Shown here piece by piece: positions 1-64,000 of a DNA stretch of 64,000 bases. Location of the stretch: assembly GCA_963816185.1 (NCBI GenBank), contig CAWFJJ010000028.1:352001-416000 (forward strand), in the 5' to 3' direction. The position numbers and the translations under genes are program-made. The stretch is from Thermoanaerobaculia bacterium (GTDB lineage Bacteria > Acidobacteriota > Thermoanaerobaculia > UBA5066). Each line of letters starts with the position of its first letter. Within the stretch, counting starts at the first letter, position 1. The notes under the pieces are model-generated. The model did not search any database. It was not told where the DNA came from and was given only the letters and a program-made list of their open reading frames with translations.

Positions 1-1903
1 CGAGCCGGGGCGTCAAGTCGTGGCCCTCGGCGAGCTCCTCCATGGCCTTTTCGTGGGCGAACCGGATGATGTCGTGGTACGTCCTGCAATACTGCGGAAA
101 GAAGTTCGCTCCGCGCGGGTCCTTGAGGTTGAGCGGCGCGATCTTCTTGAGCATCCTTCGCAGCAAACGAAACTCCGGCGCGTCCGAATAGGTCTCGCGG
201 CGGAGAAGCTGGTCGTCGAGAAGCTCGGTGACGCACCCTTCGTAAACCACGTTCTCCTCCGCGTCGACGGTGACCTCGGCAACGCCCTTGAGAACTTGCG
301 TCGCGTTCCCGGTGTCGACGATGGTGGGGACATGGAACTCCCTCGCGATCGCCGCCAGGTGGCCGGTGGAGGTACCGATGTCGGTGATGACGGCGCTGGC
401 CTGGGCGACGGTCGCGGCGAGGCGCGGAGAGGAGGTCCGCGCCACCAGCACGACGCCCTGCGGAATGGACTCCGCCTCTTCGCCGCCCGTCAGGACGTGC
501 ACGGGCCCTGCGCCGATGCCCCGGCAGGCCACGACGCCCTGGTCCTTCAGGAGGACGGAATACCGGCTCGTCACCTCGGAAAGGTCGCGGGGCCGCGGGG
601 CCGCGGCGGCCGTGAGGCGGAGCGGCCTGGCTTGCAGAATGAAGAGGCGCCCCTCGGGATCGATCGCCCATTCGATGTCCTGTGCGGCCTTCATGTACCT
701 TTCGACCCGGAGGGCGGCGTCGACCACCGACGCGATCTCTTCGTCCGAGACCGAGGAGGCCGCCCGTTCGGCCGAGGGGACCGGAACGCGCTCCACCTTC
801 CCGCTTCGACCGACGACGTACATTTCGTCTTTGTGGGCCACCGACCTCGAGAGCAGGGCGTGCGGCACGTCCCGCGACACCTCGAACCGGTCTACGGGGA
901 CGTTTCCCTCGACGACGGCCCGGCCAAGGCCGCGGGCCGCGCCGATCTGGAGGACCCGTCTCGACGGATCGTTGGGGTCGAGAGTGTAGACGACGCCCGA
1001 CGCGCGGGCCGGGACCATGGCGAGACAGCCCACGGCCATCACCCCGTGCGCCGGATCGAGGCCTCCCGCCTTCCGGTACTGCATGACTCCGGCCGAGAAA
1101 AGGCTTGCGACGACTTGTCTGTACGCCGCGAGGACGTCGGCCGAGGCGACCCCGAGCTCGGTTGCATATTGCCCGGCGAAGCTGAGCTCGCCGTCTTCAC
1201 CGAGCGCGCTGCTCCGTACGGCGAGCGCGGGGAGCCGGCATTTTCCCTTGAGGTCATCGAGCGCGTTGCGGACTGCACGCGAGAGCTCCTTCGGAATCCC
1301 GGCGGCCTTGACCCGGGACTGGAGCTCCTCCGATAGGTCCGCGAGCTCGGTCGGGTAACCCGTTTGACTCTTGGCACGCCAGCGCTCGATGGCCTCGGTC
1401 GTGCCGGCATGCTCGAGAAACCGTTGGCAGGCGTATGCCGTGATCGCAAAGCCCTCGGGAACCCTGCAGCCCTCCAGCTTCCTGAGGGAGCCGAGGCGAG
1501 CCATCTTCGCGCCGACGGCGTCGGCCAACTCCTCGCCGATGCTCTCGATGGGGATGACGTAGTCGGCCTCCGGGACGAAGATGCGCGACTCCAGGGTGGC
1601 TCGAACGGAGGCGTCGGCGCGCTTCAGCGCGTCCACGAGGTCCGGATAACGGTCGCCGGTGATTGCGTTGAGGTTGAAGACGACGGCGCGAGTGGCCGTC
1701 TCGAGCTCCTTCGCCAGGGTGACGAGCGAGTTACGATCGAAGACGTACTCGCCCCCGAGCATCTCGCCCGCCTGCGCGATGAGCTCGAGCACCTGGTTGT
1801 TCTTGTCGACGAGGTCGCGCAGCTCCCCGATCCTCCGGCGCACGGCCTCGACGGTGTCTTCGGTGCGACGGCCGCCGGTGACTTTCTTCCAGAAGCTTGC
1901 CAT
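1..1903 (-). CDS. PEP/pyruvate-binding domain protein (PEP synthase/PPDK-like, with phospho-His swivel domain); 3' end runs off the window
   Basis: Translated by hand from ATG 1903: MASFWKKVTG... with motifs VGAKMARLG, VPEGFAIT, AVRSSALGEDGELSFAGQY, QDIEWA, ILQARPL and ITDIGTSTGHLAAIARE. It is missing from the ORF track because there is no stop inside the window. Confidence 0.85.
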   Translation of the reverse strand, partial: MASFWKKVTGGRRTEDTVEAVRRRIGELRDLVDKNNQVLELIAQAGEMLGGEYVFDRNSLVTLAKELETATRAVVFNLNAITGDRYPDLVDALKRADASVRATLESRIFVPEADYVIPIESIGEELADAVGAKMARLGSLRKLEGCRVPEGFAITAYACQRFLEHAGTTEAIERWRAKSQTGYPTELADLSEELQSRVKAAGIPKELSRAVRNALDDLKGKCRLPALAVRSSALGEDGELSFAGQYATELGVASADVLAAYRQVVASLFSAGVMQYRKAGGLDPAHGVMAVGCLAMVPARASGVVYTLDPNDPSRRVLQIGAARGLGRAVVEGNVPVDRFEVSRDVPHALLSRSVAHKDEMYVVGRSGKVERVPVPSAERAASSVSDEEIASVVDAALRVERYMKAAQDIEWAIDPEGRLFILQARPLRLTAAAAPRPRDLSEVTSRYSVLLKDQGVVACRGIGAGPVHVLTGGEEAESIPQGVVLVARTSSPRLAATVAQASAVITDIGTSTGHLAAIAREFHVPTIVDTGNATQVLKGVAEVTVDAEENVVYEGCVTELLDDQLLRRETYSDAPEFRLLRRMLKKIAPLNLKDPRGANFFPQYCRTYHDIIRFAHEKAMEELAEGHDLTPRL

Positions 1904-1917
1904 GGCCGCGAGGCGAC

Positions 1918-2769
1918 CTACTTGCGCCGCTTCGAGCCGCGGCCGAAGGCAATCCCCGTCAGCATGCCCGCGGCGATCGCGAGCAGCACCGACGCGATCC
2001 CGTAAAGGAGGCCGCGTTCGTGAGCCATCCTCGAGGTGAAGGCGGCAAAGCCCACCTGCCTGAGGAGCACGGTCGTTTCTCCCACGAGGGCGCCGTTTCC
2101 ATCCCGGAAGGAGAACAGCCGGACCTGGTAGCTGCCGGGAGGTGTGCGCGGCGGCAGGAACAGGTCCGCGGCCACTTCGAGCCGATCCGGAACGCCGCGT
2201 TCCAGGGCGACGGCGCCCTCCACGACGGAGAAGAGTTCTTCGTGCGTTTTCAGGCGCACGAGCTCGCGAAAGGTCGCGTGGACGTCGCCGGAGGAATCCG
2301 TTGGAGTCGCCCGAGCCTCGAGGCCGCCGTAGCCCACCCCGAGGCGGGCGAGAACGTCGAGGGGAGCGAGCTGCGCCACGGGCGCGGAGGTACGGAGAAC
2401 ATAGAGGGAGGGGACGTGATCGAACGCAACGTCGGCCGTGTTCATCCAGAAGAGGCCCCAGACGCGTCCTTTCCGCTTGAGATCCAATCTGGTCTCATTG
2501 CCAACGCACAACACGGCGGCCTGGTGGCCGGCCGGGATCGTTCCGAGGACTTGCAGCGTGGTCCCGTTGAAAAAAAGGTCGACGCCGATGCGAGCAGGAG
2601 TCACCGCGAGCCCGCCTTGGGCGGCCGGAACGGCAGGAGGTGTCGTGCTGAATCCTCGGTCCGATCGGAGCGCGACACCCAGCAGGCTCAGAGCCAGCAG
2701 GCCGAAGCCCAGGGTCTCCCCGAGGCGTGGGGATTTCGAGGTCCGCGAATCTCGCCGGAGGCCGCGCAT
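1918..2769 (-). CDS. TIGR02186-family putative transmembrane protein
   Basis: 'KRKGRVWGLFWMN...VPSLY' motif, C-terminal TM helix (LLYGIASVLLAIAAG), and position directly after a TauE gene, as is typical for this family. Confidence 0.75.
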   Translation of the reverse strand: MRGLRRDSRTSKSPRLGETLGFGLLALSLLGVALRSDRGFSTTPPAVPAAQGGLAVTPARIGVDLFFNGTTLQVLGTIPAGHQAAVLCVGNETRLDLKRKGRVWGLFWMNTADVAFDHVPSLYVLRTSAPVAQLAPLDVLARLGVGYGGLEARATPTDSSGDVHATFRELVRLKTHEELFSVVEGAVALERGVPDRLEVAADLFLPPRTPPGSYQVRLFSFRDGNGALVGETTVLLRQVGFAAFTSRMAHERGLLYGIASVLLAIAAGMLTGIAFGRGSKRRK

Positions 2770-2772
2770 CGC

Positions 2773-3714
2773 TCAGTGCCCTCCTCCGTAGCCGAGCATC
2801 ACGTCCGGGCGAAGGAGCAGGCTCAGGAGCATCTTCACCATGACGACCAGGACGATGACGGACATCAGGATCTTGAGCTGATCGGCCTGCAGCCGTTTGC
2901 TGAACCGTGCGCCGAGCTGCGCACCGATGACCGATCCGATGAGCAGGATCAGCGCCAGGACGACATCCACGGTGTGGTTGACCGTGGCCTGGAGGATCGT
3001 CACGTTGATACACGTCGCGAGAATCTGAAAGAGGCTCGTCCCGACGACCACGTGCATCGGCATACGGAGGAGATACACCATGACCGGAACCATGATGAAT
3101 CCGCCCCCCACCCCCATGACGGCGGCGAGCACGCCGACCACGATTCCGAAGAAAACGGGCACAAGCGCCGAGAAAGTGACGTTCGAGCGCGCGAAATGCG
3201 TCCTGAGCGGAAGCGCATCGAGGAGGCGCGTGACTGCCGAGCGGCGCTCTTCAACGCCTTCTCGAGGCGGCCGCCGGCCTCCGCGCAACCCCTGGAGGCT
3301 CTCGGCGAACATGTAGCTGCCGATCCCGCCCAGCATGAGAACGTAAGTCGCGGTGATCGCGAAGTTCGCCTCTCCGACGCTGCGGAGGAGCCTGATCACC
3401 AGGACGCCGAGCGATCCGCCGACGACTCCGCCGGCGAGCAGGAGGCCGCCCATCTTGAAGTCCACGGAGCCGGCCCTCGCGTGAGCGTAGGTCCCCGAAG
3501 CCGAAGCCGCCACGATCTGGTTGGAATCCGAGGCCGCCGCGATCGTCGCCGGAACCCCGATCATCATGAGAAGGGGAGTCATCAAGAAACCGCCTCCCAC
3601 CCCGAAGAGGCCCGAGAGAAAACCGACGAGCCCGCCGAGCCCCAGGAGGAGAAAGACGTTGACGGCGTTGCCGGCGATCGGGAGGTACACCGAGAAGGTC
3701 ATGTGATCCGTCAA
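2773..3714 (-). CDS. Sulfite exporter TauE/SafE family protein
   Basis: Two repeats of G(L/V)xGVGGGF(L/I)M, 'VVVGTSLFQ', multiple TM helices, N-terminal YLPIA. Confidence 0.9.
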   Translation of the reverse strand: MTDHMTFSVYLPIAGNAVNVFLLLGLGGLVGFLSGLFGVGGGFLMTPLLMMIGVPATIAAASDSNQIVAASASGTYAHARAGSVDFKMGGLLLAGGVVGGSLGVLVIRLLRSVGEANFAITATYVLMLGGIGSYMFAESLQGLRGGRRPPREGVEERRSAVTRLLDALPLRTHFARSNVTFSALVPVFFGIVVGVLAAVMGVGGGFIMVPVMVYLLRMPMHVVVGTSLFQILATCINVTILQATVNHTVDVVLALILLIGSVIGAQLGARFSKRLQADQLKILMSVIVLVVMVKMLLSLLLRPDVMLGYGGGH

Positions 3715-5294
3715 GCCTCCTTTTCTTGCTTCCGGGCGACAGGCAGAAAGACGGTGAACGTCGTCCCCTTGCCGACCTCGCTTTCGACCGCGATCTTGCC
3801 GCCGTGCTTCTCCACGATCGTGTGCGCCACCGTGAGGCCGAGCCCCGTGCCTTGCCCGGCCTCTTTCGTCGTGAAGAAGGGATCGAAAATCTTGCCTAAG
3901 TTCTCGGCCGCGATTCCCACGCCGGAGTCGCTGATCTCGATGCGAACCTGGGAATCCCCTTCGGGGCGCGCTCGAATGCCGAGCACGCCGCCCTTCGGCA
4001 TCGCCTGGATTCCGTTGAGGCAGAGGTTCAGGAACACCTGCTGAAGGTTGCGGGGATTGCCCAGGATGGTGGGCAAGGTCCCGTCGAGATCCAAGCAGGC
4101 CTCGACCTTCGCCAGGCTGACCTCGTTGGCGATCAGCCTGAGGGTCGATTCGAGGAGCCGCGGAACGGCTACCCGCGTGAAGGCGGGCTGGTCCTTGCGT
4201 GTGAAATCGAGGAGCTGGGAGACGGTCGCGCTCGCCCGCTCCACCTGCGTGGCGATCTGGCCGAGCATGTGGATCTTCTCGTCGTCCGAGAAGCTCGCAA
4301 AGTCACTGAGCAAGGTCTCGGTTGTCAGGCTGAGGTTATTGAGCGGGTTATTCAGCTCGTGGGCGATTCCGGAGGTCAAGGACCCCACCGCGGCCATGCG
4401 CTCCGAGTGGACCAATCTCTCTTGGTGAGCCTTGAGCTCGTGCATCGTGCGGTTCATCGCCATGGCGAGGTTCGAGAACTCGTCGCGGTACCTGCGTACC
4501 GGCGTAATGGGCGAATAGTCTCCTTCGCCGATGCGCTCCATGTATCGCATGAAACGCCCGAGCGGCTGCAGAACCGTGCGGGCGAGAAAGGCTCCGACGA
4601 GGGCCATCGTGACGACCATGAAGACGAGGAACCCGACCGCGGACACCATGGCGGTGTTGAGCGCGGCGTGCACGGCAAGGCGCTCCTGGTCGAGCGCTTC
4701 CTGCGCATCCACGACGATCTGCGCACCGTGACGCCGCAGGAGGGTCTGGACGCCCAGCCGTTCGTCCGCATGCGGCGCAGCCGGGTCTCGGGTCAGATGA
4801 AGGAGGCGCTCGAGATTCGTCTGGTAGGCGCCGAGGCTGGCGCGCATGCTGGCGAGCTTCCCGGCGCCGAGAACCGACGCCAGCTCTTGTCGATTGCGGT
4901 CGAGGGTGGCATCCGCCATGTGAACGCTCGTGAGGGCGTCGTCGAGGTTCGTCCCGTACAGGAAGAAGTTCTTCTCGTAGCGGCGAGCCTGCTGAATCTC
5001 GAACTCGTAGCCTGCGGCCCGCTCGAGGAAGCCCTGCTTGACCTTGAGGTTCGAGATGAGCAACACGGCCGTCACGGTGATGGCCGACAAGACGACGAAG
5101 ACGGCGCCAAAAGCGGCGGCGATGCGCACCGCGACGCTGATCCGCGGACGTTGGAAAAGGGCCCGCTGCGCTTCGAGCTCTGGCCCGTCGTCGACTGCTT
5201 CTGGTCGAGGCGATGGTTCCGGAGAGGTCACGCGCGAGACCCCTCGAGCAGGCTCTCGAAGGGCGCGAGAACGGACCTCTTCACGATATCTCAT
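3711..5294 (-). CDS. HAMP-domain sensor histidine kinase (NtrB-like); start uncertain (ORF open to 5372)
   Basis: Two TM segments, HAMP, H-box GIAHELNNPL, N-box NLCLNGIQAM, DSGVGI, FDPFFTTK, GTGLGL. Confidence 0.9.
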   Translation of the reverse strand: MRYREEVRSRALREPARGVSRVTSPEPSPRPEAVDDGPELEAQRALFQRPRISVAVRIAAAFGAVFVVLSAITVTAVLLISNLKVKQGFLERAAGYEFEIQQARRYEKNFFLYGTNLDDALTSVHMADATLDRNRQELASVLGAGKLASMRASLGAYQTNLERLLHLTRDPAAPHADERLGVQTLLRRHGAQIVVDAQEALDQERLAVHAALNTAMVSAVGFLVFMVVTMALVGAFLARTVLQPLGRFMRYMERIGEGDYSPITPVRRYRDEFSNLAMAMNRTMHELKAHQERLVHSERMAAVGSLTSGIAHELNNPLNNLSLTTETLLSDFASFSDDEKIHMLGQIATQVERASATVSQLLDFTRKDQPAFTRVAVPRLLESTLRLIANEVSLAKVEACLDLDGTLPTILGNPRNLQQVFLNLCLNGIQAMPKGGVLGIRARPEGDSQVRIEISDSGVGIAAENLGKIFDPFFTTKEAGQGTGLGLTVAHTIVEKHGGKIAVESEVGKGTTFTVFLPVARKQEKEA

Positions 5295-5350
5295 CGTGGC
5301 ATCGTTCCGGCGTCGCGTCAACACACGGAAAACATCGCCGGAACCTGATC

Positions 5351-5356
5351 TATGAT
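5351..5356 (+). promoter_or_regulatory. Putative sigma70 -10 box (TATGAT), 8 nt before the livH-like GTG
   Basis: Near-consensus hexamer with no Shine-Dalgarno; part of a recurring pattern in this window. Confidence 0.5.
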
Positions 5357-5364
5357 CTCGTTCC

Positions 5365-6222
5365 GTGGGCACGATGCTGCTTCAGGCAGTCGCGTCCGGC
5401 CTCGTGCTCGGCCTCGTCTATGCCGGAATCGGGGCCGGCTTCTCGCTCATCATGACGACCGGACGCCTGATGAATCTCGCCCACGGGGAGTTCGTTCTCG
5501 TCGGCGGCTACATCCTCTTTGTTCTTTGTCGTGGCTTCGGATGGCCGTGGGCGCCCGCCCTCGCGTTGACCGTGCTCGGCGGGGCGCTTCTCGGGGCCGC
5601 GCTGCCCCCTCTCGTCCGCCGGCTGCCCCGGCGCGAGGTGGACGGACTGGCGATGACACTCGGCGTCGCTTTCGTGCTTCAGAGTCTCCTTCTGCAGGTT
5701 GCGGGCGCGACTTATCGTGTGATACCGGGCGGGACCTGGTCGCGAACGATCGCGCTCGGGCCGGTGACTCTGAGCCGGGTCGCGCTCCTCGCGGCCGGTG
5801 CGGCGGCGGCGGCCCTCGTCGGGCTCGATGTCTGGCTCCACACGTCCTGGACCGGCTCAGGCCTCAGAGCGGTCAGTCAGTCCCGGTCCGCTGCGGCCTG
5901 CCTCGGGATCTCTCCGTCCCGGATGGAGTGGGCGGCTTTTCTCGCGGGGGGAGCAATTGCGGCCGGCGCCGGCGGGCTCGTCCTTCTGACCCGCTTTCTC
6001 ACCCCGGGGGAAGGTCCGGCCTGGACGCTCGTGGCTCTCGCCGTCGTCTTCCTGGCCGCGCGTTCCCGAGCGGGTGCCCTCATCGCGGCGGGAGTCGCGC
6101 TCGGAGTCGTCGAATCGCTTGCGACGGTGCTCGTGGGAGGCGGGTGGCGCGAGATCGTGTCGAGCGGTTGCGTCCTGCTCTGGCTTCTTCTTCCCGGGAG
6201 GTCGGTGGTCACCGATGCGTGA
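5365..6222 (+). CDS. Branched-chain amino acid ABC transporter permease (LivH-like)
   Basis: 'GLVLGLVYAGIGAGFSLI...MNLAHGEF' and 'LRAVSQSRSAAACLGI' motifs; hydrophobic. Confidence 0.88.
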   Translation: MGTMLLQAVASGLVLGLVYAGIGAGFSLIMTTGRLMNLAHGEFVLVGGYILFVLCRGFGWPWAPALALTVLGGALLGAALPPLVRRLPRREVDGLAMTLGVAFVLQSLLLQVAGATYRVIPGGTWSRTIALGPVTLSRVALLAAGAAAAALVGLDVWLHTSWTGSGLRAVSQSRSAAACLGISPSRMEWAAFLAGGAIAAGAGGLVLLTRFLTPGEGPAWTLVALAVVFLAARSRAGALIAAGVALGVVESLATVLVGGGWREIVSSGCVLLWLLLPGRSVVTDA

Positions 6223-7835
6223 GCAGAGGCGATTTGCTCTCCTGTGGGCGATCGTTTTGGGCGCCGGCGGCATCGCCCTGGTAACCCTCGGCCGATACGG
6301 TCTTCACATCGTCGCCTTCGGGCTTCTCTATGCCGCTCTCGCGACGAGCTGGACCTGCCTGCGCGCAACGGGGCTCTTCTCCTTCGGGCAGGCCGCATTC
6401 TTCGGAGTCGGAGCGTTGACGCAAGCCTGGCTCGTCGCAGCCGGCGGGATCTCCCCGTGGCTGGCTCTCTGCGCGAGCGCGGGGGCGGGTGCGTTGGCGG
6501 CGGTCCCGATGATCGCCGGCCTTCGTCTCTCTCCTGCGAGCTTCGGACTGGCGACCCTCGCGTACGCCATCCTTCTGAAGGGTCTGGCGTCAAATGCGCC
6601 CGCCTTCGGAATGGAGGGATTCCTCCTCCCCAAGACGCCTGGCTTCGACGGGCCCGCGGCCCCGCTCGTCGTGACACTGGCCGTACTGGTCTTGGCCATC
6701 ATTCTCGGCTACGAGGCGTTCCTCAGCCGGCCGAGCGGCCGCGCCGCTGCCGCGATTCGCCAGTCGCCCGAGACGACGCTCGCCCTGGGAATCGACCTCG
6801 TCGCGGCGCGCTGGCGCCCGCTCACGCTGAGCGCGGCCACGACGGCGATGGCGGGCGCCCTTTACGCGCATCTCGTCGGAAGTGTCGAAACGGCCGTCGT
6901 TTTTTCGTCGACCTTCTCGGTCATACCGCTGATCTTGGGGATGCTGGGAGGGGCTCTCAACCCTCTCGGCGGATTGGTCGGGACGCTCGCGCTTTATCCG
7001 CTCGACGAGCTCTTGTTCAGGCCTGTCTTTCCACAGGCCCACATCCTCGTCTATGGCCTCGCCCTCTGCTGCTTGCTGCTCTTCAGGCCCGAGGGCCTCC
7101 TCGGGATCCGGACGCCACCGATTCCGATCTACGCGTCTTCGCGGCGGATCGCTCACGGGCCGTGGCCATTGTCCGTTCGCGGGCTGACCGTGCAGCGCAA
7201 TGGGACGACGGTGCTCCGCGACGTCAATTTCGCGCTCGAACCCGGTCAGATTCTCAGGGTTCTCGGGCCCAACGGCGCGGGCAAGACGTCGCTCCTTCTG
7301 GCGATTGCCGGGAGGCATTCCCGCCGCGCGAGGAGCGGTTCTGCTGGGCGGCGCCCCTTCTCCCACCGGCACCGCGGCGCGGGCCCGACGCGGGCTGGGG
7401 CGGACGTTCCAGGCCCCCAGACCGTTTGCAGAGTGGACCGTGCGCGAGAACGTCGCGCTCGCGGCGGAGCGCGGCGGAGCTCCGGGCGAAGTGGAGAAGC
7501 TGCTTCAGGAGCTCGACCTCTCCGAGCTTTCAGACCGCCGGGCGGGCCAGCTCAGCGTGGGGGAGGGCAAGCGCCTCGAGCTCGCGCGGGCGCTCGCGTT
7601 CGAGCCCTCTCTTCTGCTTCTCGATGAACCCCTGGCCGGGCTCAGCCCGATGGCCGCCGAGCGCGTTTCCCATGTGATCGAGAGGAAGCGCCGCGAGGGC
7701 GCCGCGGTCGTCTGGGTCGAGCACGGCCTTGCTTCCGACGACCTGGCGACCACGCTGCTCGTCCTCGAGGGCGGGCGGATCCGTTTCCTCGGGTCGCCCC
7801 GCGACTGGGAGGCGGCGCGTGGAGCGCCGTCATGA
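6215..7835 (+). CDS. Fused LivM-like permease/LivG-like ABC ATPase; one frameshift near 7312
   Basis: ATG 6215 (MREQRRFALL), 'GLFSFGQAAFFGVGA', Walker A GPNGAGKT; continues in ORF 7200..7835 with LSVGE signature and LLLDEP. Confidence 0.8.
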
Positions 7836-8537
7836 CGGCTCGCCTCGTCGTGGGCGAGCTCACGGGCGGCTACCCCGGGGTGAGCGTCTTTTCGCGAGCG
7901 AGCTTCTCCGTCGAGTCCGGGGAGATCCTGGCGATCCTGGGCGCCAACGGCTCCGGGAAATCCGCCCTGCTCGAGACCTTGCAGGGCCTTCTTGCGAACC
8001 GGGGCGGCGCTGTCCTTCTCGACGGCGAGAGCGTGCAGGACCTCGCGCCTGAAGGACGCGCCGCGCGCGGGATGAGTCTCGTCTCCGACCGGCGCCGGCT
8101 CTTCAGGGACATGACGATCGACGAGCATTTCCGCATCGGCGCGTTTCGCGCCGCGGCGCGACGCGGCTGGCGACAGCGCTCGCTGCGAGCTTCGGGGCAT
8201 CTTCACGGGTCTGGCGCGACACGGCCGTGCGCGACCGGCAGGCCTGAGCGGCGGGCTCCAGCAGCAGCTCGCGCTCGCGAGGTTCGGCATGTCCTCCCCG
8301 CGGGTCTGGTTGCTGGACGATCCTCTTCAGGGGCTCGATGACGTCACGGAGGGTCGCGTCCTCGAGTGGATCCAGAGAGCGGCCGAAAGCGGCGCGGCCG
8401 TGATCCTGACGGGCCAGCACGTCCGCGCGTTTCTCGGCGTGGCGACGAAAGCGATGTTTCTCGAAGGGGGCTGCCTGACCGCAATTCCCACGGGCGCCGA
8501 GGGCCTCGCGGAGCCACGCGTACGCCGGTTGCTCTGA
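7832..8537 (+). CDS. LivF-like ABC ATPase; frameshift(s) around 8190-8245
   Basis: Walker A GANGSGKS, 'LFRDMTIDEH'; LSGG and LLDDP lie in the second frame (ORF 8289..8537). Confidence 0.78.
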
Positions 8538-8575
8538 TTGGTGCCCGTCGGAAGCGTCGTATAGTTCGTCGCGCC

Positions 8576-8986
8576 ATGAGCGAACCCGAAGTCAACTCCA
8601 CTGCTTCCGCGCACTTCATCGTGGCGCCCTCCGATCTCGCGAGCGCCCTCAACCTCGAGCCCGCCGACGCTTTCCCGCCTGTCTTCGCGACGTCCCGAAT
8701 GGTGGCTCTCATGGAGCTTGCGGCGGCACGAGTTCTCAGGCCGCACCTTCGTCCAGGCGAGCTCTCCGTCGGCGTCACGCTCGACGTCGTCCACACGGCG
8801 GCCACTCCTCCCGGCGCCACCGTGTCGGCCACGGCGAAATTCCTCGGGCGCGAAGGAAAGCTCTTCGTCTTCGAGATTCTGGCCACGGACGACGCGGGTG
8901 AGATCGGCCGCTGCACGCACAAGCGTGCGGTCGTCACGACCGAGAGGCTCGTCGCGGGCGCGGCTCGCCGCGGAGAGAAGGCCTGA
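8576..8986 (+). CDS. Fluoroacetyl-CoA thioesterase (FlK)-like hotdog thioesterase
   Basis: VFATSRMVALMELAA ... SVG...VVHTAATP carries the Thr/Glu/His triad pattern; TATAGT lies 10 nt before the ATG. Confidence 0.85.
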   Translation: MSEPEVNSTASAHFIVAPSDLASALNLEPADAFPPVFATSRMVALMELAAARVLRPHLRPGELSVGVTLDVVHTAATPPGATVSATAKFLGREGKLFVFEILATDDAGEIGRCTHKRAVVTTERLVAGAARRGEKA

Positions 8987-8993
8987 GACCTCG

Positions 8994-9787
8994 TTGACGA
9001 ACGTCGAGATCCTCGGGCGGAATCTCGAATACCGCTGGATCGGACCGCCGCCCGGCGACGCGCCGTCGATCGTGTTCCTGCACGAGGGCCTCGGCTGCGC
9101 CGCGATGTGGCGGGACTTCCCCGACCGCGTGGCGTCCGCGGCTGGCTGCGGCGCTCTCGTCTACAGCCGGACGGGCTACGGCGGCTCCGACCCGGTGCTC
9201 GCGCCGCGGCCCGTTCGCTACATTCACGACGAGGCGCTCGAGGTGCTCCCGGCCGTCCTGGAGCATTTCAAGCTCGAGAAGGCCGTTCTTTTCGGTCACA
9301 GCGACGGCGCGTCGATCGCACTCATCCATGCCGGCGCCCGTTCAAGCTCCGTCCGCGCGCTGATCCTCGAGGCTCCGCACGTCGTCGTGGAACGGTCAGC
9401 CTCGAGGGCATCACGCGGATCACAGCGGATTACGAGACGACGAACCTGAGAGAGCGGCTTGCTCGGCATCACGGCCGCAACACCGACTCGATGTTTCGGG
9501 CGTGGTCCGACGTGTGGCTCAGACCCGAGTTCCGGCAGTGGAGCATTGAAGAGTATCTGCCGTCGATCGAGTGCCCCGTCCTCGTCGTGCAAGGCGAGGA
9601 CGACCAGTACGGCACCCGAAAGCAGGTGGACGCCGTCGTGACGAAGGTCAGGGGTCCGGCCGAATCGCTGATCCTTCCGCGTTGCGGCCACTCTCCGCAC
9701 TCGGAGCGGCCGGACGAAGTCCTCGACGCGGCTCTCCGGTTCATCCGAAACACGCTCGATCCGCGGCGCGACGCGCCGCCTGCTTAG
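8994..9787 (+). CDS. Alpha/beta hydrolase; frameshift near 9395
   Basis: FLHEGLG, nucleophile elbow GHSDG, then QGEDDQYG and CGHSPH in the second frame. Confidence 0.82.
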
Positions 9788-11816
9788 GAGGGTGAGTGTG
9801 AAGACAGGACGACCCGCGGCGTCGACGACCGTCAGACCCTTCTCGTGCACGATGACCGGGTTCAGGTCCATCTCGTCGATCTCGGGATGTCGCTTCACCA
9901 GGCTGGAGACCTGAACGAGAAGCCGCCGGAGCGCCGCCACATCGGCGGGCTTTCCTCCGCGAACTCCCTCGAGCAGCTTCGCTCCCCGCGTCTCTCCGAT
10001 CATCTCGGCCGCGTCCTTCTCGGAGAACGGAACGATCCGGAACGCGACGTCCTTGAAGACCTCGACAAGGATGCCCCCGATTCCGAACATCACGGCGTGG
10101 CCGAACTGGAGATCGCGGGTCACGCCCACGATGATCTCGAGTCCTCGCGCGGCCATGGCGCTGACGAGGACTCCGCCGGATCGCGCCCCGAGGCGCCGCA
10201 CGACGCCCTCGAGGTCCTGAAACGCTTTCCGGACTCCCGCCTCGTCTTTCACGTTCAGAACGACTCCTCCCACGTCGCTCTTGTGCGTCACGTCCGGAGA
10301 ATTCAACTTGACCGCGACGGGGTAACCGATCTCGCGAGCGGCGGCGACAGCCGACTCCTCGTCCGGGGCCTGCCGCGATAGGACGACTTCGACCCCGTCG
10401 CGTTCCAGAAACGCCATGGAATCGGCAGGGGAGAGCGATCTCGCAGCCGGGGCCGGAGGTGCGACGGCCGGAGACGTCTCGAGCGTCTCGGGGGAAGCGG
10501 TCGCGGGCGAAACGAACGTGGCAGGAATAGGCCTTGACGGCGCGGTCCGGCGTCGGAAAGACGGCGATCCCCTTTTCGTGAAGGAGAAGCCGCTCGGCCC
10601 GCTCAACGTCGGCGCCGCCGAGATACGCCACGAGGTCGGGCCGCCCCGGCTCCAGGGCGTTCGACGCGCCGGGGATCGGATCTCCGAAGATCGTCAGGAC
10701 GACGTCGTAGTGATCCCGTGCGGCGGCGATGACGCTGCGGAAGCGCTCGGCGTCGCCGTCTCCGGTGAGGTCGAGCGGGTTTCCGACGATGAAATGGGAC
10801 GGCAGAACCTCCCGCAGCTTTGCCGCCAGAGGGCCGGGCAACGGGCTGATCCGAAACCCGTTGTCCGCCGCGACGTCCGTCGCGATGATCGCCGATCCTC
10901 CGGAGCTCGTGACGATGAGCATCCGCGGTCCGGCGGGAGCCGGCACGTAGGCGAGGGCCTTCGAGAAGTCATAAAGCTCCTCGAGCGAAGCGGCGCGGTG
11001 GATGCCGAACTGCCGGAAGACGGCGTCGTAGATCTCGTCCTTCCCGGCCAGCGACCGGGTGTGCGACTCGGCGGCCTTGCGCCCCTGCTCGGTCCGGCCC
11101 GCCTTGAAAATCACGATGGGCTTCCGGCACGCCCGGACGGCGGACAGAAAACGCGGGGCGTCCTTCACGCCTTCGATGTAAAGCGTGATCACCTTCGTGT
11201 TCGGGTCGGCGCCGAAGAACTCGATCAGATCGGCTTCGTCGACGTCGATCCTGTTGCCCATGCTCACGAACGCCGAGAACCCGAGCCTCTCCTCGGCCGC
11301 CCAGTCGATGAGCGCCGCCCCGACCGTTCCGCTTTGCGAAGCGATGGCCATCGCGCCCTTGCGGGTGATGAGGGGCCAGGACGCGCAGAGGCCATGGTGC
11401 GGGTAGTTCACGCCCTGACAGTTCGGCCCGACCACACGGATTCCGCACCGGGCCGCGTTCTGCTTGACCTCCTCCTGCAGACGCGCCCCGTCGGCCCCCG
11501 CTTCGGCGAAGCCTCCGGTGATGACGATGGCGGCCCGCACCTTCCGCTCGCCGAGCTGGAGGATGGTGCCGGGGACACTAGCTGCCGGAACGATGACGAC
11601 GGCCAGATCGGTGCCTGATGGAATGTCGTCCGTCGACTTGACGGACGGGACGCCGAGAATCGCCTCTCCCCTCGGGTTCACGGGGATGACCGGACCGGCG
11701 AACCCCGCTTCGAGGATGTTCTTGAAGATCGTGAATCCCAGCTTCCCGGGCTTCGCGGAGGCGCCGACGACAGCCAGCGCGTTCGGACGAAAGAGAGCCT
11801 GCAGGGAGTCGCTCAT
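9784..11816 (-). CDS. ADP-forming acetate/acyl-CoA ligase (fused alpha-beta); frameshifts near 10480 and 9815
   Basis: AVVGAS, VGPNCQG, SQSG, phospho-His motif AESHT, GNPLDL; the ATP-grasp part (GYPVAVK, HKSDVGGV, DLNP) is in ORF 9296..10606. Confidence 0.88.
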
Positions 11817-11927
11817 GTCGCTCCTCGAAAACGGATTAGGCGAAGTCTATCCCGCGGGCCTGGCGCGAGCGGCTAGACTCGTCGGGCGTGATCAGAGATC
11901 GGAGTCGCGCTGATCCGGAGCCATTTC

Positions 11928-13775
11928 GTGTCTCTCTCTAAGGAGGAGATCCTCGAGGATTTCGAGAAGCTGGTTCGGGAGGGCATCCTCCTTGGCGCCG
12001 ACCGCGACCCCGCGATCAGGGACGGAGCCGAGTTCGACCGAGGGCTCGTCAAGAAGAAGGGGAAGGGAAGCCGATTTCTCATCCGGAAGGTCCCCCGGAG
12101 ATCGATTCTCCTGAGGCGCTGGGCACGTCTCTTCGAGAACGCGATCTCGCCGTGCGCCCTGCTCGACGCGCTCTCCGCCAGGATCCACGAGTTCGAGCAC
12201 CGGGAGAAGCTTCTTCTCTTCAGCAGGGACCGGATCATCTATGACGCGGAGATCTTTCACGGGGAGGAGGGCGTCGGCGAGCTCACCCTCAGTTTCGCGT
12301 CGCTCCGGGATCCGTCTCTGGGATTGCGCGGTTATTTCTCGAGCGAGAGGCTGCGGGTCGTCTACATCGAGCACATCCGCCTGACGGCTCAGAAGTCCGG
12401 ATACGCCTCGGCACTCTTCCGTCATTACGAGCGGCTCTTTCACGACCTCGGATTCAACCAGTTCCGGCTCAGTGCCGCCCTCTCCGTCGGCCGGTACTAC
12501 TGGGCGCAGGAAGGGTTCGATTTCTCGGAAGGGTCGGAGGTTGGCACGAGGAAGGCGGAGCTCAGGGCCCTCGTGAAGGAGAGGGGCCTTCCCGTCCGGG
12601 AGGTGGAGATCGGACGTCTGAACCACGCCTACGATTTCGCCCGCTTCAGAAGAGAGCTCAGGATTCCCGTCTATCGGGATGCGGAGGGATTTTATTCGTC
12701 GAAGGGCGACGCCCGCTTTCGCGAGGAAGTCTCCCTGCCGCTTGGAAAGGCGTTTCTTCTCTCCTCGGCGCCCTGGGAGGGATACAAGACGATTTACACG
12801 AACACCCCGCGGAGAACGGGTTTCGTCACGTCGAGGGAGTATCTCTCGCATCGAACGCGCGCCGGGCACGTCGAGAGCCCCGGGCGACTTCGCGTGCTCA
12901 GGAAGGCGATCGACAAGGAAGGCCTGAGAAGGAGCCTCGTGACCCTGTCGCCGTACGTCCCCGACCTCGAATTCCTCGAGGGAATTCACCGGGCCGAGTA
13001 CCTGGCCAGATTTCGCGAAAGCGTCCGGAGCGGCAAGAAGGTGTTCGCCACGGCTGACTGCTCGATTTCCGCGGCAAGCTTCGACGTCGCGCTTCTGGCG
13101 GCCGGCGGCGTAATGGCGGGTGTGGATGCGGTCCTGAACGGGAGGGTCGACAATGTCTTCTGTGCCGTCAGGCCGCCCGGACACCACGCGGGACGGAATT
13201 CCGCGATGGGATTCTGCTTCATCAACAACGTCGCAGTGGGAGCGGTCTACGCGCGGGCGGTCTACGGCGTGGAGAAGATCTTCATCCTCGACTGGGACGT
13301 CCATCACGGCAACGGGACGCAGGAGATCTTCGAGGGAGACCCTCTGACGTATTACTGCAGCCTCCACGAGCACCCCACGTTCTGCTTTCCGGGCACGGGC
13401 CGGAGGATGGAGCGCGGGACGGGCGTAGGCGCCGGGTTCACCCTGAACCTGCCGCTGAAGCCGCACACGAAGGACCAGGAGCTGATGGAGATCTTCGAGC
13501 GAGAAGTCGTCCCGGAGATCGAGCGCTTCGAACCCGGCCTCATCATGGTCTCCGCGGGCTTCGACGCGCACGAAAGCGACCCCATCGCCGACCTCGATCT
13601 CACGGAGAAGTCCTTTGCTTACATGACGCGCAGGGTCTGCGAGCTGGCGGATCGACACTGCGGGGGCAGGATCGTGTCCGTCCTGGAAGGAGGGTACGGT
13701 CCCGCCCTGGCCTCGTCGACACTCGTCCACTTGAAGATTCTTCAGGGAAGGAGTCCGGAATGTTCGTCGGAATAA
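11928..13775 (+). CDS. Class II-like Zn-dependent deacetylase (HDAC family) with an N-terminal GNAT-like domain
   Basis: C-half: RPPGHHA, GFC, DWDVHHGNGT, SAGFDAH..DP, LEGGY. N-half: IEHIRLTAQKSGYASALF...YWAQEGF resembles GNAT motifs A and B. GGAG precedes the GTG. Confidence 0.85.
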   Translation: MSLSKEEILEDFEKLVREGILLGADRDPAIRDGAEFDRGLVKKKGKGSRFLIRKVPRRSILLRRWARLFENAISPCALLDALSARIHEFEHREKLLLFSRDRIIYDAEIFHGEEGVGELTLSFASLRDPSLGLRGYFSSERLRVVYIEHIRLTAQKSGYASALFRHYERLFHDLGFNQFRLSAALSVGRYYWAQEGFDFSEGSEVGTRKAELRALVKERGLPVREVEIGRLNHAYDFARFRRELRIPVYRDAEGFYSSKGDARFREEVSLPLGKAFLLSSAPWEGYKTIYTNTPRRTGFVTSREYLSHRTRAGHVESPGRLRVLRKAIDKEGLRRSLVTLSPYVPDLEFLEGIHRAEYLARFRESVRSGKKVFATADCSISAASFDVALLAAGGVMAGVDAVLNGRVDNVFCAVRPPGHHAGRNSAMGFCFINNVAVGAVYARAVYGVEKIFILDWDVHHGNGTQEIFEGDPLTYYCSLHEHPTFCFPGTGRRMERGTGVGAGFTLNLPLKPHTKDQELMEIFEREVVPEIERFEPGLIMVSAGFDAHESDPIADLDLTEKSFAYMTRRVCELADRHCGGRIVSVLEGGYGPALASSTLVHLKILQGRSPECSSE

Positions 13776-14416
13776 GGATGACACGGAACGTCTTCACGGT
13801 CTCCCCGGGAGACACCTTGAAGTTCGCGAGCAACGTCCTGCACGAGAACCGGATCCATCAGCTTCCCGTCGTCGAACGCGGGGAGCTGGTCGGCTTCGTG
13901 TCGGGTACCGACATACGCAATTCGACGTTCGAGACGTCGACCGTTACGCAGCTCGGCAAGATCCTCGTGAAGAACAAGACCGTCCAGGAGATCATGACGC
14001 GCGAGGTGATCACGGTCAGCCCGGGGGACACGGTCGAAGACGCGCTTCTGATCTTCCACAAGAAAAGGCTGGGCGCCCTGCCCGTCGTGGACGGGAAGAA
14101 GCTCGTCGGAATCATCACGAAAGCCGACGTTCTGGCGGCTTTCTGCGACACCCTCAGGATCGAAGAGCCCGGCGTGAGAATCGAGGTGCTCCTCCCGCGC
14201 GACCCCGGTTCGCTCATTCATCTCGTGCGGCGCCTCGGGGAGCTGAGAACCGAGATCCGAAGCCTGATCTTGTCCCCCTTGCGGGAGGGCTTCGTGGCTT
14301 TCATCCGGCTCTCGACGATCGACGTGGCTCCCGTGAAGAAGTCTCTCAAAGACGCCGGCTTCACCGTGCCCGAGCTTTCGGATTTCTTGGCTGGAACCGT
14401 GCGCGACGAATCATGA
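13760..14416 (+). CDS. acuB: AcuB-like CBS-pair plus ACT-like domain protein (copy 1)
   Basis: Two CBS repeats (IHQLPVV...LVGFVS; LGALPVV...LVGIIT) and C-terminal 'DPGSL' ACT-like part; lies upstream of acuC. Confidence 0.78.
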   Translation: MFVGIRMTRNVFTVSPGDTLKFASNVLHENRIHQLPVVERGELVGFVSGTDIRNSTFETSTVTQLGKILVKNKTVQEIMTREVITVSPGDTVEDALLIFHKKRLGALPVVDGKKLVGIITKADVLAAFCDTLRIEEPGVRIEVLLPRDPGSLIHLVRRLGELRTEIRSLILSPLREGFVAFIRLSTIDVAPVKKSLKDAGFTVPELSDFLAGTVRDES

Positions 14417-14432
14417 GGACTCGAGGTGTGCC

Positions 14433-15062
14433 ATGTTGATTCGAGACATCATGCGGAGCCCGGCCGTTGCCATCTCCGCCGATACGACGCTCCAGGACGC
14501 CTACCAGACCATGCGCGACAGGGAAATCCGGCACCTGCCGGTTCTCGAGGGCGAAAAGCTCGTCGGAGTCGTCACGGATCGTGACCTGAGGCTGGCGACC
14601 AGCGCGCTCGCGCCATCACCGTTCCCGCCAGGCAGCCGCGTCTGCGAGGTGATGACGCTGGAACCGCTGACGGCGGACGCCTCGGACCCGGTCGAGGACG
14701 CGGCGCGCGCGATGCGCGAGCGGAAGATCGGCTGCCTGCCGGTCCTGGACGACGGGCGTTTGATCGGCATCGTCACGGGCCTCGATCTGCTGGACGCCTT
14801 GATGCGCTTGACGGGCGTGCACAAGCCCTCGGGCCGCCTGGAAGTGCGGCTCGCCGACCATCCGGGCGAGCTCGCGCGGCTCACGGGCTTCGTCAGCCAC
14901 CGTGACCTGAACATTCACTCGATCCTGACGTATCCCGAAGGCTCCGACTCGGTTCGGACCGTCCTGCGCATCGGCTCGATCGAAACCGGGCTGCTCGCAC
15001 AAGACCTGCGCCGTGCCGGTTTCGAGGTGCTGTGGCCCCCGGAGAAGCCGTGCCCGCGGTGA
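14433..15062 (+). CDS. acuB: AcuB-like CBS-pair plus ACT domain protein (copy 2)
   Basis: IRHLPV, VTDRDLR, KIGCLPV, 'DHPGELARL...NIHSIL'; GAGG RBS. Confidence 0.85.
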   Translation: MLIRDIMRSPAVAISADTTLQDAYQTMRDREIRHLPVLEGEKLVGVVTDRDLRLATSALAPSPFPPGSRVCEVMTLEPLTADASDPVEDAARAMRERKIGCLPVLDDGRLIGIVTGLDLLDALMRLTGVHKPSGRLEVRLADHPGELARLTGFVSHRDLNIHSILTYPEGSDSVRTVLRIGSIETGLLAQDLRRAGFEVLWPPEKPCPR

Positions 15063-16189
15063 TCTACTCACCGGCCTACGGGAGATACTCCTTCGGCGAC
15101 GAGCATCCCTTCAGCCCCGCCCGCACCGACATGTTGCTCGACCTCGTCCGTGCGCTCGGGCACCCCGTGGAAACGGTCGAACCGAAGCCGGCGACACGGG
15201 AGGAGCTCCTCGACGTGCACGCGGACGCGTATGTCCGCCGCGTGGAGAAGCTGAGCGTGGGCGAGCTCGTTCCGGACGGACCGGAGTATGGGCTCGGAAC
15301 GCAGGACACGCCTTCGTTCCCCGGCATGGACGAGGCGGCGCGGTTGCTCGTCGGCGGAACTTTGCTTGGGGCGCGGCTGATCTCGGAAGGGAAAGAGAAA
15401 CGCGTCCTCCAGCTCGGCGGGGGGCTGCATCACGCGCGCCCCGGCGTCGCGTCGGGTTTCTGCATCTACAACGACCTCGCGATCGCGATCAACTTCCTCA
15501 CCCGGAACGGACTGAAAGTGGGCTATCTCGACATCGACGTCCACCACGCCGACGGTGTTCAGCAAATCCTCGACGAAGACCCGCGCGTCTTGACGGTGAG
15601 CCTTCACGAGTCGGGGAAGTACCTCTTCCCGGGGAGCGGCGAGATTCGTGAGCTCGGCTCGGGTGCCGGCCGCGGCCTGAAGCTCAATCTGCCGCTGGAG
15701 CCATTCACCGAAGGCGAGAGCTACCTGGAAGTTTTCGAGAGGGTGATCCCGGCGGCGCTGCGGCACTTTCGCCCCGACGTCCTCGTCGTCCAGGCGGGCG
15801 CGGACGCGCATTTCGACGACCCGCTCGCCGACCTCATGCTGACGACGCGCGATTACGAAGCCATCTTCAAGCGGATTCTGGAGTTGGCGGACGAATTCAC
15901 CACGGGCCGGGTGCTTTTCACGCTCGGAGGCGGCTACTCGTTCCGCGCCGTGCCGCGCGTGTGGGCGATCCTCTACCTCCTGATTCACGGTCTCCCCGTG
16001 GCGCGGGACCTTCCGGAGTCGTGGCGGAGCAAATGGAGCCGCGCTTCGGAAAGCGAGCTCCCGCTCACCTTCCACGATCCGAATCCGTCGCATGCCGACA
16101 TTCCGAACCGCTACGAGATCGCGCACCGCAACCGGCAAGTGGCCGAGCGGCTGTTGGACCTGACGCGGCAATACTGGTTCCCGAGGTAA
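15050..16189 (+). CDS. acuC: Acetoin utilization protein AcuC (class I HDAC-family deacetylase)
   Basis: HPFSPAR, GGLHHA, SGFCIYND, DIDVHHADG, GADAH..DP, GGGY; GGAG precedes GTG 15050. Confidence 0.9.
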   Translation: MPAVIYSPAYGRYSFGDEHPFSPARTDMLLDLVRALGHPVETVEPKPATREELLDVHADAYVRRVEKLSVGELVPDGPEYGLGTQDTPSFPGMDEAARLLVGGTLLGARLISEGKEKRVLQLGGGLHHARPGVASGFCIYNDLAIAINFLTRNGLKVGYLDIDVHHADGVQQILDEDPRVLTVSLHESGKYLFPGSGEIRELGSGAGRGLKLNLPLEPFTEGESYLEVFERVIPAALRHFRPDVLVVQAGADAHFDDPLADLMLTTRDYEAIFKRILELADEFTTGRVLFTLGGGYSFRAVPRVWAILYLLIHGLPVARDLPESWRSKWSRASESELPLTFHDPNPSHADIPNRYEIAHRNRQVAERLLDLTRQYWFPR

Positions 16190-16226
16190 GCGGGCGGCGG
16201 CTGGGAAATCTTCTTCCCCCGCGTTG

Positions 16227-17420
16227 TTACTTCGGCGCGATCATCTTTCCGGCGGCCTTCGCAGGAGGGTAGAGAAGGACGTGTCGTCCGTTCTGGATCT
16301 GGAAGATGCCGACTTGGTAATGCTGCGGGTTCCCGTGCTCGTCGAATTGCAGCCGCTCCAGCGGGAGCAGCAGGTCGGTTTCGCGTAGGGCGTCGCGGAC
16401 GGCATCCCGCTCCGGAACTGCGGACGCGCGGGACGCCTTCTCGAACGCCGCCAACACCGCCCGCGCCGCGGTGTATCCGTACATGCTGAGCGGCGCCGGC
16501 GGATGCTTGAACTCCCTCGTGAATCCCGCCTCGTAAGAGCGGCTGCCCGCGAGATCTCCGGAGAGCGACATCCCGGGCTCCCAGACGATCGCGCCGATTG
16601 CGCCCTCCGCGACGGGGCCGAGCTGCGCGACGAGCGCCGGGAACTCCATTCCGAAGGCGCCCACGACTGCGAACCCGGAGCTCGTCTGGCCGGAGACCTG
16701 CCGGAGAAGAACGAGGTTGTCCGCGAAAAACCCGTCCATGAGGAGGAGCCGCGCGCCGCTTGCCTTCACGCGGGCAAGGAGAGGGATGAAATCCGGCGTC
16801 CCTGTCTGGAAGCTCTCGAACGTGGAGACTCTGACCCCGTTCGCCTCGAGCCGTTCTTTCTGGAGCCGGGCGAGCTGCGTCGCGCCCGGCGTCGCCGAAT
16901 GGAGGATTGCAACGTCTTTCGCGGGCAGGAGCTCGAGAGGAACGGCCGTCGTGGCGTCCACGAACGGCTCGAGTCGGCTGATCCTGAAGAACCAGGCGTT
17001 TCCGCGCTGCGTCAGCCGCTGATCGAGCGAGGAGCTCGCCACGTAAGGGACGCGTTCTCGCTCGGCCACCTGGGCCACCGGGCCGACGATGCTGTCGACG
17101 TATCCGCCCACGAGCGCGCTGACTCGTTTGTGCGTGGTCAGCTCCTGGGCTGCGGTCGTCGCTTCGTCCGGTCTCCCGCTGTCGTCCCGCGTGATCAGGG
17201 TGACCGGGCGTCCGCGGACCCCGCCGGCGGCGTTCGCCTCCGAGACGGCGTAGACGACGCCTTCGTGCACGGCCGCTCCCTGGGCCGCCATGACGCCGCT
17301 GAGGGACTCGACCTCGCCGATTCGCAGGTCCACGGCGCTCTTCGGGTCGCGGGAGCACCGCGCGGCGTAAAGCCCCAACGCCAGCAGCGGGCCGAATGCG
17401 GCGAACCGTGGAACCTTCAC
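16227..17420 (-). CDS. LivJ/LivK-like ABC substrate-binding protein (probable lipoprotein)
   Basis: Signal peptide with Cys, 'ANAAGGVRGRPVTLITRDD', 'WFFRIS', 'LQFDEHG'. Confidence 0.85.
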   Translation of the reverse strand: MKVPRFAAFGPLLALGLYAARCSRDPKSAVDLRIGEVESLSGVMAAQGAAVHEGVVYAVSEANAAGGVRGRPVTLITRDDSGRPDEATTAAQELTTHKRVSALVGGYVDSIVGPVAQVAERERVPYVASSSLDQRLTQRGNAWFFRISRLEPFVDATTAVPLELLPAKDVAILHSATPGATQLARLQKERLEANGVRVSTFESFQTGTPDFIPLLARVKASGARLLLMDGFFADNLVLLRQVSGQTSSGFAVVGAFGMEFPALVAQLGPVAEGAIGAIVWEPGMSLSGDLAGSRSYEAGFTREFKHPPAPLSMYGYTAARAVLAAFEKASRASAVPERDAVRDALRETDLLLPLERLQFDEHGNPQHYQVGIFQIQNGRHVLLYPPAKAAGKMIAPK

Positions 17421-17445
17421 GCGGTGACCGGTTCCGTGCCGAGGG

Positions 17446-18414
17446 TCAGAAGGCGGGCAGAGGCTGCCGCGCTTCCATCAAGAGCTGCCTGGTCCCGTCG
17501 GACCGGGCCGTGTCGCGCTCCATCTGGATGGAAGCGAGGCGAGAACGCCATGGGGTGAGGTCGAACGTTTCGTCCTTCGGCGAGGCGAGGCAGGCGTCGA
17601 TCAGGTCCCGGTAGAAGCGGACCATGCGCTCGACGAGAGGCACGGGGTATTCGCGCCCTTGTACTTTCAGGCACGCGACATCGAGATCGATCAGGTGCGG
17701 GATGTCTTCCAGAAGAAAGAATGCATCGTTCTTCAGCGCCACGCTGCTTTCCCACTTCTCGTCGCCGGAATAGAGGTCCCAGGACTCCAGGCAGACGCGG
17801 TAATCGAGACCGCCGCGGTTCGGACTTCCCTTGAACAGGTCCTTCCCGAAGGCGTCCGTCGTGCGCTCGAGACGGTGATAGGGAGACATCCAGCATTTCC
17901 CGAGGTACGTGTAGCACTTGTTCGCGTGGATCAGGATCTCGATCCCGACGTCGATGCGCTCTTTCCGGGAGGCCAGCTCCCTGAGGGTCAGCTTCGTGTC
18001 GGCGACCACCTGCGAGACGCCGATCGACCGGTAGAACCTCACGTCCTCGTCGTTGAGGATATTGGCCCCGATCGAGGCGTGGATCGTGAGATGCGGAAAT
18101 CTCCGGTGGACCTCGGCGATCGCACCGATGTCGGTCATGATCGCCCCGTCCACTCCCCAGGATACGAATCGCTCCATCTTTGCCAGCATGGGGGCGATCT
18201 CGTGAGACTGCATGTTCGTGTTGAAGGCCACGCGCAGCTTGGCGCCGCCCGCGTGGGCGATTTCGATCGCGGTGCGGACGTCCTCGTCGGACATCTCGTA
18301 TTTGTCGCGCCTCCGGCTCCAGCCGCGAGGACCGACGTAGATGGCGTTCGCACCGTTCGCGGCCGCCCCTCGGACCATCGGAAGATTCCCTGCCGGCGCC
18401 AGAAGTTCGACCAT
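17446..18414 (-). CDS. U32-family Fe-S protein (UbiU/TrhP-like)
   Basis: MVELLAPAG, GANAIYVG, DGAIMTDIG, IHASIGA, EILIH..C......C, LKVQGR; GAGGAGG RBS. Confidence 0.88.
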   Translation of the reverse strand: MVELLAPAGNLPMVRGAAANGANAIYVGPRGWSRRRDKYEMSDEDVRTAIEIAHAGGAKLRVAFNTNMQSHEIAPMLAKMERFVSWGVDGAIMTDIGAIAEVHRRFPHLTIHASIGANILNDEDVRFYRSIGVSQVVADTKLTLRELASRKERIDVGIEILIHANKCYTYLGKCWMSPYHRLERTTDAFGKDLFKGSPNRGGLDYRVCLESWDLYSGDEKWESSVALKNDAFFLLEDIPHLIDLDVACLKVQGREYPVPLVERMVRFYRDLIDACLASPKDETFDLTPWRSRLASIQMERDTARSDGTRQLLMEARQPLPAF

Positions 18415-18434
18415 GATCTTCCTCCTCGAGCTGC

Positions 18435-19388
18435 CTATGATTCCGCGCGCGAGATCGTCGGAAGGGACCCGAGCGCTTCCGGCCGAAGCCCCTGGTACTC
18501 CATTCCGCTCTTGCCGAAGTAGAAGCCGTTGCAGAGACCGACGTGCGCGTGACGCCGAAGCGTTTCCCACCACGTCTCGTTTACGTCGCCGTCGCCTGCG
18601 ATCGCCCCTTCCAGAGCCGCGCGATACACGGCCGCGACCTCACGCCGGTAATCGGGAGTCTCCGAGACGGTTTCGATCCGGAAGTGCCGGTGGCCCCCGG
18701 CGATCAGACGCGGCAGATGGTCGAGCATGCACACGTCCTTGCCGCTCAGAATTCCCTTTCCCAGCGACTTCATCGCCCAGTCTCCCTGCTTCAGGAACAG
18801 CTCTTTCTGGCAGAGGTCGGGGCACTTAATTCCCCACTTCTCCTCGTAATCCAGCAGGAAGCAATAATCCGAGACGCCTAGCGGCATCTTGCCGTGGACG
18901 AGAAGCTCCAGGGGCGCGGAACAGGCTGCCGTGATCTCGTGGATCTCGTCCAGGCTCAGCTCGTAATTCGGTGTGAACCTCACGGCCCCGAAGCCGCGGA
19001 GGACCTCGGCGCCAGCCGCGGTGTAGACGTTCGCGAAGCCCCCGACGTGGACGGGGAGCTCCGGAAACTCCTCGTGTGCGATCCTCAGGATCCCGAGGTT
19101 GTGGACCTCGACCGCTTCGGCGCCCGCTGCCGCCGACGCTTCCAGCATCTTTCTCACCTTCGGCAGGAAATCGTTCCGCGGCGCCGCGTACGTCGCCGCA
19201 TAGGCCTTCTTTCCCTGGTCGCGAAGGATGTGGAGCCCTTCCTTGAGGTCTCCGAGCTGCTCCAGGAAGTTCGATTCGTAGAGCCGGCAGTAGATGTCGC
19301 CGAGGTAAACCGCGTCGTAGCCGGTCAGGTTCGAGGCTCGGAGGTCTCGCAGGTTCGCGATCGTCGTGTTCAGCTCGAAGCCGGTCAT
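18435..19388 (-). CDS. U32-family Fe-S protein (UbiV-like)
   Basis: VYLGDIYC, YELSLDEI, ELLVHGKMPLGVSDYCF, CPDLC, C-terminal LCNGFY, all matching the UbiV-type pattern. Confidence 0.85.
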   Translation of the reverse strand: MTGFELNTTIANLRDLRASNLTGYDAVYLGDIYCRLYESNFLEQLGDLKEGLHILRDQGKKAYAATYAAPRNDFLPKVRKMLEASAAAGAEAVEVHNLGILRIAHEEFPELPVHVGGFANVYTAAGAEVLRGFGAVRFTPNYELSLDEIHEITAACSAPLELLVHGKMPLGVSDYCFLLDYEEKWGIKCPDLCQKELFLKQGDWAMKSLGKGILSGKDVCMLDHLPRLIAGGHRHFRIETVSETPDYRREVAAVYRAALEGAIAGDGDVNETWWETLRRHAHVGLCNGFYFGKSGMEYQGLRPEALGSLPTISRAES

Positions 19389-19438
19389 GAGCGGTCAGTC
19401 TCCCGTCGCATTTCGCGCCTCGCCATTCGTCCTCTCCC

Positions 19439-20389
19439 TCATCGTCCGACGACGGCCCACGCCGTCGGCAAGGAGGCCGGTGGCGGCTCGAACGGGTCCG
19501 TCATCGCCCGAGCGTCGAGCGCCTTACGGTAGCGGCGCACGAGCGGCGCCAGCAGCTCCACCGGAAGGCTTCGGCCTTGCAGCTTCAGGACATCGGCTCC
19601 CGCCTCGGCATAGGCGCCGACATCCGCGATCCGGCTGATCTGCCGGCTCGGAAAAAGGCGCGTGTCGACATGACGACCGGCGGCGAAGAGCTCCCACGGT
19701 TGCTGGCAGATTCTGAAGCAGGCCCCGACGCCCCCTCGCTTCACGCTGCCGGTCTGCCGCAAACCCTGATGAGCACCCTCCGGCGCCTCGCCCGCGAAGT
19801 CCCTCGACGAGCCTGCGGCCCGGAAGGGCGACGGCTTCAAATGCACGTAGCTCGGCATCCAGCATTTTCCGAGCAGGACGAACTCCTCGACCATGTGGAC
19901 CATGATCTCCACGGAGATTCCCCCGACCGTTCTGATCTCGCGCACCTCGGCGGGGCTCACCGTCCCCGGCAGGACGACGGCGTGGGCGCCCAGGTCCCGG
20001 AAGAGAGCGACGTCGGCGACGGTCTGGGCGCCGCAGCCGATGCTGGCGGTCAGCCGCAACCTCTCGAAGCGTCGCTTGAGGTCCGCGAGGATTCCGACGT
20101 CGTTCACGATGACATCCCGAATCCCGAGCTCCAGGAGGGCGGCGACATGCTCGAAGAGTCGTGCACGTTCCGCGGGCTTCGGAATCGTGTTGAGGGCGAC
20201 CTGGAGACCCCGGCCGGCCGAGGTCACCTCGTCCCACGCGGCCTCGAGCTCGTCCCAGCGCAGCTCTCTCCGCGCCCCGCCGCGGCTCCAGCCCTCGAGG
20301 CCCACATACACGGCGTCTGCCCCCGCGCCGAGAGCGGCCCGGACGGCCTCGAGACTTCCGGCCGGCACGAGGAGGAGAGGCACTGCCAT
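19439..20389 (-). CDS. U32-family Fe-S protein (UbiU/TrhP-like)
   Basis: LLVPAGSLEA, GADAVYVG, VIVNDVG, GKCWM, CFRIC, LKLQGR. Confidence 0.85.
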   Translation of the reverse strand: MAVPLLLVPAGSLEAVRAALGAGADAVYVGLEGWSRGGARRELRWDELEAAWDEVTSAGRGLQVALNTIPKPAERARLFEHVAALLELGIRDVIVNDVGILADLKRRFERLRLTASIGCGAQTVADVALFRDLGAHAVVLPGTVSPAEVREIRTVGGISVEIMVHMVEEFVLLGKCWMPSYVHLKPSPFRAAGSSRDFAGEAPEGAHQGLRQTGSVKRGGVGACFRICQQPWELFAAGRHVDTRLFPSRQISRIADVGAYAEAGADVLKLQGRSLPVELLAPLVRRYRKALDARAMTDPFEPPPASLPTAWAVVGR

Positions 20390-20510
20390 CACCCCGGCCA
20401 AAATACTACGTGCCGTCGACTATTCATCGCGTCGAGTGATTTTAGGCTGCGATTCCGGCCGCGAGTCAAGATGTTTCTCTCGATTCGCTCGTACCCTGTA
20501 ATCTCCGGCG

Positions 20511-21035
20511 ATGGCAGCGCGCCACGGTCTCACGGAAACGTACCGCACGATGGCGAATCTGCGGCGGTTTTTCGAGTCGGTCCGGAGGACGATCACGGCC
20601 GAGCCGACGACCGGGGGCCTCACGCCCGCCCAGCAGTTCGCCCTCCTGACGCTCGCGGGCAGCCCGTCGGACGCCCCCCTGACGATCGGCGACCTGGCGC
20701 GCGAGACGTTTGCCACGATGAACACGACCTCCGCCCTCGTGAGGAGGATGGAGCGCACCGGCCTCGTCCGCACGACGCGCTCCCCGAGGGATCGCCGCTT
20801 CGTCTACGTCAAGCTGACGGCATCCGGCGAACGCCGCCTTCGTCCATCCACGGCCGCCGTTGCAAAGGCCCTGCGCGCTGCGGCCGACGAGCAGGGAAGA
20901 GCCCAGCTCCGCACCGCGTTCGAGACGTGGTTCGACAACTGGGGCGCCGTCATCAAGGCGCTGTCGTCCTCTCCCCGCAGGCGTGGGCGCCGAACGCGCC
21001 GGCAAGTCGCCGGGAGATGGCGGGCTCGCCCTTAA
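20511..21035 (+). CDS. MarR-family transcriptional regulator
   Basis: GLTPAQQFALL, LVRRMERTGLV, DRRFVYVKLTASG; divergent from the U32 operon. Confidence 0.9.
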   Translation: MAARHGLTETYRTMANLRRFFESVRRTITAEPTTGGLTPAQQFALLTLAGSPSDAPLTIGDLARETFATMNTTSALVRRMERTGLVRTTRSPRDRRFVYVKLTASGERRLRPSTAAVAKALRAAADEQGRAQLRTAFETWFDNWGAVIKALSSSPRRRGRRTRRQVAGRWRARP

Positions 21036-21040
21036 GGCTC

Positions 21041-21346
21041 CTACTTCCTCTTGTCGCTCACCTGGGTCAGCAGCGAGTCGCTGACGTGCGTGACGAGGCC
21101 GTGGAAGACGACCTTGACCTTGCGGAAGCCCGGGTCGGTGAGGATCTTCTCGAGCGCCGCGAGGCTCTCGAGGTCGACCTGGACGAGCCGCTGCGGGGAG
21201 GATCCGCCCAGCATGCTCTTGTAGGTGCGGACGGCCTTGACGCCTTTGAACTTCAACCAGATGTTCTTGCCGGGGCCCTTGGTGTACCTCTCGTACTCCC
21301 TGAGCTTCCCGGGCAGGACGTCGAACCTGTACTCGAACGTGACCAT
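21041..21346 (-). CDS. Small dimeric alpha+beta barrel-like protein (NIPSNAP/DUF1330/EthD-like)
   Basis: 101 aa, 'FDVLPGKLREYE...DLESLAALE'; AAGGAGG RBS before ATG 21346. Confidence 0.55.
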   Translation of the reverse strand: MVTFEYRFDVLPGKLREYERYTKGPGKNIWLKFKGVKAVRTYKSMLGGSSPQRLVQVDLESLAALEKILTDPGFRKVKVVFHGLVTHVSDSLLTQVSDKRK

Positions 21347-21365
21347 GGAACTGCCTCCTTGATTC

Positions 21366-22142
21366 CTATCTTCCCGTCCAGACGGCCGCTCTCTTGCCGA
21401 GGAACGCCGAGATCCCTTCCTGTGCATCGGACGTCATGGAGCTCATCGACATGATCTCCTTGGTGTACGCGTACGCTTTCGGCTGATCGAGGTCGATCTG
21501 CGAGTAGAAAGCCTGTTTCCCGATGGCGAGCGTGACGGGGCTCGCCTCCGCAATGTGCGCCGCGAGCTTGCGAGTCTCCTCACGGAGCGCGCCTGAAGGC
21601 ACGACGCCGTTGACGAGCCCCCAGTCAGCGGCCGTCGTCGCGTCGATCGGGTCCCCGGTCAAAAGCATCCGGAGGGCGCGCTTGCGACCGACCGCACGGG
21701 TCAACGCGACCATCGGAGTCGCGCAGAAGAGGCCGATCTTGACTCCCGGCGTGGCGAACCAGGCCTCCTCGGCGGCGACCGCGAGGTCACAGGTCGCCAC
21801 GAGCTGGCATCCCGCCGCGGTGGCGACGCCCTGAACCTCGGCGATGACGGGCTGCGGAATCGACTGGATCTTCATCATCAGCTCGGCACAGACGTCGAAG
21901 ATCTGGCGGTAATCGTTGATGTTCCTCCCGACCAGCTCGCTGAGATCGTGTCCCGAGCTGAAGACCTTCCCGGCCGCGGCGAGAATGACGGCGCGGAGCT
22001 GCCGGTCCTCTCCGATGCGTCCGAGGCAGTCCAGCAGCTCCCGCATGAGCGCCAGCGAAAGGGCGTTGCGCCTCGCGGGTCGGTTCAGCGTCACGACCGC
22101 GACGGCCCCATCCGTCTCGAAGCAAAGGCTTTCGTATCCCAT
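21366..22142 (-). CDS. Enoyl-CoA hydratase/crotonase family protein
   Basis: TLNRPARRNAL, FSSGHDL, PVIAEVQGVATAAGCQL, DAQEGISAF; AGGAG RBS. Confidence 0.92.
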   Translation of the reverse strand: MGYESLCFETDGAVAVVTLNRPARRNALSLALMRELLDCLGRIGEDRQLRAVILAAAGKVFSSGHDLSELVGRNINDYRQIFDVCAELMMKIQSIPQPVIAEVQGVATAAGCQLVATCDLAVAAEEAWFATPGVKIGLFCATPMVALTRAVGRKRALRMLLTGDPIDATTAADWGLVNGVVPSGALREETRKLAAHIAEASPVTLAIGKQAFYSQIDLDQPKAYAYTKEIMSMSSMTSDAQEGISAFLGKRAAVWTGR

Positions 22143-22170
22143 CTGAAGTCTCCTTTGCCGGCCGCTCTCT

Positions 22171-22503
22171 CTAGTGCCCGCAATATTGCGGGAAGTACTC
22201 GTCGTCCCCGATGAACTCGGGGAACTGGACGCGCACTTCGCCCAGGGGATGGAAGTCGGCGTCGAACTCCAGGGCGACCACACGCTGGTCCTGGCCGTCG
22301 TAGTACCGGAAGACATAGCGCCCGTCAGGCAGAGCCAGAGCATCGATCGCGCGGCTGTCGTCGAAGTTGAGAGCCATGCTTACCAGCAGGTCGGGGACCG
22401 AATAGACGACGCCCTTGATCGTCAGGGTCTGTTCGCCGCTCCCGAGGGGGCCGTAGCGGCTCTCCATCAGCGCCGGGCCTTTCAACCCAGCCACGGCGCT
22501 CAC
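22171..22503 (-). CDS. Hypothetical protein (110 aa)
   Basis: GTGA overlap with the upstream gene, GC3-biased codons, fills the operon gap. Confidence 0.6.
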   Translation of the reverse strand: MSAVAGLKGPALMESRYGPLGSGEQTLTIKGVVYSVPDLLVSMALNFDDSRAIDALALPDGRYVFRYYDGQDQRVVALEFDADFHPLGEVRVQFPEFIGDDEYFPQYCGH

Positions 22504-22718
22504 GCTTCCTTCGGAGCCGCCGCGGGCCGCTTGAAGATCAGGTGCAGACCGATCGTCCCGTAGGCCACGCCATCTTTGTTCGGAGCGATGAGCGGGGCAG
22601 CCGAGACGAGCTCCCAGCCTTCGGAGCCGGCGCCGTTAATCCAGGTGTCCAGGCCGCTCACCATGCCACCTTCTCCGTCGCTGAAGATGACCATTCGATC
22701 GAAGTACTCCCACTGCAT
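22500..22718 (-). CDS. DUF4177-like small protein
   Basis: MQWEY...INGAGSEGWELVS...FKRP signature. Confidence 0.75.
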   Translation of the reverse strand: MQWEYFDRMVIFSDGEGGMVSGLDTWINGAGSEGWELVSAAPLIAPNKDGVAYGTIGLHLIFKRPAAAPKEA

Positions 22719-22776
22719 GATCGCTCCCGTTACGCACCTCAGCCTAGCACAGGGCCACGGGAGAACCGGCGTCTCG

Positions 22777-23514
22777 TCAGGCTTTTGCGAGGTGGTCGCC
22801 GAGCCAGGCGCTGAGGGTCTCGCAGGCCGAGCGGTTGAACCGCAGCTCGCTGTGGTTGAACCAGCGCGGGAGGTAACGGATCAGGCCGCTCTCGTGCTGG
22901 ACGTCGGGGCGGATATTCTCGGAGACGAGGCGCTTTTCGGAGGCGGGGAGCTCGGCCTGCAGGCCCGCGGCGCCGTCGAGAAGCGCCTGGATGTCGCGCT
23001 CCGAGTAGAGGAGGAGACAGGGGCGGCCATGCGACGGGACGGGGCCGAGCTTTTCGAGGAGCTCGAGGACGTATCCCGAGTAAGGCTCGCGGAGCCCGGG
23101 GCTCGGGAGGTTCTCGAACATCCATTTGCCCTGCGGGGACATTTGCATCATGACGGACGGCGACATCGCCACCATGACGTCCGCCGACGACATGAGCGCG
23201 AGCCTCCCCCCGAGGCTGTGGCCGATCACCGCCGTCTTGCCGAAACGCCGGACGAACGCGACGGCGGCCTCGAGCTCATCGCGCATCGCCGGGCCGATCG
23301 GCGCCATGTTCTCGCCGTGCCCGCAGAGGTCGACCGCGAGAACGGCGATCCCTTTCTCGGCCACGGCCGTGGCGATCCCGAGCATCTGCTCCTTCGACGA
23401 GCCGTAGCCGGGGCACGCCACGGCACCGCCGCGCGGCGAGGCCGGGACGAAAAGAAAGCCGGGGATGACATGGCCGTCCGGCGCCCTCAAGTCGTTCACC
23501 CTCCGAAATTCCAT
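22777..23514 (-). CDS. Alpha/beta hydrolase
   Basis: PGYGS, AVDLCGHGE, nucleophile elbow GHSLGG. Confidence 0.85.
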   Translation of the reverse strand: MEFRRVNDLRAPDGHVIPGFLFVPASPRGGAVACPGYGSSKEQMLGIATAVAEKGIAVLAVDLCGHGENMAPIGPAMRDELEAAVAFVRRFGKTAVIGHSLGGRLALMSSADVMVAMSPSVMMQMSPQGKWMFENLPSPGLREPYSGYVLELLEKLGPVPSHGRPCLLLYSERDIQALLDGAAGLQAELPASEKRLVSENIRPDVQHESGLIRYLPRWFNHSELRFNRSACETLSAWLGDHLAKA

Positions 23515-23515
23515 C

Positions 23516-23962
23516 TCACTGCTCCTTCGCCTTGGCCTCGAGGGCCGCGAGGCGCACGTTGAGCTCTTTTTGCTTCTGCCAGCGGGCCGTCACGTCCTGG
23601 ACGATCGCGGCCACGCCGGCAAGCTCGCCGCTGCCTCCGCGGACGAGGACGACGTTGAACTCGATGGAGATCCGCGAGCCGTCTTTCCGCACGGCCGGAA
23701 CCGCAAGCGGGTCGCGCCCATATTTCGTGACCCCGCTCGCCATGACTTTCTCCCAGCCTTCCCAGTGTCTCTGCCTCTGGCGCTCGGGCACGATCAGGTC
23801 CAGCGACTGTCCGAGCGCCTCTTTTTCCGTGTAGCCGAACACGGTCTCGGCTCCGGAGTTCCAGAGGCGAATCTTCCCCTCGCGGTCGGCGAAGAGGATC
23901 GCCATCGGGCTGTTCTCGACGATTCTCCGGCAAAGCCAGCCGTGGTCAGGGGACTCGGTCAT
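23516..23962 (-). CDS. Stand-alone PAS domain protein
   Basis: ILFADREGKIRLWNSGAETVFGY..EALGQSLDLIVP...KDG...IVQDVT, followed by a short helical tail. Confidence 0.88.
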   Translation of the reverse strand: MTESPDHGWLCRRIVENSPMAILFADREGKIRLWNSGAETVFGYTEKEALGQSLDLIVPERQRQRHWEGWEKVMASGVTKYGRDPLAVPAVRKDGSRISIEFNVVLVRGGSGELAGVAAIVQDVTARWQKQKELNVRLAALEAKAKEQ

Positions 23963-26783
23963 GTGATTCTCCTTCGACGGTCACGCTCGCGACCTGGGCG
24001 GAAGGGTCTGCGGCGCGCGGGCGTGCCGGCGCCGTCGTCGTGTAACGGGCGGCCCGTTCCTTGTGAGGACGCGCCACGCGAATGCGCGCATCGAGGATGC
24101 GGCAGCCGTCGCCGGGAGACCCGACGAAGATCGGGCTGAGCTCGAGCTCCGCGATGTCCGGCGCTTCCTCGACCAGACGGGAGACGCGCAGCAGGACGTC
24201 CTGGATCGCCTCGATGTCGGCGGGCGGGTACCCGCGATAACCCGTGAGCAGGGGATAGCCGCGGGCTTCCCGCACCATGGCGGCGGCGGCGCGGTCTGTC
24301 AGGGGAGTCACGCGCACGGCACGATCCGCGATCGCCTCTACATGAATTCCGCCGAGACCGAACGCGATGAGAGGACCGAAGGAAGGGTCCTCGAACATTC
24401 CGACCGTCACCTCGACGTCTCCCTTGAACATCGGCAGGACGAGCACGCCTTCCTTCGCCTCGAACGTGCCGTCCGCCGTCAGGGAATCGCGAATCACGTC
24501 GAAGGCTCTCCGGGCCGCGACCTCGTCGGGGACGTTCAGATGGACCGCCCTCTTCTCGGTCTTGTGAAAGACCTGGGGGCTGGCCGACTTGACCGCGACC
24601 GGGAACCCTACGCTCCGGGCCATCTTGGCGGTCTCGTCGGCGGTGCGGGCGACCCCACCCGCAGCGACGGGAAGGCGCATGGCTCGAAGGACTGCCCTTG
24701 CTTCCTCCGCCGTGAGCCAACCCGCCCCGCGCTCTTCGATCGCCCGCCGGCACGTTCCGCGCGCGGACGCCGGCTCGATGTCGTCGAAGTCGGGAACGAT
24801 CCCGTGCGGGCCTGCTCGCCACACGGCGTACGTCGCGATCTTGCCGAGCACGCGCGCAGCAGATTCCGGGTACGCATACGTGGGAATGCTCTCGCCGCCG
24901 AGCGCAATCGGCCCGCTGGCATCTTCCTTCGCCACGAGGCAGACCAGAACCGGCTTGCCGGCTCCGCCCGCAGCGCGCGCGCCCGCCGTGCCCCGCCGGA
25001 TCGCCTCCAGCATCGCGGCCGATCCTTCCTCGTCGAGCGGGGTTTGGATCGCGATCACGGAATCCACGTCGCGATCGACGAGGAGCGACTCGAGCGCCTG
25101 AGAGTACTGATCCGCCGAGGCCGAAGCGCCAAGCACGAGCGGATTGCCGATCGCCGCACCGGGCGAGAGAAAGGCCTCGAGCCGCCTTGCCGTCGAGTCG
25201 GAAAAGGGACTGACGGAAAGCCGGGCCGCCTCGCAGGCGCCCTCGCAGAGGATGCCGGGGCCGATTCGGTCCGAGAGGATCGCCACGCGGCGCCCCAGAG
25301 GCAAAGGCTGCCGGTCAAGCGCGGAAGCGAGATCGAACATCTCGTCCAGCGTCTCGGCGCGGATGACTCCAGTCTGGCGGAAGAGCGCATCCACTGCGGC
25401 GTCGTCCGCGACGAGAGCCGCCTCGCCGGATCCGGTCTCCACGCTCGCCGCCCGGCGCCCCGGTTTCACGACCACGATCGGCTTCTCTCGGCTCACGCCC
25501 CGGGCGATTCGCGCGAACCGCCGTGGATTCCCGAACGACTGGAGGTAAAGGAGGATGACGCGCGTCGCTTCGTCGCCTTCCCAGTACTGGAGGAGGTCGT
25601 TGCCGGAGATGTCGGCCTTGTTTCCCACGTTGATGAAAGTCGAGATGCCCACGTGTCGCTGCCGCGCGAGGGACAGCATGGCGAGACCCAGCGCGCCGCT
25701 CTGGGACAGCATCGCGACGCTTCCGCTCGGCGGGAGAATCGGGGATGCCGAAGCGTTGAGCCGGATCGCCGGATCGGCGTTCAGGAGGCCCATGGAGTTG
25801 GGCCCGACCAGGCGCATCCCGTGGCCTCGAGCTTTCTCGAGGAGTTTCTCCTGCAGGGAACGCCCCTCGGCCCCCGCCTCGGCGAATCCCGCGGTGACGA
25901 CGACGAGCGCCCGGACGCCGGCCGCGGCGCAGTCGTCCACCGCATCCAGCACCGCGTCGCGCGGCGCGACCATGATGGCGAGATCCGTCCCTTGCGGGAT
26001 CTCGCGTGCGGAGGGAAAGGCCGGCCATGGCGCGATGGAGGGCAAAGTCGGGCTGGCCGCGTAGACAGGGCCCTGGAAACCTCCCTTGGACAGCGCCTCG
26101 AGGATGCGCAATCCGATGCTCGAGGTCTCGCGGGACGCGCCGACGACCGCGATGGACCGCGGCCGGAAGAAGGGACGAAGCGAGGCGGTCGTGAAGACGC
26201 GGTCCCTCATTTCCGAACGGCTGACGCTGTCCTCGCTCGGAGCGACCGTGAAGTCGATCTCGACGGATTCATCCTCGATCCTGGAGTGGATCGGAAATCC
26301 CGACTGCCGAAACGTCTCCAGCATGAGCTGGTTCCCCAGCAACGTCAGAGCCCAGAAGCGAACGAAGCCGTGCCGCGCCGCAAGGAGGGCCAGCCGCTCG
26401 AGGAGAAGACCTCCGAGGCCCTTCCCTTGAAACTCGTCATCCACCGCGAAGGCGACCTCGGCGCTCGCCTCGTCGCGCGCGACGTAGGAGCCGGTCGCGA
26501 TGATCCGGGACGTGCCCTCCACGACCCGGCTCACGATCAGCGTGAGCTGCACCCGAGGGTTGGACGAATCGCACTGCCGCTTGAGCAGCGACTCTGCCGG
26601 ATCGGCGGCCGAGAAGAAGCGGCGCCGCTTCGACTCGGGCGAGAGCTGATGGAAGAACTCGCGCAGCGCGTCGAGGTCTCCCGGCTCCGAAAGGCGGATG
26701 AACGCGGTGGAGCCGTCGCGCAGAATGAGACGGCCGGATTCCGCGGAGTCCTGATAGGTCGGCGGCAGGAAAAGGGTTCGCAT
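23946..26783 (-). CDS. Pat-type protein lysine acetyltransferase (N-terminal GNAT plus NDP-forming acyl-CoA ligase-like domains)
   Basis: LRDGS, AEVAFAVDDEFQGKGLG (GNAT), then IAVVGAS, VGPNSMG, SQSG, GNKAD and ATP-grasp. The SHT phospho-His motif is absent. Confidence 0.88.
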   Translation of the reverse strand: MRTLFLPPTYQDSAESGRLILRDGSTAFIRLSEPGDLDALREFFHQLSPESKRRRFFSAADPAESLLKRQCDSSNPRVQLTLIVSRVVEGTSRIIATGSYVARDEASAEVAFAVDDEFQGKGLGGLLLERLALLAARHGFVRFWALTLLGNQLMLETFRQSGFPIHSRIEDESVEIDFTVAPSEDSVSRSEMRDRVFTTASLRPFFRPRSIAVVGASRETSSIGLRILEALSKGGFQGPVYAASPTLPSIAPWPAFPSAREIPQGTDLAIMVAPRDAVLDAVDDCAAAGVRALVVVTAGFAEAGAEGRSLQEKLLEKARGHGMRLVGPNSMGLLNADPAIRLNASASPILPPSGSVAMLSQSGALGLAMLSLARQRHVGISTFINVGNKADISGNDLLQYWEGDEATRVILLYLQSFGNPRRFARIARGVSREKPIVVVKPGRRAASVETGSGEAALVADDAAVDALFRQTGVIRAETLDEMFDLASALDRQPLPLGRRVAILSDRIGPGILCEGACEAARLSVSPFSDSTARRLEAFLSPGAAIGNPLVLGASASADQYSQALESLLVDRDVDSVIAIQTPLDEEGSAAMLEAIRRGTAGARAAGGAGKPVLVCLVAKEDASGPIALGGESIPTYAYPESAARVLGKIATYAVWRAGPHGIVPDFDDIEPASARGTCRRAIEERGAGWLTAEEARAVLRAMRLPVAAGGVARTADETAKMARSVGFPVAVKSASPQVFHKTEKRAVHLNVPDEVAARRAFDVIRDSLTADGTFEAKEGVLVLPMFKGDVEVTVGMFEDPSFGPLIAFGLGGIHVEAIADRAVRVTPLTDRAAAAMVREARGYPLLTGYRGYPPADIEAIQDVLLRVSRLVEEAPDIAELELSPIFVGSPGDGCRILDARIRVARPHKERAARYTTTAPARPRAADPSAQVASVTVEGESHDRVP

Positions 26784-26879
26784 GAAAGCGGACGTCGTGC
26801 CTACCCGCCCGGGGCGTCAGCGTGACCGGTCATCTTAGCACCGCATCGGCGGCGGCGGGGGTCCGCTATCATCCTGCGC

Positions 26880-27740
26880 GTGTCAGCGGCCGTCCCGATT
26901 TTCGACGCGCACATTCACGTCGGCCCGCACGATCGGATGAACGAAGGGGCCCGCCGCATCATGCTGGACGGGCGAGACGATCTCGACCTCCTCGAGCGGG
27001 TCATGGGCTCGGCGGACGAGCTCCTCCGGGCGATGGATGCCGAGGGCATCGCGCGCGCGGCTCTCATCAACTCCGTGGCTCCCGACACCCTCGGAATCAC
27101 CGACATGGTGAACCCCTGGATCGCGCGATACGTGGAGGGTCACCGCGACCGGCTCGTTCCGGTCGGAGGGATCCACCCGCGGCACTCCCGCGACGTCGCC
27201 CAAGACATGAAGAAGCTGCTCGACGTCTACCGTCTGGGCGCGATCAAGCTCCACCCGCCCCACATGGAGATGGCCGCGAATGCGTACCGGACGGACTGCC
27301 CCTCCCTCGCCGACGTCTACCGCCTGGCGGGGGAGGCCAACCGGCCGGTCCTGATCCACACGGGGACTTCCATTTTTCCCGGCGCGCGCAACGTCTATGC
27401 GGACCCGATGGCGTGCGACGACGTGGCCGTCGACTTCCCCGGGACCACGCTCGTTCTCTGCCACGCCGGCCGCCCTCTTTGGTACGAGACGGCGTTCTTC
27501 CTCGCGAGGCGCCATCCGAACGTCCTGCTCGACCTCTCGGGCATCCCGCCGCGGAAGCTCCTCGAGGTCCTTCCCCGGATCTCCGAGATCGCCGATCGCG
27601 TCTTGTGGGGAACCGACTGGCCCTCGAAGGGCGTCCGCTCGATGCGCCGGAACGTCGACGATTTCCTGGCGCTTCCCCTTTCGGACTCGGTGCGGCGGAA
27701 GATCCTGTTCGACAACGCGGCCGCGCTCTTTCCGGTCTGA
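26880..27740 (+). CDS. Amidohydrolase_2 family metallohydrolase
   Basis: DAHIH, IKLHP, IHTG, CHAG, WGTDWP; TATCAT lies 7 nt before the GTG. Confidence 0.88.
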   Translation: MSAAVPIFDAHIHVGPHDRMNEGARRIMLDGRDDLDLLERVMGSADELLRAMDAEGIARAALINSVAPDTLGITDMVNPWIARYVEGHRDRLVPVGGIHPRHSRDVAQDMKKLLDVYRLGAIKLHPPHMEMAANAYRTDCPSLADVYRLAGEANRPVLIHTGTSIFPGARNVYADPMACDDVAVDFPGTTLVLCHAGRPLWYETAFFLARRHPNVLLDLSGIPPRKLLEVLPRISEIADRVLWGTDWPSKGVRSMRRNVDDFLALPLSDSVRRKILFDNAAALFPV

Positions 27741-27786
27741 CGGCATGATGACCGCGCCTGCAGATTCCCGTTAGACTTCTTCCATC

Positions 27787-30535
27787 TTGTCCCTGACAGC
27801 CGGGACGAAACTGGGGCCTTACGAGACGCTCTCCGGGGGGCGCCTTCGGCCGCCCCCCGGTACCCCCCGCGGGGTGACGATCTGAGTCTGGTCTGCGGCG
27901 CACAAGTTAGGTCCCTACGAGATCCTCGCGCCGCTCGGCGCGGGCGGGATGGGCGAGGTTTATCGGGCGCGGGACCAGAAGCTCGACCGGGATGTCGCGA
28001 TCAAGGTGCTGCCGGAAGCCGTCGCCGCCGATGCGGACGCGCTGGCGAGGTTCGAGCGGGAGGCCAAGGCGGTCGCGGCGCTCTCGCACCCGAACATCCT
28101 CGCGATCTCACGACTTCGGAACGCACGACGGCATCGCCTATGCCGTCATGGAGCTTGCTCGAAGGCGAGACGCTGCGCGGCAAGCTCGACGCCGGACCGA
28201 TCCCGCAGAAGCAGGCCGTGGACTACGCCGCTGCAGATCGCGAAGGGCCTCTCCGCCGCCCACGAGAAGGGGATCGTCCACCGGGACCTGAAGCCCGAGA
28301 ACCTCTTCGTCCCGAAGGACGGCCACGTGAAGATCCTCGACTTCGGCCTGGCAAAGAGAGTCGAGGCGGTCAGCCCCGGAGCGAGGAGACGAGCGCGCCG
28401 ACGGTCTCGGGTCACACGGAGCCCGGGACGGTCATGGGCACGATGGGCTACATGTCGCCCGAGCAGGTGCGGGGGCTCCCCGTCGATCACCGCTCGGACA
28501 TCTTCTCGTTCGGGGCGATCCTCTACGAGATGCTTCGGGCAAGAAGGCGTTCAAGAGGGACACGGCGAGCGACACGATGGCGGCGATCCTGCGGGACGAG
28601 CCGCCGGAGCTCTCGGGGTCGGGACGGAACATCTCGTCCGCTCTCGACAGCATCGTCCGGCATTGCCTGGAGAAGGACCGGGACAACCGTTTTCAGTCGG
28701 CGAAGGACATCGTGTTCGCGCTCTCGGAGCAGTCCTCGGCGACCGTCGACGAGCGGCGCGCGGCTGGCGGCGCCACCGGCCGGAAAGAGGATCGTCCTCG
28801 GCGCCGTTGCGGCCCTCGCCGTTCTCGCGGTCGCTGGCATCTTCCTCCTGCGCCGGCCGCACACGACGTCGGGCGGGATCGGGGGCGTGAAGCGCCTGGC
28901 CGTGCTGCCGTTCGAGAACGTGGGAGCTCCCCAGGACGAGTATTTCGCCGACGGCATGGCCGACGCCGTGCGCGGCAAGCTCACGTCGCTTGCCGGGCGT
29001 CGAGGTGATTGCCAGAGCCAGCTCGACCCCGTACAAGAAGACGACGAAGACGCCGAAGCAGATCGCCCGACGAGCTCGACGCGAGATATCTGCTGACGGC
29101 GACCGTGCGCTGGGAGAAGAGCGGAGGCACGAGCCGCGTGCAGGTCAGCCCGGAGCTGGTCGAGGTGAACGAGCCCGGCGCCGCCACCTCGAGGTGGCAG
29201 CAGCCCTTCGACGCGGCGCTGACGGATGTCTTCCAGGTGCAGTCGGACATCGCGACGCGCGTGGCGCAGGCTCTCGATGTCGCGCTCGGGGCGGGCGACG
29301 AGAAGCGGCTTGCGGAGAACCCCACGCAGAACCTGGCCGCCTACGACGCCTTCCTGAAGGGCGAGGAAGTCTCGAGGAGCATGGCCATCAACGATCCGGC
29401 CAGCCTGCGCAAGGCGCTCGGGCTCTACGAGCAAGCCGTGGCCCTCGATCCCGGCTTCGCGCGGGCCTGGGCGCAGATTTCCAAAGCCGACTCGATCCTG
29501 TACGGCAACAGCGTGCCGACGCCGGAGCTGGCCGAGCGCGCGCGCCAGGCAGCGGAGAAGGCGGTCGCCCTCGCGCCAGACCAGCCCGACGGATACCTGG
29601 CCCTCGGCACCTACATGCGCGTGGTCGTCGCGGACCTCAGCCGCGCGCTGGAGCAGTACGCGAAGGGGCGGCGCGTTGCGCCTGGCAACGCCGACTTGCT
29701 CAGGGCAACCGCGTTGACCGAGCAGAGCCTCGGACACTGGGACGCGGCGGTGGAGCACTTCAAGCAGGCAGAGCGCCTCGATCCCCGGTCGATCAACAAC
29801 AAGTGGACGCTCGGCATCGCGCTGCTTCGTCTGAGGCGATATCCCGAAGCGCGCGAAGCCTTCGACCGCGGGCTCGCCCTCGCGCCCGCAAACCTCACCC
29901 TGATCGAGCAAAAGGCGATGACGTTCCTCGGGGAGGGAGATCTCGCGGGAGCGCGATCCGTGTTGCACGCCGTGCCCAAAGAGGTCGAGCCCACGGCAAT
30001 GGTGTCCTATCTGGCGACTTACTTCGATCTCGTCTGGGTCCTCGACGAGGAGCAGCGTGAGCTGCTTCTGCGTCTGACACCGAGCGCCTTCGACAACAAC
30101 AGGGGGGCCTGGAGCCTCTGCCTCGTCCAAGCCTATGCGCTCAAGGGCGATGCGGCCAACGTACGCTCCCACGCCGAGGAAGCGAGAAAGGCCTTCCAGC
30201 AGCAGCTTCTCGCCGCGCCACAGGACCCGCAGCTTCACATCCTGCTCGGCCTCGCACTCGCCTACCTCGGCCAGAAAGACGAAGCGATCCGAGAGGGAGA
30301 ACGCGGTGTCGCGCTCCTGCCCGTGACCAAAGATGCGTACCTCGGTCCCTATCTCGAGCACCAGCTCGTGCGCATCTACATCCTCGTCGGCGAGCCGGAA
30401 AAGGCGCTCGACCAGCTGGAGCCGCTCCTGAAGATCCCGTACGTCCTCTCGCCCGGCTGGCTCAGGATCGACCCGAATTTCGACCCGCTGCGCAAGAACC
30501 CGAGGTTCCAAAGGCTCGTCGAGAGGGCGAAATGA
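27787..30535 (+). CDS. Hanks-type Ser/Thr kinase with TM, TolB_N-like (LAVLPFEN) and TPR domains; several frameshifts and a duplicated 5' end (pseudogene or assembly errors)
   Basis: [34 protein letters not shown] are spread over several frames; the TPR region is intact in ORF 29009..30535. Confidence 0.8.
27833..27860. repeat. GC-rich REP-like hairpin between two copies of the kinase N-terminus
   Basis: CCGGGGGGCG-ccttcggc-CGCCCCCCGG, a perfect 10-bp stem, followed by TACCCCCC. Confidence 0.65.
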
Positions 30536-33216
30536 CCCTCGCGTCCGGAACGCGGCTCGGGCCCCTACGAGATCCTCGCGCCGCTCGGCGCAGGCGGGAT
30601 GGGGGAGGTTTACCGGGCGAGAGACACGCGGCTCGCGCGGGAGGTCGCGGTCAAGGTGCTGCCGGAAGAGTTCTTCGAAGAGCGAAGAGAAGCGGCAGAG
30701 GTTCGAGCGGGAAGCGAAGCTGCTGGCCTCGCTGAACCATCCCAACATCGCGGTCATCTACTCATTCGAAGAAATCCCCGCTTCCTCTCGTCCTCGTCGC
30801 GACACCTCCTGGTCATGGAGCTGCTCGAAGGCGAGACGCTGTCGGAGCGGCTCGCGAAAGGGCCGCTGCCGCTCGACCAGGCGTTGCGGTATCGGCGGGG
30901 AGATCGCGCGAGGCGCTCGACAAGGCCCACCGCCGGGGGATCGTCCACCGGGACCTCAAGCCCGGCAACGTGATGCTGACGAAGTCGGGCGTGAAGCTGC
31001 TCGACTTCGGGCTCGCGAAGGCAGATCGCGCCGGACGCGCCGAACGGCGCGCTGTCGGCGCTGCCGACGCAGACAGGTCACTGACGGCGGAGGGCGCCGT
31101 CATCGGGACGTTCGCAGTACATGGCGCCGGAGCAGCTGGAAGGGAAGGAGGCCGACGCGCGGACCGACATCTTCGCGTTCGGCGCCGTGCTCTACGAGAT
31201 GGCGACCGGGAGGAGGGCGTTCGCGGGGGCGAGCCGGGCTTCGCTGGTCGCGGCGATCATGTCGAGCGAGCCCACCGTCGATCTCCTCGATTCAGCCCGA
31301 CGACGCCGCCGGCGCTCGACCGCTCGTGAAGACGTGCCTCGCGAAGGACCCCGACGACCGCTGGCAGAGCGCCGGAGATGTCGCCAGGGAGTTGAAATGG
31401 ATCGCGGAGGGCTCGGCGCCGGCTGGCGCCGCCTCTCCGGCCGTCGCCGGCGCCGCAGTCGCCGCGAGGGCTCGCGTGGGCCGTCGCGGCGCTGCGCGAT
31501 CGTCGCTCGGCGCTTTGCGGCGCCTCCTGTCTCGCCGGTCGCCGGCGCCCGAGGAGCTGACGCGCTTCACGATCATGCCGCCCTCCGGCCAGGGCTTCCT
31601 GCGGATGGTCACGCTCTCTCCGGACGCGCGGCGCATTGCTGTTCCTTCTCCAGGACGAGGGAGGAAGAACCTCGATCGCGGTTCGCCCGCTCGACAGCCT
31701 CGAGACCCGGCGGCTGCCGGGCACCGAGGACGCCCGCGGCATGTTCTGGTCGCCCGACGGCCGCGAGATCGCTTTCTTCTCGGAAGGGAGGCTGAAGCGC
31801 ATGGGCGCGGACGGCGGCCCCGTCCAGACGATCTGCGAGAGCGGGGGCGCGTTCTCCGGCGCGTGGGGCCGCCAGGGCACGATCCTCTTCACGAAGGAGT
31901 TCGGCGACCCCATCGTCGCCGTCTCCGCGGCAGGAGGCACGCCTCGGCCGGTCACGGCGCTCGACCCGGCGCGTGGCGAAGTCGCGCACTTCCATCCCGC
32001 GTTCCTTCCCGACGGACGGCATTTCGTCTTCGTGGCGCGCAACCTCGACCCGGAGAAGACCTCCGTCGTGCTGGCGTCGCTCGATTCGAAGGAGGTCCGC
32101 CGGCTCTTCCATGCGGACTCCGCCGCCGTCTTCGCCGATCCGGATACCTCCTGTTTGCGCGGGACAACGCCCTCTTCGCGTGGAGATTCGATCCCCGGCG
32201 CCTCGAGCTCGTCGGGGACCCCGTTCCCGCGTTCGAGCACGTCCGCTACACGACCGAGGACAACTTCCTGTCGGCTCTCGGCGGCCGGAAACCGCGTGGC
32301 GTACCTGTCGTGGTCCATGCGGCGGAGGCTCGTTTGGGTGGACCGGAAGGGGCGCGAACTCGGCACCCTCGGCGACGTCGGCGGCTACGAGGACGTCCGC
32401 ATCTCGCCGGACGGCCGGAGGGTGGCCGTGCCGTGCGCGATCCGGCGCACGGCCAGAACCAGGACGTCTGGGTCCTGGATGCCTCCCGCGGGACGGGTAC
32501 GCGGATCACCGCCGAGCGCACGGACGAGTTCGACCCGGCGTGGTTCCCGGACGGCGAGCGGCTGGTCTATGTCTCCGATCGCGTGTCGGTTTCTACGATC
32601 TCTACGAGCGGCCGGCGAGCGGGGGCGCCGAGAAGATTCTGGTTCGGACGAAGCAGGACAAGATCTCTGCCGACGGTGTCGCCCGACGGCCGGCATCTGC
32701 TCGTGGACGTCCCGGAGGCGGGCAGGTTCGCGCGCGTTCTGATCCCGCTGTCCGGAGGCGGCGATTCCTCGGTTGAGCGGCGACTCCCGGTTCTCGGAGG
32801 AGCATCCCGAGATCTCGCCGGACGGCCGCTGGACCGCGTTCGACTCGCAGCGAGTCGGGGCAGAGGGAAGTCTACGTGCAGCCTCTGCCGGAGGGTCCGA
32901 AGCGTCAGGTCTCGATCGGCGGCGGCCAGATGCCGGTCTGGAATCGAAACGGCTCGGAGCTCTTCTACGCGGCCCGGGACGGGATGCTGATGTCGGTCAC
33001 CATGCGCCTGCCGCGGGCCGGCTGGAGATCGCGGAGCCGCAGCCGCTCTTCCTCCTGCAGCTCGGAGTGAGCGGGGAGATCCAGATCCACCGCCACCCTT
33101 ATGACGTCTCTCCGGACGGCCAGCGGTTCCTCGTGATCCGCCGCGCGCCGGACGCCGAGCCCGACGGCGCTGTCGTCGTCACGAACTGGACCGCGGTGTT
33201 GAAGAAAATCCCGTAA
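30532..33216 (+). CDS. Hanks-type Ser/Thr kinase with PD40/WD40-like beta-propeller; many frameshifts
   Basis: [49 protein letters not shown], repeated (W/I/V)SPDG motifs, terminal VVTNW. Confidence 0.8.
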
Positions 33217-33448
33217 CGGCAGACTGCTAGGATCGAAACGATGCTGGCGCTCCGAACCTCCGAGATCCGCGACAAGTACACGGGCCGTTCTTCACCCAAC
33301 GCTGATCGAGTTCGGGAAGGCGCAGATCCTGGGACGGAGCGAGGAGGAGAAGGAGGAGGCCTACATCAAGCGGATTCATCTGGCGACGTGAAAGAGGCTT
33401 CCCCGCTGGCGGCGGCGGCTCCCCCCGGTTAGACTTCCGCGCGGCGCG

Positions 33449-33847
33449 ATGGCGATCTTCGGAAAGAGCGGTGGCCCGGAGTCCCCGGGCCGTGAGGACC
33501 CGGGGTCCCGCTCGTCCTTCATCGGCGCGAAGATCCGGTTTCAAGGGGAGCTCCTCGGGGACGAAGACGTCCTCGTGGAAGGCCGCCTGGAGGGCCGGGT
33601 GAAGATCTCGAAAGCCTTCCGGGTGGGCCTTCACGGAGTGGTTCTCGCCGAGGTCGCAGCCGCCACCGTCACCATCGCAGGGCGCATCGTCGGCAACGTA
33701 AGCGCCGCCGAGCGCGTGGAGCTTCTCCCGACCGGCACCCTCGAAGGCAACATTCAGGCTCCGCGCATCGTCATCGGCGAGGGAGCGCGATTCACAGGAA
33801 GCATCGACATGAGCGGCGGGGCTGCGACTCCCACGCCGTCGAGCTGA
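33449..33847 (+). CDS. Bactofilin (polymer-forming cytoskeletal protein)
   Basis: SFIGAKIRFQGEL...VEGRLEG...GRIVGNV...LEGNI...IGEGARFTG beta-helix repeats. Confidence 0.9.
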   Translation: MAIFGKSGGPESPGREDPGSRSSFIGAKIRFQGELLGDEDVLVEGRLEGRVKISKAFRVGLHGVVLAEVAAATVTIAGRIVGNVSAAERVELLPTGTLEGNIQAPRIVIGEGARFTGSIDMSGGAATPTPSS

Positions 33848-33874
33848 CCCCGCACGTGAAAGGAACGAAACGAC

Positions 33875-35404
33875 ATGGCCTCGTCCGCGCCCATCCACGG
33901 AAACTGGATCGCAGGAAAATGGGTCCCCGCCCGATCCGCTCGAACGTTCGAGAACCGCAATCCCGCCGACGTCACGGATCTCATCGGCCGCTTCGCCGAC
34001 TCCGACGAGCGCGACGCGAAGGAGGCGGTCGACGTCGCCGCCGAGGCCTACCGGACGTGGCGCCTCGTGCCGGGACCGCAGCGGGGGGAGATTCTCTACC
34101 GCCTCGGCGAGGTTCTGCGCGACCGCAAGGAGGACTACGCGCGCGACATGACGCGCGAAATGGGGAAGGTCCTCAAGGAAACGCGCGGCGACGTCCAGGA
34201 GGCCATCGACATGGCCTTCCTCATGGGCGGCGAGGGCCGGCGCCTGCACGGGCAGACGACGCCCTCCGAGCTGCCGAACAAGTTCGCCATGTCGGTGCGG
34301 TCGCCGATCGGCGTCTGCGCCTTCATCACGCCGTGGAACTTCCCGATGGCGATCCCGGCCTGGAAGACGACGGCCGCCCTCGTGTGCGGCAACACCGTCG
34401 TCATCAAGCCGGCCACGGACACGCCGCTCTCGGTCGTGAACTTCGCGCGCGCCCTCGAGGACGCGGGGCTGCCGCCCGGCGTCTTCAACGTGGTCACGGG
34501 CAGCGGCTCGAAGGTGGGGATGCCGCTCCTCAAGGACCCGCGTGTGAAGGTCGTTTCCTTCACGGGCTCGACGGCCGTCGGCCAGACGATCAACGAGGCG
34601 TGCGCTCCGACGTTCAAGCACGTCCACCTCGAGATGGGCGGCAAGAACCCGATTCTCGTCATGGACGACGCGAACCTCGAGCTCGCCGTCGACGGCGCGA
34701 TCTGGGGCGCGTTCGGCACGAGCGGCCAGCGCTGCACGGCGTCCTCGCGTCTCCTCGTCCACAAGAAGGTCGCCCGGAAGTTCACGGCCATGCTCGCCGA
34801 GCGCGCGAACGCGTTGAAGGTCGGAAACGGCCTCGACGAGAAGATCGAGATGGGGCCGTCCATCAACGAGAGCCAGCTCGACACGGTTCTCGACTACATC
34901 TCCATCGGAAAGGCCGAGGGCGCCAGGTGCGTCGCCGGCGGGCGCCGTCTCGCGGGCAAGGCTCACGCGAAGGGCTGGTTCGTGGCGCCGACCGTTTTCG
35001 CCGACTGCAATCGGCGGATGCGCATCGCGCGCGAGGAGATCTTCGGGCCCGTGACGTCCATCGTGCCGATCGGGTCGCTCGAAGAGGGAATCGACGTCGC
35101 GAACGACAGCGACTACGGCCTTTCGTCGGCCATCTTCACGCAGGACGTCAACAAGGCGTTCGTCGCGATGCGCGACCTCGAAGCGGGGATCTTCTACGTC
35201 AATCTGCCGACGATCGGCGCAGAGACGCACCTGCCGTTCGGCGGCACGAAGAAGACGGGGAACGGGCACCGTGAGGCCGGCCTCGCCGCCCTCGACGTGT
35301 TCAGCGAGTGGAAGTCGATCTACGTCGACTACTCGGGCACGATCCAGAAGGCCCAGATCGACGTTCCCGCCGGAGCGGCCCGACCTTCGAAGAAGAAAGC
35401 CTGA
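33875..35404 (+). CDS. Aldehyde dehydrogenase family protein
   Basis: [37 protein letters not shown]. Confidence 0.95.
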
Positions 35405-35418
35405 GAGAGCGGGAGCGG

Positions 35419-36639
35419 ATGGGCACTCCCGTCCTCTGGCTCCTGCCGTTCGTCGGTCTTCTCCTCTCGATCGCGATCCTGCCGCTCGTCGTTCCCGGCC
35501 GTTGGAGCCGTCCCGGGTTCCAGGCGATCGTGGCCTCTCTCGCCGCCTTGCCGATCGTCGTCGGCCGTCCCCAAGCCCTCGGCCAGGTCGCCCACGAGTA
35601 CGTCGCGTTCGTCCTGCTTCTCGGCTCGCTCTACGTCGTCGCCTCCGGCATCCGCGTCACGGGCGACATCCCCGCGCATCCCGCGACGAACACCGTGCTC
35701 CTCCTCCTGGGCGCCGTTCTCGCGTCGATCATCGGAACGACCGGCGCTTCGATGCTCCTCATCCGACTCGTCCTCGAGGTCAACTCGGAACGGAGAAACG
35801 TCTCGCACACGGTTCTGTTCTTCATCCTCGTGGTCTCCAACGTGGGCGGCTGCCTCACGCCGCTCGGCGATCCGCCGCTCTTCCTCGGATACCTCGCCGG
35901 CGTGCCCTTCTTCTGGACTCTGCGGCTCGCCGAGGAGTGGGCCGTGGCGATCGGCCTGCTCCTCGGAGCGTACTACCTCGTCGAGCGGCGCGAGCACGCG
36001 CGGGAGGAGCCCACGGCGCTTCTCGCCGACGAGACGACGCGGCGGCCCATCCGCGTGACGGGACGGTGGAACTTCCTGCTGCTCGCCGGGATCGTCTTCG
36101 CAACGGCGTTCCTCGCCTCGCCTTTCCGCGAGGCCGTCTACATCGCCTGCGCGGCGGCGAGCTTCCCCCTGACGCCTCGAGGGCAGAGGGACGAGGTCGG
36201 CTTCTCGTGGCATCCCATCCTCGAGGTGGCGATTCTCTTCGCGGGCATCTTCGTCGCGATGGAGCCGGCTCTGGTCGTCCTGCGCGAGAGAGCGCCGGCG
36301 CTCGGCCTCACACGTCCGTGGCATTTCTTCTGGGCGACGGGATGGCTCTCCGCGTGGCTCGACAACGCGCCAACGTATGCCGCGTTCCTCGCCCTTGCGC
36401 GGGGCCTGGGCCGGCCGGAGGTCGCGGGCGTTCCGGCGAAGATCCTGGAGGCGATCTCGGTTGGGGCCGTCTTCTTCGGCGCAATGACGTACATCGGAAA
36501 CGGCCCGAACTTCCTCGTCCGGTCTATCGCGGCGTCCCGCGGCGTCGCGATGCCGTCGTTCTTCGGCTATGCGGCCCGTGCGGCGGCCGTGCTCCTGCCG
36601 CTGTTCCTGCTTCTCACGTTCATCTTCTTCCGCGGCTGA
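35419..36639 (+). CDS. Ion transporter (IT) superfamily membrane protein (CitMHS_2/putative Na+:H+ antiporter)
   Basis: IGTTGASM, SNVGGCLTPLGDPPLFLG, LDNAPTY, TYIGNGPN. Confidence 0.82.
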   Translation: MGTPVLWLLPFVGLLLSIAILPLVVPGRWSRPGFQAIVASLAALPIVVGRPQALGQVAHEYVAFVLLLGSLYVVASGIRVTGDIPAHPATNTVLLLLGAVLASIIGTTGASMLLIRLVLEVNSERRNVSHTVLFFILVVSNVGGCLTPLGDPPLFLGYLAGVPFFWTLRLAEEWAVAIGLLLGAYYLVERREHAREEPTALLADETTRRPIRVTGRWNFLLLAGIVFATAFLASPFREAVYIACAAASFPLTPRGQRDEVGFSWHPILEVAILFAGIFVAMEPALVVLRERAPALGLTRPWHFFWATGWLSAWLDNAPTYAAFLALARGLGRPEVAGVPAKILEAISVGAVFFGAMTYIGNGPNFLVRSIAASRGVAMPSFFGYAARAAAVLLPLFLLLTFIFFRG

Positions 36640-36669
36640 GAAGCCGGACGGCGGGGCGCAGCGGGATCC

Positions 36670-37911
36670 TTACGAGCCGATGTCCTTCGCCTTCCGGTAG
36701 GCAGGCAGGGCCACGGAGAGGATGCGAACGGCTTCCTTCAGGTCGTCCTCCTTCAGGACGTAGGCGATGCGGATCTCGTCGAGTCCGAGTCCCGGGGTGA
36801 CGTAGAAGCCGCTGGCTGGGGCGACCATGACGGTCTTCCCCTCGAGCGCGAAGCTCGTCAGAAGCCATGCCGCGAAGTCGTCGCTGTCCCGAACGGGCAG
36901 GCGCGCCACGAAATAGAAAGCTCCCTCCGGCTTTCGGAGGAAGACGCCGGGAATCTTCGAGAGCCCCTCATAGAGCGTGTCGCGCCTTTTCTGGTACTCC
37001 GTCACGATGCCTCGGTAATACTCCGGCCCGAGCTCCAGGGCACCCGGTGCGATGTGCTGTGCCAGCCCCGGTGGCGAGAGGCGGCCCTGCGCCATGCGGT
37101 TGCAGGCGCCGGCCACCTCGGCGTTCCGCGTGACGAGCGCACCGAGCCTGATCCCGCACGCCGAGAAGCGCTTCGAGAGCGAGTCCACGACCACGACGTC
37201 GTTCTCGAATCCCGCGAGCGAGAGAGCGCTGGCGGACTCGCGGCCGTCGTACAGAAACTCGCGGTAGACCTCGTCGGAGACGAGGAAGAGCCCGTGGTCC
37301 CGGCAGAACTCCGCCGCGCGGACGATCTCCTCCTTCGAGTAGACGGTCCCGGTCGGGTTGTTCGGATTGCAGAGGAGGACGAGGCGGGTCTTCGACGTCA
37401 GGGCCTTCTCCCAGTCTCCGCGCGCCGGAAGGTGAAAGCCGTCCTCGCCACGCGTGACGATCGGGCGCAGGCTGAGGCCTGCCATCGCCGCGAAGGAACG
37501 ATAGTTCGTATAAAGCGGCTCCACCGTCAGGATCTCGCCGCCCGCATCGGAGCAGGCCATGAAGGCGAACAGGACAGCTTCACTCCCGCCCGTCGTCGCG
37601 AGAATCTCGCCCCTCTTCAGCGTGATCCCCAGTTTCCCGTAGTAGGCGTGGAGGAAATCGAGGTACTCGGGCGTCCCGTTCGAGGGCGAGTAGGCGTACG
37701 TCTTGTCCTTGAGCGTCGTCAGTCGCCGGCGCATCGGCTCCGGCGTCTCGAGGTCGGGCTGGCCGATGTTCAAGTGATAGACCTTCACCCCGCGCTTTTT
37801 CGCCTCGTCCGCGAGAGGCATGAGCTTGCGGATGGGGGAGGGAGGCATGGCACGCCCGCGGGCGGAGACACGGGCGGCGGACCGGGTGGCGGATCGGGTG
37901 GCGGTACTCAT
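36670..37911 (-). CDS. PLP-dependent class I/II aminotransferase (aspartate aminotransferase-like)
   Basis: LNIGQPD, CNPNNPTG, SDEVYREF, DSLSKRFSACGIRLG. Confidence 0.92.
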   Translation of the reverse strand: MSTATRSATRSAARVSARGRAMPPSPIRKLMPLADEAKKRGVKVYHLNIGQPDLETPEPMRRRLTTLKDKTYAYSPSNGTPEYLDFLHAYYGKLGITLKRGEILATTGGSEAVLFAFMACSDAGGEILTVEPLYTNYRSFAAMAGLSLRPIVTRGEDGFHLPARGDWEKALTSKTRLVLLCNPNNPTGTVYSKEEIVRAAEFCRDHGLFLVSDEVYREFLYDGRESASALSLAGFENDVVVVDSLSKRFSACGIRLGALVTRNAEVAGACNRMAQGRLSPPGLAQHIAPGALELGPEYYRGIVTEYQKRRDTLYEGLSKIPGVFLRKPEGAFYFVARLPVRDSDDFAAWLLTSFALEGKTVMVAPASGFYVTPGLGLDEIRIAYVLKEDDLKEAVRILSVALPAYRKAKDIGS

Positions 37912-37963
37912 CGCGGAGCCAGACTAGCACCAGGGAGCCGCGCCAAGACGCCGAAGAGCGGGA

Positions 37964-38008
37964 GCCCCCTCCGATTGCCGGAGTTCCGGAGCCGGCTCCG
38001 GAGGGGGC
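37964..38008. terminator. Possible terminator or processing hairpin downstream of the 93-aa gene
   Basis: GCCCCCTCCG...CGGAGGGGGC 10-bp inverted repeat; no strong U-tract. Confidence 0.35.
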
Positions 38009-38017
38009 GGTCGTCGG

Positions 38018-38299
38018 CTATTTCGGTCCGTTCTGATTCGCAGCCTCGGCGGCTGCCTTCAGCTCGGTATTCACCTGTTCGAGCAGCTCTTTCGCCTTCT
38101 GGGCGTGTCCATTCATGTCCCATTCGTTCGCCTTCTGCGCGGCCATGATCTTGTTGAATGCCTGGGTCGAGAGGCGCTGCGCGGCGGCGAGATTCGGGTG
38201 CCTTCTCCCGCTCACATTCCTGACGGGCTTTTCCGCGACGGCGCTCCCGGCAGCCATGACGGCAAGACCGAGAACGAGAACCGAAAGCAATCTCCTCAT
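38018..38299 (-). CDS. Small secreted helical protein
   Basis: Signal peptide (AVA-EK), HPNL and GH motifs, AGGAGG RBS, upstream TAAAAT. Confidence 0.8.
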   Translation of the reverse strand: MRRLLSVLVLGLAVMAAGSAVAEKPVRNVSGRRHPNLAAAQRLSTQAFNKIMAAQKANEWDMNGHAQKAKELLEQVNTELKAAAEAANQNGPK

Positions 38300-38325
38300 A
38301 GGTGCAAATCCTCCTGAGTCTCATT

Positions 38326-39324
38326 TTACATTCCTCCGGCTCGGAGTTTCGCGGCGGCGAGGAGCGCTCCGATGTCGTCCGGCACCGGCGCCGTGAACGT
38401 CATCTTCTCGCCCGTGGTGGGATGCTTCAACGTCAGGCGCCAGGCGTGAAGCGCCTGACGCGGAAAGCTCCGGCAGAGATCGCGCAGAAGCTCGTCCTTG
38501 ATCCCTTTCCATCGGGGCGAGCCGTACGTGGGATCGCCGACGATGGGAAGGCGGAGCGCCTTGAGGTGAACGCGAATTTGATGCGTCCGGCCGGTGACGA
38601 GCGTGCACTTGAGGAGAGAAAGACCGGAGTGGGAACCAGAAGACTCGGAGAGGATTTCATAGAAGGTGGTCGACGGACGCCCCTCGGTTTTCGAGGCCGC
38701 CATGCGTTTCCTGTCGGCGGGATCGCGGCGGATCTTCAGGTCGATGCGCCCCTTTCTCAGCGGCGCCTTGCCGTAAACCAGGGCCAGATATTCCTTTTCC
38801 AGGAATCTCTCTCTTATGGCTCTCCCAAGGACAGCCATGGCCGTTTCGGTCTTTGCGACGACGAGGACCCCCGATGTGTCTTTGTCGAGCCGATGGACGA
38901 GTCCGGGCCTGTCGGCTGGCCCGGCCCACTCCTTCGAGCGATGGAGTAAGGCGTTCACGAGGGTCCCGTCGCGGTGCCCGACGGCAGGGTGCACGACGAG
39001 GCCGGGCGGCTTGTTCAGAACGAGGATTTCGGAATCTTCGTAAAGGGCGGAGAGAGGGATGTCCTGCGCCACGAGGTCGGGACGAGGAGGGGCAGGCGCG
39101 GGAAGGTGGACCAGGATCTCGTCTCCCGTCTTGACCTTCTCGGAGCTCTTCTTCGGTCTTCTCCCTCCGACCGAAACACAGCCGCTCTCGATCCACTCCT
39201 GGATCTTCGTCCGCGAGGCCTCGGGCAGGTCATTCAGGTGCCGGAGCAGAACTCTGTCGAGGCGCTCGCCCGCGTCGCCCCGGTCGGCGCGGATGGTGCG
39301 CCGCGGCCGGGGCGCGTCGGTCAC
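38326..39324 (-). CDS. rluD: RluA-family 23S rRNA pseudouridine synthase
   Basis: S4-like RLD...SR..IQ, NKPPGLVVHP, HRLDKDTSG, TGRTHQIRVH, RQALHA. Confidence 0.9.
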   Translation of the reverse strand: MTDAPRPRRTIRADRGDAGERLDRVLLRHLNDLPEASRTKIQEWIESGCVSVGGRRPKKSSEKVKTGDEILVHLPAPAPPRPDLVAQDIPLSALYEDSEILVLNKPPGLVVHPAVGHRDGTLVNALLHRSKEWAGPADRPGLVHRLDKDTSGVLVVAKTETAMAVLGRAIRERFLEKEYLALVYGKAPLRKGRIDLKIRRDPADRKRMAASKTEGRPSTTFYEILSESSGSHSGLSLLKCTLVTGRTHQIRVHLKALRLPIVGDPTYGSPRWKGIKDELLRDLCRSFPRQALHAWRLTLKHPTTGEKMTFTAPVPDDIGALLAAAKLRAGGM

Positions 39325-40103
39325 GCGGCGGCGGGCGCGGGCGTCGTCTTGCGGCGCAGAGCCCAGAGGACCACCGCCACGGCGATGCCGCAAAGGGCGA
39401 TGAACTGCGACGTCGACATCACGCCGAACACCGACCCGCGCGGGTCGCCCCGGAAGATCTCGATCACGAAGCGGAGGAGCGCGTAGCCGAAGAGATAGCG
39501 CACGAAGGTCTCGCCCGAGTACCGGCGGCGCTCGAGAGCGACGAGAAGGATGCACAGGACGAGCGTGCCCACGGCCTCGTAGATCTGGGTCGGGTGAAGG
39601 GGAATGTCGAGCGGTACGCCCACGTTCTCGTGGGCCTTCGGATCGGTGAATGTGATCGCCCACGGGAGCGTACATTCGCGGCCCCAGCAGCAACCCGCCA
39701 GGAGGCATCCGACGCGGCCGAGGGATTGTCCGAGCGCGACGGAGGGCGCCGCGATGTCGGCAAAGGTGAAAAACGGGATCTCGCGCCTGCGGAGGAGCAC
39801 GACCGTGGCCACGAGCGCGCCGATCAGGCCGCCGTAGAACACGCCGCCGGCCCGCGCGAGATCTTTGAGACCGCTCCAGGAGGAGACGTACTGCGGCCAC
39901 TCCACGATCACGAGCAGGAGCTTGGAGCCCACGAGGCCCGACAGGAGAAGCCAGATGCCGACGTCGGAAGCGGCGTCCGGCGTGACGCCGAAAGAGGGGG
40001 CGCGCTTTCTCACGAGCCAGAGCCCCGCAAGGAAGGCGAGCGCCATCATCAGCCCGTAGCTCGGAAGCGCGAAGTTCCCGATGTGGATCAGCTCTGGGTG
40101 CAC
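39321..40103 (-). CDS. lgt: Prolipoprotein diacylglyceryl transferase
   Basis: SYGLM, GGVFYGG, GRVGC...GCCWG, HPTQIYE, RFVIEIFR. Confidence 0.92.
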   Translation of the reverse strand: MHPELIHIGNFALPSYGLMMALAFLAGLWLVRKRAPSFGVTPDAASDVGIWLLLSGLVGSKLLLVIVEWPQYVSSWSGLKDLARAGGVFYGGLIGALVATVVLLRRREIPFFTFADIAAPSVALGQSLGRVGCLLAGCCWGRECTLPWAITFTDPKAHENVGVPLDIPLHPTQIYEAVGTLVLCILLVALERRRYSGETFVRYLFGYALLRFVIEIFRGDPRGSVFGVMSTSQFIALCGIAVAVVLWALRRKTTPAPAAA

Positions 40104-40588
40104 GTCTCGGGCTCTTTCTCGGGGTGCCGCCAGATGTCCCAGGCGAGGAGGATGACGCCTACGCTGATCGCGCTGTCGGCCACGTTGAAGGACGGCCACT
40201 CCCAGCGGCCCGCGTAGAAACGCAGGAAGTCCGTCACGGACTGGAAGCGAATGCGGTCGATGAGGTTCCCGACGGCCCCGCCGAGGACCAGGGCGAGCGC
40301 CGTCTGCAGGCGCGTGAGCGTCGCGGGCGACGTGAGCGACCACGCGAGGACGCCGAGGAAGACCCCGACCGCCACCAGCGTGAGGATCGCGGTCCGCGCG
40401 GGTGAGTTCGTGAAGGCGAACAGGCCGAACGCCGTGCCCCTGTTCCTCACGTGCGTGAGATCGAAAAAGCCCCGGATGATCGGGATCGTTTCGTGAAGCG
40501 GAATCCGGGCGGCCACGATCGCCTTCGTGACCTGGTCCAGGACCACGACGGCAAGGGAGATTCCAAAATAGACCAGCCGGCGCGGCAC
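40088..40588 (-). CDS. lspA: Lipoprotein signal peptidase II
   Basis: LDQVTK, NRGTAFG, GAVGNLIDR, VTDF, FNVADSAI. Confidence 0.95.
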   Translation of the reverse strand: MPRRLVYFGISLAVVVLDQVTKAIVAARIPLHETIPIIRGFFDLTHVRNRGTAFGLFAFTNSPARTAILTLVAVGVFLGVLAWSLTSPATLTRLQTALALVLGGAVGNLIDRIRFQSVTDFLRFYAGRWEWPSFNVADSAISVGVILLAWDIWRHPEKEPETCTQS

Positions 40589-40598
40589 GTCCCGGATT

Positions 40599-43500
40599 CT
40601 ACTCGCCGACGACGCGGCGGCAGCGCGCGCAGATGCCGCTCGGCTCGACGTCGGTACGCACCTGCCAGCAACGCGGACATTTGGCACCCTCGGCGGGACG
40701 GACGGCGATGGCGTCCTCTTCGCCCTCCCGCACGACCGACGGTGTTCCAAAGACGTCGGCGAGTTCTTCTTCTGAGAGGGAAAGAACGGCGAGCGCTTCG
40801 TCGACGGCGCCGCCCCGCCCCACGACGACGGTGGCCTGAGAGGCGGACCCGACTTTCCCCTCTCTTCGGAGCGGCTCGAGGACCTGCAGGAAGTCCGCTC
40901 GGGCCGCCAGGATGCGTCGCCATGCCTTTCTTTCATTCGAAGAGATCTCCGGGAGCTTTACATCGTCCCAGCTTCGCAGGAAAAGCGCGGAGGGATCCGC
41001 CGCATTTCCCGGGATCGCCTCCCAGATCTCTTCCGCCGTGAACGGGCAGATCGGCGAAAGGCCGAGGGCGATGGTCCTGGCGAGCTGGTAGGCGGCTGTC
41101 TGCGCCGAGCGCCGCACGGGATCGTCCGCAGCGAGGACGTAAAGCACGTCCTTTCGCACGTCACACCAGAACGCCGACAGGTCCGTCGTCACGAGATCGA
41201 GAAGGCGTCGCGACACCACGTGGAACGCATAGTCGCGGTAGGCGTCCCTCGCATCGCCGGCAAATTGCGCCGCGACGTCGAGCACCCACCGGTCGAGGGG
41301 CTCGAGTCGGCTTTCCGGCACGCTGTCCTTCGCCGGGTCGAAGTCGGACAGGTTCGAGAGGAGAAAGCGCGCCGTGTTGCGGATCTTGCGGTAAGCCTCG
41401 GACGTCCGCTTGAGGATCTCGTCGGAGACGGGGTCGTCGTTCGTGTAGTCGGCGGAAGCGACCCAGAGCCGCAGCACGTCGGCGCCGTCCTTCTTGATGA
41501 CGTCGTGCGGGTCCACCGTGTTTCCGAGCGACTTCGACATCTTCCGGCCGTCTCCCGCGACGACGAACCCGTGTGTGAGCACCGCGTCGTAGGGCGCGCG
41601 GTTCGTCAGCGCGACGGAGGTCAGCAACGACGACTGGAACCACCCGCGGTGCTGGTCGTGCCCCTCGAGGTACATGACCGGGACCGGGGGGTGTGCCGTG
41701 TACGGGTCCTCGATACCGTAGTCGCCCGAGCGGAGGACGGCCGCGTGCGACACCCCCGAGTCGAACCACACGTCGAGGATGTCCTTGACCTTCTCGAAGT
41801 TCGCACCGCCACAGCGCGCGCAGGAAGCAGAGGACGTCGAGGTCGACGATGAAGAGAAAGAAGAAGAGGAAGAGAAAGAGGAAGACGAAGAATTGCTTAG
41901 AAAGTAAGACGGGGGGAAGGCGGCGTCGTCATACCAGGCATCCGCTCCGTGTTCGCGAAATGTCCCTCTTACCCTTTCAAAGAATTCTCCTCTTTCTTTC
42001 CTCTCTCGATCGCTGACTTCTCCCTCGACCGACGGGTAGTGCGAAACGACGCCCTTCTCCATGCAATCGGTGCACCTCAGAAACGTGATGGGCGAGCCCC
42101 AGCGGCGCTGGCGGGAGATCGTCCACTCGAGGCGGTTGTCGACCATCGCGCCGATGCGGTTTTCGCTGTAGGACGGGATCCACTCCACCCGGTCGTGGAT
42201 CTCGGACATCGCGCGCTCGCGGAGTGCGCCGAGGTCGATGAACCACTGGTGGGTCGCGCGGAAGATGACGGGCTGCTTGCACCGCCAGCAATGGGGGTAG
42301 GAGTGAGAAAGAGATTTCTTCGAAAGGAGGAGAGATCCGGAGTGGTCCTTGCCCGGACGTCCCGCGAAGCTCGACGCCTCGGCGGGCGTCGTCGCGAGCG
42401 CCGCGAGGACCGCGTCGTTCGCGCTCTCGTCGGGCGTTTTCGGGATGACGACTCTCTTCCCGCGCAGGAACTCCGGCGCGTTCGCGTCGTAGTACCCGCC
42501 TTCGTCGACCGGGCAGAGAGCCGGGTCGTCCACCTTGAAGGCGTGCCTCCTCACGACCTCGTAGTCGTCGCGCCCGTGGCCCGGAGCCGTGTGGACGAGG
42601 CCCGTGCCGTCCGTCGTCGACACGTGCTCGCCGAGGAGGAATCCGAAATTGGTTTCGGACGACGCGGCGAAGGGACGTCGATAGACGAGGCCGGCGGCGC
42701 CTAGGGTCGCGCCGCTTTTCTTCGAATGGGGAAGAGGGCTGGCGTCGCGCCAGCCGAGCGCGGCCGTCACTTGCGGGACGAGCGCAGCCGCGACGAGATA
42801 AGCGGCCCCAGGCTCGTCTTCCTTTCTGAGAAGAATGTATTCGATGCTCGGGCCAAGGGCGATCGCCCGGTTTGCGGGGAGAGTCCACGGCGTGGTCGTC
42901 CAGATGAGGGCGAACAGCCGCAGTGTGCCGGTCGCGTTTGCGAGGTCGGGCCACACCGCTTTCCAGGAATCTCCGTCCAACGGCATCGCGACGTAGACCG
43001 ACGGATCGGTCCTGTCCTCGTACTCGACCTCCGCTTCCGCGAGGGCGGTGCGGTCGCGCACGCACCAGAGGACGCTCTTGAATCCGAACGTGACGAGCCC
43101 TCTGTCCACGAAGCCGCCGAAAGCCCTGGCGATCTCGGACTGATAGGAGAAGTCCATCGTGCGATAGGGCGCCTCCCACCTGCCGAGGATTCCGAGGCGC
43201 TTGAAGTCGGAGCGCTGGTCGTCGATCCACCTCTCCGCGAACTTCCGGCACGCCCGGCGGATCGCGACGTCGGACATCTCGCGCTTCTTCGGCCCGAGCT
43301 CCTTGTCCACGCCCAGCTCGATGGGGAGGCCGTGGCAGTCCCAGCCGGGCACGTACGGTGCGTCGAGGCCCGCGAGAGTCTTGCTGCGGACGACGAGGTC
43401 CTTCAGGATCTTGTTCATCGCCGTGCCGATGTGGATCTTGTTGTTCGCGTACGGCGGGCCGTCGTGCAGGAGGAAACGCGGGGCGCCGGCGCGCGCTCGC

Positions 43501-43631
43501 CGGATCCGCCCGTAGAGGTCGTCCGCGTGCCACCGCGCGAGGCGGACGGGCTCCCGTTTCGGCAGATCCGCCTTCATCGGGAACCCCGTCTTCGGAAGAA
43601 GGAGCGTCGATTTCCAGTCGGTTCCGATCAT
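40599..43631 (-). CDS. ileS: Isoleucine--tRNA ligase (type 1)
   Basis: HDGPPYAN, HIGT (HIGH equivalent), GWDCHGLP, WTTTPWTLP, WTISRQR, DQHRGWF, KMSKS, C-terminal KCPRCW zinc finger. Confidence 0.97.
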   Translation of the reverse strand: MIGTDWKSTLLLPKTGFPMKADLPKREPVRLARWHADDLYGRIRRARAGAPRFLLHDGPPYANNKIHIGTAMNKILKDLVVRSKTLAGLDAPYVPGWDCHGLPIELGVDKELGPKKREMSDVAIRRACRKFAERWIDDQRSDFKRLGILGRWEAPYRTMDFSYQSEIARAFGGFVDRGLVTFGFKSVLWCVRDRTALAEAEVEYEDRTDPSVYVAMPLDGDSWKAVWPDLANATGTLRLFALIWTTTPWTLPANRAIALGPSIEYILLRKEDEPGAAYLVAAALVPQVTAALGWRDASPLPHSKKSGATLGAAGLVYRRPFAASSETNFGFLLGEHVSTTDGTGLVHTAPGHGRDDYEVVRRHAFKVDDPALCPVDEGGYYDANAPEFLRGKRVVIPKTPDESANDAVLAALATTPAEASSFAGRPGKDHSGSLLLSKKSLSHSYPHCWRCKQPVIFRATHQWFIDLGALRERAMSEIHDRVEWIPSYSENRIGAMVDNRLEWTISRQRRWGSPITFLRCTDCMEKGVVSHYPSVEGEVSDRERKERGEFFERVRGTFREHGADAWYDDAAFPPSYFLSNSSSSSFSSSSSFSSSSTSTSSASCARCGGANFEKVKDILDVWFDSGVSHAAVLRSGDYGIEDPYTAHPPVPVMYLEGHDQHRGWFQSSLLTSVALTNRAPYDAVLTHGFVVAGDGRKMSKSLGNTVDPHDVIKKDGADVLRLWVASADYTNDDPVSDEILKRTSEAYRKIRNTARFLLSNLSDFDPAKDSVPESRLEPLDRWVLDVAAQFAGDARDAYRDYAFHVVSRRLLDLVTTDLSAFWCDVRKDVLYVLAADDPVRRSAQTAAYQLARTIALGLSPICPFTAEEIWEAIPGNAADPSALFLRSWDDVKLPEISSNERKAWRRILAARADFLQVLEPLRREGKVGSASQATVVVGRGGAVDEALAVLSLSEEELADVFGTPSVVREGEEDAIAVRPAEGAKCPRCWQVRTDVEPSGICARCRRVVGE
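41851..41904. repeat. Module C purine tract inside ileS (encodes a poly-Ser insertion)
   Basis: GAAGAGAAAG-type tract ending GAAGAATTGCTTAGAAAG; this 18-mer matches leuS 49775-49792 at 17/18 positions. Confidence 0.75.
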
Positions 43632-43743
43632 GGTGAAGCCGCGAAGGTTACGCGGTCGGCCCGTGCCGGGCAAGGCTCAGGCCTTCATTTGATTCCAACT
43701 GATCATGTGGCGGACGCAAACGATCCCTTAGACTGCGCCGCGC

Positions 43744-44688
43744 ATGGCGAGAATCCGGACAGGAGTCGTGGGATGCGGCTATCTCGGCCGGCACCACGCT
43801 CGGATCCTCACGGAGCTCGCCGACTCCGAGCCCGTCGGCTTCGTCGAGCCGGACGACGCGACGGCGGCCACGATCGAGGCCGCGCACGGTCCGAAAGGAC
43901 TCGCTCGGAGGCCTTCCGTCAAAGAGCTCCTGGGAGCGGGCGCGATGGCGGTCGTGGTGGCGTCTCCGACCTCCACCCACGCCGCGGTGGCGGAAGAGCT
44001 CCTCGCCGGGGGCGCCGACGTCATGGTCGAAAAGCCGATCACGGTCACCCTGGCCGAGGCCGACCGTCTCGTCGCTCTCGCGCGGGCCAAGGGCCGCATC
44101 CTTCAGGTCGGCCACATCGAGCGCTTCAATCCGGCGGTGGCCGCCGTGCGCCCGCTCGTCACGGATGTGAAGTTCATCGAGGCGCACCGGCTCGGGGTCT
44201 TCGTCCCGCGCGCGCTCGACGTGGACGTCGTCCTCGACCTCCTCGTCCACGACCTCGACATCGCGCTCGACCTCGTGGGCAAGCCGGTCACGGAGATCCG
44301 GGCGGTCGGCGTGCCGATCCTGAGCGAGAAGATCGACATTGCCTCGGTGCGCCTTTCCTTCGAGGGCGGGTGCGTGGCGAACCTGACCGCCTCGCGCGTC
44401 TCACAGGACAAGACGCGGAAGTTCCGGTTCTTCCAGCCCGACTGGTACTTCTCGATCGACACTCAGCACCGGGATGTGACGGCATTTCGTCTCGACCGCC
44501 TCAGCGGCCCGCCGCGCATCGTGCCGTGGCCCGTGACGGTCGAGCCCGCGGATCCTCTCACCGCCGAGGACTCCGCGTTCCTGAAGGCCTGCGCGGAGCG
44601 CACCGAGCCGGAAGTGACGGGCGAAGCCGGCCGCGCGGCGCTCAAGCTGGCGCTCGACATTCTCGAGGAGATGGGGCGGGGACGATGA
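43744..44688 (+). CDS. Gfo/Idh/MocA family oxidoreductase (GnnA-like)
   Basis: GVVGCGYLGRHH, VEKP, VGHIERFNPA, LDLLVHDLD, TASRVS. Confidence 0.9.
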   Translation: MARIRTGVVGCGYLGRHHARILTELADSEPVGFVEPDDATAATIEAAHGPKGLARRPSVKELLGAGAMAVVVASPTSTHAAVAEELLAGGADVMVEKPITVTLAEADRLVALARAKGRILQVGHIERFNPAVAAVRPLVTDVKFIEAHRLGVFVPRALDVDVVLDLLVHDLDIALDLVGKPVTEIRAVGVPILSEKIDIASVRLSFEGGCVANLTASRVSQDKTRKFRFFQPDWYFSIDTQHRDVTAFRLDRLSGPPRIVPWPVTVEPADPLTAEDSAFLKACAERTEPEVTGEAGRAALKLALDILEEMGRGR

Positions 44689-45719
44689 AGAGAAAAGGGA
44701 ACAAGAACTCTTTCTTATATACGGCGGCTGCTGATGCAGCCGCCGATAGAAGAAAGTCTTCTCCCCGAATGGTCGATGTCAAGGGCGTGCTTCGCGCGCC
44801 GCGCAGCGGTCGCAGACCCTTGACATCGGCCATTCGGGGAATACGGTCGTCGACCAAGTCTTTGCGGCGCATCGGCCTCATCGGCGGCTCGGGTCTTTAT
44901 TCACTTCCCGGCCTCGAGATCACTCGCGAAATCGGGCTTTCGACGCCCTTCGGCGACCCCTCCGACTCTTTCTTTCTAGGAAGTCTCTCTTCGGTCCCTG
45001 TCGCATTTCTCGCGCGTCACGGACGTCACCATTCGTTCCTGCCTTCCGAGATCAACTACCGAGCGAACGTCTGGGGGTTCAGGAAGCTCGGCTGCTCGTG
45101 GCTTCTCTCGGCCTCGGCCTGCGGCTCGATGAAGGAGTCCTACGCGCCGGCCGACATCGTCCTGCCGGACCAGTTCCTCGACTTGACGAAGCGGCGCGTC
45201 TCGACGTTCTTCGGAGACGGCTGTGCGGCGCACGTGTCGTTCGCGCACCCCGTTTCGGCCGTTCTTCTCGACGCTGTGGAGGCGGCCGCGAAGGCGGAAG
45301 GGGCCGTGTGCCATCGAGGCGGAACGTACGTGTGCATCGAAGGACCCCAGTTCTCGACGAAGGCCGAGTCTCTGCTCTACCGTTCCTGGGGCGCGGACGT
45401 GATCGGGATGACGAACGCCACCGAGGCAAAGCTCTGCCGCGAGGCGGGGATCGGCTATGCGTCGATGGCGCTCGTCACGGACTACGACTGCTGGCACGAG
45501 GAGCAGGCCGCGGTCTCGGTGGAAGCTGTCCTCGACGTCCTGAAAAGAAACGCCGGCACCGCGAATCGCGTCCTCGCGAACGCCGTTCGCCGCCTCGACC
45601 CGGACAGCCCGAGCGACTGCGCGGACGCCCTCGAGTGGGCCGTTCTCACGCCGAGGAACCGGATCAGTCCCGCCGCCTCGAAGCGCCTCGCGCTTCTTCT
45701 GAACAAGGACGAGAGATGA
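44685..45719 (+). CDS. mtnP: S-methyl-5'-thioadenosine phosphorylase, with a repeat-derived N-terminal extension if started at ATG 44685 (alternative TTG 44862)
   Basis: IGLIGGSGLY, TPFGDPSD, RHGRHH, NYRAN, EGPQFST, IGMT, VTDYDCW; ATGA overlap with the upstream gene. Confidence 0.92.
   Translation: MKRKGNKNSFLYTAAADAAADRRKSSPRMVDVKGVLRAPRSGRRPLTSAIRGIRSSTKSLRRIGLIGGSGLYSLPGLEITREIGLSTPFGDPSDSFFLGSLSSVPVAFLARHGRHHSFLPSEINYRANVWGFRKLGCSWLLSASACGSMKESYAPADIVLPDQFLDLTKRRVSTFFGDGCAAHVSFAHPVSAVLLDAVEAAAKAEGAVCHRGGTYVCIEGPQFSTKAESLLYRSWGADVIGMTNATEAKLCREAGIGYASMALVTDYDCWHEEQAAVSVEAVLDVLKRNAGTANRVLANAVRRLDPDSPSDCADALEWAVLTPRNRISPAASKRLALLLNKDER
44706..44840. repeat. Composite palindromic repeat copy 1: hairpin A (44722-44745) plus cruciform B (44762-44840)
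   Basis: A: CGGCGGCTGC-tgat-GCAGCCGCCG. B: TCCCCGAATGGTCGATGTCAAGGG...CCCTTGACATCGGCCATTCGGGGA. Near-identical to 58373-58490. Confidence 0.92.
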
Positions 45720-46726
45720 CCGCACGCCGCATCGTCGTTACCGGGTCCGTCGCCTACGACTACCTGATGACCTTCCCGGGGAAATTCCTCGACGTCGTCA
45801 TCCCCGACCGCATGGACCGCCTCTCGGTGTCGTTCCTCGTGGACTCCATGCGGAAAGTGCGGGGGGGCGTGGCTCCGAACATCGCCTACACGCTCGCGCT
45901 CCTCGGCCTCAGGCCCCTCGTCATGGCGACGGCGGGCGTCGACGCGCTCGATTACAGCCGGTGGCTCTCCGAACAGGGGGTCGACACCTCATCCCTGCAC
46001 ATTTGCGACGATCTTTTCACGGCCTCGTTCTTCGTCTCGACCGACGAATCGCAGAACCAGATCGCGACGTTCTATGCGGGGGCGATGGCGCGGGCGGCGA
46101 CGCTGTCCTTCCGCGAGCTCTCGCCGAGCAGCGTGAGCCTCGCGATCATCGCGCCGAACGCTCCCGAGGCGATGGCGAAATACGCGACGGAGTGCCGCGA
46201 GCTCCACATCGCATTCGCGTACGACCCGAGTCAGCAGGTGGCGCGGCTTTCGGGTGACGAGATTCTCGAGGGGCTGCGGGGCGCGGCGATGCTCATCGCG
46301 AACGAGTACGAGTTCGGCGTCATCGAGCTCAAGACCGGCCTCTCGGAAGCCGCGGTCCTCTCGCACGTGCCGGTTCTCATCGTGACGCGAGGCGCCGAAG
46401 GTTCCACGATCGCGCTCCGGGGCGGCCAGCCGGAGGCTGCCGCCGGCGTGTCGACGTTCCGCATTCCGCCCGCCCGCCTCCGCGGGCCCGCAGTCGATCC
46501 GACGGGCGTGGGAGATGCGTTCCGCGGGGGCCTCCTTGCCGCACGCCACCACGGCCTGCCGTGGGAGGTCGCGGGCCGCGTGGGAAGCGTGGCAGCCGCC
46601 TACTGCCTGGAAGCCCTCGGACCGCAGCCACCGCGGTATGCCGTCGCCGACTTCATCGCGCGTTACGGCGAGAACTTCGGCTCCGAAGGAGCTCACTCGC
46701 GTGTCAGCGACCTCGCGCCGCGGTGA
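45716..46726 (+). CDS. PfkB-family carbohydrate/adenosine kinase
   Basis: VTGSVAYD, GGVAPNIAY, NQIATFYAGAM, DPSQQ, NEYE, VDPTGVGDAFRGG. Confidence 0.92.
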   Translation: MTARRIVVTGSVAYDYLMTFPGKFLDVVIPDRMDRLSVSFLVDSMRKVRGGVAPNIAYTLALLGLRPLVMATAGVDALDYSRWLSEQGVDTSSLHICDDLFTASFFVSTDESQNQIATFYAGAMARAATLSFRELSPSSVSLAIIAPNAPEAMAKYATECRELHIAFAYDPSQQVARLSGDEILEGLRGAAMLIANEYEFGVIELKTGLSEAAVLSHVPVLIVTRGAEGSTIALRGGQPEAAAGVSTFRIPPARLRGPAVDPTGVGDAFRGGLLAARHHGLPWEVAGRVGSVAAAYCLEALGPQPPRYAVADFIARYGENFGSEGAHSRVSDLAPR

Positions 46727-46729
46727 AGC

Positions 46730-46738
46730 TGATACACT
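46730..46738 (+). promoter_or_regulatory. Extended -10 box (TGaTACACT), 10 nt before the ribH ATG
   Basis: TGn-TAnnnT pattern with no SD between it and ATG 46749. Confidence 0.55.
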
Positions 46739-46748
46739 CCTGGGTCCA

Positions 46749-47246
46749 ATGAACGTGATCGAAGGGCACCTTTCCTCGGCGGGCCGGCGCTTCGGCGTCG
46801 TGGCGGCGCGCACGAACGAGCTCGTCGTGTCGCGCCTCCTCGAAGGCGCCCTCGACGCCTTCCGCCGGACCGGTGCTGCCGACGAGGACGTCGTCGTGGT
46901 GCGCGCCCCGGGCGCGTGGGAGCTTCCCCTCACCCTTCGCGATCTCGCGCGCTCGGGCAAGTTCGACGCGCTCGTGGCGCTCGGCGCCGTCGTTCGCGGC
47001 GGCACGCCGCATTTCGAGTACGTGGCGAGCCAGGCGGCGAAAGGTGTTTTCCAGGTCTCCCTCGAGCTCGACCTCCCCGTGGCGCTCGGAGTCCTGACGT
47101 GCGACACGCTCGAGCAGGCGCTCGAGCGCTCGGGCGCCAAGGGCGGGAACAAAGGCTTCGAGGCGGCGATGGCCGCGGTCGAGGCCGCCGATCTCCGGGC
47201 CCGTCTGAAGAAAGCCCCCGCTCGCTCGTCGCGCCCGACACGCTGA
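46749..47246 (+). CDS. ribH: 6,7-dimethyl-8-ribityllumazine synthase
   Basis: PGAWELP, LGAVVRGGTPHFEYV, GVLT, NKGFEAA; lies upstream of nusB. Confidence 0.95.
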   Translation: MNVIEGHLSSAGRRFGVVAARTNELVVSRLLEGALDAFRRTGAADEDVVVVRAPGAWELPLTLRDLARSGKFDALVALGAVVRGGTPHFEYVASQAAKGVFQVSLELDLPVALGVLTCDTLEQALERSGAKGGNKGFEAAMAAVEAADLRARLKKAPARSSRPTR

Positions 47247-47264
47247 GAGCCGGACGGAGGACGC

Positions 47265-47705
47265 GTGAGCGGCCGCCGGCGGAAGTCGCGAGAGCTGGCG
47301 CTTCAGCTCCTCTACCAGAACGACCTCGCAGGGACGCCGCCCGAGGAGATGTTCCAATACACCGAGGAGTACGTCCTCGCGAAACCCGAGGTCCAGGAGT
47401 ACGCCGAACGCCTCGTCCGGGGCACCCTTTCGCGCCGCGACGAGCTGGACGCGAAGCTCTCCGAGCGCTCCGAGCACTGGCGCCTCGGGCGTATGGCCGC
47501 CGTGGACCGAAATCTTCTTCGCCTCGCGCTCTACGAGCTCCTTTATGAAGAGGACACCCCGGACCCCGTCGTGATCGACGAAGCCGTGGAAATCGCGAAG
47601 AAGTTCTCGACGCCGTCCTCGGGGCCGTTCGTGAACGGCGTCCTGGACGGCATCCGCCGCGCCACGTTCGGCCCGCGCGTTCGGAGCGGGGGAGAAAGCG
47701 GATGA
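47265..47705 (+). CDS. nusB: Transcription antitermination factor NusB
   Basis: RRKSRELALQLLY, W...R...VDRNLLRLA, IDEAVEIAKKF, FVNGVLD. Confidence 0.95.
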   Translation: MSGRRRKSRELALQLLYQNDLAGTPPEEMFQYTEEYVLAKPEVQEYAERLVRGTLSRRDELDAKLSERSEHWRLGRMAAVDRNLLRLALYELLYEEDTPDPVVIDEAVEIAKKFSTPSSGPFVNGVLDGIRRATFGPRVRSGGESG

Positions 47706-48598
47706 CGCCTCGGGCGCTGCTTCTCACCCTCCTCTTCGCGTGGGGCGTCCCGGCCGCGGGGCAGGACTCCGGCGAGTGGGCCCGATACAGGCTCGATGGA
47801 CCCGCGCCGTGGCGGTATGCGCAGGCCGTGGAAGCGGCCGGCTATCGCGTCGTGCTCTCTTCGGCGGACGGCAAGACGCTGGAAGCGCGCGTGGAGGTGT
47901 CCGCCGCACCGTTCACGGCGGACGCGCCGTTTCCGCCCGCCCCGTCGACCCTCTCCGCCGAAGCGCGGACGGCGCTCGCCGATCCCCTCGCGGACGATCC
48001 GGACCTCGACTTCCTGTCCGAGAGGCTTCTCGCGGGCTCGAGGACGACGCTCGAGGCCGTCGAACGGGTCATCGCGTTCACGGCGCACCGCGTTCGCTAT
48101 GCGCTGCCGGACGGCTCGCCCGAGACGGCCTCCCGAACGCTCCGCCAGCGCCGCGGCTCGTGCGTGGGACGCTCGCTCCTGGCGGCCGAGCTGCTGCTTC
48201 GCTCCGGGGTTCCGGCCCGGCAGGTGACCGGCATTCTGGCCGCGCAGCGCGCCCGGGAGCTCACTCCGGAGTCGCGCGCCGTGTTCAACGCGGAGCTGGG
48301 CGGCGTGCGGCACCGCTGGATCGAGGTCTTCGTGCCAGGCCTGGGCTGGGTGCCTTCCGATCCGAGCGGGCTCGCGAACACGGTGACGTCGAGGCATCTC
48401 GCGCTCGAAAGGCAGCCCCCCGCCGGTTTTCACGTGGACGTCGCCGGTCGCTCCGCCGAGCTGAAGCGGCCCGTTCTCGAGACCGCCGAAGGCGGCCTGA
48501 CGCTCTACCGGCCGCGCGGGGCGAGCATCGTGGAGGCCGTTGAAGGGGCGCCGCTCGACCCGCGGGCGCTCGCGGCCCCGCCGCCCGCGCGCCGCTGA
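47702..48598 (+). CDS. Secreted transglutaminase-like domain protein
   Basis: Signal peptide; GSCVGRS, HRWIEV and WVPSDP give a Cys-His-Asp triad. Confidence 0.82.
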   Translation: MTPRALLLTLLFAWGVPAAGQDSGEWARYRLDGPAPWRYAQAVEAAGYRVVLSSADGKTLEARVEVSAAPFTADAPFPPAPSTLSAEARTALADPLADDPDLDFLSERLLAGSRTTLEAVERVIAFTAHRVRYALPDGSPETASRTLRQRRGSCVGRSLLAAELLLRSGVPARQVTGILAAQRARELTPESRAVFNAELGGVRHRWIEVFVPGLGWVPSDPSGLANTVTSRHLALERQPPAGFHVDVAGRSAELKRPVLETAEGGLTLYRPRGASIVEAVEGAPLDPRALAAPPPARR

Positions 48599-48634
48599 CG
48601 CCGCGCCTCTCCGTCGTTTACACTCGCCGACTCG

Positions 48635-51190
48635 ATGCAACGCACCGCGACGGCGACCACGAAGGCCGACGAAATCCTCAGGATCGAGGCGAAGTGGCGC
48701 GACCGCTGGGAGGCGGACCGCGCCGCATTCGTGGATACGACGAAGCCCGCGGGGGACGGAACATACCTCCTCGTCATGCTTCCTTATCCCTCGGGCGACC
48801 GCCTGCACGTCGGGCACGCGCGCACATATTTCCTGACCGACGCGCTCCAGCGCTTCCTGCGCCAGACGGGCGTGACCGTGTTCTGCCCGATGGGCTGGGA
48901 CGCGTTCGGCCTGCCTGCCGAGAACTACGCGATCCAGAAGGGCATCCATCCGCGCACCTCCACGCTCGCGAACATCGCGGCCATGAAGGAGCAGTTCCGG
49001 ACGTGGGGCGTTCTTTACGACTGGACGAAGGAAGTCACGACCTGCGAGCCCGAGTACTACCGCTGGAACCAGTGGTTCTTCCTGAGGCTCCTCGAAAAAG
49101 GCCTGGCGGTCCGCAGGAAGGCCGCGGTGAACTGGTGCCCGTCGTGCGAGACCGTCCTCGCGAACGAGCAGGCCGAGGGCGGCGTCTGCGACCGGTGCGG
49201 CACTGCGGTGGTGCCCCGCGAGCTCGAGCAGTGGTTCCTGAAGATCACCGACTACGCCGAGCGCCTGCTGGACGGCCTCGACACGCTCCGCAAATGGCCC
49301 GAGAAGGTCGTCACGATGCAGCGCAACTGGATCGGCAAATCCACGGGCGCCGATCTGGATTTCGCGATCCCGAAGCTGAACGAGACGGTCCGCGTCTTCA
49401 CGACGCGCCCGGACACCGTCTTCGGCGCCACGGCGCTCATCCTCGCGCCCGAGCACGCGCTCGTCCCGCGCCTTCTCGAGGGCCATCCGAAGCGGGCCGA
49501 GCTGGAGGCCTGGGTCAATTCCGTGCGCAGCCAGGAGCGCATCGTCCGCGAGGCCGAGGGAGCCGAGAAGGACGGCCGCGACACCGGCCGCACGGCGATC
49601 AACCCCTTCACGGGGAAGGAAGTGCCCGTGTGGCTCGCGAACTTCGTCATCGCCGACTACGGCACGGGCGCGCTCATGGCGGTACCCGCGCACGACACGC
49701 GCGACTTCGAGTTCGCGAAGAAGTACGGCATCCCCATCGTCAGGGTGATCGAAGAGGGGAAGAGAGAAAAGAAGGAAGATTTGCTTAGAAAGGAAGAGGG
49801 GGAGGGCGCAGCGGCGGCCAGCGGCGACGCGGCTTTGACAGGCCTTCCATACACGGGCGAGGGCCCGCTCATTGCCTCCGGACCATTCACAGGAATCTTC
49901 TCTTCTCTTGCCCGAGAATTCATCGCAGCCGATGCCGCGAATCGCGGCATCGGCGGGCCGCGCGTGCGGTATCGGCTCCGCGACTGGCTCATTTCGCGTC
50001 AGCGCTACTGGGGCACGCCGATTCCCATGATCCACTGCGAGAAGGATGGCTGGGTGAGTGTGCCGGAGAAGGACCTGCCGGTCGTGCTGCCGCCTGACGC
50101 GCCGTTCACGGGCAAGGGCGGCAATCCGCTCGAGAAGGTCGCTTCGTTCGTCCAGACGACGTGCCCTTCGTGCGGAGGCCCGGCCAGGCGCGAGACGGAC
50201 ACGATGGACACGTTCGTGGACTCGTCCTGGTATTTCCTCCGGTACATTGACCCGAAGAACGGCGCGGCGCCCTTCGATCCCGCAATCGTGAGGGAATGGG
50301 CGCCGGTCGACCAGTACATCGGCGGCATCGAGCACGCGATCCTCCACCTCCTGTACGCGCGGTTCTTCACCCGCATCCTGAAGGACCTCGGCCTCGTGAC
50401 GTTCGAGGAGCCGTTTTCGGCTCTCTTCAACCAGGGCATGATCACGCGCCTGTCCCCGACGGGCCGCGTGGAGAAAATGTCGAAGTCGCGGGGCAACTCG
50501 GTGTCTCTCGACTCGCTCATCGCGGAGAAGGGAGCCGACGCCGTGCGCGCGTTCGTCCTCTTCCTCGGGCCGCCGGAGAAGGACGCCGAGTGGAGCGACG
50601 AGGGCATCAGCGGGCCGGAGCGCTTCCTCTGGCGCGTGCGGGGCGCCGTGGACCGGTTCCTCGCGACGGGCGCCGATCCGCAAGCACAGCCGGCGGCGGC
50701 CGACACGCCCGCGGCGCGCGCGCGCCACATGGCGATCAAGAAGGTCACGGAGGACTTCCGGGCGTTCTCGTTCCACACGGCCGTGGCGCACCTCATGGAG
50801 CTGCTCAACGGCGCGGCGGTCCTCGTGAACGACGCGGGCGCGGACGCGGGGGAGACCGCGACGACGCTGCGCACGCTCGTCACGCTCCTCCATCCCATCG
50901 CGCCGCACCTGTCGGAGGAGCTGCACGAGAGGATGGGCGGCACGAAGAGCCTCCTTGCCTCGGGCTGGCCGACCTACGATCCGGCGCTCGCCGAGATGGA
51001 AGAGGCTTCGATCGCCGTGCAGGTGTCGGGGAAGGTGCGTGCCGAGATCAAGCTGAGAAGAGGATCTTCCGAGAAAGAGGCGCTGGCCGCCGCCCAGGCT
51101 GAGGCGGCGCTCTCGCGGTGGCTGGAAGGAAAGCAGATCGTCAAAACCATCTGGGTTCAGGATCGACTGTTGAACATCGTCGTGCGATGA
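48635..51190 (+). CDS. leuS: Leucine--tRNA ligase
   Basis: [59 protein letters not shown]. Confidence 0.97.
49751..49800. repeat. Module C purine tract inside leuS (encodes [16 protein letters not shown])
   Basis: Purine tract containing GAAGATTTGCTTAGAAAG; shared with ileS and with the reverse complement of 58538-58575. Confidence 0.75.
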
Positions 51191-51194
51191 GGAG

Positions 51195-51896
51195 ATGCTG
51201 CTTTCGGATTTTTCTGATATGCGGCGGCGGCTGATGCAGCCGCCGATGGATGGCAACGTGCCCTCGGCTGGCCGGAGTCAAGGGTCTTCGACCGCTACGC
51301 GGCGCGCGAAGCGCGCCCTTGACACCGACCAGCCGAGAGCTATCCCTCTCTCTTTTTCCTTCAAAGAAATCTCTCTTTCTTCTCTTTCCTTTCTTGTCTT
51401 TCTTGCCTTCGCTGCCTCTTCGTCCGGCTGCGGGTACACGCTCGTGGGGACCGGGTCGAGCGCGGTGCCCGTCGGCGTCAAGACGGTATACGTGCCGACG
51501 TTCATCAATGAGACGACGGTCGTGGGCCTCGAGCAGCGCCTCACGGACGCCGTCATTCGCGAGCTTTCCGCGCGTGGCCGTCTCAAGCCCGTGTCGGACA
51601 GGGGGGCGGCGGATTCGGAGCTGTCCGGGCAGCTGACATCCGCGTCGGTCGCCCCCGTCCGCTTCGACGCGAACGGAATCGCCGTCGAATATCAGGTGAC
51701 CGTTACCGGAAAGATCGTTCTCACCGAGAAGGCCACCGACAAGCCCATCTTCTCCGAGCCCGCTTACCTGTTCCGGCAGCCATACACCGTGCCGTCGAGC
51801 GCCAGCTCGTATTACGACCGAGAGCGCGAGGCCATCGAGGCGATGGCCCGCCCCTTCGCGCAGAACCTCGTCACGACGATCCTGGAAGGATTCTGA
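51195..51896 (+). CDS. lptE: LPS-assembly lipoprotein LptE with a repeat-derived long signal region
   Basis: SGCGY at 51423-51437, 'VYVPTFINET..GLEQRLTDAV', position after leuS. Confidence 0.85.
   Translation: MLLSDFSDMRRRLMQPPMDGNVPSAGRSQGSSTATRRAKRALDTDQPRAIPLSFSFKEISLSSLSFLVFLAFAASSSGCGYTLVGTGSSAVPVGVKTVYVPTFINETTVVGLEQRLTDAVIRELSARGRLKPVSDRGAADSELSGQLTSASVAPVRFDANGIAVEYQVTVTGKIVLTEKATDKPIFSEPAYLFRQPYTVPSSASSYYDREREAIEAMARPFAQNLVTTILEGF
51211..51410. repeat. Composite palindromic repeat copy 2: A (51222-51245), inverted B (51263-51337), pyrimidine tract C
   Basis: TTCTGATATGCGGCGGCGGC-tgat-GCAGCCGCCG; GTCAAGGG...CCCTTGAC with the loop reverse-complemented relative to copies 1 and 4; TTCAAAGAAATCTCT. 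Confidence 0.9.
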
Positions 51897-52089
51897 AAAA
51901 GGCGCGAGGAAACGTATCGGTTTCGCGGCGGCTGGTTTCTTGCCGATATCGAGTCTCACTCACATTCAGGATACAATGGCAGATGTTGAGAGGGAGTGAC
52001 GTCGCTCGTCTCCCTCCGTCGCGGGATTGCTGTCGCGTATTTGGGTAGCCAAACGGCGCGCGACCCGCTCCCCCTCATAGGGGGTCGTC

Positions 52090-54571
52090 TTGCGCGATAT
52101 CACGCTGCGAGAGCGGGCCGACGAATCGATTGAGAAGCTCGTCCGCGCCGTGGAGCAGGCGAAGAACGTCATCCTCATGACAGACCCGAACGGGACCATC
52201 ACGTACGTCAATCCCGCTTTCGAGGAGATCTACGGCTATTCCATGCAGGAGGCGCTCGGCAAGACGCCACGGATCCTGAAGAGCGGCCAACACGACAAGG
52301 ATTTCTACAAACGTTTCTGGCAGAGGCTGCTGGCCGGCGAAACGGTGCGAGAGCAGTTCGTCAACAAGACCCGAGATGGCCGGCTCGTCACCGTGGAAGG
52401 TCTCGTCAGTCCCGTCCTCGATGCCCAGGGGCAGCGCAGCGGTTTCATCGCCGTGCAGGAGGACATCACCGAGCGAAAGCGCTCCGAAGCGCGGATTCTG
52501 CAGCTCAACCGCCTCCTCAGGACGATCTCCGAGGTCAATCAGCTCATCGTCCGTGCGCAGGACCGCGCGGCTCTTCTCTCGGAGGCCTGTCGTGTTCTCG
52601 TGGACCACGGCGGCTTCGAGTTGGTCTGGATCGGTTTCGTCGACGCCGCGTCACAGGTTGTCGTTCCCGCGGCGCGAGCAGGTGTACGCCCCGAGTACCT
52701 CGCTGGAATCGTCGTCCGGTGCGACGACACGCCGGAGGGGCGAGGACCGGTGGGCACGGCGATCCGGACGGGACGGTTCGCCGTCGTGGAAGACGTCGAA
52801 ACGGATCCGTCGGCTGCTCCCTGGCGCGAGCGAATGCTCGCGTACGGGTTCAAGACCGTCGCGGCTTTTCCTATTCGGAGCGGGGGCGCCGTGAGGGGCG
52901 CTCTCGGGGTGTACGCCTCGAAAGCTGTTGAGATCGGCCACGAGGAAACGACTCTCCTCGACGAGCTCGCGCACGACATCGGTTTTGCGCTCCAATCGCT
53001 CGAGAACCGCGACGAGCGGCGTCGGGCCGAGGAGGCCCTGGCAAGAAGCGAGCTCTACTTTCGATCTCTCTTCGAGAACGCACAGGACATCATTACGGTC
53101 ATCGACGCCGGGGGACTGATCCTCTTCGAGAGCCCGTCCGTCGAGCGGATCATGGGGCTTCCGCCGGACGCGTACGTTGGAAAGAGCGCGTTCGAGTTCG
53201 TCCATCCCGACGACGTGGCCGCCGTTCAGGCCGCCCTGCAGCGCGCCTCCGCCAACCCGGGGCTGCCCCAGTCCGCACTGTTTCGCTTTCGCCACGCCGA
53301 CGGCTCCTGGAGGACCCTCGAGGGGATCGGCAGCCTCCTGACGGGCGAATCTTCTTTCCGGTTCGTGGTGAACTCCCGTGACGTGACCGAAAGCCGCGCC
53401 CTGGAGCAGCAGCTTCGGCAGGCACAGAAGATGGAGGCCGTCGGGCGGCTTGCGGGCGGAGTGGCGCACGACTTCAACAACCTGCTGACCGCGATCCTGG
53501 GCTATTCGGACCTGCTGGCGGGGCAGGCCGGCGAGGGGAGCCCGCTGCGGGAATCCATCGAGGAGATCCGAAAAGCGGGGGAACGGGCCGCTTCGCTCAC
53601 TCGGCAGCTCCTGGCCTTCAGCCGCAAGCAGGTTCTGGAGCCCGTGGTGCTGCGGTTGAACGACCTGGTCGAAAACGTCGAGAAAATGCTGCGGCGCGTG
53701 ATCGGAGAGGACGTACGGCTGGTCACGCGTCTGGGCGACTCCGTGGGCAACGTCCGGGCGGATCCGGGACAGCTCGAGCAGGTGATCGTGAACCTCGCCG
53801 TCAACGCCCGTGACGCCATGCCGAAGGGCGGCACGCTGACGATCGAGACGGCCGATGTCGAGCTGGACGGCGTCTACGCGCAGAGACACGCCATGGTTCC
53901 TCCCGGCCGCTACACGATGCTGGCGGTCAGCGACACGGGCGTCGGGATGGATGCGGCCACGCAGGAGAGGATCTTCGAGCCCTTCTTCACGACGAAGGAG
54001 AAGGGCAAGGGCACGGGCCTCGGGCTCTCGATGGTATACGGCATCGTCAAGCAGTCAGGGGGATACATCTGGGTCTACAGCGAACCGGGGAAGGGGACGA
54101 CCTTCAAGGTGTATCTGCCGACGGTCGGGGAAGGCGGTCTCGGATCTTCCAGCGAGATCCGCGGAGTTTCATCCGGCCGTCGGAGCCGAAACGGTCCTGC
54201 TCGTCGAGGACGAGCCGGCGATCCGCACTCTCGCCCGCCGGGTTCTCGTGGAGCGCGGCTACCGCGTGCTCGAGGCGGGCAGCGGGACGGACGCCCTGGA
54301 ACAGGTCCGCGCAGAAAAGGGGCCGATTCACCTGCTCCTCACGGACCTCGGGATGCCGGACATGGGCGGAATGGAGGTCGCATCCGGCGTGCAAGAGCTT
54401 CATCCAGACATCCGCGTGCTCTTCATGTCCGGGTATACCGACGACGGGGTGGTCCGCAACGGGCTCCTCGAACCGAGACGGGCTTTCCTGCAGAAGCCCT
54501 TCACGCCGTCCGCCCTTGCGCGCAAGGTGCGCGAGGTGCTGGACGCGCCTGAGCAAGGCTCGGCCGCCTGA
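52090..54571 (+). CDS. PAS-GAF-PAS hybrid histidine kinase with receiver domain (CckA-like); frameshift near 54150
   Basis: [39 protein letters not shown]; the receiver (VLLVEDE, LLTD, QKPF) is in ORF 53855..54571. Confidence 0.9.
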
Positions 54572-54575
54572 GCAC

Positions 54576-55124
54576 TCACTTCCCGGCAGGGCGGGGGCTG
54601 CCTGTTTCCAGAAAGTTCTTGAGCCTTCCCACCTGCTCGCCGACCACTTCGTCCACGATCGGCGCGATCTTCTCGAATCCTCCCGCCATATAGCCGCCGA
54701 TGCCGTACGTGACCACGAGCTTCGTGCCATCTTCGGCTTTCGCGAGGTCCCACGTCATGCTCCCGGCGAGCCCCAGGCCCTGAAGGGGGCCGATGGCGCC
54801 GGTCATGCGCAGCGCCTTGCCCGGGCCTGCGTAGACGACGGTCATGTGCTGGACCCCGCCGCCGTCCGGGAACCTCTCGCAAAAGCAGCCGCCCGGAACG
54901 GCGGCGATCGAGAGGTTCCTGGCATCGTGTGAAAACGTGTGCTCCGGATTCCACCAGCTCCCTACCTTCGCGGTGAGCGTGTCGTAGACGACTCCGGGGG
55001 TGGCCTTGATCGCGACTTCGTGCTTCACGGCGAAACCGCTCGGGCCGACGCTCATGACTTCCGCGGAAAGGGGCGCGGAGAGAAGCGCCACCGCGCAGAC
55101 CAGAATGGATGGAAGTTCTTTCAT
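54576..55124 (-). CDS. Secreted SRPBCC/START-fold protein
   Basis: Signal peptide, 'WWNPEHTFS...GGCFCE...LRMTGAIGPLQ'. Confidence 0.75.
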   Translation of the reverse strand: MKELPSILVCAVALLSAPLSAEVMSVGPSGFAVKHEVAIKATPGVVYDTLTAKVGSWWNPEHTFSHDARNLSIAAVPGGCFCERFPDGGGVQHMTVVYAGPGKALRMTGAIGPLQGLGLAGSMTWDLAKAEDGTKLVVTYGIGGYMAGGFEKIAPIVDEVVGEQVGRLKNFLETGSPRPAGK

Positions 55125-55166
55125 TTCTGATATTCGGGGCTGCTGATGCAGCCCCGATAGTAGAAA
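55124..55166. repeat. Repeat copy 3: hairpin A only (55134-55157)
   Basis: TTTCTGATAT-TCGGGGCTGC-tgat-GCAGCCCCGA-TAG. Confidence 0.85.
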
Positions 55167-55183
55167 CTCTTCTCGCGAGAGCT

Positions 55184-55459
55184 TTATTTCGCGGCGGCTT
55201 TTTTCGCCTTGTTCACGGTCTTCGAAATCCGCGATTTCAGGCGGGACGCCGTCTTCCTGTGGAGGACGCCTTTGCGGACGGCGACGTCGAGCTCGGAGAC
55301 CGCGTTCGAGAGGAAGCTGCCGACCTTTTCGGCGTCGGTTTCCGCCGTCCTGCGGAGATTCTTCACGACGTTGCGGACCTGGGTGACGACGGAGCGGTTG
55401 CGGGCCCGGCGGCGGTCGCTCTGCGCGGCGCGCTTCTTGGCTTGCTTGGTGTTCGCCAT
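55184..55459 (-). CDS. rpsT: 30S ribosomal protein S20
   Basis: MANTKQAKKR...RRARN...KGVLHRKTASRLKSR. Confidence 0.96.
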   Translation of the reverse strand: MANTKQAKKRAAQSDRRRARNRSVVTQVRNVVKNLRRTAETDAEKVGSFLSNAVSELDVAVRKGVLHRKTASRLKSRISKTVNKAKKAAAK

Positions 55460-55492
55460 GTGGTTTCGATGAGGCCTTTCTCTGGAGAGCGT

Positions 55493-56341
55493 TCAGCGGG
55501 AATCGCCGCCGAGGGACTTGAGGCGCTGACGCGCGCTCTTGGCCTCGTCGGAGCCGGGGAACTGGTTGACGACGAAGTTCAGCTCGACCATGGCCTGGGC
55601 CTTCTCGCCGAGCTCGAGATGGGCGATTCCCTTTTTGAGGTGCGCAGCCGGGGCTTTGTCGCTCTGCGGATACGTGCGAAACAGCTTGTCGAACGAGGCG
55701 ATCGCCTCGCGCGGCTTCTTCTGCGCGGACCAGCACTCTCCGGCCCAGTAGAGGGCGTCGTCGGAGAGATCGGTGCGCGGGAACTTCTCGGCGTAGTCCT
55801 CGAAACCCTGCCGCGCGAGATCGTATCGGCCGCGCTGATAGTCGGCCGTAGCCTGCGCGAAGAGGTCCGCCGGCGTGATACCTCCCCCGCGCGGGCCCGC
55901 GGCCGCCGGGACGGGACCGGCAGAGGACGGAGGCGGACCCTGCGGACCCGGAGAGGTCGCCGGCGGGGCGATCACGGCCCCGGCGAAGGGATGCCCCTGC
56001 GTCTCGGCGATCTGCTGGGAGAGCTGCGTGAGGCGCCGGTTCGCATCCTCGAGCTTCCCGGCGAGGGCCTGCATCTCGCGCGTCAGGTCGTCGAACCTCG
56101 TGCCCAGATCGGCGTTCGAGCGGAGGAGCGTCTGCGCCTGCTTGGCCAGGGTCTCGTTCAGCTTCGCAACCTCCTCCTTGGAGGAAGACTGCTTCGAGAC
56201 GGCGTCGACTTTCTTCTCGACCGTCGAAAGGTGCTGGTGAAGGCCGTCGATGTCGCTGCCGCTGACGCAGCCGGTCACCGCCGCGAGAAGTCCCGCGGTC
56301 AGGGCAAGGCGGCCGGCTCGCGTGACGCGCGGGCGGGTCAC
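55493..56341 (-). CDS. cpoB: Tol-Pal system protein YbgF/CpoB
   Basis: Lipoprotein signal (VTGC), coiled coil, TPR (ALYWAGE, YPQSDK, AHLKKG); lies after pal. Confidence 0.9.
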   Translation of the reverse strand: MTRPRVTRAGRLALTAGLLAAVTGCVSGSDIDGLHQHLSTVEKKVDAVSKQSSSKEEVAKLNETLAKQAQTLLRSNADLGTRFDDLTREMQALAGKLEDANRRLTQLSQQIAETQGHPFAGAVIAPPATSPGPQGPPPSSAGPVPAAAGPRGGGITPADLFAQATADYQRGRYDLARQGFEDYAEKFPRTDLSDDALYWAGECWSAQKKPREAIASFDKLFRTYPQSDKAPAAHLKKGIAHLELGEKAQAMVELNFVVNQFPGSDEAKSARQRLKSLGGDSR

Positions 56342-56886
56342 TTCGCGGTGACGACGAAGTGGGCGCGGCGGTTCTTCTGCCACGAGTCTTCGTCGTGCCC
56401 GGTCGCGAAGGGGCGCTCCTTGCCGTAGGACACGGTCTTGATCCGCCCCGCGTCCACGCCGAGGGAGACCAGGTAGTCCTTCGCGGCGTTCGCGCGGCGA
56501 TCGCCGAGCGCGAGGTTGTACTGCTCGGTGCCGCGCTCGTCGCAATGACCCTCGATCGTGAACTGTACGCTCGAGTACTTCTTCAGCCACGTCGCGTTCG
56601 CGGCGAGCACGTCGCGGGCGTCGGGGCGTATGTCGGCCTTGTCGTAGTCGAAGAACGCGGGCTTCAGGTAGCTCGAGATCTCGGCGAACGACCCCGCGAG
56701 CTCATCGGTGACCCTCGGCGTCGGCTGCGGAGCCGGCGGGGGAGTCTCCACGGTCACGACGGTGGGTGTCGAGACGGGTTCGGGAGTCGGCTCTGGGGCC
56801 GGCATGGGTTTTGGCTTCGGACTGCAGGCGACGATGAATGCGAGAGCGACGAGCGTGAGCGAACCGACCTTGAGGGACTGCTTCAT
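56338..56886 (-). CDS. pal: Peptidoglycan-associated lipoprotein
   Basis: IVAC lipobox, FFDYDK, IEGHCDERGTEQYNLALGDRRA, SYGKERP, NRRA. Confidence 0.96.
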   Translation of the reverse strand: MKQSLKVGSLTLVALAFIVACSPKPKPMPAPEPTPEPVSTPTVVTVETPPPAPQPTPRVTDELAGSFAEISSYLKPAFFDYDKADIRPDARDVLAANATWLKKYSSVQFTIEGHCDERGTEQYNLALGDRRANAAKDYLVSLGVDAGRIKTVSYGKERPFATGHDEDSWQKNRRAHFVVTAK

Positions 56887-56950
56887 GGAATCGAGCCTCC
56901 GTTGACGGGGGGATTGAGGGCGCCGGACGGCGACCATCCCGTCGGCGGCG

Positions 56951-58369
56951 TCATTCTAGCGTCTTGATCCACGAGGGGGAAAAATTGTTCCCGGAAGAGG
57001 TCACGATGCGGGGCGTGCCGCCGCCGTCCGCGTTTCCGACGGCGATCTGGGTCGAGCTGCCGCGCTGCACATCCCAGGCGATCTTCGATCCGTCCGGCGA
57101 CCACGTAGGGCTCTCGTGGGCGCCCGGCCCGCTCGAAATCTGCACGGTTCGCCCGGTTGCGAGGTCCATGACACAGATCTGGAAATCGCCCTCGTTCCGG
57201 CACGCGAACGCCATCCGCCCCCCGTCCGGCGAGAAAGTCGCCTCGTCGTTCCAGTTCCCGGCGAGCGAGACCCGACGCACGTTCGCACCCTCGAGGTCCA
57301 TCATGAAAATCTGGGGCGTGCCCTGGCGGTTCGACGTGAACGCCAGCTCGCGCCCGTTCGGGGACCACCGGGGCGTCGAGTCGATCGCCACGTTCTCGGT
57401 GAGCCGTTTCAGGTTCGAGCCGTCCGTCTGGACCGTGAAGATCTCGGTGTTCCCCTTCACGCTTCCGCAGAAGGCGATCGTCTTGCCGTCCGGGGAGAAG
57501 GACGGGGACGCGTTGAGCTGCGTCGGGACGCGAATCTGACGCTTGTCGCCTCCGTCCTTCCCGATGAGCCACAGGCCCGGCGTATCCTTCTCATACGACT
57601 GGTACACGATCTTCGCCCCGTCGGGAGACCAGTCCGGCGCGAGCGACAGCGTGTTCGAATAGGTGATCCGGCGCTGGTTGTCGCCGTCGAAGTCCATCGT
57701 GTAGATCTCCTTCACGACGTTCTTCCCCGCGACCCGGTCGCGGTCGGACGAAAAGGCGATCTTCGTCAGGAACGGCCCGGGTTTGCCCGTGAACTGGCGT
57801 ACGAGGTCGCTCGCGAGCGTGTGCGCGATGCGGCGCGCCGCCCGCATCTCGCCGGAGTACTTTCTGCCCATGATGGACTTGAGCGTGCTGAGATCCCAGA
57901 GAGTCGCCTCGACGACGACGCCCCCGCCGTCCGGCGCGAGGTGCGTATCGAGCAGGAACTGCGCCGACGTGGCTTTCCACGCGTCGCCCTCTTCGCGATT
58001 TTGGGGCGGGCGCATCCCCTTCGGGTAAAGAGCCGGATCGGCCACGACGAAGACGCCGGAGCCGGCGAGGTCGTCGGTGAGCGTCGTGTAGAAAGGATCC
58101 ACGGCCCGCGTCTGAAGGTCCGGCGAGATCGGCGCGACCGTCATCGGAATCGCCAGCGGCCGGCGTGCTCCGGTGGCTCCGGTGAGCGTGAGATCGATGT
58201 TCGAGGGCTGCGAGATCCCGGACATGGTCGGAACGGGCTTCGGCGCCTGGCCGAGAAGGGGCGTCGCCGCCAGAGCGAACAAGAGCGCTACGAGCGAGGA
58301 CCGGGGAGAGATATTTCTGATATTCGGGGTTCCTGATGCAGCCGCCCGGGGAAGGGATTCTTTTCTCAT
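56951..58369 (-). CDS. tolB: Tol-Pal beta-propeller protein TolB
   Basis: TolB_N (DDL..SG.F, RRIAH, F.TKIAF) plus six (W/F)SP(D/N)G-type repeats; lies upstream of pal. Confidence 0.93.
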   Translation of the reverse strand: MRKESLPRAAASGTPNIRNISPRSSLVALLFALAATPLLGQAPKPVPTMSGISQPSNIDLTLTGATGARRPLAIPMTVAPISPDLQTRAVDPFYTTLTDDLAGSGVFVVADPALYPKGMRPPQNREEGDAWKATSAQFLLDTHLAPDGGGVVVEATLWDLSTLKSIMGRKYSGEMRAARRIAHTLASDLVRQFTGKPGPFLTKIAFSSDRDRVAGKNVVKEIYTMDFDGDNQRRITYSNTLSLAPDWSPDGAKIVYQSYEKDTPGLWLIGKDGGDKRQIRVPTQLNASPSFSPDGKTIAFCGSVKGNTEIFTVQTDGSNLKRLTENVAIDSTPRWSPNGRELAFTSNRQGTPQIFMMDLEGANVRRVSLAGNWNDEATFSPDGGRMAFACRNEGDFQICVMDLATGRTVQISSGPGAHESPTWSPDGSKIAWDVQRGSSTQIAVGNADGGGTPRIVTSSGNNFSPSWIKTLE

Positions 58370-58593
58370 ATGCGGCGGCTGCTGATGCAGCCGCCGAATA
58401 CTTGAAATCTGCTTCCCGAATGGCCGATGTCAAGGGCGCGCTTCGCGCGCCGCGGAGCGGTCGCGGACCCTTGACATCGGTCATTCGGGGAATACGGCCT
58501 CTCTGCAAAATCTCTTCTCTTCCTCCTTTCCTTTCTTCCACTTCTAAGAAAATCCTCTTCTTCTCTTCTTCTTTGTCTTTCAAAGAATTCCCC
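58314..58593. repeat. Composite palindromic repeat copy 4: degenerate A', A (58373-58396), B (58415-58489), pyrimidine tract C (58500-58593)
   Basis: Same A and B sequences as copy 1; C contains TTCTAAGAAAATC and TTCAAAGAATTC. Confidence 0.92.
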
Positions 58594-58594
58594 T

Positions 58595-59392
58595 TCACTG
58601 GAATTTCAGATGCACGCCGAGCGACTCGTTCCGGTAATCCGGCGGGAGCGGCGGGAGCGGGTTCGCGGCGTAGACGGCGCGCGCCGCGGCGCGGTCGTAG
58701 TAGCTCACGCCGGAGGACGAGTCGATCTTGACGTCCGTCACCTGTCCGGAGCGCAGGATGCGGAACGAGATGACGCAGCTCGTGCCTTCGGCCGACTCCG
58801 GCTTGAACCAGTTCGCGCCGATGAGCGAGAGGAGCTGCTCCACGTAGTACGAGAAGGGGAAGTCGGCGTCGAACGAGGTGACGGATGCCCCGAAGGAGAC
58901 ACCCTCGCCCGAGGTGCTGCCGTTCGCGGCGCCCGCGGCGCTCGGGAGCTCGAGAGCGGGCCCGCCGGGCTTCGCGGCGCCCGGAGCGGGCTTCGGTTTC
59001 TCGGGCTTCGCGTGCTTCTTCGGCTCGGGCATCGCTTTCGCGGAGGGCTGGACTTTTTCCGTGGGCTTCTCGATGACGGGCTTTGCCTTCGGCGCCGGCG
59101 CCGGCTCAGCGGGCGCCGCCACGGGGGCGGGAGCGGGCGGGGCCTGGGGCCGGCCGAGGGAGGCCGGGCTCACGACACGGACGGGCAGGGACATCGGGAC
59201 GAAGACCGGCGCCTTGCGCGGCTTGCCGATGAGGAGAACGAGCGCGAGGAAGGCCGCGTGGCCGAGGATCGAGACGGCGACCGTCAGGGACCGCGGGGGA
59301 AGGCCGGTGTGCGATCGCCGCGCGAGGATGTCCGAGACGGTGGGCGCGGGAAGAGCCTCCGCGCGCGCGGTCACCGTGCTCATCGCCGTCAT
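58595..59392 (-). CDS. tolA: TolA/TonB family energy transducer
   Basis: TM helix with SxxxH (SILGH), Pro/Lys-rich linker, C-terminal SSG..YD.AA.RAV..ANPLPPLP. Confidence 0.85.
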   Translation of the reverse strand: MTAMSTVTARAEALPAPTVSDILARRSHTGLPPRSLTVAVSILGHAAFLALVLLIGKPRKAPVFVPMSLPVRVVSPASLGRPQAPPAPAPVAAPAEPAPAPKAKPVIEKPTEKVQPSAKAMPEPKKHAKPEKPKPAPGAAKPGGPALELPSAAGAANGSTSGEGVSFGASVTSFDADFPFSYYVEQLLSLIGANWFKPESAEGTSCVISFRILRSGQVTDVKIDSSSGVSYYDRAAARAVYAANPLPPLPPDYRNESLGVHLKFQ

Positions 59393-59811
59393 CGACCGCC
59401 CTCGCTCCGGAGCTCGGTCACCATTCCCAGGCTCTCGACACCGAGCCGGTTCAGCGTGTCCATGGTCTCGACGACGACGCCGTACGCGAGGTTGCGGTCG
59501 GCCTTCAGGTAGACGGCCTTGTCGCGGCGGCGCGAGAGGATGAGCTTCAGCCGGTCCCGGAGCTGGCTCTTCGGAATCGGCGTCTCGTTCAGATAGTAGT
59601 TCCCGTTCTTCGTGATGGAGAGGATGAGCGGGTCCTCGGGCGTCTTTGGAAGGTTCTGCGCCACGGACTTCGGGAGCTGGACCTCGACGCCCTGATGAAG
59701 GAGCGGTGCCGTGACCATGAAGATGACGAGGAGCACGAGCATGACGTCCACGAGAGGCGTGACGTTGATATCCGAGAAGGCGTTCGCATCGTCGTCGAGC
59801 TTGAAAGCCAT
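59389..59811 (-). CDS. tolR: TolR/ExbD
   Basis: INVTPLVDVMLVLLVIFMVTAP, LKAD...YG.VV. Confidence 0.92.
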   Translation of the reverse strand: MAFKLDDDANAFSDINVTPLVDVMLVLLVIFMVTAPLLHQGVEVQLPKSVAQNLPKTPEDPLILSITKNGNYYLNETPIPKSQLRDRLKLILSRRRDKAVYLKADRNLAYGVVVETMDTLNRLGVESLGMVTELRSEGGR

Positions 59812-59825
59812 GGGACAGTCCTGCC

Positions 59826-60522
59826 CTAGGTGAAGTGGCGCTCGGCCAGGTTCATGAACTCGAGCTCGAAGTCGCGCATCTCGGCGCGCGCCGCGCGCAT
59901 CTTCCCGCTGAAGTTGTTGTACGCGATGAGCGCGGGCACCGCGGCGACGAGGCCGGCCGCGGTGTTGATGAGGGCCTCCGCGATGCCCGGCGCCACGACG
60001 ACGATCGACGTCGAGCCCTTCTGGGCGATCTGCTGGAACGCGATCATGATGCCCATGACCGTTCCGAAGAGGCCGATGAAAACCGTGGCCGAGGCGGTCG
60101 TGGCGAGGAACGACATCCCGCGCCCGAGGCGCGTCGTCTCGACGCCTGCCGCGCGCTCGAGCGCGCGCTCGATGGAGGCGAGGCTCTTCACGAAGAGGCG
60201 TCCGGTGTCGGCCGGCGCCACTTCGCGGCCGTCCTTCACCTGCTGGTCCAGCTCGGCGTAACCCGCGCGGAAGATGCCGACGAGCGGGCTCGACTCGCAC
60301 TTGTCGCAGACTGCCGAGAACGTCGGCGAATTTGCGGCTCTTGCGGAAGTGGTTCAGGAACGCGCGCGAGTCGGACGCGGCGCGTGAGAAACTCCACAGC
60401 CGGCCGATGATGATTGCCCACGACACCAGGGAGAAAAAAGCGAGCACGATCAGGACGGCCTTCGCCGTCGGTCCCGCCGAAAGGAAGAGCTGGGCGATGT
60501 TCGAGCCGCCGGTTTCCGTCAT
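59826..60522 (-). CDS. tolQ: TolQ/ExbB proton channel; frameshift near 60310
   Basis: N-terminus FSLVSWAII is in one frame; FIGLFGTVMGIM and VAPGIAEAL..TAAGL..AVPA are in the next. Confidence 0.88.
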
Positions 60523-60610
60523 CGTTTCAGTTGACTCCCTCTCGGGATGTGTTCCGCGACGGACCCGTCTCGGGCCGTCTCGTCAAGGTAGCACGGAGTC
60601 TTCAAGCGGG

Positions 60611-62458
60611 TCAAAGCGGCGGAAGGTTCTCGCGGCTGTCGTCGCGGCTCTCGCCCTGAGTCTGGCGGGGCCAGCACGAACGGCTCCTCTTCCGGCCGAC
60701 GTCCTGCCGCTCGCCGCCGTCAAGGCGGGGATGAAAGGTTACGGCCTGACCGTTCTTCACGGCTCGACCGTGGAGCGGTTCGATGTGGAGGTGCTCGGCG
60801 TCGTGCCGAACGCTCTCGGGCGGTCGCAGATCGTCGTGCGCGTCTCCGGGCTCGGCCTCGAGAAGACCGGCATCCTCGCGGGGATGAGCGGCAGCCCCGT
60901 CTATCTCGAGGGCCGCCTCGCGGGAGCGATCGCGGCCACGTGGGGATTCTCGAAGGAGCCCATCGGAGCGGTCACTCCGATCGAATCGATGCTGGCGATC
61001 GACAGCGGCGATCCGGCGGCCGGAGCGGAAAGGACCGCACGACCAGCCTCCGGCGACGGCTTCTCCGCGTTCGCCCAGACGCTCGCGCTTCCCGAGGAGC
61101 AGCGCCTCGCGGCTCTTCAGAAGATCCTGGATGCGCGCTCCGGCCTGCCGGCACGCGCGCAAACCTCGCTGCTTGCGCCCGTGACCGCCGGATTCCCGGC
61201 CGCCGTTCTCGGGCGATGGGGCGGGGACCTCGCTCGTCTCGGAATTCCGGTTTCGCTCGCCTTGGACGATTCCCCGGCGCTCCCCGGCACCGCTCTTCAG
61301 GTGGCCGAGCGGGCGAGCCCGGCGGCGCCGATCGCCCCGGGGTCCGCGGTGACGGCGCTTCTCATCGACGGCGACCTGCAGCTCGGCGCGACGGGCACCG
61401 TGACGCGCGTGGACGGCCAGGGTCGCTTCCTGGCTTTCGGTCATCCGTTCCTCGGCGTGGGAATGATCGAGCTACCGGTCGCTCCGGCCGAGGTCGTCGC
61501 CGTCTTCCCGAGCGCGATGCTTTCGTTCAAGATGGCGTACGCCCTGGCGCCGGCCTATCGCCTCACGCGTGACCGCGACAGCGGCGTGGCGGGGCGCACG
61601 GACCGCGCGGCCGCCCTTGTGCCGGTGCACTTCCGGCTCGAGTCCGAGGGAAGGCCCGCGCGCACCCTGTCGTGGGGCGTGGCGAAGGAAGCGGCCCTCT
61701 TCCCGGCCCTCGTCGGGATCTCGATGGATGCTGCCTTCACGACGCTCGACCCGACGCCGGTCGACCGCACCCTGCGCCTTCGCGTTTCCGTCGGCACGAA
61801 GGCCGGGCCGTTCGTCTACGCGGACCAGATGACGGGTCCGCGGGCGAAAGAGCTCGCGCTCCTGACCACGAACGTCCTCACCGGCCTCGTCGCCCAGAAC
61901 GACTTCGAAGACCCACGCATCTCCGGAGTGGACATCTCGATCGTGAGCGCGCCGGGCGAGAAGCGCCTGCACGTCGTGGGGGCGGCGCTCTCGGCGCGCA
62001 AGGTGGCGCCCGGACAGACGGTTCGCGCCACGGTGCGTCTCGAGGACCGCCGCGGGGCGGAAGAGACGCGCGTCCTTTCGCTCACCGTTCCCAGGGAGAC
62101 CCCGGAGGGCCGCGCGGCCGTCATCGTGGGCGACGGCAACGCCGCCTCGGCCGCGCGCCTCGCCGCGCAGCCTGCCGAGCCACGCACGCTCTCGGGCCTC
62201 CGCGCCGCGCTCGAAAGGCTCGTGCCCGCGGATCGGCTTGCGGCGCTCCTCGTCGTCCCCGCGCGGGGCGCGACCACGGGAGACGACACCCTGAGCGCCC
62301 TGCCTCCTTCTTTCGCGATGATTCTCTCCGAAGGGGGAGATGCGACCGCGCACGCGTCGGTCCCGATTCGCATCCTCGCCGAAGAGTTCGTCACCCTCGA
62401 CCGGCCGGCGTTCGGCTCGGTGCGCCTCGAGCTCGAGGTAGAAAGGCCCCGCTCCTGA
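60611..62458 (+). CDS. SpoIVB peptidase S55 domain protein (secreted); start codon not resolved
   Basis: Signal-like KRRKVLAAVVAALAL, GMKGYGLTV, GILAGMSGSPVY, GTVT...LAFGHPF. Confidence 0.85.
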   Translation, partial: SKRRKVLAAVVAALALSLAGPARTAPLPADVLPLAAVKAGMKGYGLTVLHGSTVERFDVEVLGVVPNALGRSQIVVRVSGLGLEKTGILAGMSGSPVYLEGRLAGAIAATWGFSKEPIGAVTPIESMLAIDSGDPAAGAERTARPASGDGFSAFAQTLALPEEQRLAALQKILDARSGLPARAQTSLLAPVTAGFPAAVLGRWGGDLARLGIPVSLALDDSPALPGTALQVAERASPAAPIAPGSAVTALLIDGDLQLGATGTVTRVDGQGRFLAFGHPFLGVGMIELPVAPAEVVAVFPSAMLSFKMAYALAPAYRLTRDRDSGVAGRTDRAAALVPVHFRLESEGRPARTLSWGVAKEAALFPALVGISMDAAFTTLDPTPVDRTLRLRVSVGTKAGPFVYADQMTGPRAKELALLTTNVLTGLVAQNDFEDPRISGVDISIVSAPGEKRLHVVGAALSARKVAPGQTVRATVRLEDRRGAEETRVLSLTVPRETPEGRAAVIVGDGNAASAARLAAQPAEPRTLSGLRAALERLVPADRLAALLVVPARGATTGDDTLSALPPSFAMILSEGGDATAHASVPIRILAEEFVTLDRPAFGSVRLELEVERPRS

Positions 62459-64000
62459 ATGCGACTCTCCCGCCGGACTCCCGCCGCCGTCCTCGCCGCT
62501 GCATTTCTAGCCGCGTCCCCGCTCCGGGCCGGGACGCCCCGCATCGCCGTCACGGCCGGCGCTCGCGACTTTCTCGCGGGCGAGGCGAAGGGCGTCGCCG
62601 TCTCCGCGGACGGCAGGCTCATGCTCGGGGCGGCGCTCGCGGCGCGCGATTGGCCGGACGACGCGAACGACGCGGCCATCTTCGCGGCGGCCGCCGACTC
62701 GTCCGGCCGCGTGTTCCTGGCCACGGGCGGGGGCCTCGGCCGGCTTTTCGTCTCGAGCGACGAGAAGGTGAGGCTGCTCTTCACCGCGCCCGAGCCGAAC
62801 ATCACGGCGGTCGCGGTCGCTCCGGACGGCGCGGTCGTCTGCGCGTCGTCTCCGAACGGAAAGATCTATCGGGTCGACCCGAAGGCCGCCGATCCGGCGA
62901 AGGCCGGCACCGTACTCGCCGAGCCGAAAGAGGCGGCGATCTGGGCTCTCGCATTCGCGAAGGATGGAACGCTCTACGCGGGGACCGGGAACAAGGGCCG
63001 CGTTTATCGCAAGACGCCCTCAGGGGCCCTCGAGCTCTTCCACGAAATCGAGGACGTGCACGTGAGGGCGCTCGCCGTGGGTCCGGACGGCACCGTGTAC
63101 GCGGGGACGTCAGACCGGGGTCTCGTGGTCGCGCTGCCCGCACACGGCAATCCGCGCACGCTGTACGATTTTTCGCGCCCGGAGGTCTCGGCTCTCGCCG
63201 TGGATGCCCGCGGCGTCGTCTACGCGGCCGCATCGCAGGTCGACGCCTCGACGGGCAGGCCGGCGCCGGTCGGGCCGGGCCTTCGGCCCACCCCCACTCC
63301 GACACCGCACCCCTCCGAACACGCCGAGGAGGCTCCGCGCGGTTCGGTCTCCGTGTCCGCCTCGACGTCTCCGGCGCGGCCCGTCGTCGAACCTCGTTCC
63401 ACGAGCAGCTCGGAGCTCGTCGTCATCCAGCCCGACGGCTTCGTCGAGCCCGGCTGGCTCTTTCCCGAGGAGGCGATTTTTGGTCTGCGTCTCGAGGCGG
63501 ACGGAGCGCTTCTCGCCGCGACGGGCCCGCGCGGCCGCGTCTACGAGTGGAAGGACCGCCAGGTGCGCCTCGTGGCCTCCACCGGTGAGAAGCTCGCGCT
63601 CGCGATCCCCGCGGCCGGGCGCGGCTTCGCCGTCGTGACGATGGGATCGGCGGGAATCCTGCGGCCGTCTCACCCGGGCAGTCCCGCCACCGGGACGTTC
63701 ACGTCCGCCGTCAAGGATGGCCTGCGCCTGTCGACGTTCGGACGCCTGAGATACGAGGGAAGCGCGCCCCCGGGAGCGGCGCTCACCCTCTCGGTACGGA
63801 CGGGAAACTCGGACAAGCCCGATGGCACGTGGTCGGCCTGGATACGGGTCGGCCCGGACGGCGGCGCGAAGCCTCCCGTCGCGCGCTTCTTCCAATGGAG
63901 GGCCGAGCTGACCGCCTCGCCGAAGGGTGAATCTCCGGTCGTCGAGCGCGTGGACCTTTCGTACACCGAGCGCAACGCGCGGCCGGTGCTCGAGAACCTC
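62459..64000 (+). CDS. Secreted beta-propeller repeat protein, probable partner of the S55 protein; runs off the window
   Basis: ATG 62459 immediately follows the S55 stop: MRLSRRTPAAVLAAAFLAA..., with repeats IWALAF.KDGTLYAGTG, VRALAVGPDGTVYAGT, and later 'RTGNS..PD.TWS.W' and 'RFFQWRA'. Confidence 0.8.
   Translation, partial: MRLSRRTPAAVLAAAFLAASPLRAGTPRIAVTAGARDFLAGEAKGVAVSADGRLMLGAALAARDWPDDANDAAIFAAAADSSGRVFLATGGGLGRLFVSSDEKVRLLFTAPEPNITAVAVAPDGAVVCASSPNGKIYRVDPKAADPAKAGTVLAEPKEAAIWALAFAKDGTLYAGTGNKGRVYRKTPSGALELFHEIEDVHVRALAVGPDGTVYAGTSDRGLVVALPAHGNPRTLYDFSRPEVSALAVDARGVVYAAASQVDASTGRPAPVGPGLRPTPTPTPHPSEHAEEAPRGSVSVSASTSPARPVVEPRSTSSSELVVIQPDGFVEPGWLFPEEAIFGLRLEADGALLAATGPRGRVYEWKDRQVRLVASTGEKLALAIPAAGRGFAVVTMGSAGILRPSHPGSPATGTFTSAVKDGLRLSTFGRLRYEGSAPPGAALTLSVRTGNSDKPDGTWSAWIRVGPDGGAKPPVARFFQWRAELTASPKGESPVVERVDLSYTERNARPVLENL

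Follow-up and report, generated by a model that had tools for sequence, protein, structure and literature searches.

REP-like repeats are common, but most of what is understood of their spread and persistence comes from proteobacterial families associated with RAYT. Another kind of folded DNA, the parvovirus inverted terminal repeat, folds into a hairpin shaped like a T or a Y, which occurs in "flip" and "flop" forms and carries small internal palindromes at its tip. The REP, BIME and REPIN sequences of Proteobacteria are described as short, non-coding, GC-rich and hairpin-forming, present in tens of copies in intergenic DNA in either orientation, with patchy copy number between close species, vertical inheritance of many copies, compensatory changes across a long hairpin, and mosaics of hairpin modules (Bertels and Rainey 2011, PMC3116915; Di Nocera et al. 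2013, PMC3733652). The CGTC REPs, according to one of these accounts, also have no dedicated transposase (PMC3733652), and SRMs (Ssn-related motifs) are reported to be cleaved in single-stranded form by Ssn enzymes, small nucleases of the GIY-YIG class (Chenal et al. 2025, PMC11893778). In Ripley's model, as reviewed, a template switch from one short inverted repeat to its partner makes the arms alike and leaves the spacer reverse-complemented (PMC8604942).

The repeat unit described here, A-B, is about 140-150 nt of non-coding DNA of which module B forms the larger half. Judged by its sequence, it is a REP/BIME-like mosaic repeat, of a familiar kind with an unusually elaborate folded tip, and it shares with those elements all of the features listed above. 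It differs from REPINs in occurring without RAYT, in its own genome as in high-copy relatives, and without a GTAG tag. The centre of B is conserved and its outer stem variable, the reverse of REPINs, in which conserved REPs flank a variable pairing spacer; moreover, the tip of B is modelled as a closed four-way junction of three mini-hairpins, and about one copy in three has its interior inverted in place. To the parvovirus terminal repeat it bears a likeness only, in its long stem, tip palindromes with 3-nt loops and two tip orientations; B lies within a chromosome, with no evidence of a Rep/HUH nickase or of rolling-hairpin replication, and is not a member of that class. The invariant stem of B starts (T/C/A)GTC and continues AA...TT, on both strands, recalling the CGTC/TGTC tag and stem-base A-T pairs of CGTC/TGTC REPs and SRMs, though B is three to four times as long as an SRM (PMC11893778). 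Described template-switch inverted repeats likewise have spacers reverse-complemented between lineages amid collinear arms and flanks, including GAA/TTC flips (PMC8604942; E. coli quasipalindromes, PMC7202029), but the cases in those sources are scattered single loci with 2-5-nt spacers, whereas B is a whole family with a structured 31-nt spacer and with stems that appear to be additionally under purifying selection.

Our overall reading, to which we assign a probability of roughly 0.55, is that A-B is a mosaic REP/BIME-like repeat in which B is a DNA palindrome with selected pairing and a flipped interior, gained and lost without RAYT. Either strand, or both as a cruciform, would fold into a 23-bp stem with a 31-nt tip filled by three stacked mini-hairpins bearing DNA-type C(GNA)G caps; as these would take up the tip entirely, no junction base would be left unpaired and the four-way junction would be closed. 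From such fold models we infer that B may form a hairpin or cruciform in the cell. Copies retained at one chromosomal site in several species would owe their pairing to purifying selection, helped now and then by template switching or recombination from arm to arm, and the latter process would also turn the interior round in place. Copies would be gained and lost between species by a route that does not involve RAYT. The host might benefit, for example if the element served as a sink for supercoiling or as a docking site for an architectural protein.

Composition and copies of the A-B unit

Units 1, 2 and 3, together with a solo module A, lie in the window (the whole 64,000-nt stretch of DNA analysed), as follows.

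44705-44761, + strand: module A of unit 1, a quasi-palindrome with outer arms 44705-44717 and 44750-44762 and an ATAT/GATAG internal loop
44722-44731 (CGGCGGCTGC) and 44736-44745 (GCAGCCGCCG), + strand: inner hairpin of module A of unit 1, with a TGAT loop
44762-44785, + strand: left arm of module B of unit 1, 16 variable nt and then the invariant box GTCAAGGG (44778-44785)
44786-44798, + strand: mini-hairpin 1, CGTGC TTC GCGCG, with a T.G wobble in this copy (consensus CGCGC)
44799-44809, + strand: mini-hairpin 2, CCGC GCA GCGG
44810-44816, + strand: mini-hairpin 3, TC GCA GA, of 2 bp only and the weakest of the three
44817-44840, + strand: right arm of module B of unit 1, the invariant box CCCTTGAC (44817-44824) and then the variable arm
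44840-44846, + strand: conserved right flank AATACGG (consensus AATAYSS), where similarity between copies ends
51205-51262, + strand: module A of unit 2, inner hairpin at 51222-51245
51263-51337, + strand: module B of unit 2, with its interior (51285-51315) inverted relative to module A
55123-55181, + strand: solo module A, then TCTCG-CGAGAG
58313-58412, + strand: degenerate A-like hairpin (58313-58350), then module A of unit 3 (58362-58412)
58413-58491, + strand: module B of unit 3

The second copy that the initial annotation placed at 51263-51337 is present, with arms CTCGGCTGG/CCAGCCGAG and an interior that is the reverse complement of the first, and the wobble reported to shift between copies does so: copy 1 has T.G at arm position 5, and the copy spanning 58413-58491 has G.T at position 6. 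The TCTCG-CGAGAG that follows the solo module A probably represents the outermost bases of two joined B arms, and hence the footprint of a deleted B.

BLAST yields 47 matches in the genome, comprising 43 full and 4 partial B copies, and a covariance model finds 44 full-length copies; partial copies number about 3-4. A new feature is that B constantly adjoins a second hairpin module: module A stands on one side of B at fixed spacing in 43/43 full copies, a fixed combination of differing hairpin motifs such as characterises BIMEs, and only 3 solo A loci occur in the genome. Arrangements A-B-A and A'-A-B are also seen, and a third hairpin module, found alone elsewhere too, substitutes part of 3 copies. 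Inversion of the loop of module A is very rare: among 120 loops scored, 60 read TGAT and just 2 read ATCA. All 44 full copies fall in inter-ORF spacers, as high-copy extragenic palindromes do, and the neighbours in the window are housekeeping genes encoding an MTAP-type phosphorylase, ThrRS, ScpA and ScpB; the gene calls behind the spacer placement and the transcription-strand comparisons below are crude ORF and GC3 calls. The idea that the core was inserted into pre-existing host hairpins was rejected, as the genome holds no outer-stem-like hairpin lacking the core, and 9 loose regular-expression hits were all unrelated.

Pairing, loops and strand

In unit 1, positions 44762-44785 pair with 44817-44840 to form a 24-bp stem with one T.G wobble, enclosing exactly 31 nt (44786-44816) that consist of three adjoining palindromes, mini-hairpins 1, 2 and 3. 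Thus the stem of 22-24 bp and the 31-nt tip with three mini-hairpins stand as annotated, except that the 4-bp versions of hairpins 2 and 3 proposed there share two G's and are therefore mutually exclusive. Closing pair 25-57 leaves hairpin 3 with only 2 bp, and it appears in the minimum-energy DNA fold of 0/42 copies. When fold energies of 44762-44840 are compared, DNA (-36.3 kcal/mol, z -8.4) and RNA (-61.8 kcal/mol, z -9.2) are both strongly folded, and 0/200 shuffles fold as well.

The compensatory change claimed for the outer stem is borne out. In the 43 copies of the genome itself, 13 of 23 pairs are altered on both sides, and doubly changed cells number 114, where shuffling yields 33.6 +/- 7.9 (0/500 shuffles reach 114); 95% of outer-stem cells are paired, a share that drops to 34-41% once the partner is slid; in 100 copies from other genomes the corresponding values are 14 of 23 pairs and 312 cells against 101, all such counts being of mutually related copies and not of independent events. 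Pair 17-65, next to the invariant box, is mismatched in 22/42 own and 53/100 other copies, and an A.A mismatch at this pair persists uncorrected in many copies and species. Between orthologues, identity is 92.5% in the arms (333/360), 69% in the mini-loops (75/108) and 67% in the flanks, the last with gaps scored as mismatches. The arm differences between orthologues are mostly one-sided (16 single changes versus 2 compensated doubles), which implies that compensation in place is slow. The contention that structure rather than sequence is under selection is not supported as worded: outer-stem pairing is kept amid sequence change, but the 45-nt centre is conserved as sequence, with 27 invariant columns across all own copies. 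For this core, only the own-genome set and two pairs found by synteny are unbiased samples. Compensatory-looking changes in a DNA palindrome, it should be stressed, do not in themselves demonstrate an RNA, or selection on a single strand.

Since the inner hairpins are almost invariant, covariation is unable to test them; compensated changes are confined to a T-A pair replaced by C-G in hairpin 3 (in 1 copy of this genome and 6/100 of the external ones, a single subfamily) and a lone replacement of G-C by A-T at pair 25-57. The preference for G-N-A with a free middle base is supported by constraint on the loop ends: hairpin 2 has a G-N-A loop in 122/145 copies, giving the C(GNA)G form of DNA mini-hairpins, and hairpin 1 has T-N-C in 121/145, which the opposite strand reads as C(GNA)G. 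Hairpin 3 is looser (G-N-A 67, T-N-C 18, other 60; n=145). Single triloops also occur in inverted form, as GAA and TTC. Of 7 copies with GAA in the loop of hairpin 1, 6 have TTC in that of hairpin 3. Kissing of these two loops was considered and rejected: with TCGAA-type arms in common, the copies may represent a single lineage, and a TTC loop in hairpin 3 goes with T-N-C in hairpin 1 in 12 further copies. DNA GCGNAGC mini-hairpins are reported to be far stabler than their RNA counterparts (PMC13037366), with d(GNA) stability set by the closing pair (PMC3201870), and the predicted stability of the C(GNA)G caps in B recalls these by likeness of sequence. A tip of three stacked C(GNA)G mini-hairpins split over two strands would itself argue for two-strand DNA folding.

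Several comparisons bear on strand and direction. Among mismatches at arm positions 2-14, G.T and A.C are equal (45 vs 45), and on the inferred transcribed strand 7 G.U stand against 13 A.C, small counts that depend on the crude gene calls. Among 28 co-directional contexts, half (14) have the interior in sense and half (14) in antisense orientation, and mean DNA fold energies of the two strands are -34.9 and -35.1 kcal/mol. Orientation of B shows no relation to GC skew, which is weak in this MAG and gives the comparison little power. Equality of G.T and A.C, the lack of transcription or replication bias, and equal folding of the strands together suggest a palindrome acting at the DNA level on two strands, not an RNA, so that, from these patterns, the evidence favours DNA over RNA. 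Selection at the level of single-stranded DNA, as initially proposed, thus survives in its preference for DNA over RNA but not in its single folded strand, because hairpins 2 and 3 have their G-N-A on one strand and hairpin 1 on the other, and neither strand folds better than its complement; nor is a link to replication supported, as orientation does not track GC skew.

These observations weigh directly on the view that B is an RNA cis element of 3' UTRs or intercistronic spacers, such as a two-way terminator, a protector of mRNA 3' ends or an RNase III site, which we consider unlikely. Its intergenic position, rare between divergent genes (4/42 contexts) as expected at 3' ends, agrees with such a role, as do the very stable RNA fold and the conservation of the stem at orthologous sites; yet G.U is not in excess of A.C on the inferred transcribed strand, and the T-N-C loop of hairpin 1 corresponds to G-N-A on the other DNA strand. 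We know of no RNA rationale for that constraint. Rfam gave 0 matches in the window at gathering scores, and at E up to 10 only generic hairpins of the miRNA-precursor type, at 12-28 bits against thresholds of 35-150. An intrinsic terminator was rejected, both a terminator-like site and a U tract being absent, as was a promoter built on the two TTGAC(A) boxes that point outward: nothing like a sigma-70 site is present, and A-to-B runs in the same direction as the downstream gene in only 20/42 contexts.

Inversion of the interior in place

The interior of B is inverted relative to module A in 10/43 own copies, and in the 104 external loci listed A lies to the left in 49, to the right in 26 and to either side in 1, while 28 loci gave no detectable A. 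Orthologue groups defined by unique flanks hold both orientations in 4/12 cases under strict and 8/17 under relaxed definitions, with 0 inconsistent; in their alignments the flanks, module A and the arms are collinear and the interior alone is reverse-complemented, with breakpoints inside or outside the mismatch at pair 17-65. In-situ inversion of the B interior at orthologous loci, repeated in evolution, is new. Template switching is the cause that we infer. The 8/17 groups form a natural series of in-place inversions in which spontaneous template switching can be weighed against selection on pairing.

Taken to its limit, that process could make B a mutational by-product alone, with template switching keeping the arms complementary in selfish or junk palindromes that have no function. 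Frequent spacer inversion in situ is a hallmark of template switching, the single triloops are inverted as well, G.T equals A.C as expected of unfiltered transitions, and the mechanism is documented (PMC8604942, PMC7202029). Unbiased homogenisation, however, predicts neutral arm evolution, whereas arms are at 92.5% and loops at 69% identity in the same elements; one-sided changes between orthologues exceed converted doubles by 16 to 2, the A.A mismatch at pair 17-65 persists instead of being corrected, and the first and last loop bases are constrained. We therefore consider this account, without selection, very unlikely. There is likewise scant probability that B is a double-stranded binding site, its centre (GTCAAGGG, 31 nt, CCCTTGAC) read by a dimeric or architectural protein with the arms incidental: sequence-specific binding could account without folding for a symmetric, strand-independent element with a centre conserved as sequence in all own copies, but inversion alters the double-stranded sequence of the interior while both states persist at orthologous loci, the variable arms stay paired, which a centre-only site would not need, and no candidate protein was found.

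Distribution and routes of spread

Gain and loss of A-B are evident at orthologous sites. At the MTAP site, where 11 relatives were read, A-B is present in 1 (G007), 7/11 have spacers of 15-102 nt without A-B, and 3/11 carry a different repeat. Unit 2 occurs in this genome (G000) only, the orthologous site being empty in G007, G012 and G017, and unit 3 is common to G000 and G007 at an orthologous site and absent in G017. A target duplication could not be defined, because empty and filled sites are unalignable owing to diverged spacers or breaks in synteny; neither a target-site duplication nor an excision product nor an enzyme of mobilisation came to light, and "mobile" therefore refers here solely to differences in presence and copy number.

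A partner of the HUH class had been expected for B. No match to PF01797 (Y1/RAYT) exists in the genome, which is 94.9% complete, while control genomes were matched. Within the genus it is present in 4/29 genomes, none of them high-copy, with covariance-model matches on both strands numbering 8 in G028, 0 in G018, 0 in G020 and 4 in G014; it is absent from G007, G012, G025, G026 and G006, each with 44-76 model matches on both strands. Searches for TnpB and for a PF03432 relaxase found none; for Y2 transposases (PF04986) the control genomes were all silent. Alignments show no GTAG tetranucleotide adjoining either module, A ending in GATAG and the B box starting (T/A/C)GTC. A folded single-stranded site, B or A-B, copied by a RAYT or IS200-type Y1 enzyme or a relative is given little weight, as is the alternative of a possible priming signal; orientation is unbiased to GC skew, and the layout of conserved and variable parts is opposite to that of REPINs. 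Patchy copy number would suit such a site, and so would the mismatch of pair 17-65 beside the box in about half of copies. Extrahelical bases serve strand choice in single-stranded DNA recombination sites, which that mismatch recalls. Compensatory changes across a long hairpin are described for REPINs too (PMC3116915), and mini-hairpins for single-stranded priming sites (PMC13037366).

The published SRM search pattern matches 0/47 B copies and, genome-wide, gives 64 matches against 65 in a block-shuffled control, that is, no enrichment; the sole PF01541 match lies in a 616-aa open frame and not in a small Ssn-sized protein, although Pfam may miss cd10448 members. No integron integrase (TIGR02249) scores above cut-off, the best reaching 74 against 265 bits, and the copies, dispersed among housekeeping genes and facing either way, do not form the arrays of like-oriented sites behind cassette ORFs that mark integron attC sites. 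A MITE would be expected to have terminal inverted repeats like those of a resident IS, together with target-site duplications; for the resident families, IS3 and IS110, no link to A-B was seen at a coarse level, and targeting of the repeats by IS110 was rejected, its 6 copies being neither in nor next to A-B. A plasmid or phage origin was also rejected, blastn against the two collections giving no match. With no RAYT or Ssn partner detected, the family provides a test case for other routes of spread. One such route would make B a device maintained by the host and not junk, a cruciform driven by supercoiling, with a ready-made, fully stacked four-way junction at its tip, on which a candidate junction- or hairpin-specific enzyme would flip the interior, by parvovirus-like hairpin transfer or by junction resolution, and copy A-B to new sites. 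To this we give little credence; if true, it would represent a RAYT-free mechanism of mobilisation or inversion for bacterial interspersed repeats.

The preferred reading, of a DNA palindrome gained and lost without RAYT, applies to a family that, from its sequence matches, is that of one genus-level lineage of uncultured soil Thermoanaerobaculia (Acidobacteriota). Among 61 related genomes searched, 23 match: 19/28 within the genus, 3/8 in other genera of the same family, weakly, and 0/24 in two other families, with from 0 to more than 38 copies per genome. A pattern scan of 185,579 species' genomes found at least 104 loci, in which invariance of the core is imposed by the search pattern; those listed are all from Thermoanaerobaculia/Acidobacteriota MAGs, save one MAG labelled Acidithiobacillales. 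The segment 43900-46900 of the window is listed as carried by 20 sequencing runs, all DNA, of which 18 are labelled soil metagenome, 1 "metagenome", and 1 is unlabelled.

Fold and covariation of module B

The hairpin repeat termed module B lies in a short intergenic spacer, and its parts are as follows.

Module B and its setting (window positions)
Spacer: 173 nt between two genes
Upstream gene: GFO/IDH/MocA-type oxidoreductase, stop codon ending at 44688
Downstream gene: PNP_UDP_1 (MTAP-like) phosphorylase, start near 44862
44762-44785 with 44817-44840: outer stem of B, 24 bp including one T.G wobble
Mini-hairpin 1: 13 nt, CGTGC TTC GCGCG
Mini-hairpin 2: 11 nt, CCGC GCA GCGG
Mini-hairpin 3: 7 nt, TC GCA GA

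The outer stem proposed in the initial annotation, closing a 31-nt loop of three mini-hairpins, is confirmed at 44762-44840: exactly 31 nt are enclosed, and these consist of three adjoining palindromes. The mini-hairpins themselves stand in part, since hairpins 2 and 3, if drawn with 4 bp each, overlap by two G's, and hairpin 3 has just 2 bp and is absent from the DNA minimum-energy fold in 42 of 42 copies. When pair 25-57 (alignment columns of B) forms, every base at the junction is paired, which makes the structure a closed four-way junction. The comparison of folding energies suggested at the outset places both nucleic acids well beyond shuffled sequences (79-mer as DNA -36.3 kcal/mol, z -8.4; as RNA -61.8, z -9.2); the complementary strand folds nearly as well.

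The covariation claimed for the outer stem holds in two sets of copies. Among the 43 full copies of the source genome, both sides have changed at 13 of 23 outer-stem pairs, giving 114 doubly changed cells where shuffles give 33.6 +/- 7.9 (0 of 500 as high), and 95% of cells are paired, versus 34-41% when the partner is slid. Among the matches listed from other genomes (n=100), 14 of 23 pairs have changed on both sides (312 cells versus 101); this covariation was not forced by retrieval because the arms lay outside the search pattern, which did impose the invariance of the core in these external copies. Arm columns 5, 8, 9, 10, 12 and 16 are variable and columns 6, 7, 11 and 13-15 mostly constant, and 85 distinct arm haplotypes occur in 146 copies (own plus external among the matches listed). 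Pair 17-65 is mismatched in about half of copies, mostly as A.A. So little varies in the inner hairpins that covariation offers no test of them; their compensated changes are, in full, T-A to C-G in hairpin 3 (one subfamily) and G-C to A-T at pair 25-57 (once).

The triloops are constrained at their end bases and free in the middle, as first noted for the GNA loops. Across 145 copies (own plus external among the matches listed), the hairpin 2 loop is G-N-A in 122 and the hairpin 1 loop is T-N-C, hence G-N-A on the opposite strand, in 121, while that of hairpin 3 is G-N-A in 67, T-N-C in 18 and otherwise in 60. This C(GNA)G layout is known from very stable DNA mini-hairpins, which are far less stable when made of RNA (PMC13037366; PMC3201870). 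A hairpin 1 loop of GAA goes with a hairpin 3 loop of TTC in 6 of 7 cases (L039, L088, L099, L100, L134, L156), so that the loops remain complementary; this may reflect one lineage or a loop-loop constraint.

In-situ inversion, selection and the folding strand

The interior of B is inverted relative to its companion hairpin, module A, in 10 of the 43 own copies, one of which is that at 51263-51337 in the window. Among the external matches listed, A was left of the core at 49 loci, right at 26, on both sides at one, and undetected by the pattern used at 28. Since module A and the arms are unmoved and their spacing is unchanged, the two orientations reflect inversion rather than insertion either way round. 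Unique flanking DNA defines 17 orthologue groups between species (43 copies in total); strictly defined, 4 of 12 groups contain both orientations, and with relaxed criteria 8 of 17 do, with none inconsistent, and these groups prove that the interior turns round in place. In three aligned pairs the flanks, A and arms are collinear and the reverse-complement is confined to the 31 nt. One aligned pair has the 17-65 mismatch turned together with the interior, another has it unmoved; breakpoints therefore lie at different arm depths. Assembly error is an unlikely cause, since the k-mer size, as judged from 'k141' contig names in several of the assemblies, exceeds the 79 nt of the palindrome. Closely spaced inverted repeats that undergo template switching or recombine are described in PMC8604942 as having their spacers inverted and their arms homogenised, and we infer that the turning of B is what such events would produce.

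Arm homogenisation alone would leave a different record from the one observed. In 12 orthologue pairs the arms are 92.5% identical (333/360), the mini-loops of the same elements 69% (75/108) and the flanks 67% with gaps scored as mismatches; arm differences in 11 pairs comprise 16 one-sided single changes versus 2 compensated doubles. Because unbiased arm-to-arm copying would give doubles and not slower arms, purifying selection acts on pairing, in place, with template switching perhaps an occasional extra. On this view the paralogues covary because their lineages diverged long ago and compensation was slow. Of the initial proposal that structure rather than sequence is selected, the first half is retained, as pairing is selected; the centre, however, is also conserved as sequence.

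Several observations speak against an RNA specific to one strand and against a DNA fold on one strand only. At arm positions 2-14, G.T and A.C mismatches number 45 each, an equality that holds in each orientation class. In 28 co-directional gene contexts (crude gene calls), oriented by the flanking genes, 14 interiors lie sense and 14 antisense, and the inferred transcribed strand would have 7 G.U versus 13 A.C. Orientation does not track GC skew. On average the two strands fold with equal energy (DNA -34.9 vs -35.1 kcal/mol; RNA -55.1 vs -55.4), the stable G-N-A cap falls to hairpin 1 on one strand and to hairpins 2 and 3 on the other, and no promoter-like or terminator-like site was found. 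These features fit a two-strand DNA palindrome, either extruded as a cruciform or folding from either strand when single-stranded. The earlier placement of selection at the level of single-stranded DNA thus survives as to DNA, which the equal mismatches make likelier than RNA, but not as to a single strand, since both fold equally.

A mosaic of hairpin modules

Module A lies about 20 nt from one B arm in 43 of 43 full copies, and only three A loci of the source genome lack B.

Companion modules
Module A, quasi-palindrome: outer arm GATTTCT.., ATAT(G), stem CGGCGGCTGC, loop TGAT, stem GCAGCCGCCG, GATAG, outer arm ..AGAAATC
Third hairpin module (CCGGGGGC...GCCCCCGG), replacing part of A-B: source-genome contig positions C24:130026, C25:499837, C30:539992
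Third hairpin module, also listed: C24:178398, C17:2217, C29:69270, C28:434882

The A stem covaries too (GGGG/CCCC versus GGCGG/CCGCC, plus others), and inversion of its loop is rare (TGAT 60, ATCA 2, of 120 scored). Some loci are arranged A-B-A or A'-A-B, and in three copies the third module, which also occurs alone elsewhere in the genome, stands in place of the right half of A and the left half of B; hairpin modules are thus combined as a mosaic, like those of BIMEs. One solo A (window 55123-55181) is followed by TCTCG abutting CGAGAG, which, from its sequence, may be a deletion footprint in which the palindrome has gone and the outermost parts of two B arms have come together. A truncated B arm follows a second solo A (C29:155348).

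The HUH partner envisaged in the initial annotation does not appear in the data: Y1/RAYT genes are absent from the source genome and present in just 4 of 29 genus genomes, none high-copy. Neither TnpB, a PF03432 relaxase nor an integron integrase was found in the search for partners; the only GIY-YIG match lies within a 616-aa frame. The B box begins (T/C/A)GTC-AA, which recalls the Ssn/SRM system of PMC11893778; 0 of 47 B copies fit the SRM pattern, and the genome shows no enrichment of it (64 hits vs 65 in the shuffled control). Resident IS3-family (about 8 copies) and IS110-family (about 6) elements are unrelated to the repeats. Tests for membership of the RAYT, GTAG, SRM and attC classes were all negative. 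A-B is a REP/BIME-like mosaic repeat, distinguished from known ones by its closed four-way-junction tip and frequent in-situ inversion.

Distribution, gain and loss

Genomic copies were collected and modelled as initially recommended. In the source genome (5.09 Mb, 30 contigs) blastn-short located 47 B places, 43 full and 4 partial, and a covariance model built from the 43 full copies recovered 44 full-length and 3 partial. Small contigs of this assembly repeat parts of large ones at 88-99% identity (C14 vs C24, C10/C11 vs C1, C4 vs C29, C17 vs C30), which suggests strain variants binned together.

Among relatives, B matches occur in 23 of 61 genomes, the source included: 19 of 28 in the same genus, 3 of 8 in other genera of the family (weak single matches) and 0 of 24 in two other families of the order. 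Copy number across the genus ranges from 0, in genomes 97-99% complete, to at least 76 matches counting both strands, i.e. at least about 38 copies. An exact-pattern scan with one genome per species gave at least 104 loci; among the matches listed, every MAG is labelled Thermoanaerobaculia or Acidobacteriota bar one labelled Acidithiobacillales. That bin, with at least 10 copies of the Thermoanaerobaculia repeat (L092, L102, L106, L125, L126, L129, L140, L153, L159, L164), is probably mislabelled or mixed. Plasmid and phage collections and Rfam gave no match to B, and our literature search turned up no account of repeats like these from Thermoanaerobaculia.

The spacer ahead of the MTAP-like gene is syntenic in 28 of 28 relatives. 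Among 11 read, A-B is present only in G007; seven have spacers of 15-102 nt without A-B and three a different repeat. The unit at 51205-51337 is confined to the source genome, and that at 58313-58491 is common to it and G007 and missing in G017. Other GC-rich repeats occupy A-B sites in relatives, at the MTAP spacer (L076, L080 and L082, in G012, G025 and G008) and at the 51205-51337 site (G007, G012); one contains CGAATGGTCG and CGAATGGCCG, similar to the B arm. The spacers behave as exchangeable repeat slots.

Intergenic spacers are purine-rich or pyrimidine-rich (window 41863-41928, 49751-49816, 58542-58550; orthologous spacers L077-L085). Just ahead of gene starts many carry a motif like GATTTCTT(A/T)GAAGGG-AAGAG, or its palindromic core TTCTAAGAA; the motif, which 'empty' orthologous sites have as well, could serve as a promoter or regulator site specific to the lineage. 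The exact 9-mer is found just once in the window. Elsewhere in the window, 27910-28532 and 30560-31201 are neighbouring stretches with segments 73-87% identical, one of which would encode a 12-residue motif that we take to be that of a kinase; by sequence these are probably tandem paralogous Ser/Thr kinase genes.

Follow-up and report, generated by a model that had tools for sequence, protein, structure and literature searches.

We consider it reasonably probable that the precursor of LptE carries an unusually long leader encoded by repeat DNA, and the most likely course of events, judged from the sequence, is that this leader is translated and later removed. LptE belongs to the machinery that delivers lipopolysaccharide to the outer membrane, and it needs export and lipid modification. 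The gene lies in a window of 64,000 nucleotides (the whole stretch of DNA that was analyzed, whose first letter is position 1), and the anatomy of the locus, the repeat families to which its parts belong, the conservation of frame across the genus, and the fact that the repeat core has lost its stops in the frame of lptE can all be read directly from the DNA.

The lptE gene, its candidate starts, and its leader

The source organism is an uncultured member of the Thermoanaerobaculia, a soil acidobacterium, and its genome (G000) is a metagenome-assembled draft of 30 contigs with a completeness of 94.9%. The list of open reading frames and a codon-by-codon reading give a longest lptE ORF of 233 amino acids at positions 51195 to 51896 of the plus strand. 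In a profile search, the LptE domain (PF04390) matched residues 95 to 228 of this ORF (51477 to 51878, plus strand; E value of 5.3e-18) with a score of 66.3 bits, above the curated cut-off of 23, which places the product in the LptE family, and no other Pfam family matched the ORF at E values up to 0.1. Upstream, lptE adjoins leuS (leucyl-tRNA synthetase, 851 amino acids; 48635 to 51190, plus strand, stop codon TGA at 51188 to 51190), whose last 60 residues align to the gene 5′ of lptE in relatives; leuS holds this place at all 32 distinct junctions of the genus and at 7 outgroup loci. The lipidation cysteine, residue 1 of mature LptE, is encoded by TGC at 51429 to 51431 (plus strand); this codon aligned in 30 of 30 relatives, and the motif C-G-Y-x-L-V-G that begins with it is conserved at all 30 loci. 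Mature LptE is free of stops and 71 to 94% identical to its orthologues in the genus, indicating that lptE is under selection.

Five canonical start codons lie in frame, namely ATG 51195, ATG 51219, ATG 51234, ATG 51246, and GTG 51258, giving leaders of 78, 70, 65, 61, and 57 amino acids, respectively; codon-by-codon reading found no in-frame ATG, GTG, or TTG within 51261 to 51428. The first-pass annotation had stated that no canonical start lies between GTG 51258 and the cysteine, that the leader would comprise 57 to 78 residues, and that any canonical start forces the ribosome through repeat DNA, and all of this proved correct, since every start leads through hairpin A, palindrome B (both described below), or both. 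The only near-cognate codons in frame after GTG 51258 are ATC 51342 and ATC 51369. ATG 51219 is the favored candidate start in this genome. It is retained, together with ATG 51234 and GTG 51258, in the other genome with an A/B-type leader (G008, locus L009), from which 51195 and 51246 are absent. No Shine-Dalgarno-like sequence stands at normal spacing from ATG 51219, and GAGGAG directly abuts ATG 51195 (4 nt past the leuS stop) with zero spacer. The ancestral ATGA start position, where ATG 51187 overlaps the leuS stop (51187 to 51234, plus strand; sequence reading), is here in frame +1 and opens a 15-codon ORF that ends with TGA at 51232 to 51234, overlapping ATG 51234; a role of this ORF in translational coupling is conceivable.

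A gene caller based on codon usage chose GTG 51444, 3′ of the lipidation cysteine, showing that the leader is unlike ordinary coding sequence. A scan for sigma-70-like promoters returned no site in 50900 to 51700, so that the TTGACA of the B arm is unpaired with a −10 box under that rule. Two terminator-like matches at 51335 to 51352 were weak and not above those in shuffled sequences, and a scan of 41000 to 60000 with Rfam 15 yielded three sub-threshold matches at chance level, none of them near a gathering score.

Lipoprotein cysteines usually lie within roughly the first 15 to 35 residues (the PROSITE lipoprotein rule), and the lipobox follows the pattern [LVI][ASTVI][GAS]C. In the lptE leader, which would include the peptide RRAKRALDTDQPR, each candidate form ends with a run of 20 uncharged residues followed by SSG-C. 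The n-part of the leaders from canonical starts contains 7 to 10 lysines and arginines by heuristic count, and the best 10-residue Kyte-Doolittle mean of the hydrophobic core is 2.68; by this heuristic, the charged n-region and uncharged hydrophobic core of a Sec/SPII signal are both present. The lipobox, S-S-G-C, has serine at −3 instead of leucine, valine, or isoleucine, as also seen in L066 and L067; those of relatives are mostly L-L-G-C, L-S-G-C, or V-S-G-C. Counted from the canonical starts, the cysteine would be residue 58 to 79, far beyond the usual lipoprotein range, compared with residues 46 to 58 in relatives carrying a different insert (D-type) and 15 to 19 in insert-free genomes. 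A Tat signal was considered and rejected by eye: in TRRAKRAL, RR is not followed by the hydrophobic residues of the motif, and some 20 residues separate it from the core.

Repeat families at lptE and elsewhere in the genome

Hairpin A (51211 to 51250, plus strand; repeat comparison and RNA fold) is predicted to fold as a hairpin with the stem CGGCGGCTG/CAGCCGCCG and carries ATG 51234 in its loop and ATG 51219 in its ATATG head. Palindrome B (51262 to 51338, plus strand; inverted-repeat pairs I2 and I3) has arms some 22 nt long, which include TGTCAAGGG and CCCTTGACA, and reads PSAGRSQGSSTATRRAKRALDTDQPR in translation. The RNA fold predicted for 51180 to 51440 has −113.2 kcal/mol (z of −4.7). 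In the 5.09-Mb genome, hairpin A has 26 blastn matches and palindrome B occurs at 46 loci. Repeat comparison revealed two further copies of the arrangement in the window, both given for the plus strand: an intergenic one at 44681 to 44846, in which a purine tract is followed by A and then B, and one at 58328 to 58606, 5′ of the minus-strand tolB gene, in which an incomplete A′ is accompanied by A, B, and pyrimidine tracts whose cores are TTCTAAGAA and TTCAAAGAA. Hairpin A at lptE is in direct orientation relative to its copies at 44711 to 44750 and 58362 to 58401, and palindrome B is inverted relative to its copies at 44770 to 44839 and 58414 to 58490.

The next part of the lptE leader is a pyrimidine arm (51339 to 51428, plus strand; sequence reading and core count) with the core TTCAAAGAA at 51360 to 51368, which encodes AIPLSFSFKEISLSSLSFLVFLAFAASSSG, that is, the h-region and the lipobox. 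Both the core and the flanking parts of a family of short repeats occur in this arm; the family core, TTCTAAGAA, is present at 337 genome sites, against about 6 to 11 expected from composition, which supports the first-pass view that the h-region is encoded by a pyrimidine repeat arm. The GC content of the region is 0.50 to 0.52, compared with 0.67 for the genome, and the 17 consecutive codons from 51369 to 51419 all have a pyrimidine in third position (counted). The family core would stop the lptE frame in both arms, through the TAA of TTC TAA GAA (pyrimidine arm) and the TAG of TCT TAG (purine arm), and the change from TTCTAAGAA to TTCAAAGAA at lptE removes the in-frame TAA. TAA is found in none of 24 lptE pyrimidine-arm cores, whereas 85% of the exact cores in the genome (337 of 397) have it, and TAG is absent from 18 of 18 D-type purine arms (17 have TCG or TCA; L046 has TCT CCG).

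The suggestion that cleavable signal regions act as a safe haven for the element is not supported by its distribution. By crude gene calls, 40 of the 46 B loci are intergenic; the genes flanking them point inward in 44 cases and outward in 41, with no bias to gene starts; and LeuS, a cytoplasmic enzyme, has a copy of the same short repeat read in frame. This purine-tract copy (49751 to 49816, plus strand; repeat family D12) is read as 19 residues, and of the 24 genus rows in the LeuS alignment, 18 have it, 4 lack it, and 2 are cut off; all 6 outgroup rows lack it. The short repeat also lies inside the ORF of another class I tRNA synthetase and in a protein kinase. The layout of A/B followed by an h-region, with no start between them, recurs in three other exported-looking genes of the genome, which encode an FMN_bind protein (contig C21), a lipoprotein (contig C29), and TolB. 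The tolB gene (TolB_N and PD40; 56951 to 58369, minus strand) has in-frame starts at ATG 58369, in the CATATG head of A, at TTG 58282, and at ATG 58225; the earlier claim that the TolB leader contains the A′ copy holds only if ATG 58369 is the start, but the in-frame TTG 58282 is an alternative. In relatives, the short repeat in front of tolB would provide a purine-rich stretch, a TTG or GTG start, and a K/E-rich peptide.

leuS-lptE junctions across the genus and competing explanations

The pyrimidine arm is present at 24 of the 32 distinct junctions of the genus and at 0 of 7 in sister families. We read the arm with its FKE as ancestral at lptE in the genus and as predating A/B; it is also found in insert-free genomes, such as that of L008 with the leader M-KPFKEILLFSFLLGLLG-C. 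The proposal that the repeat was co-opted as the LptE export signal stands in so far as the h-region comes from the arm and the comparative frame data argue that the repeat is translated, but the arm was not brought by A/B and was already at lptE. Most relatives carry the D insert where G000 has A/B.

Junction inserts range in size from 38 to 167 nt. With 29 of 32 junctions in frame and open from a GTG or ATG that overlaps the leuS stop (one of the 29 has GTA at the overlap, plus an in-frame ATG), long repeat-encoded lptE leaders look translated and are the rule in the genus; L003 is an exception to the frame rule, and the distance from stop to cysteine modulo 3 is 1 in G000, versus 2 at 29 of the 32 junctions. 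L002, L006, L010, L014, and L020 have no canonical start before the hydrophobic core other than the overlapping GTG; their leaders comprise 46 to 54 amino acids. The segment from start to FKE occurs in nine lengths (9, 12, 16, 30, 31, 33, 34, 35, and 38 codons), which implies at least eight length changes, all multiples of three, and slippage in the purine and pyrimidine tracts may favor such changes. Openness alone is weak evidence, since the other frames are often open too in GC-rich DNA: among the 24 insert-bearing junctions, frame 0 is open in 24, frame −1 in 20, and frame −2 in 10. None of the 14 pairs predicted in the D-type insert showed a compensatory change, and blastn of the relatives' D inserts against G000 matched tract and core parts only, with the D center not found as a repeat there.

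The A/B leader was found in two genomes only, and its entry into the lptE leader occurred in two separate clades. Between G000 and G008, the indels after the ATG in hairpin A are +6 and −12 nt and those before it are 1 nt; the frame evidence for A/B thus consists of two indels, with a chance of about 1 in 9.

For lptE, we infer translation of the leader, the start codon used, export, and cleavage along the following route. Translation would start at an ATG in or beside hairpin A, with 51219 favored and 51195 and 51234 as alternatives, and the ribosome would pass hairpin A and palindrome B, lengthening the n-region of the signal peptide by an Arg/Lys-rich stretch. The pyrimidine arm of the genus-wide repeat (TTCTAAGAA, here TTCAAAGAA, read as F-K-E) would come next, its F, L, and S codons supplying the hydrophobic core and the lipobox, and the lipoprotein pathway would remove the whole leader at Cys 51429.

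An unlikely alternative is that A/B forms an untranslated 5′ leader and that LptE initiates noncanonically 3′ of B, for example, at ATC 51342 or at ATC 51369, the isoleucine codon of FKEI, which would yield an ordinary signal peptide of 20 to 29 amino acids. Both codons are in frame, leaders of 29 or 20 residues are of typical length, the DNA upstream is noncoding by codon usage and strongly structured, many relatives have ATC after AAAGAA, and L015 has ATG in place of that ATC. However, the codon corresponding to ATC 51369 is AAT in L009, GTC in L002, and TTC in L020, none of them near-cognate; a start at 51369 gives a K+R count of 0 and hence no charged n-region; the promoter scan described above offers no sigma-70-like site; and the in-frame upstream start at 29 of 32 junctions and the loss of the core stops would be left unexplained.

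We regard as distinctly improbable that the hydrophobic core only resembles the repeat and was never repeat DNA, signal peptides rich in F, L, and S being pyrimidine-rich anyway. The lptE flanks scored 28.3 bits with a matrix built from 337 sites, a score reached by 59% of random positions with ≥85% pyrimidines downstream; this test does not separate lptE from composition-matched positions, and we do not count it as support for family membership, although most of these pyrimidine-matched positions are drawn from one small set of tracts (55 in the genome) and so cannot be treated as independent of the family. Blastn gave no long match for the 90-nt tract elsewhere, and the core is missing from some leaders of the genus (L007, L011, and L018). 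Against this stand the agreement of the lptE site with the family 15-mer CCTTCTAAGAAATCT (35 exact copies) at 14 of 15 positions, the inverted purine-arm core upstream in D-type genomes, as in other copies of the repeat, the GC-rich, Ala/Leu-type leaders of sister families, with the arm in 0 of 7, and the DNA block CCTTTCAAAGAAATCTTCCTCTTC, which is more conserved in the genus than its surroundings.

Sequence support for the assembly came from Logan contigs, which matched 51329 to 51492 with no differences and 51350 to 51598 gaplessly with one difference (two runs) and 51025 to 51222 without gaps (a third run). No contig in four Logan contig sets bridges A/B, because contigs break at the repeat. 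An indel near 51370 that restores a conventional start, named in the first-pass annotation as one of two observations that would overturn its reading, was not seen in these contigs. It is very improbable that a normal start is masked by a base missing from or added to the repeat, or that lptE is decaying. In favor of these readings, the assembly is a draft built from a metagenome, the ancestral ATGA start lies one base off frame, A/B is unbridged, and leuS of G008 appears to have lost its stop, possibly also through error. Against them, the contigs of other runs match 51025 to 51222 and 51329 to 51598 gaplessly, the +1 frame from ATG 51187 meets TGA in hairpin A so that one downstream indel would be no rescue, the independent genome G008 has the same architecture, and mature LptE is intact and conserved.

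Comparison with known systems

The translated, repeat-encoded leader that we favor can be compared with several known systems. Rickettsia palindromic elements (RPEs) are described as selfish repeats that lie in frame inside protein-coding genes (PMC10969869, citing Ogata 2000, 2002). The present repeats and RPEs as portrayed in that review of MITEs are alike in being short, multi-copy, and partly palindromic, in occurring both between genes and in the open frames of essential genes (here the LeuS insert and the lptE leader), and in being tolerated because the encoded peptide leaves the protein undisturbed. The LeuS insert shares with RPEs that it is a multi-copy repeat in an open frame of a conserved gene and is absent from orthologues; the lptE inserts vary across the genus. 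RPEs belong to another phylum, and the likeness is drawn as an analogy. Other differences are that the arm here appears to supply the hydrophobic core of the signal peptide, with the start codon probably also coming from the repeat in A/B genomes, and that the lptE inserts are in the part that would be cleaved off and not in the mature fold.

If the whole leader is repeat DNA whose modules are swapped with the frame kept, lptE would offer a clear example from nature in which selfish or structural repeats were co-opted as a working signal peptide and perhaps also provide the start codon. Lipoprotein export would then tolerate leaders of 45 to 78 residues, well past the limits of annotation rules, and gene callers would mis-start such genes, as did the codon-usage caller that began lptE past its lipidation cysteine. 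Rickettsia-style protein-coding repeats would be extended to free-living, GC-rich soil Acidobacteriota, with lptE illustrating how short genome-wide repeats can be tolerated within essential genes. More tentatively, the short repeat (purine tract, TTCTTAGAA/TTCTAAGAA core, and pyrimidine tract) might be a portable N-terminus cassette in the genus. One orientation would give a purine-rich ribosome-binding stretch, a TTG or GTG start, and a K/E-rich peptide (tolB of relatives), and the other would give an FKE n-region and an F/L/S core (lptE, the FMN_bind protein, and the lipoprotein); signal peptides and starts of envelope proteins might in this way have been rebuilt repeatedly, with A/B hairpins homing in and donating ATGs from their ATATG or CATATG head.

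The extended signal peptide region (ESPR) of autotransporters makes an extended signal peptide; it is a protein motif conserved among proteins secreted by the type V pathway. Like it, the lptE leader has an N-terminal extension of tens of residues before an otherwise normal n-, h-, and c-region, but the lptE extension is repeat DNA that varies between species (D versus A/B). The SECReTE rule asks for ten or more NNY repeats, and the unbroken run of 17 NNY codons in lptE resembles it. This pyrimidine-every-third-base motif is described as enriched in the mRNAs of the secretome, prokaryotes included (bioRxiv 10.64898/2026.10.12.758471). It differs from the present case in being a compositional feature of mRNA and not a dispersed DNA repeat. 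We know of no role of SECReTE in bacteria of this phylum, and a limited literature search found nothing on repeats in Thermoanaerobaculia or on repeat-derived signal peptides.

REP/BIME elements and MITEs resemble A and B in that these are GC-rich hairpins or palindromes of 40 to 80 nt with 23 to 46 copies, mostly intergenic, in both orientations, and unbiased toward genes. They differ in the machinery that would be expected with them: a RAYT (Y1 transposase, PF01797) was not found in the 94.9%-complete genome by a search that was positive in 6 of 14 known genomes used as controls, and the genome has no pair of B arms 80 to 5,000 nt apart, the spacing expected of a parent insertion sequence, although B does have inverted arms. 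In the flanks of the repeats, a TTA/TTAG duplication is hinted at by eye only.

The lptE reading frame and its repeat-encoded leader

In the genome studied (a draft of 5.09 Mb with 67.2% GC), the leuS open reading frame (ORF; 48635 to 51190, forward strand) is directly followed on the same strand by an ORF at 51195 to 51896 that matches Pfam family LptE (PF04390, E value of 5.3e-18) over amino acids 95 to 228. The Cys encoded by TGC 51429 and the motif after it (GYTLVGTGSS) are aligned in 30/30 loci of relatives (23 from the genus and 7 from two sister families), and we therefore regard this Cys as the lipidated first residue of mature LptE. Codon-by-codon reading of the frame yielded five canonical starts (ATG 51195, 51219, 51234, and 51246 and GTG 51258) and none between 51261 and 51428, so that a canonical leader has 57 to 78 amino acids, as the first-pass annotation had stated; with the Cys at residue 58 to 79, such a leader falls outside the positional range normally expected of lipoproteins. 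That annotation was also right that no canonical start lies between GTG 51258 and the Cys and that canonical starts force translation through palindrome B (51262 to 51338), which is read through from all five, while hairpin A (51211 to 51250) is read through from four. The hydrophobic core, LSSLSFLVFLAFAASSSG, has its codons in the pyrimidine tract at 51339 to 51428, where GC content falls to 0.50 to 0.52, in agreement with the earlier assignment of the h-region. An indel restoring a conventional start near 51370, named there as a refutation, was not seen in the Logan contigs of other runs that cover this spot (51329 to 51492 matched with 0 differences and 51350 to 51598 with 1 difference and no gap). 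Positions 51025 to 51222 were likewise matched without a gap, and no contig spanning A and B of lptE was found among those runs.

leuS-lptE junctions across the genus

The junction set comprised 32 distinct sequences from 29 genomes of the genus and from genome and metagenome contig searches. Eight of the 32 carry no insert, with 38 to 50 nucleotides (nt) from the leuS stop to the Cys, a GTG or ATG start overlapping that stop (GTGA/ATGA), and ordinary leaders of 14 to 18 amino acids, e.g., M-KPFKEILLFSFLLGLLG-C and M-KKEIFLFSSLLGLLG-C. Seventeen junctions, plus one that the classifying pattern missed (L046), carry a different insert, D, consisting of a purine tract with the inverted core GATTCTTCGAGTGG at its end, a GC-rich center, and CCTTTCAAAGAAATC with a pyrimidine tract; both ends of D match many other sites in the relatives' genomes, and its center does not. 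The remaining junctions are four shortened forms and two A/B forms (the genome studied and one relative, G008). The core read as the peptide FKE was found at 24/32 genus junctions versus 0/7 sister-family loci, whose leaders are GC rich and Ala/Leu rich. A maximum-likelihood tree was built from the 3′ end of leuS together with mature lptE. D-type junctions turn up in each of its three main clades, no-insert forms are spread over it, and the two A/B genomes sit in different well-supported clades. We read this as a genus ancestor that probably had a two-armed repeat at the lptE 5′ end, trimmed several times since, with A/B having presumably entered the leader twice or moved between lineages by transfer. 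In one sister family, two junctions (L029 and L024) contain a 24-nt unit in tandem array (L029 has 7 copies), and every unit copies the leuS end including GGTGA; the units lie in the lptE frame and provide several candidate GTG starts.

Between the start that overlaps the leuS stop and the Cys, 29 of the 32 junctions keep the frame and contain no stop codon. The distance from that start to the F of FKE takes nine values (9, 12, 16, 30, 31, 33, 34, 35, and 38 codons), which requires at least eight length changes, every one a multiple of three; slippage in the tracts may itself favor triplet steps. Five D-type genomes have no canonical start before the hydrophobic core other than the GTG overlapping the leuS stop, giving leaders of 46 to 54 amino acids, and one out-of-frame junction (L003) has an in-frame GTG of its own within D. 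By itself, an open frame argues only weakly for translation, as the insert-bearing junctions are open in frames 0, −1, and −2 in 24, 20, and 10 of 24 cases. Loss of stops from the repeat cores is a second signature of translation, independent of length: in the lptE frame, canonical cores would read TTC TAA GAA in the pyrimidine arm and TCT TAG in the purine arm. The TAA occurs in 0/24 lptE pyrimidine-arm cores versus 85% of exact genomic cores, and the TAG is absent from 18/18 aligned D-type purine arms (17 have TCG or TCA; L046 has TCT CCG). No compensatory base pair changes supporting a conserved structure were found in D. LptE thus seems somewhat likely to be made with a long, translated leader encoded by the repeats. 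The main rival, initiation at a noncanonical codon downstream of B, for which the frame offers only the near-cognate codons ATC 51342 and ATC 51369, appears unlikely. The proposal that a repeat was co-opted as an export signal holds for a repeat-encoded signal peptide, and translation through the repeat, with 29/32 genus junctions in frame and stop free, is probable.

Start codon of the A/B leader

In the genome studied, a shift of one base puts the ancestral ATGA start (ATG 51187) out of the lptE frame; the frame that it opens ends after 15 codons at TGA 51232 to 51234, in the loop of hairpin A. The sequence can be aligned with that of G008 through A, B, and the tract. ATG 51219 (in the ATATG head of A), ATG 51234, and GTG 51258 are common to both genomes, and 51195 and 51246 are not. 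Because ATG 51219 is kept in G008, with triplet indels after it (+6 and −12 nt) and single-base indels before it, we favor it as the putative LptE start, which would then be carried by element A. Alternative candidates are ATG 51195, which ribosomes might reach by reinitiating 4 nt past the leuS stop, and ATG 51234, which shares its A with the stop that ends the 15-codon frame (TGATG). No Shine-Dalgarno-like sequence lies at the usual distance from ATG 51195, 51219, or 51234. The leader RNA has a predicted fold of −113.2 kcal/mol (z score of −4.7). At the G008 junction (L009), leuS carries CGAGTGAGG in place of the CGATGA or AAGTGA of relatives; in the assembly, LeuS has lost its stop and its frame runs through A and B to a TGA in the B arm, which may reflect either a true C-terminal extension or an assembly error of a single base.

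Repeat families in the genome and in other genes

Hairpin A has 26 blastn matches in the genome and palindrome B 46 loci, 40 of them intergenic by a crude, home-made gene caller based on codon usage (coding fraction, 0.83). Genes flanking the 46 B loci point toward the element 44 times and away 41 times, with 6 far off; B shows no preference for gene starts. Relative to the window copies at 44770 to 44839 and 58414 to 58490, B at lptE is inverted, its asymmetric loop flipped, and the neighboring A is direct, which suggests inversion across the B arms; the 46 genomic copies include loops of either orientation. A and B matched no Rfam family. A/B units often sit inside the short repeat (e.g., at 44700 to 44715 and 58498 to 58545): on the left, the flank ends in GATTTCTTA-TAT, and on the right, it picks up again with TTAGCA(A)GAAATCT and a pyrimidine tract, hinting that insertion targets a TTCTWAGAA core and may duplicate TTA/TTAG.

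The lptE pyrimidine tract has no long blastn match elsewhere in the genome. Its core 9-mer, TTCAAAGAA at 51360, and the sister form TTCTAAGAA (TTCTTAGAA on the opposite strand) occur 60 and 337 times, respectively, versus about 6 to 11 expected from composition. The short-repeat consensus is cCCTCTTCACC-TTCTAAGAA-ATCT followed by a pyrimidine-rich stretch, and lptE is identical to the family 15-mer CCTTCTAAGAAATCT (35 exact copies) at 14/15 positions. Since a weight-matrix test limited to the flanks could not tell lptE apart from sites of matched pyrimidine content, its membership is based on the core, the immediate flanks, and the comparative picture. The asymmetric consensus of the 337 sites is strong (CCCTCTTCACC-core-ATCT, then pyrimidines; e.g., 58534 to 58542); 196 are intergenic and 141 genic by the crude calls, and the purine orientation has a single open frame, read FLEGEE.

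In tolB (TolB_N and PD40 domains), a copy of A holds an in-frame ATG (58369) within its CATATG head; starting at the in-frame TTG 58282 would truncate the hydrophobic core. The TolB leader is ordinary (MGGSVNRP...) in the deepest clade of the genus, nearer relatives have purine-tract cassettes whose GTGA and TTG starts are in frame (TTTCTTTGAAAGG), and one relative (G043) has A/B upstream and then ordinary starts. In three further genes of the genome studied, the coding sequence follows A/B directly, without an intervening canonical start: an FMN_bind protein on contig C21 (YMRRLLMQPP...PFKEIFFFLFLLSSSLSLA), a lipoprotein-like ORF on contig C29 (...EFSLLLFFLSFVLLQG-C), and an ORF whose sole start is the CATATG of A and which we take to be QueC-like from its N-terminal SGGLDS motif.

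Rickettsia palindromic elements, described in the review PMC10969869 as repeats inserted in frame in protein genes, are the nearest described phenomenon to these likewise coding-compatible repeats. What appears new is that an essential envelope lipoprotein has a presumably cleaved leader, and probably a start codon, made of such repeats, a claim that draws on genus-wide conservation of frame. A and B resemble REP or MITE sequences in size, copy number, and location but occur without a RAYT gene or a parent element, neither a RAYT gene nor a longer element with the arms of B having been found in the genome. The long LptE leader would work similarly to extended signal peptides. A literature search of limited scope returned nothing on Thermoanaerobaculia repeats or repeat-derived signal peptides.

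The suggestion that signal regions serve as a "safe haven" was not upheld: B has no gene-start preference, and the short repeat also lies in frame in cytoplasmic proteins, so that repeats are tolerated in proteins generally, leaders being one such site among others. An in-frame LeuS insert is present in 18/24 genus rows (absent from 4, cut off in 2) and absent from 6/6 outgroup rows, one of them (L150) from an unpublished genome. In the genome studied it is a translated purine-tract copy (49751 to 49816); its length and copy number vary in the genus, and some relatives have a further insert (ARDHSKKSSS). A class I aminoacyl-tRNA synthetase (Pfam tRNA-synt_1; 1,024-amino-acid ORF, 40599 to 43673, reverse strand) contains both tract types, purine and pyrimidine, at 41845 to 41928 and 41960 to 42010, with cores TTGCTTAGAAAG and TTTCAAAGAATTC as an inverted pair. 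In protein kinases, the short repeat is read as DFLEGEE. Two paralogous Ser/Thr-kinase-like genes (27910 to 28098 and 30560 to 30749), ∼2.65 kb apart, share stretches of 73 to 87% identity (repeat families D3, D14, and D18).
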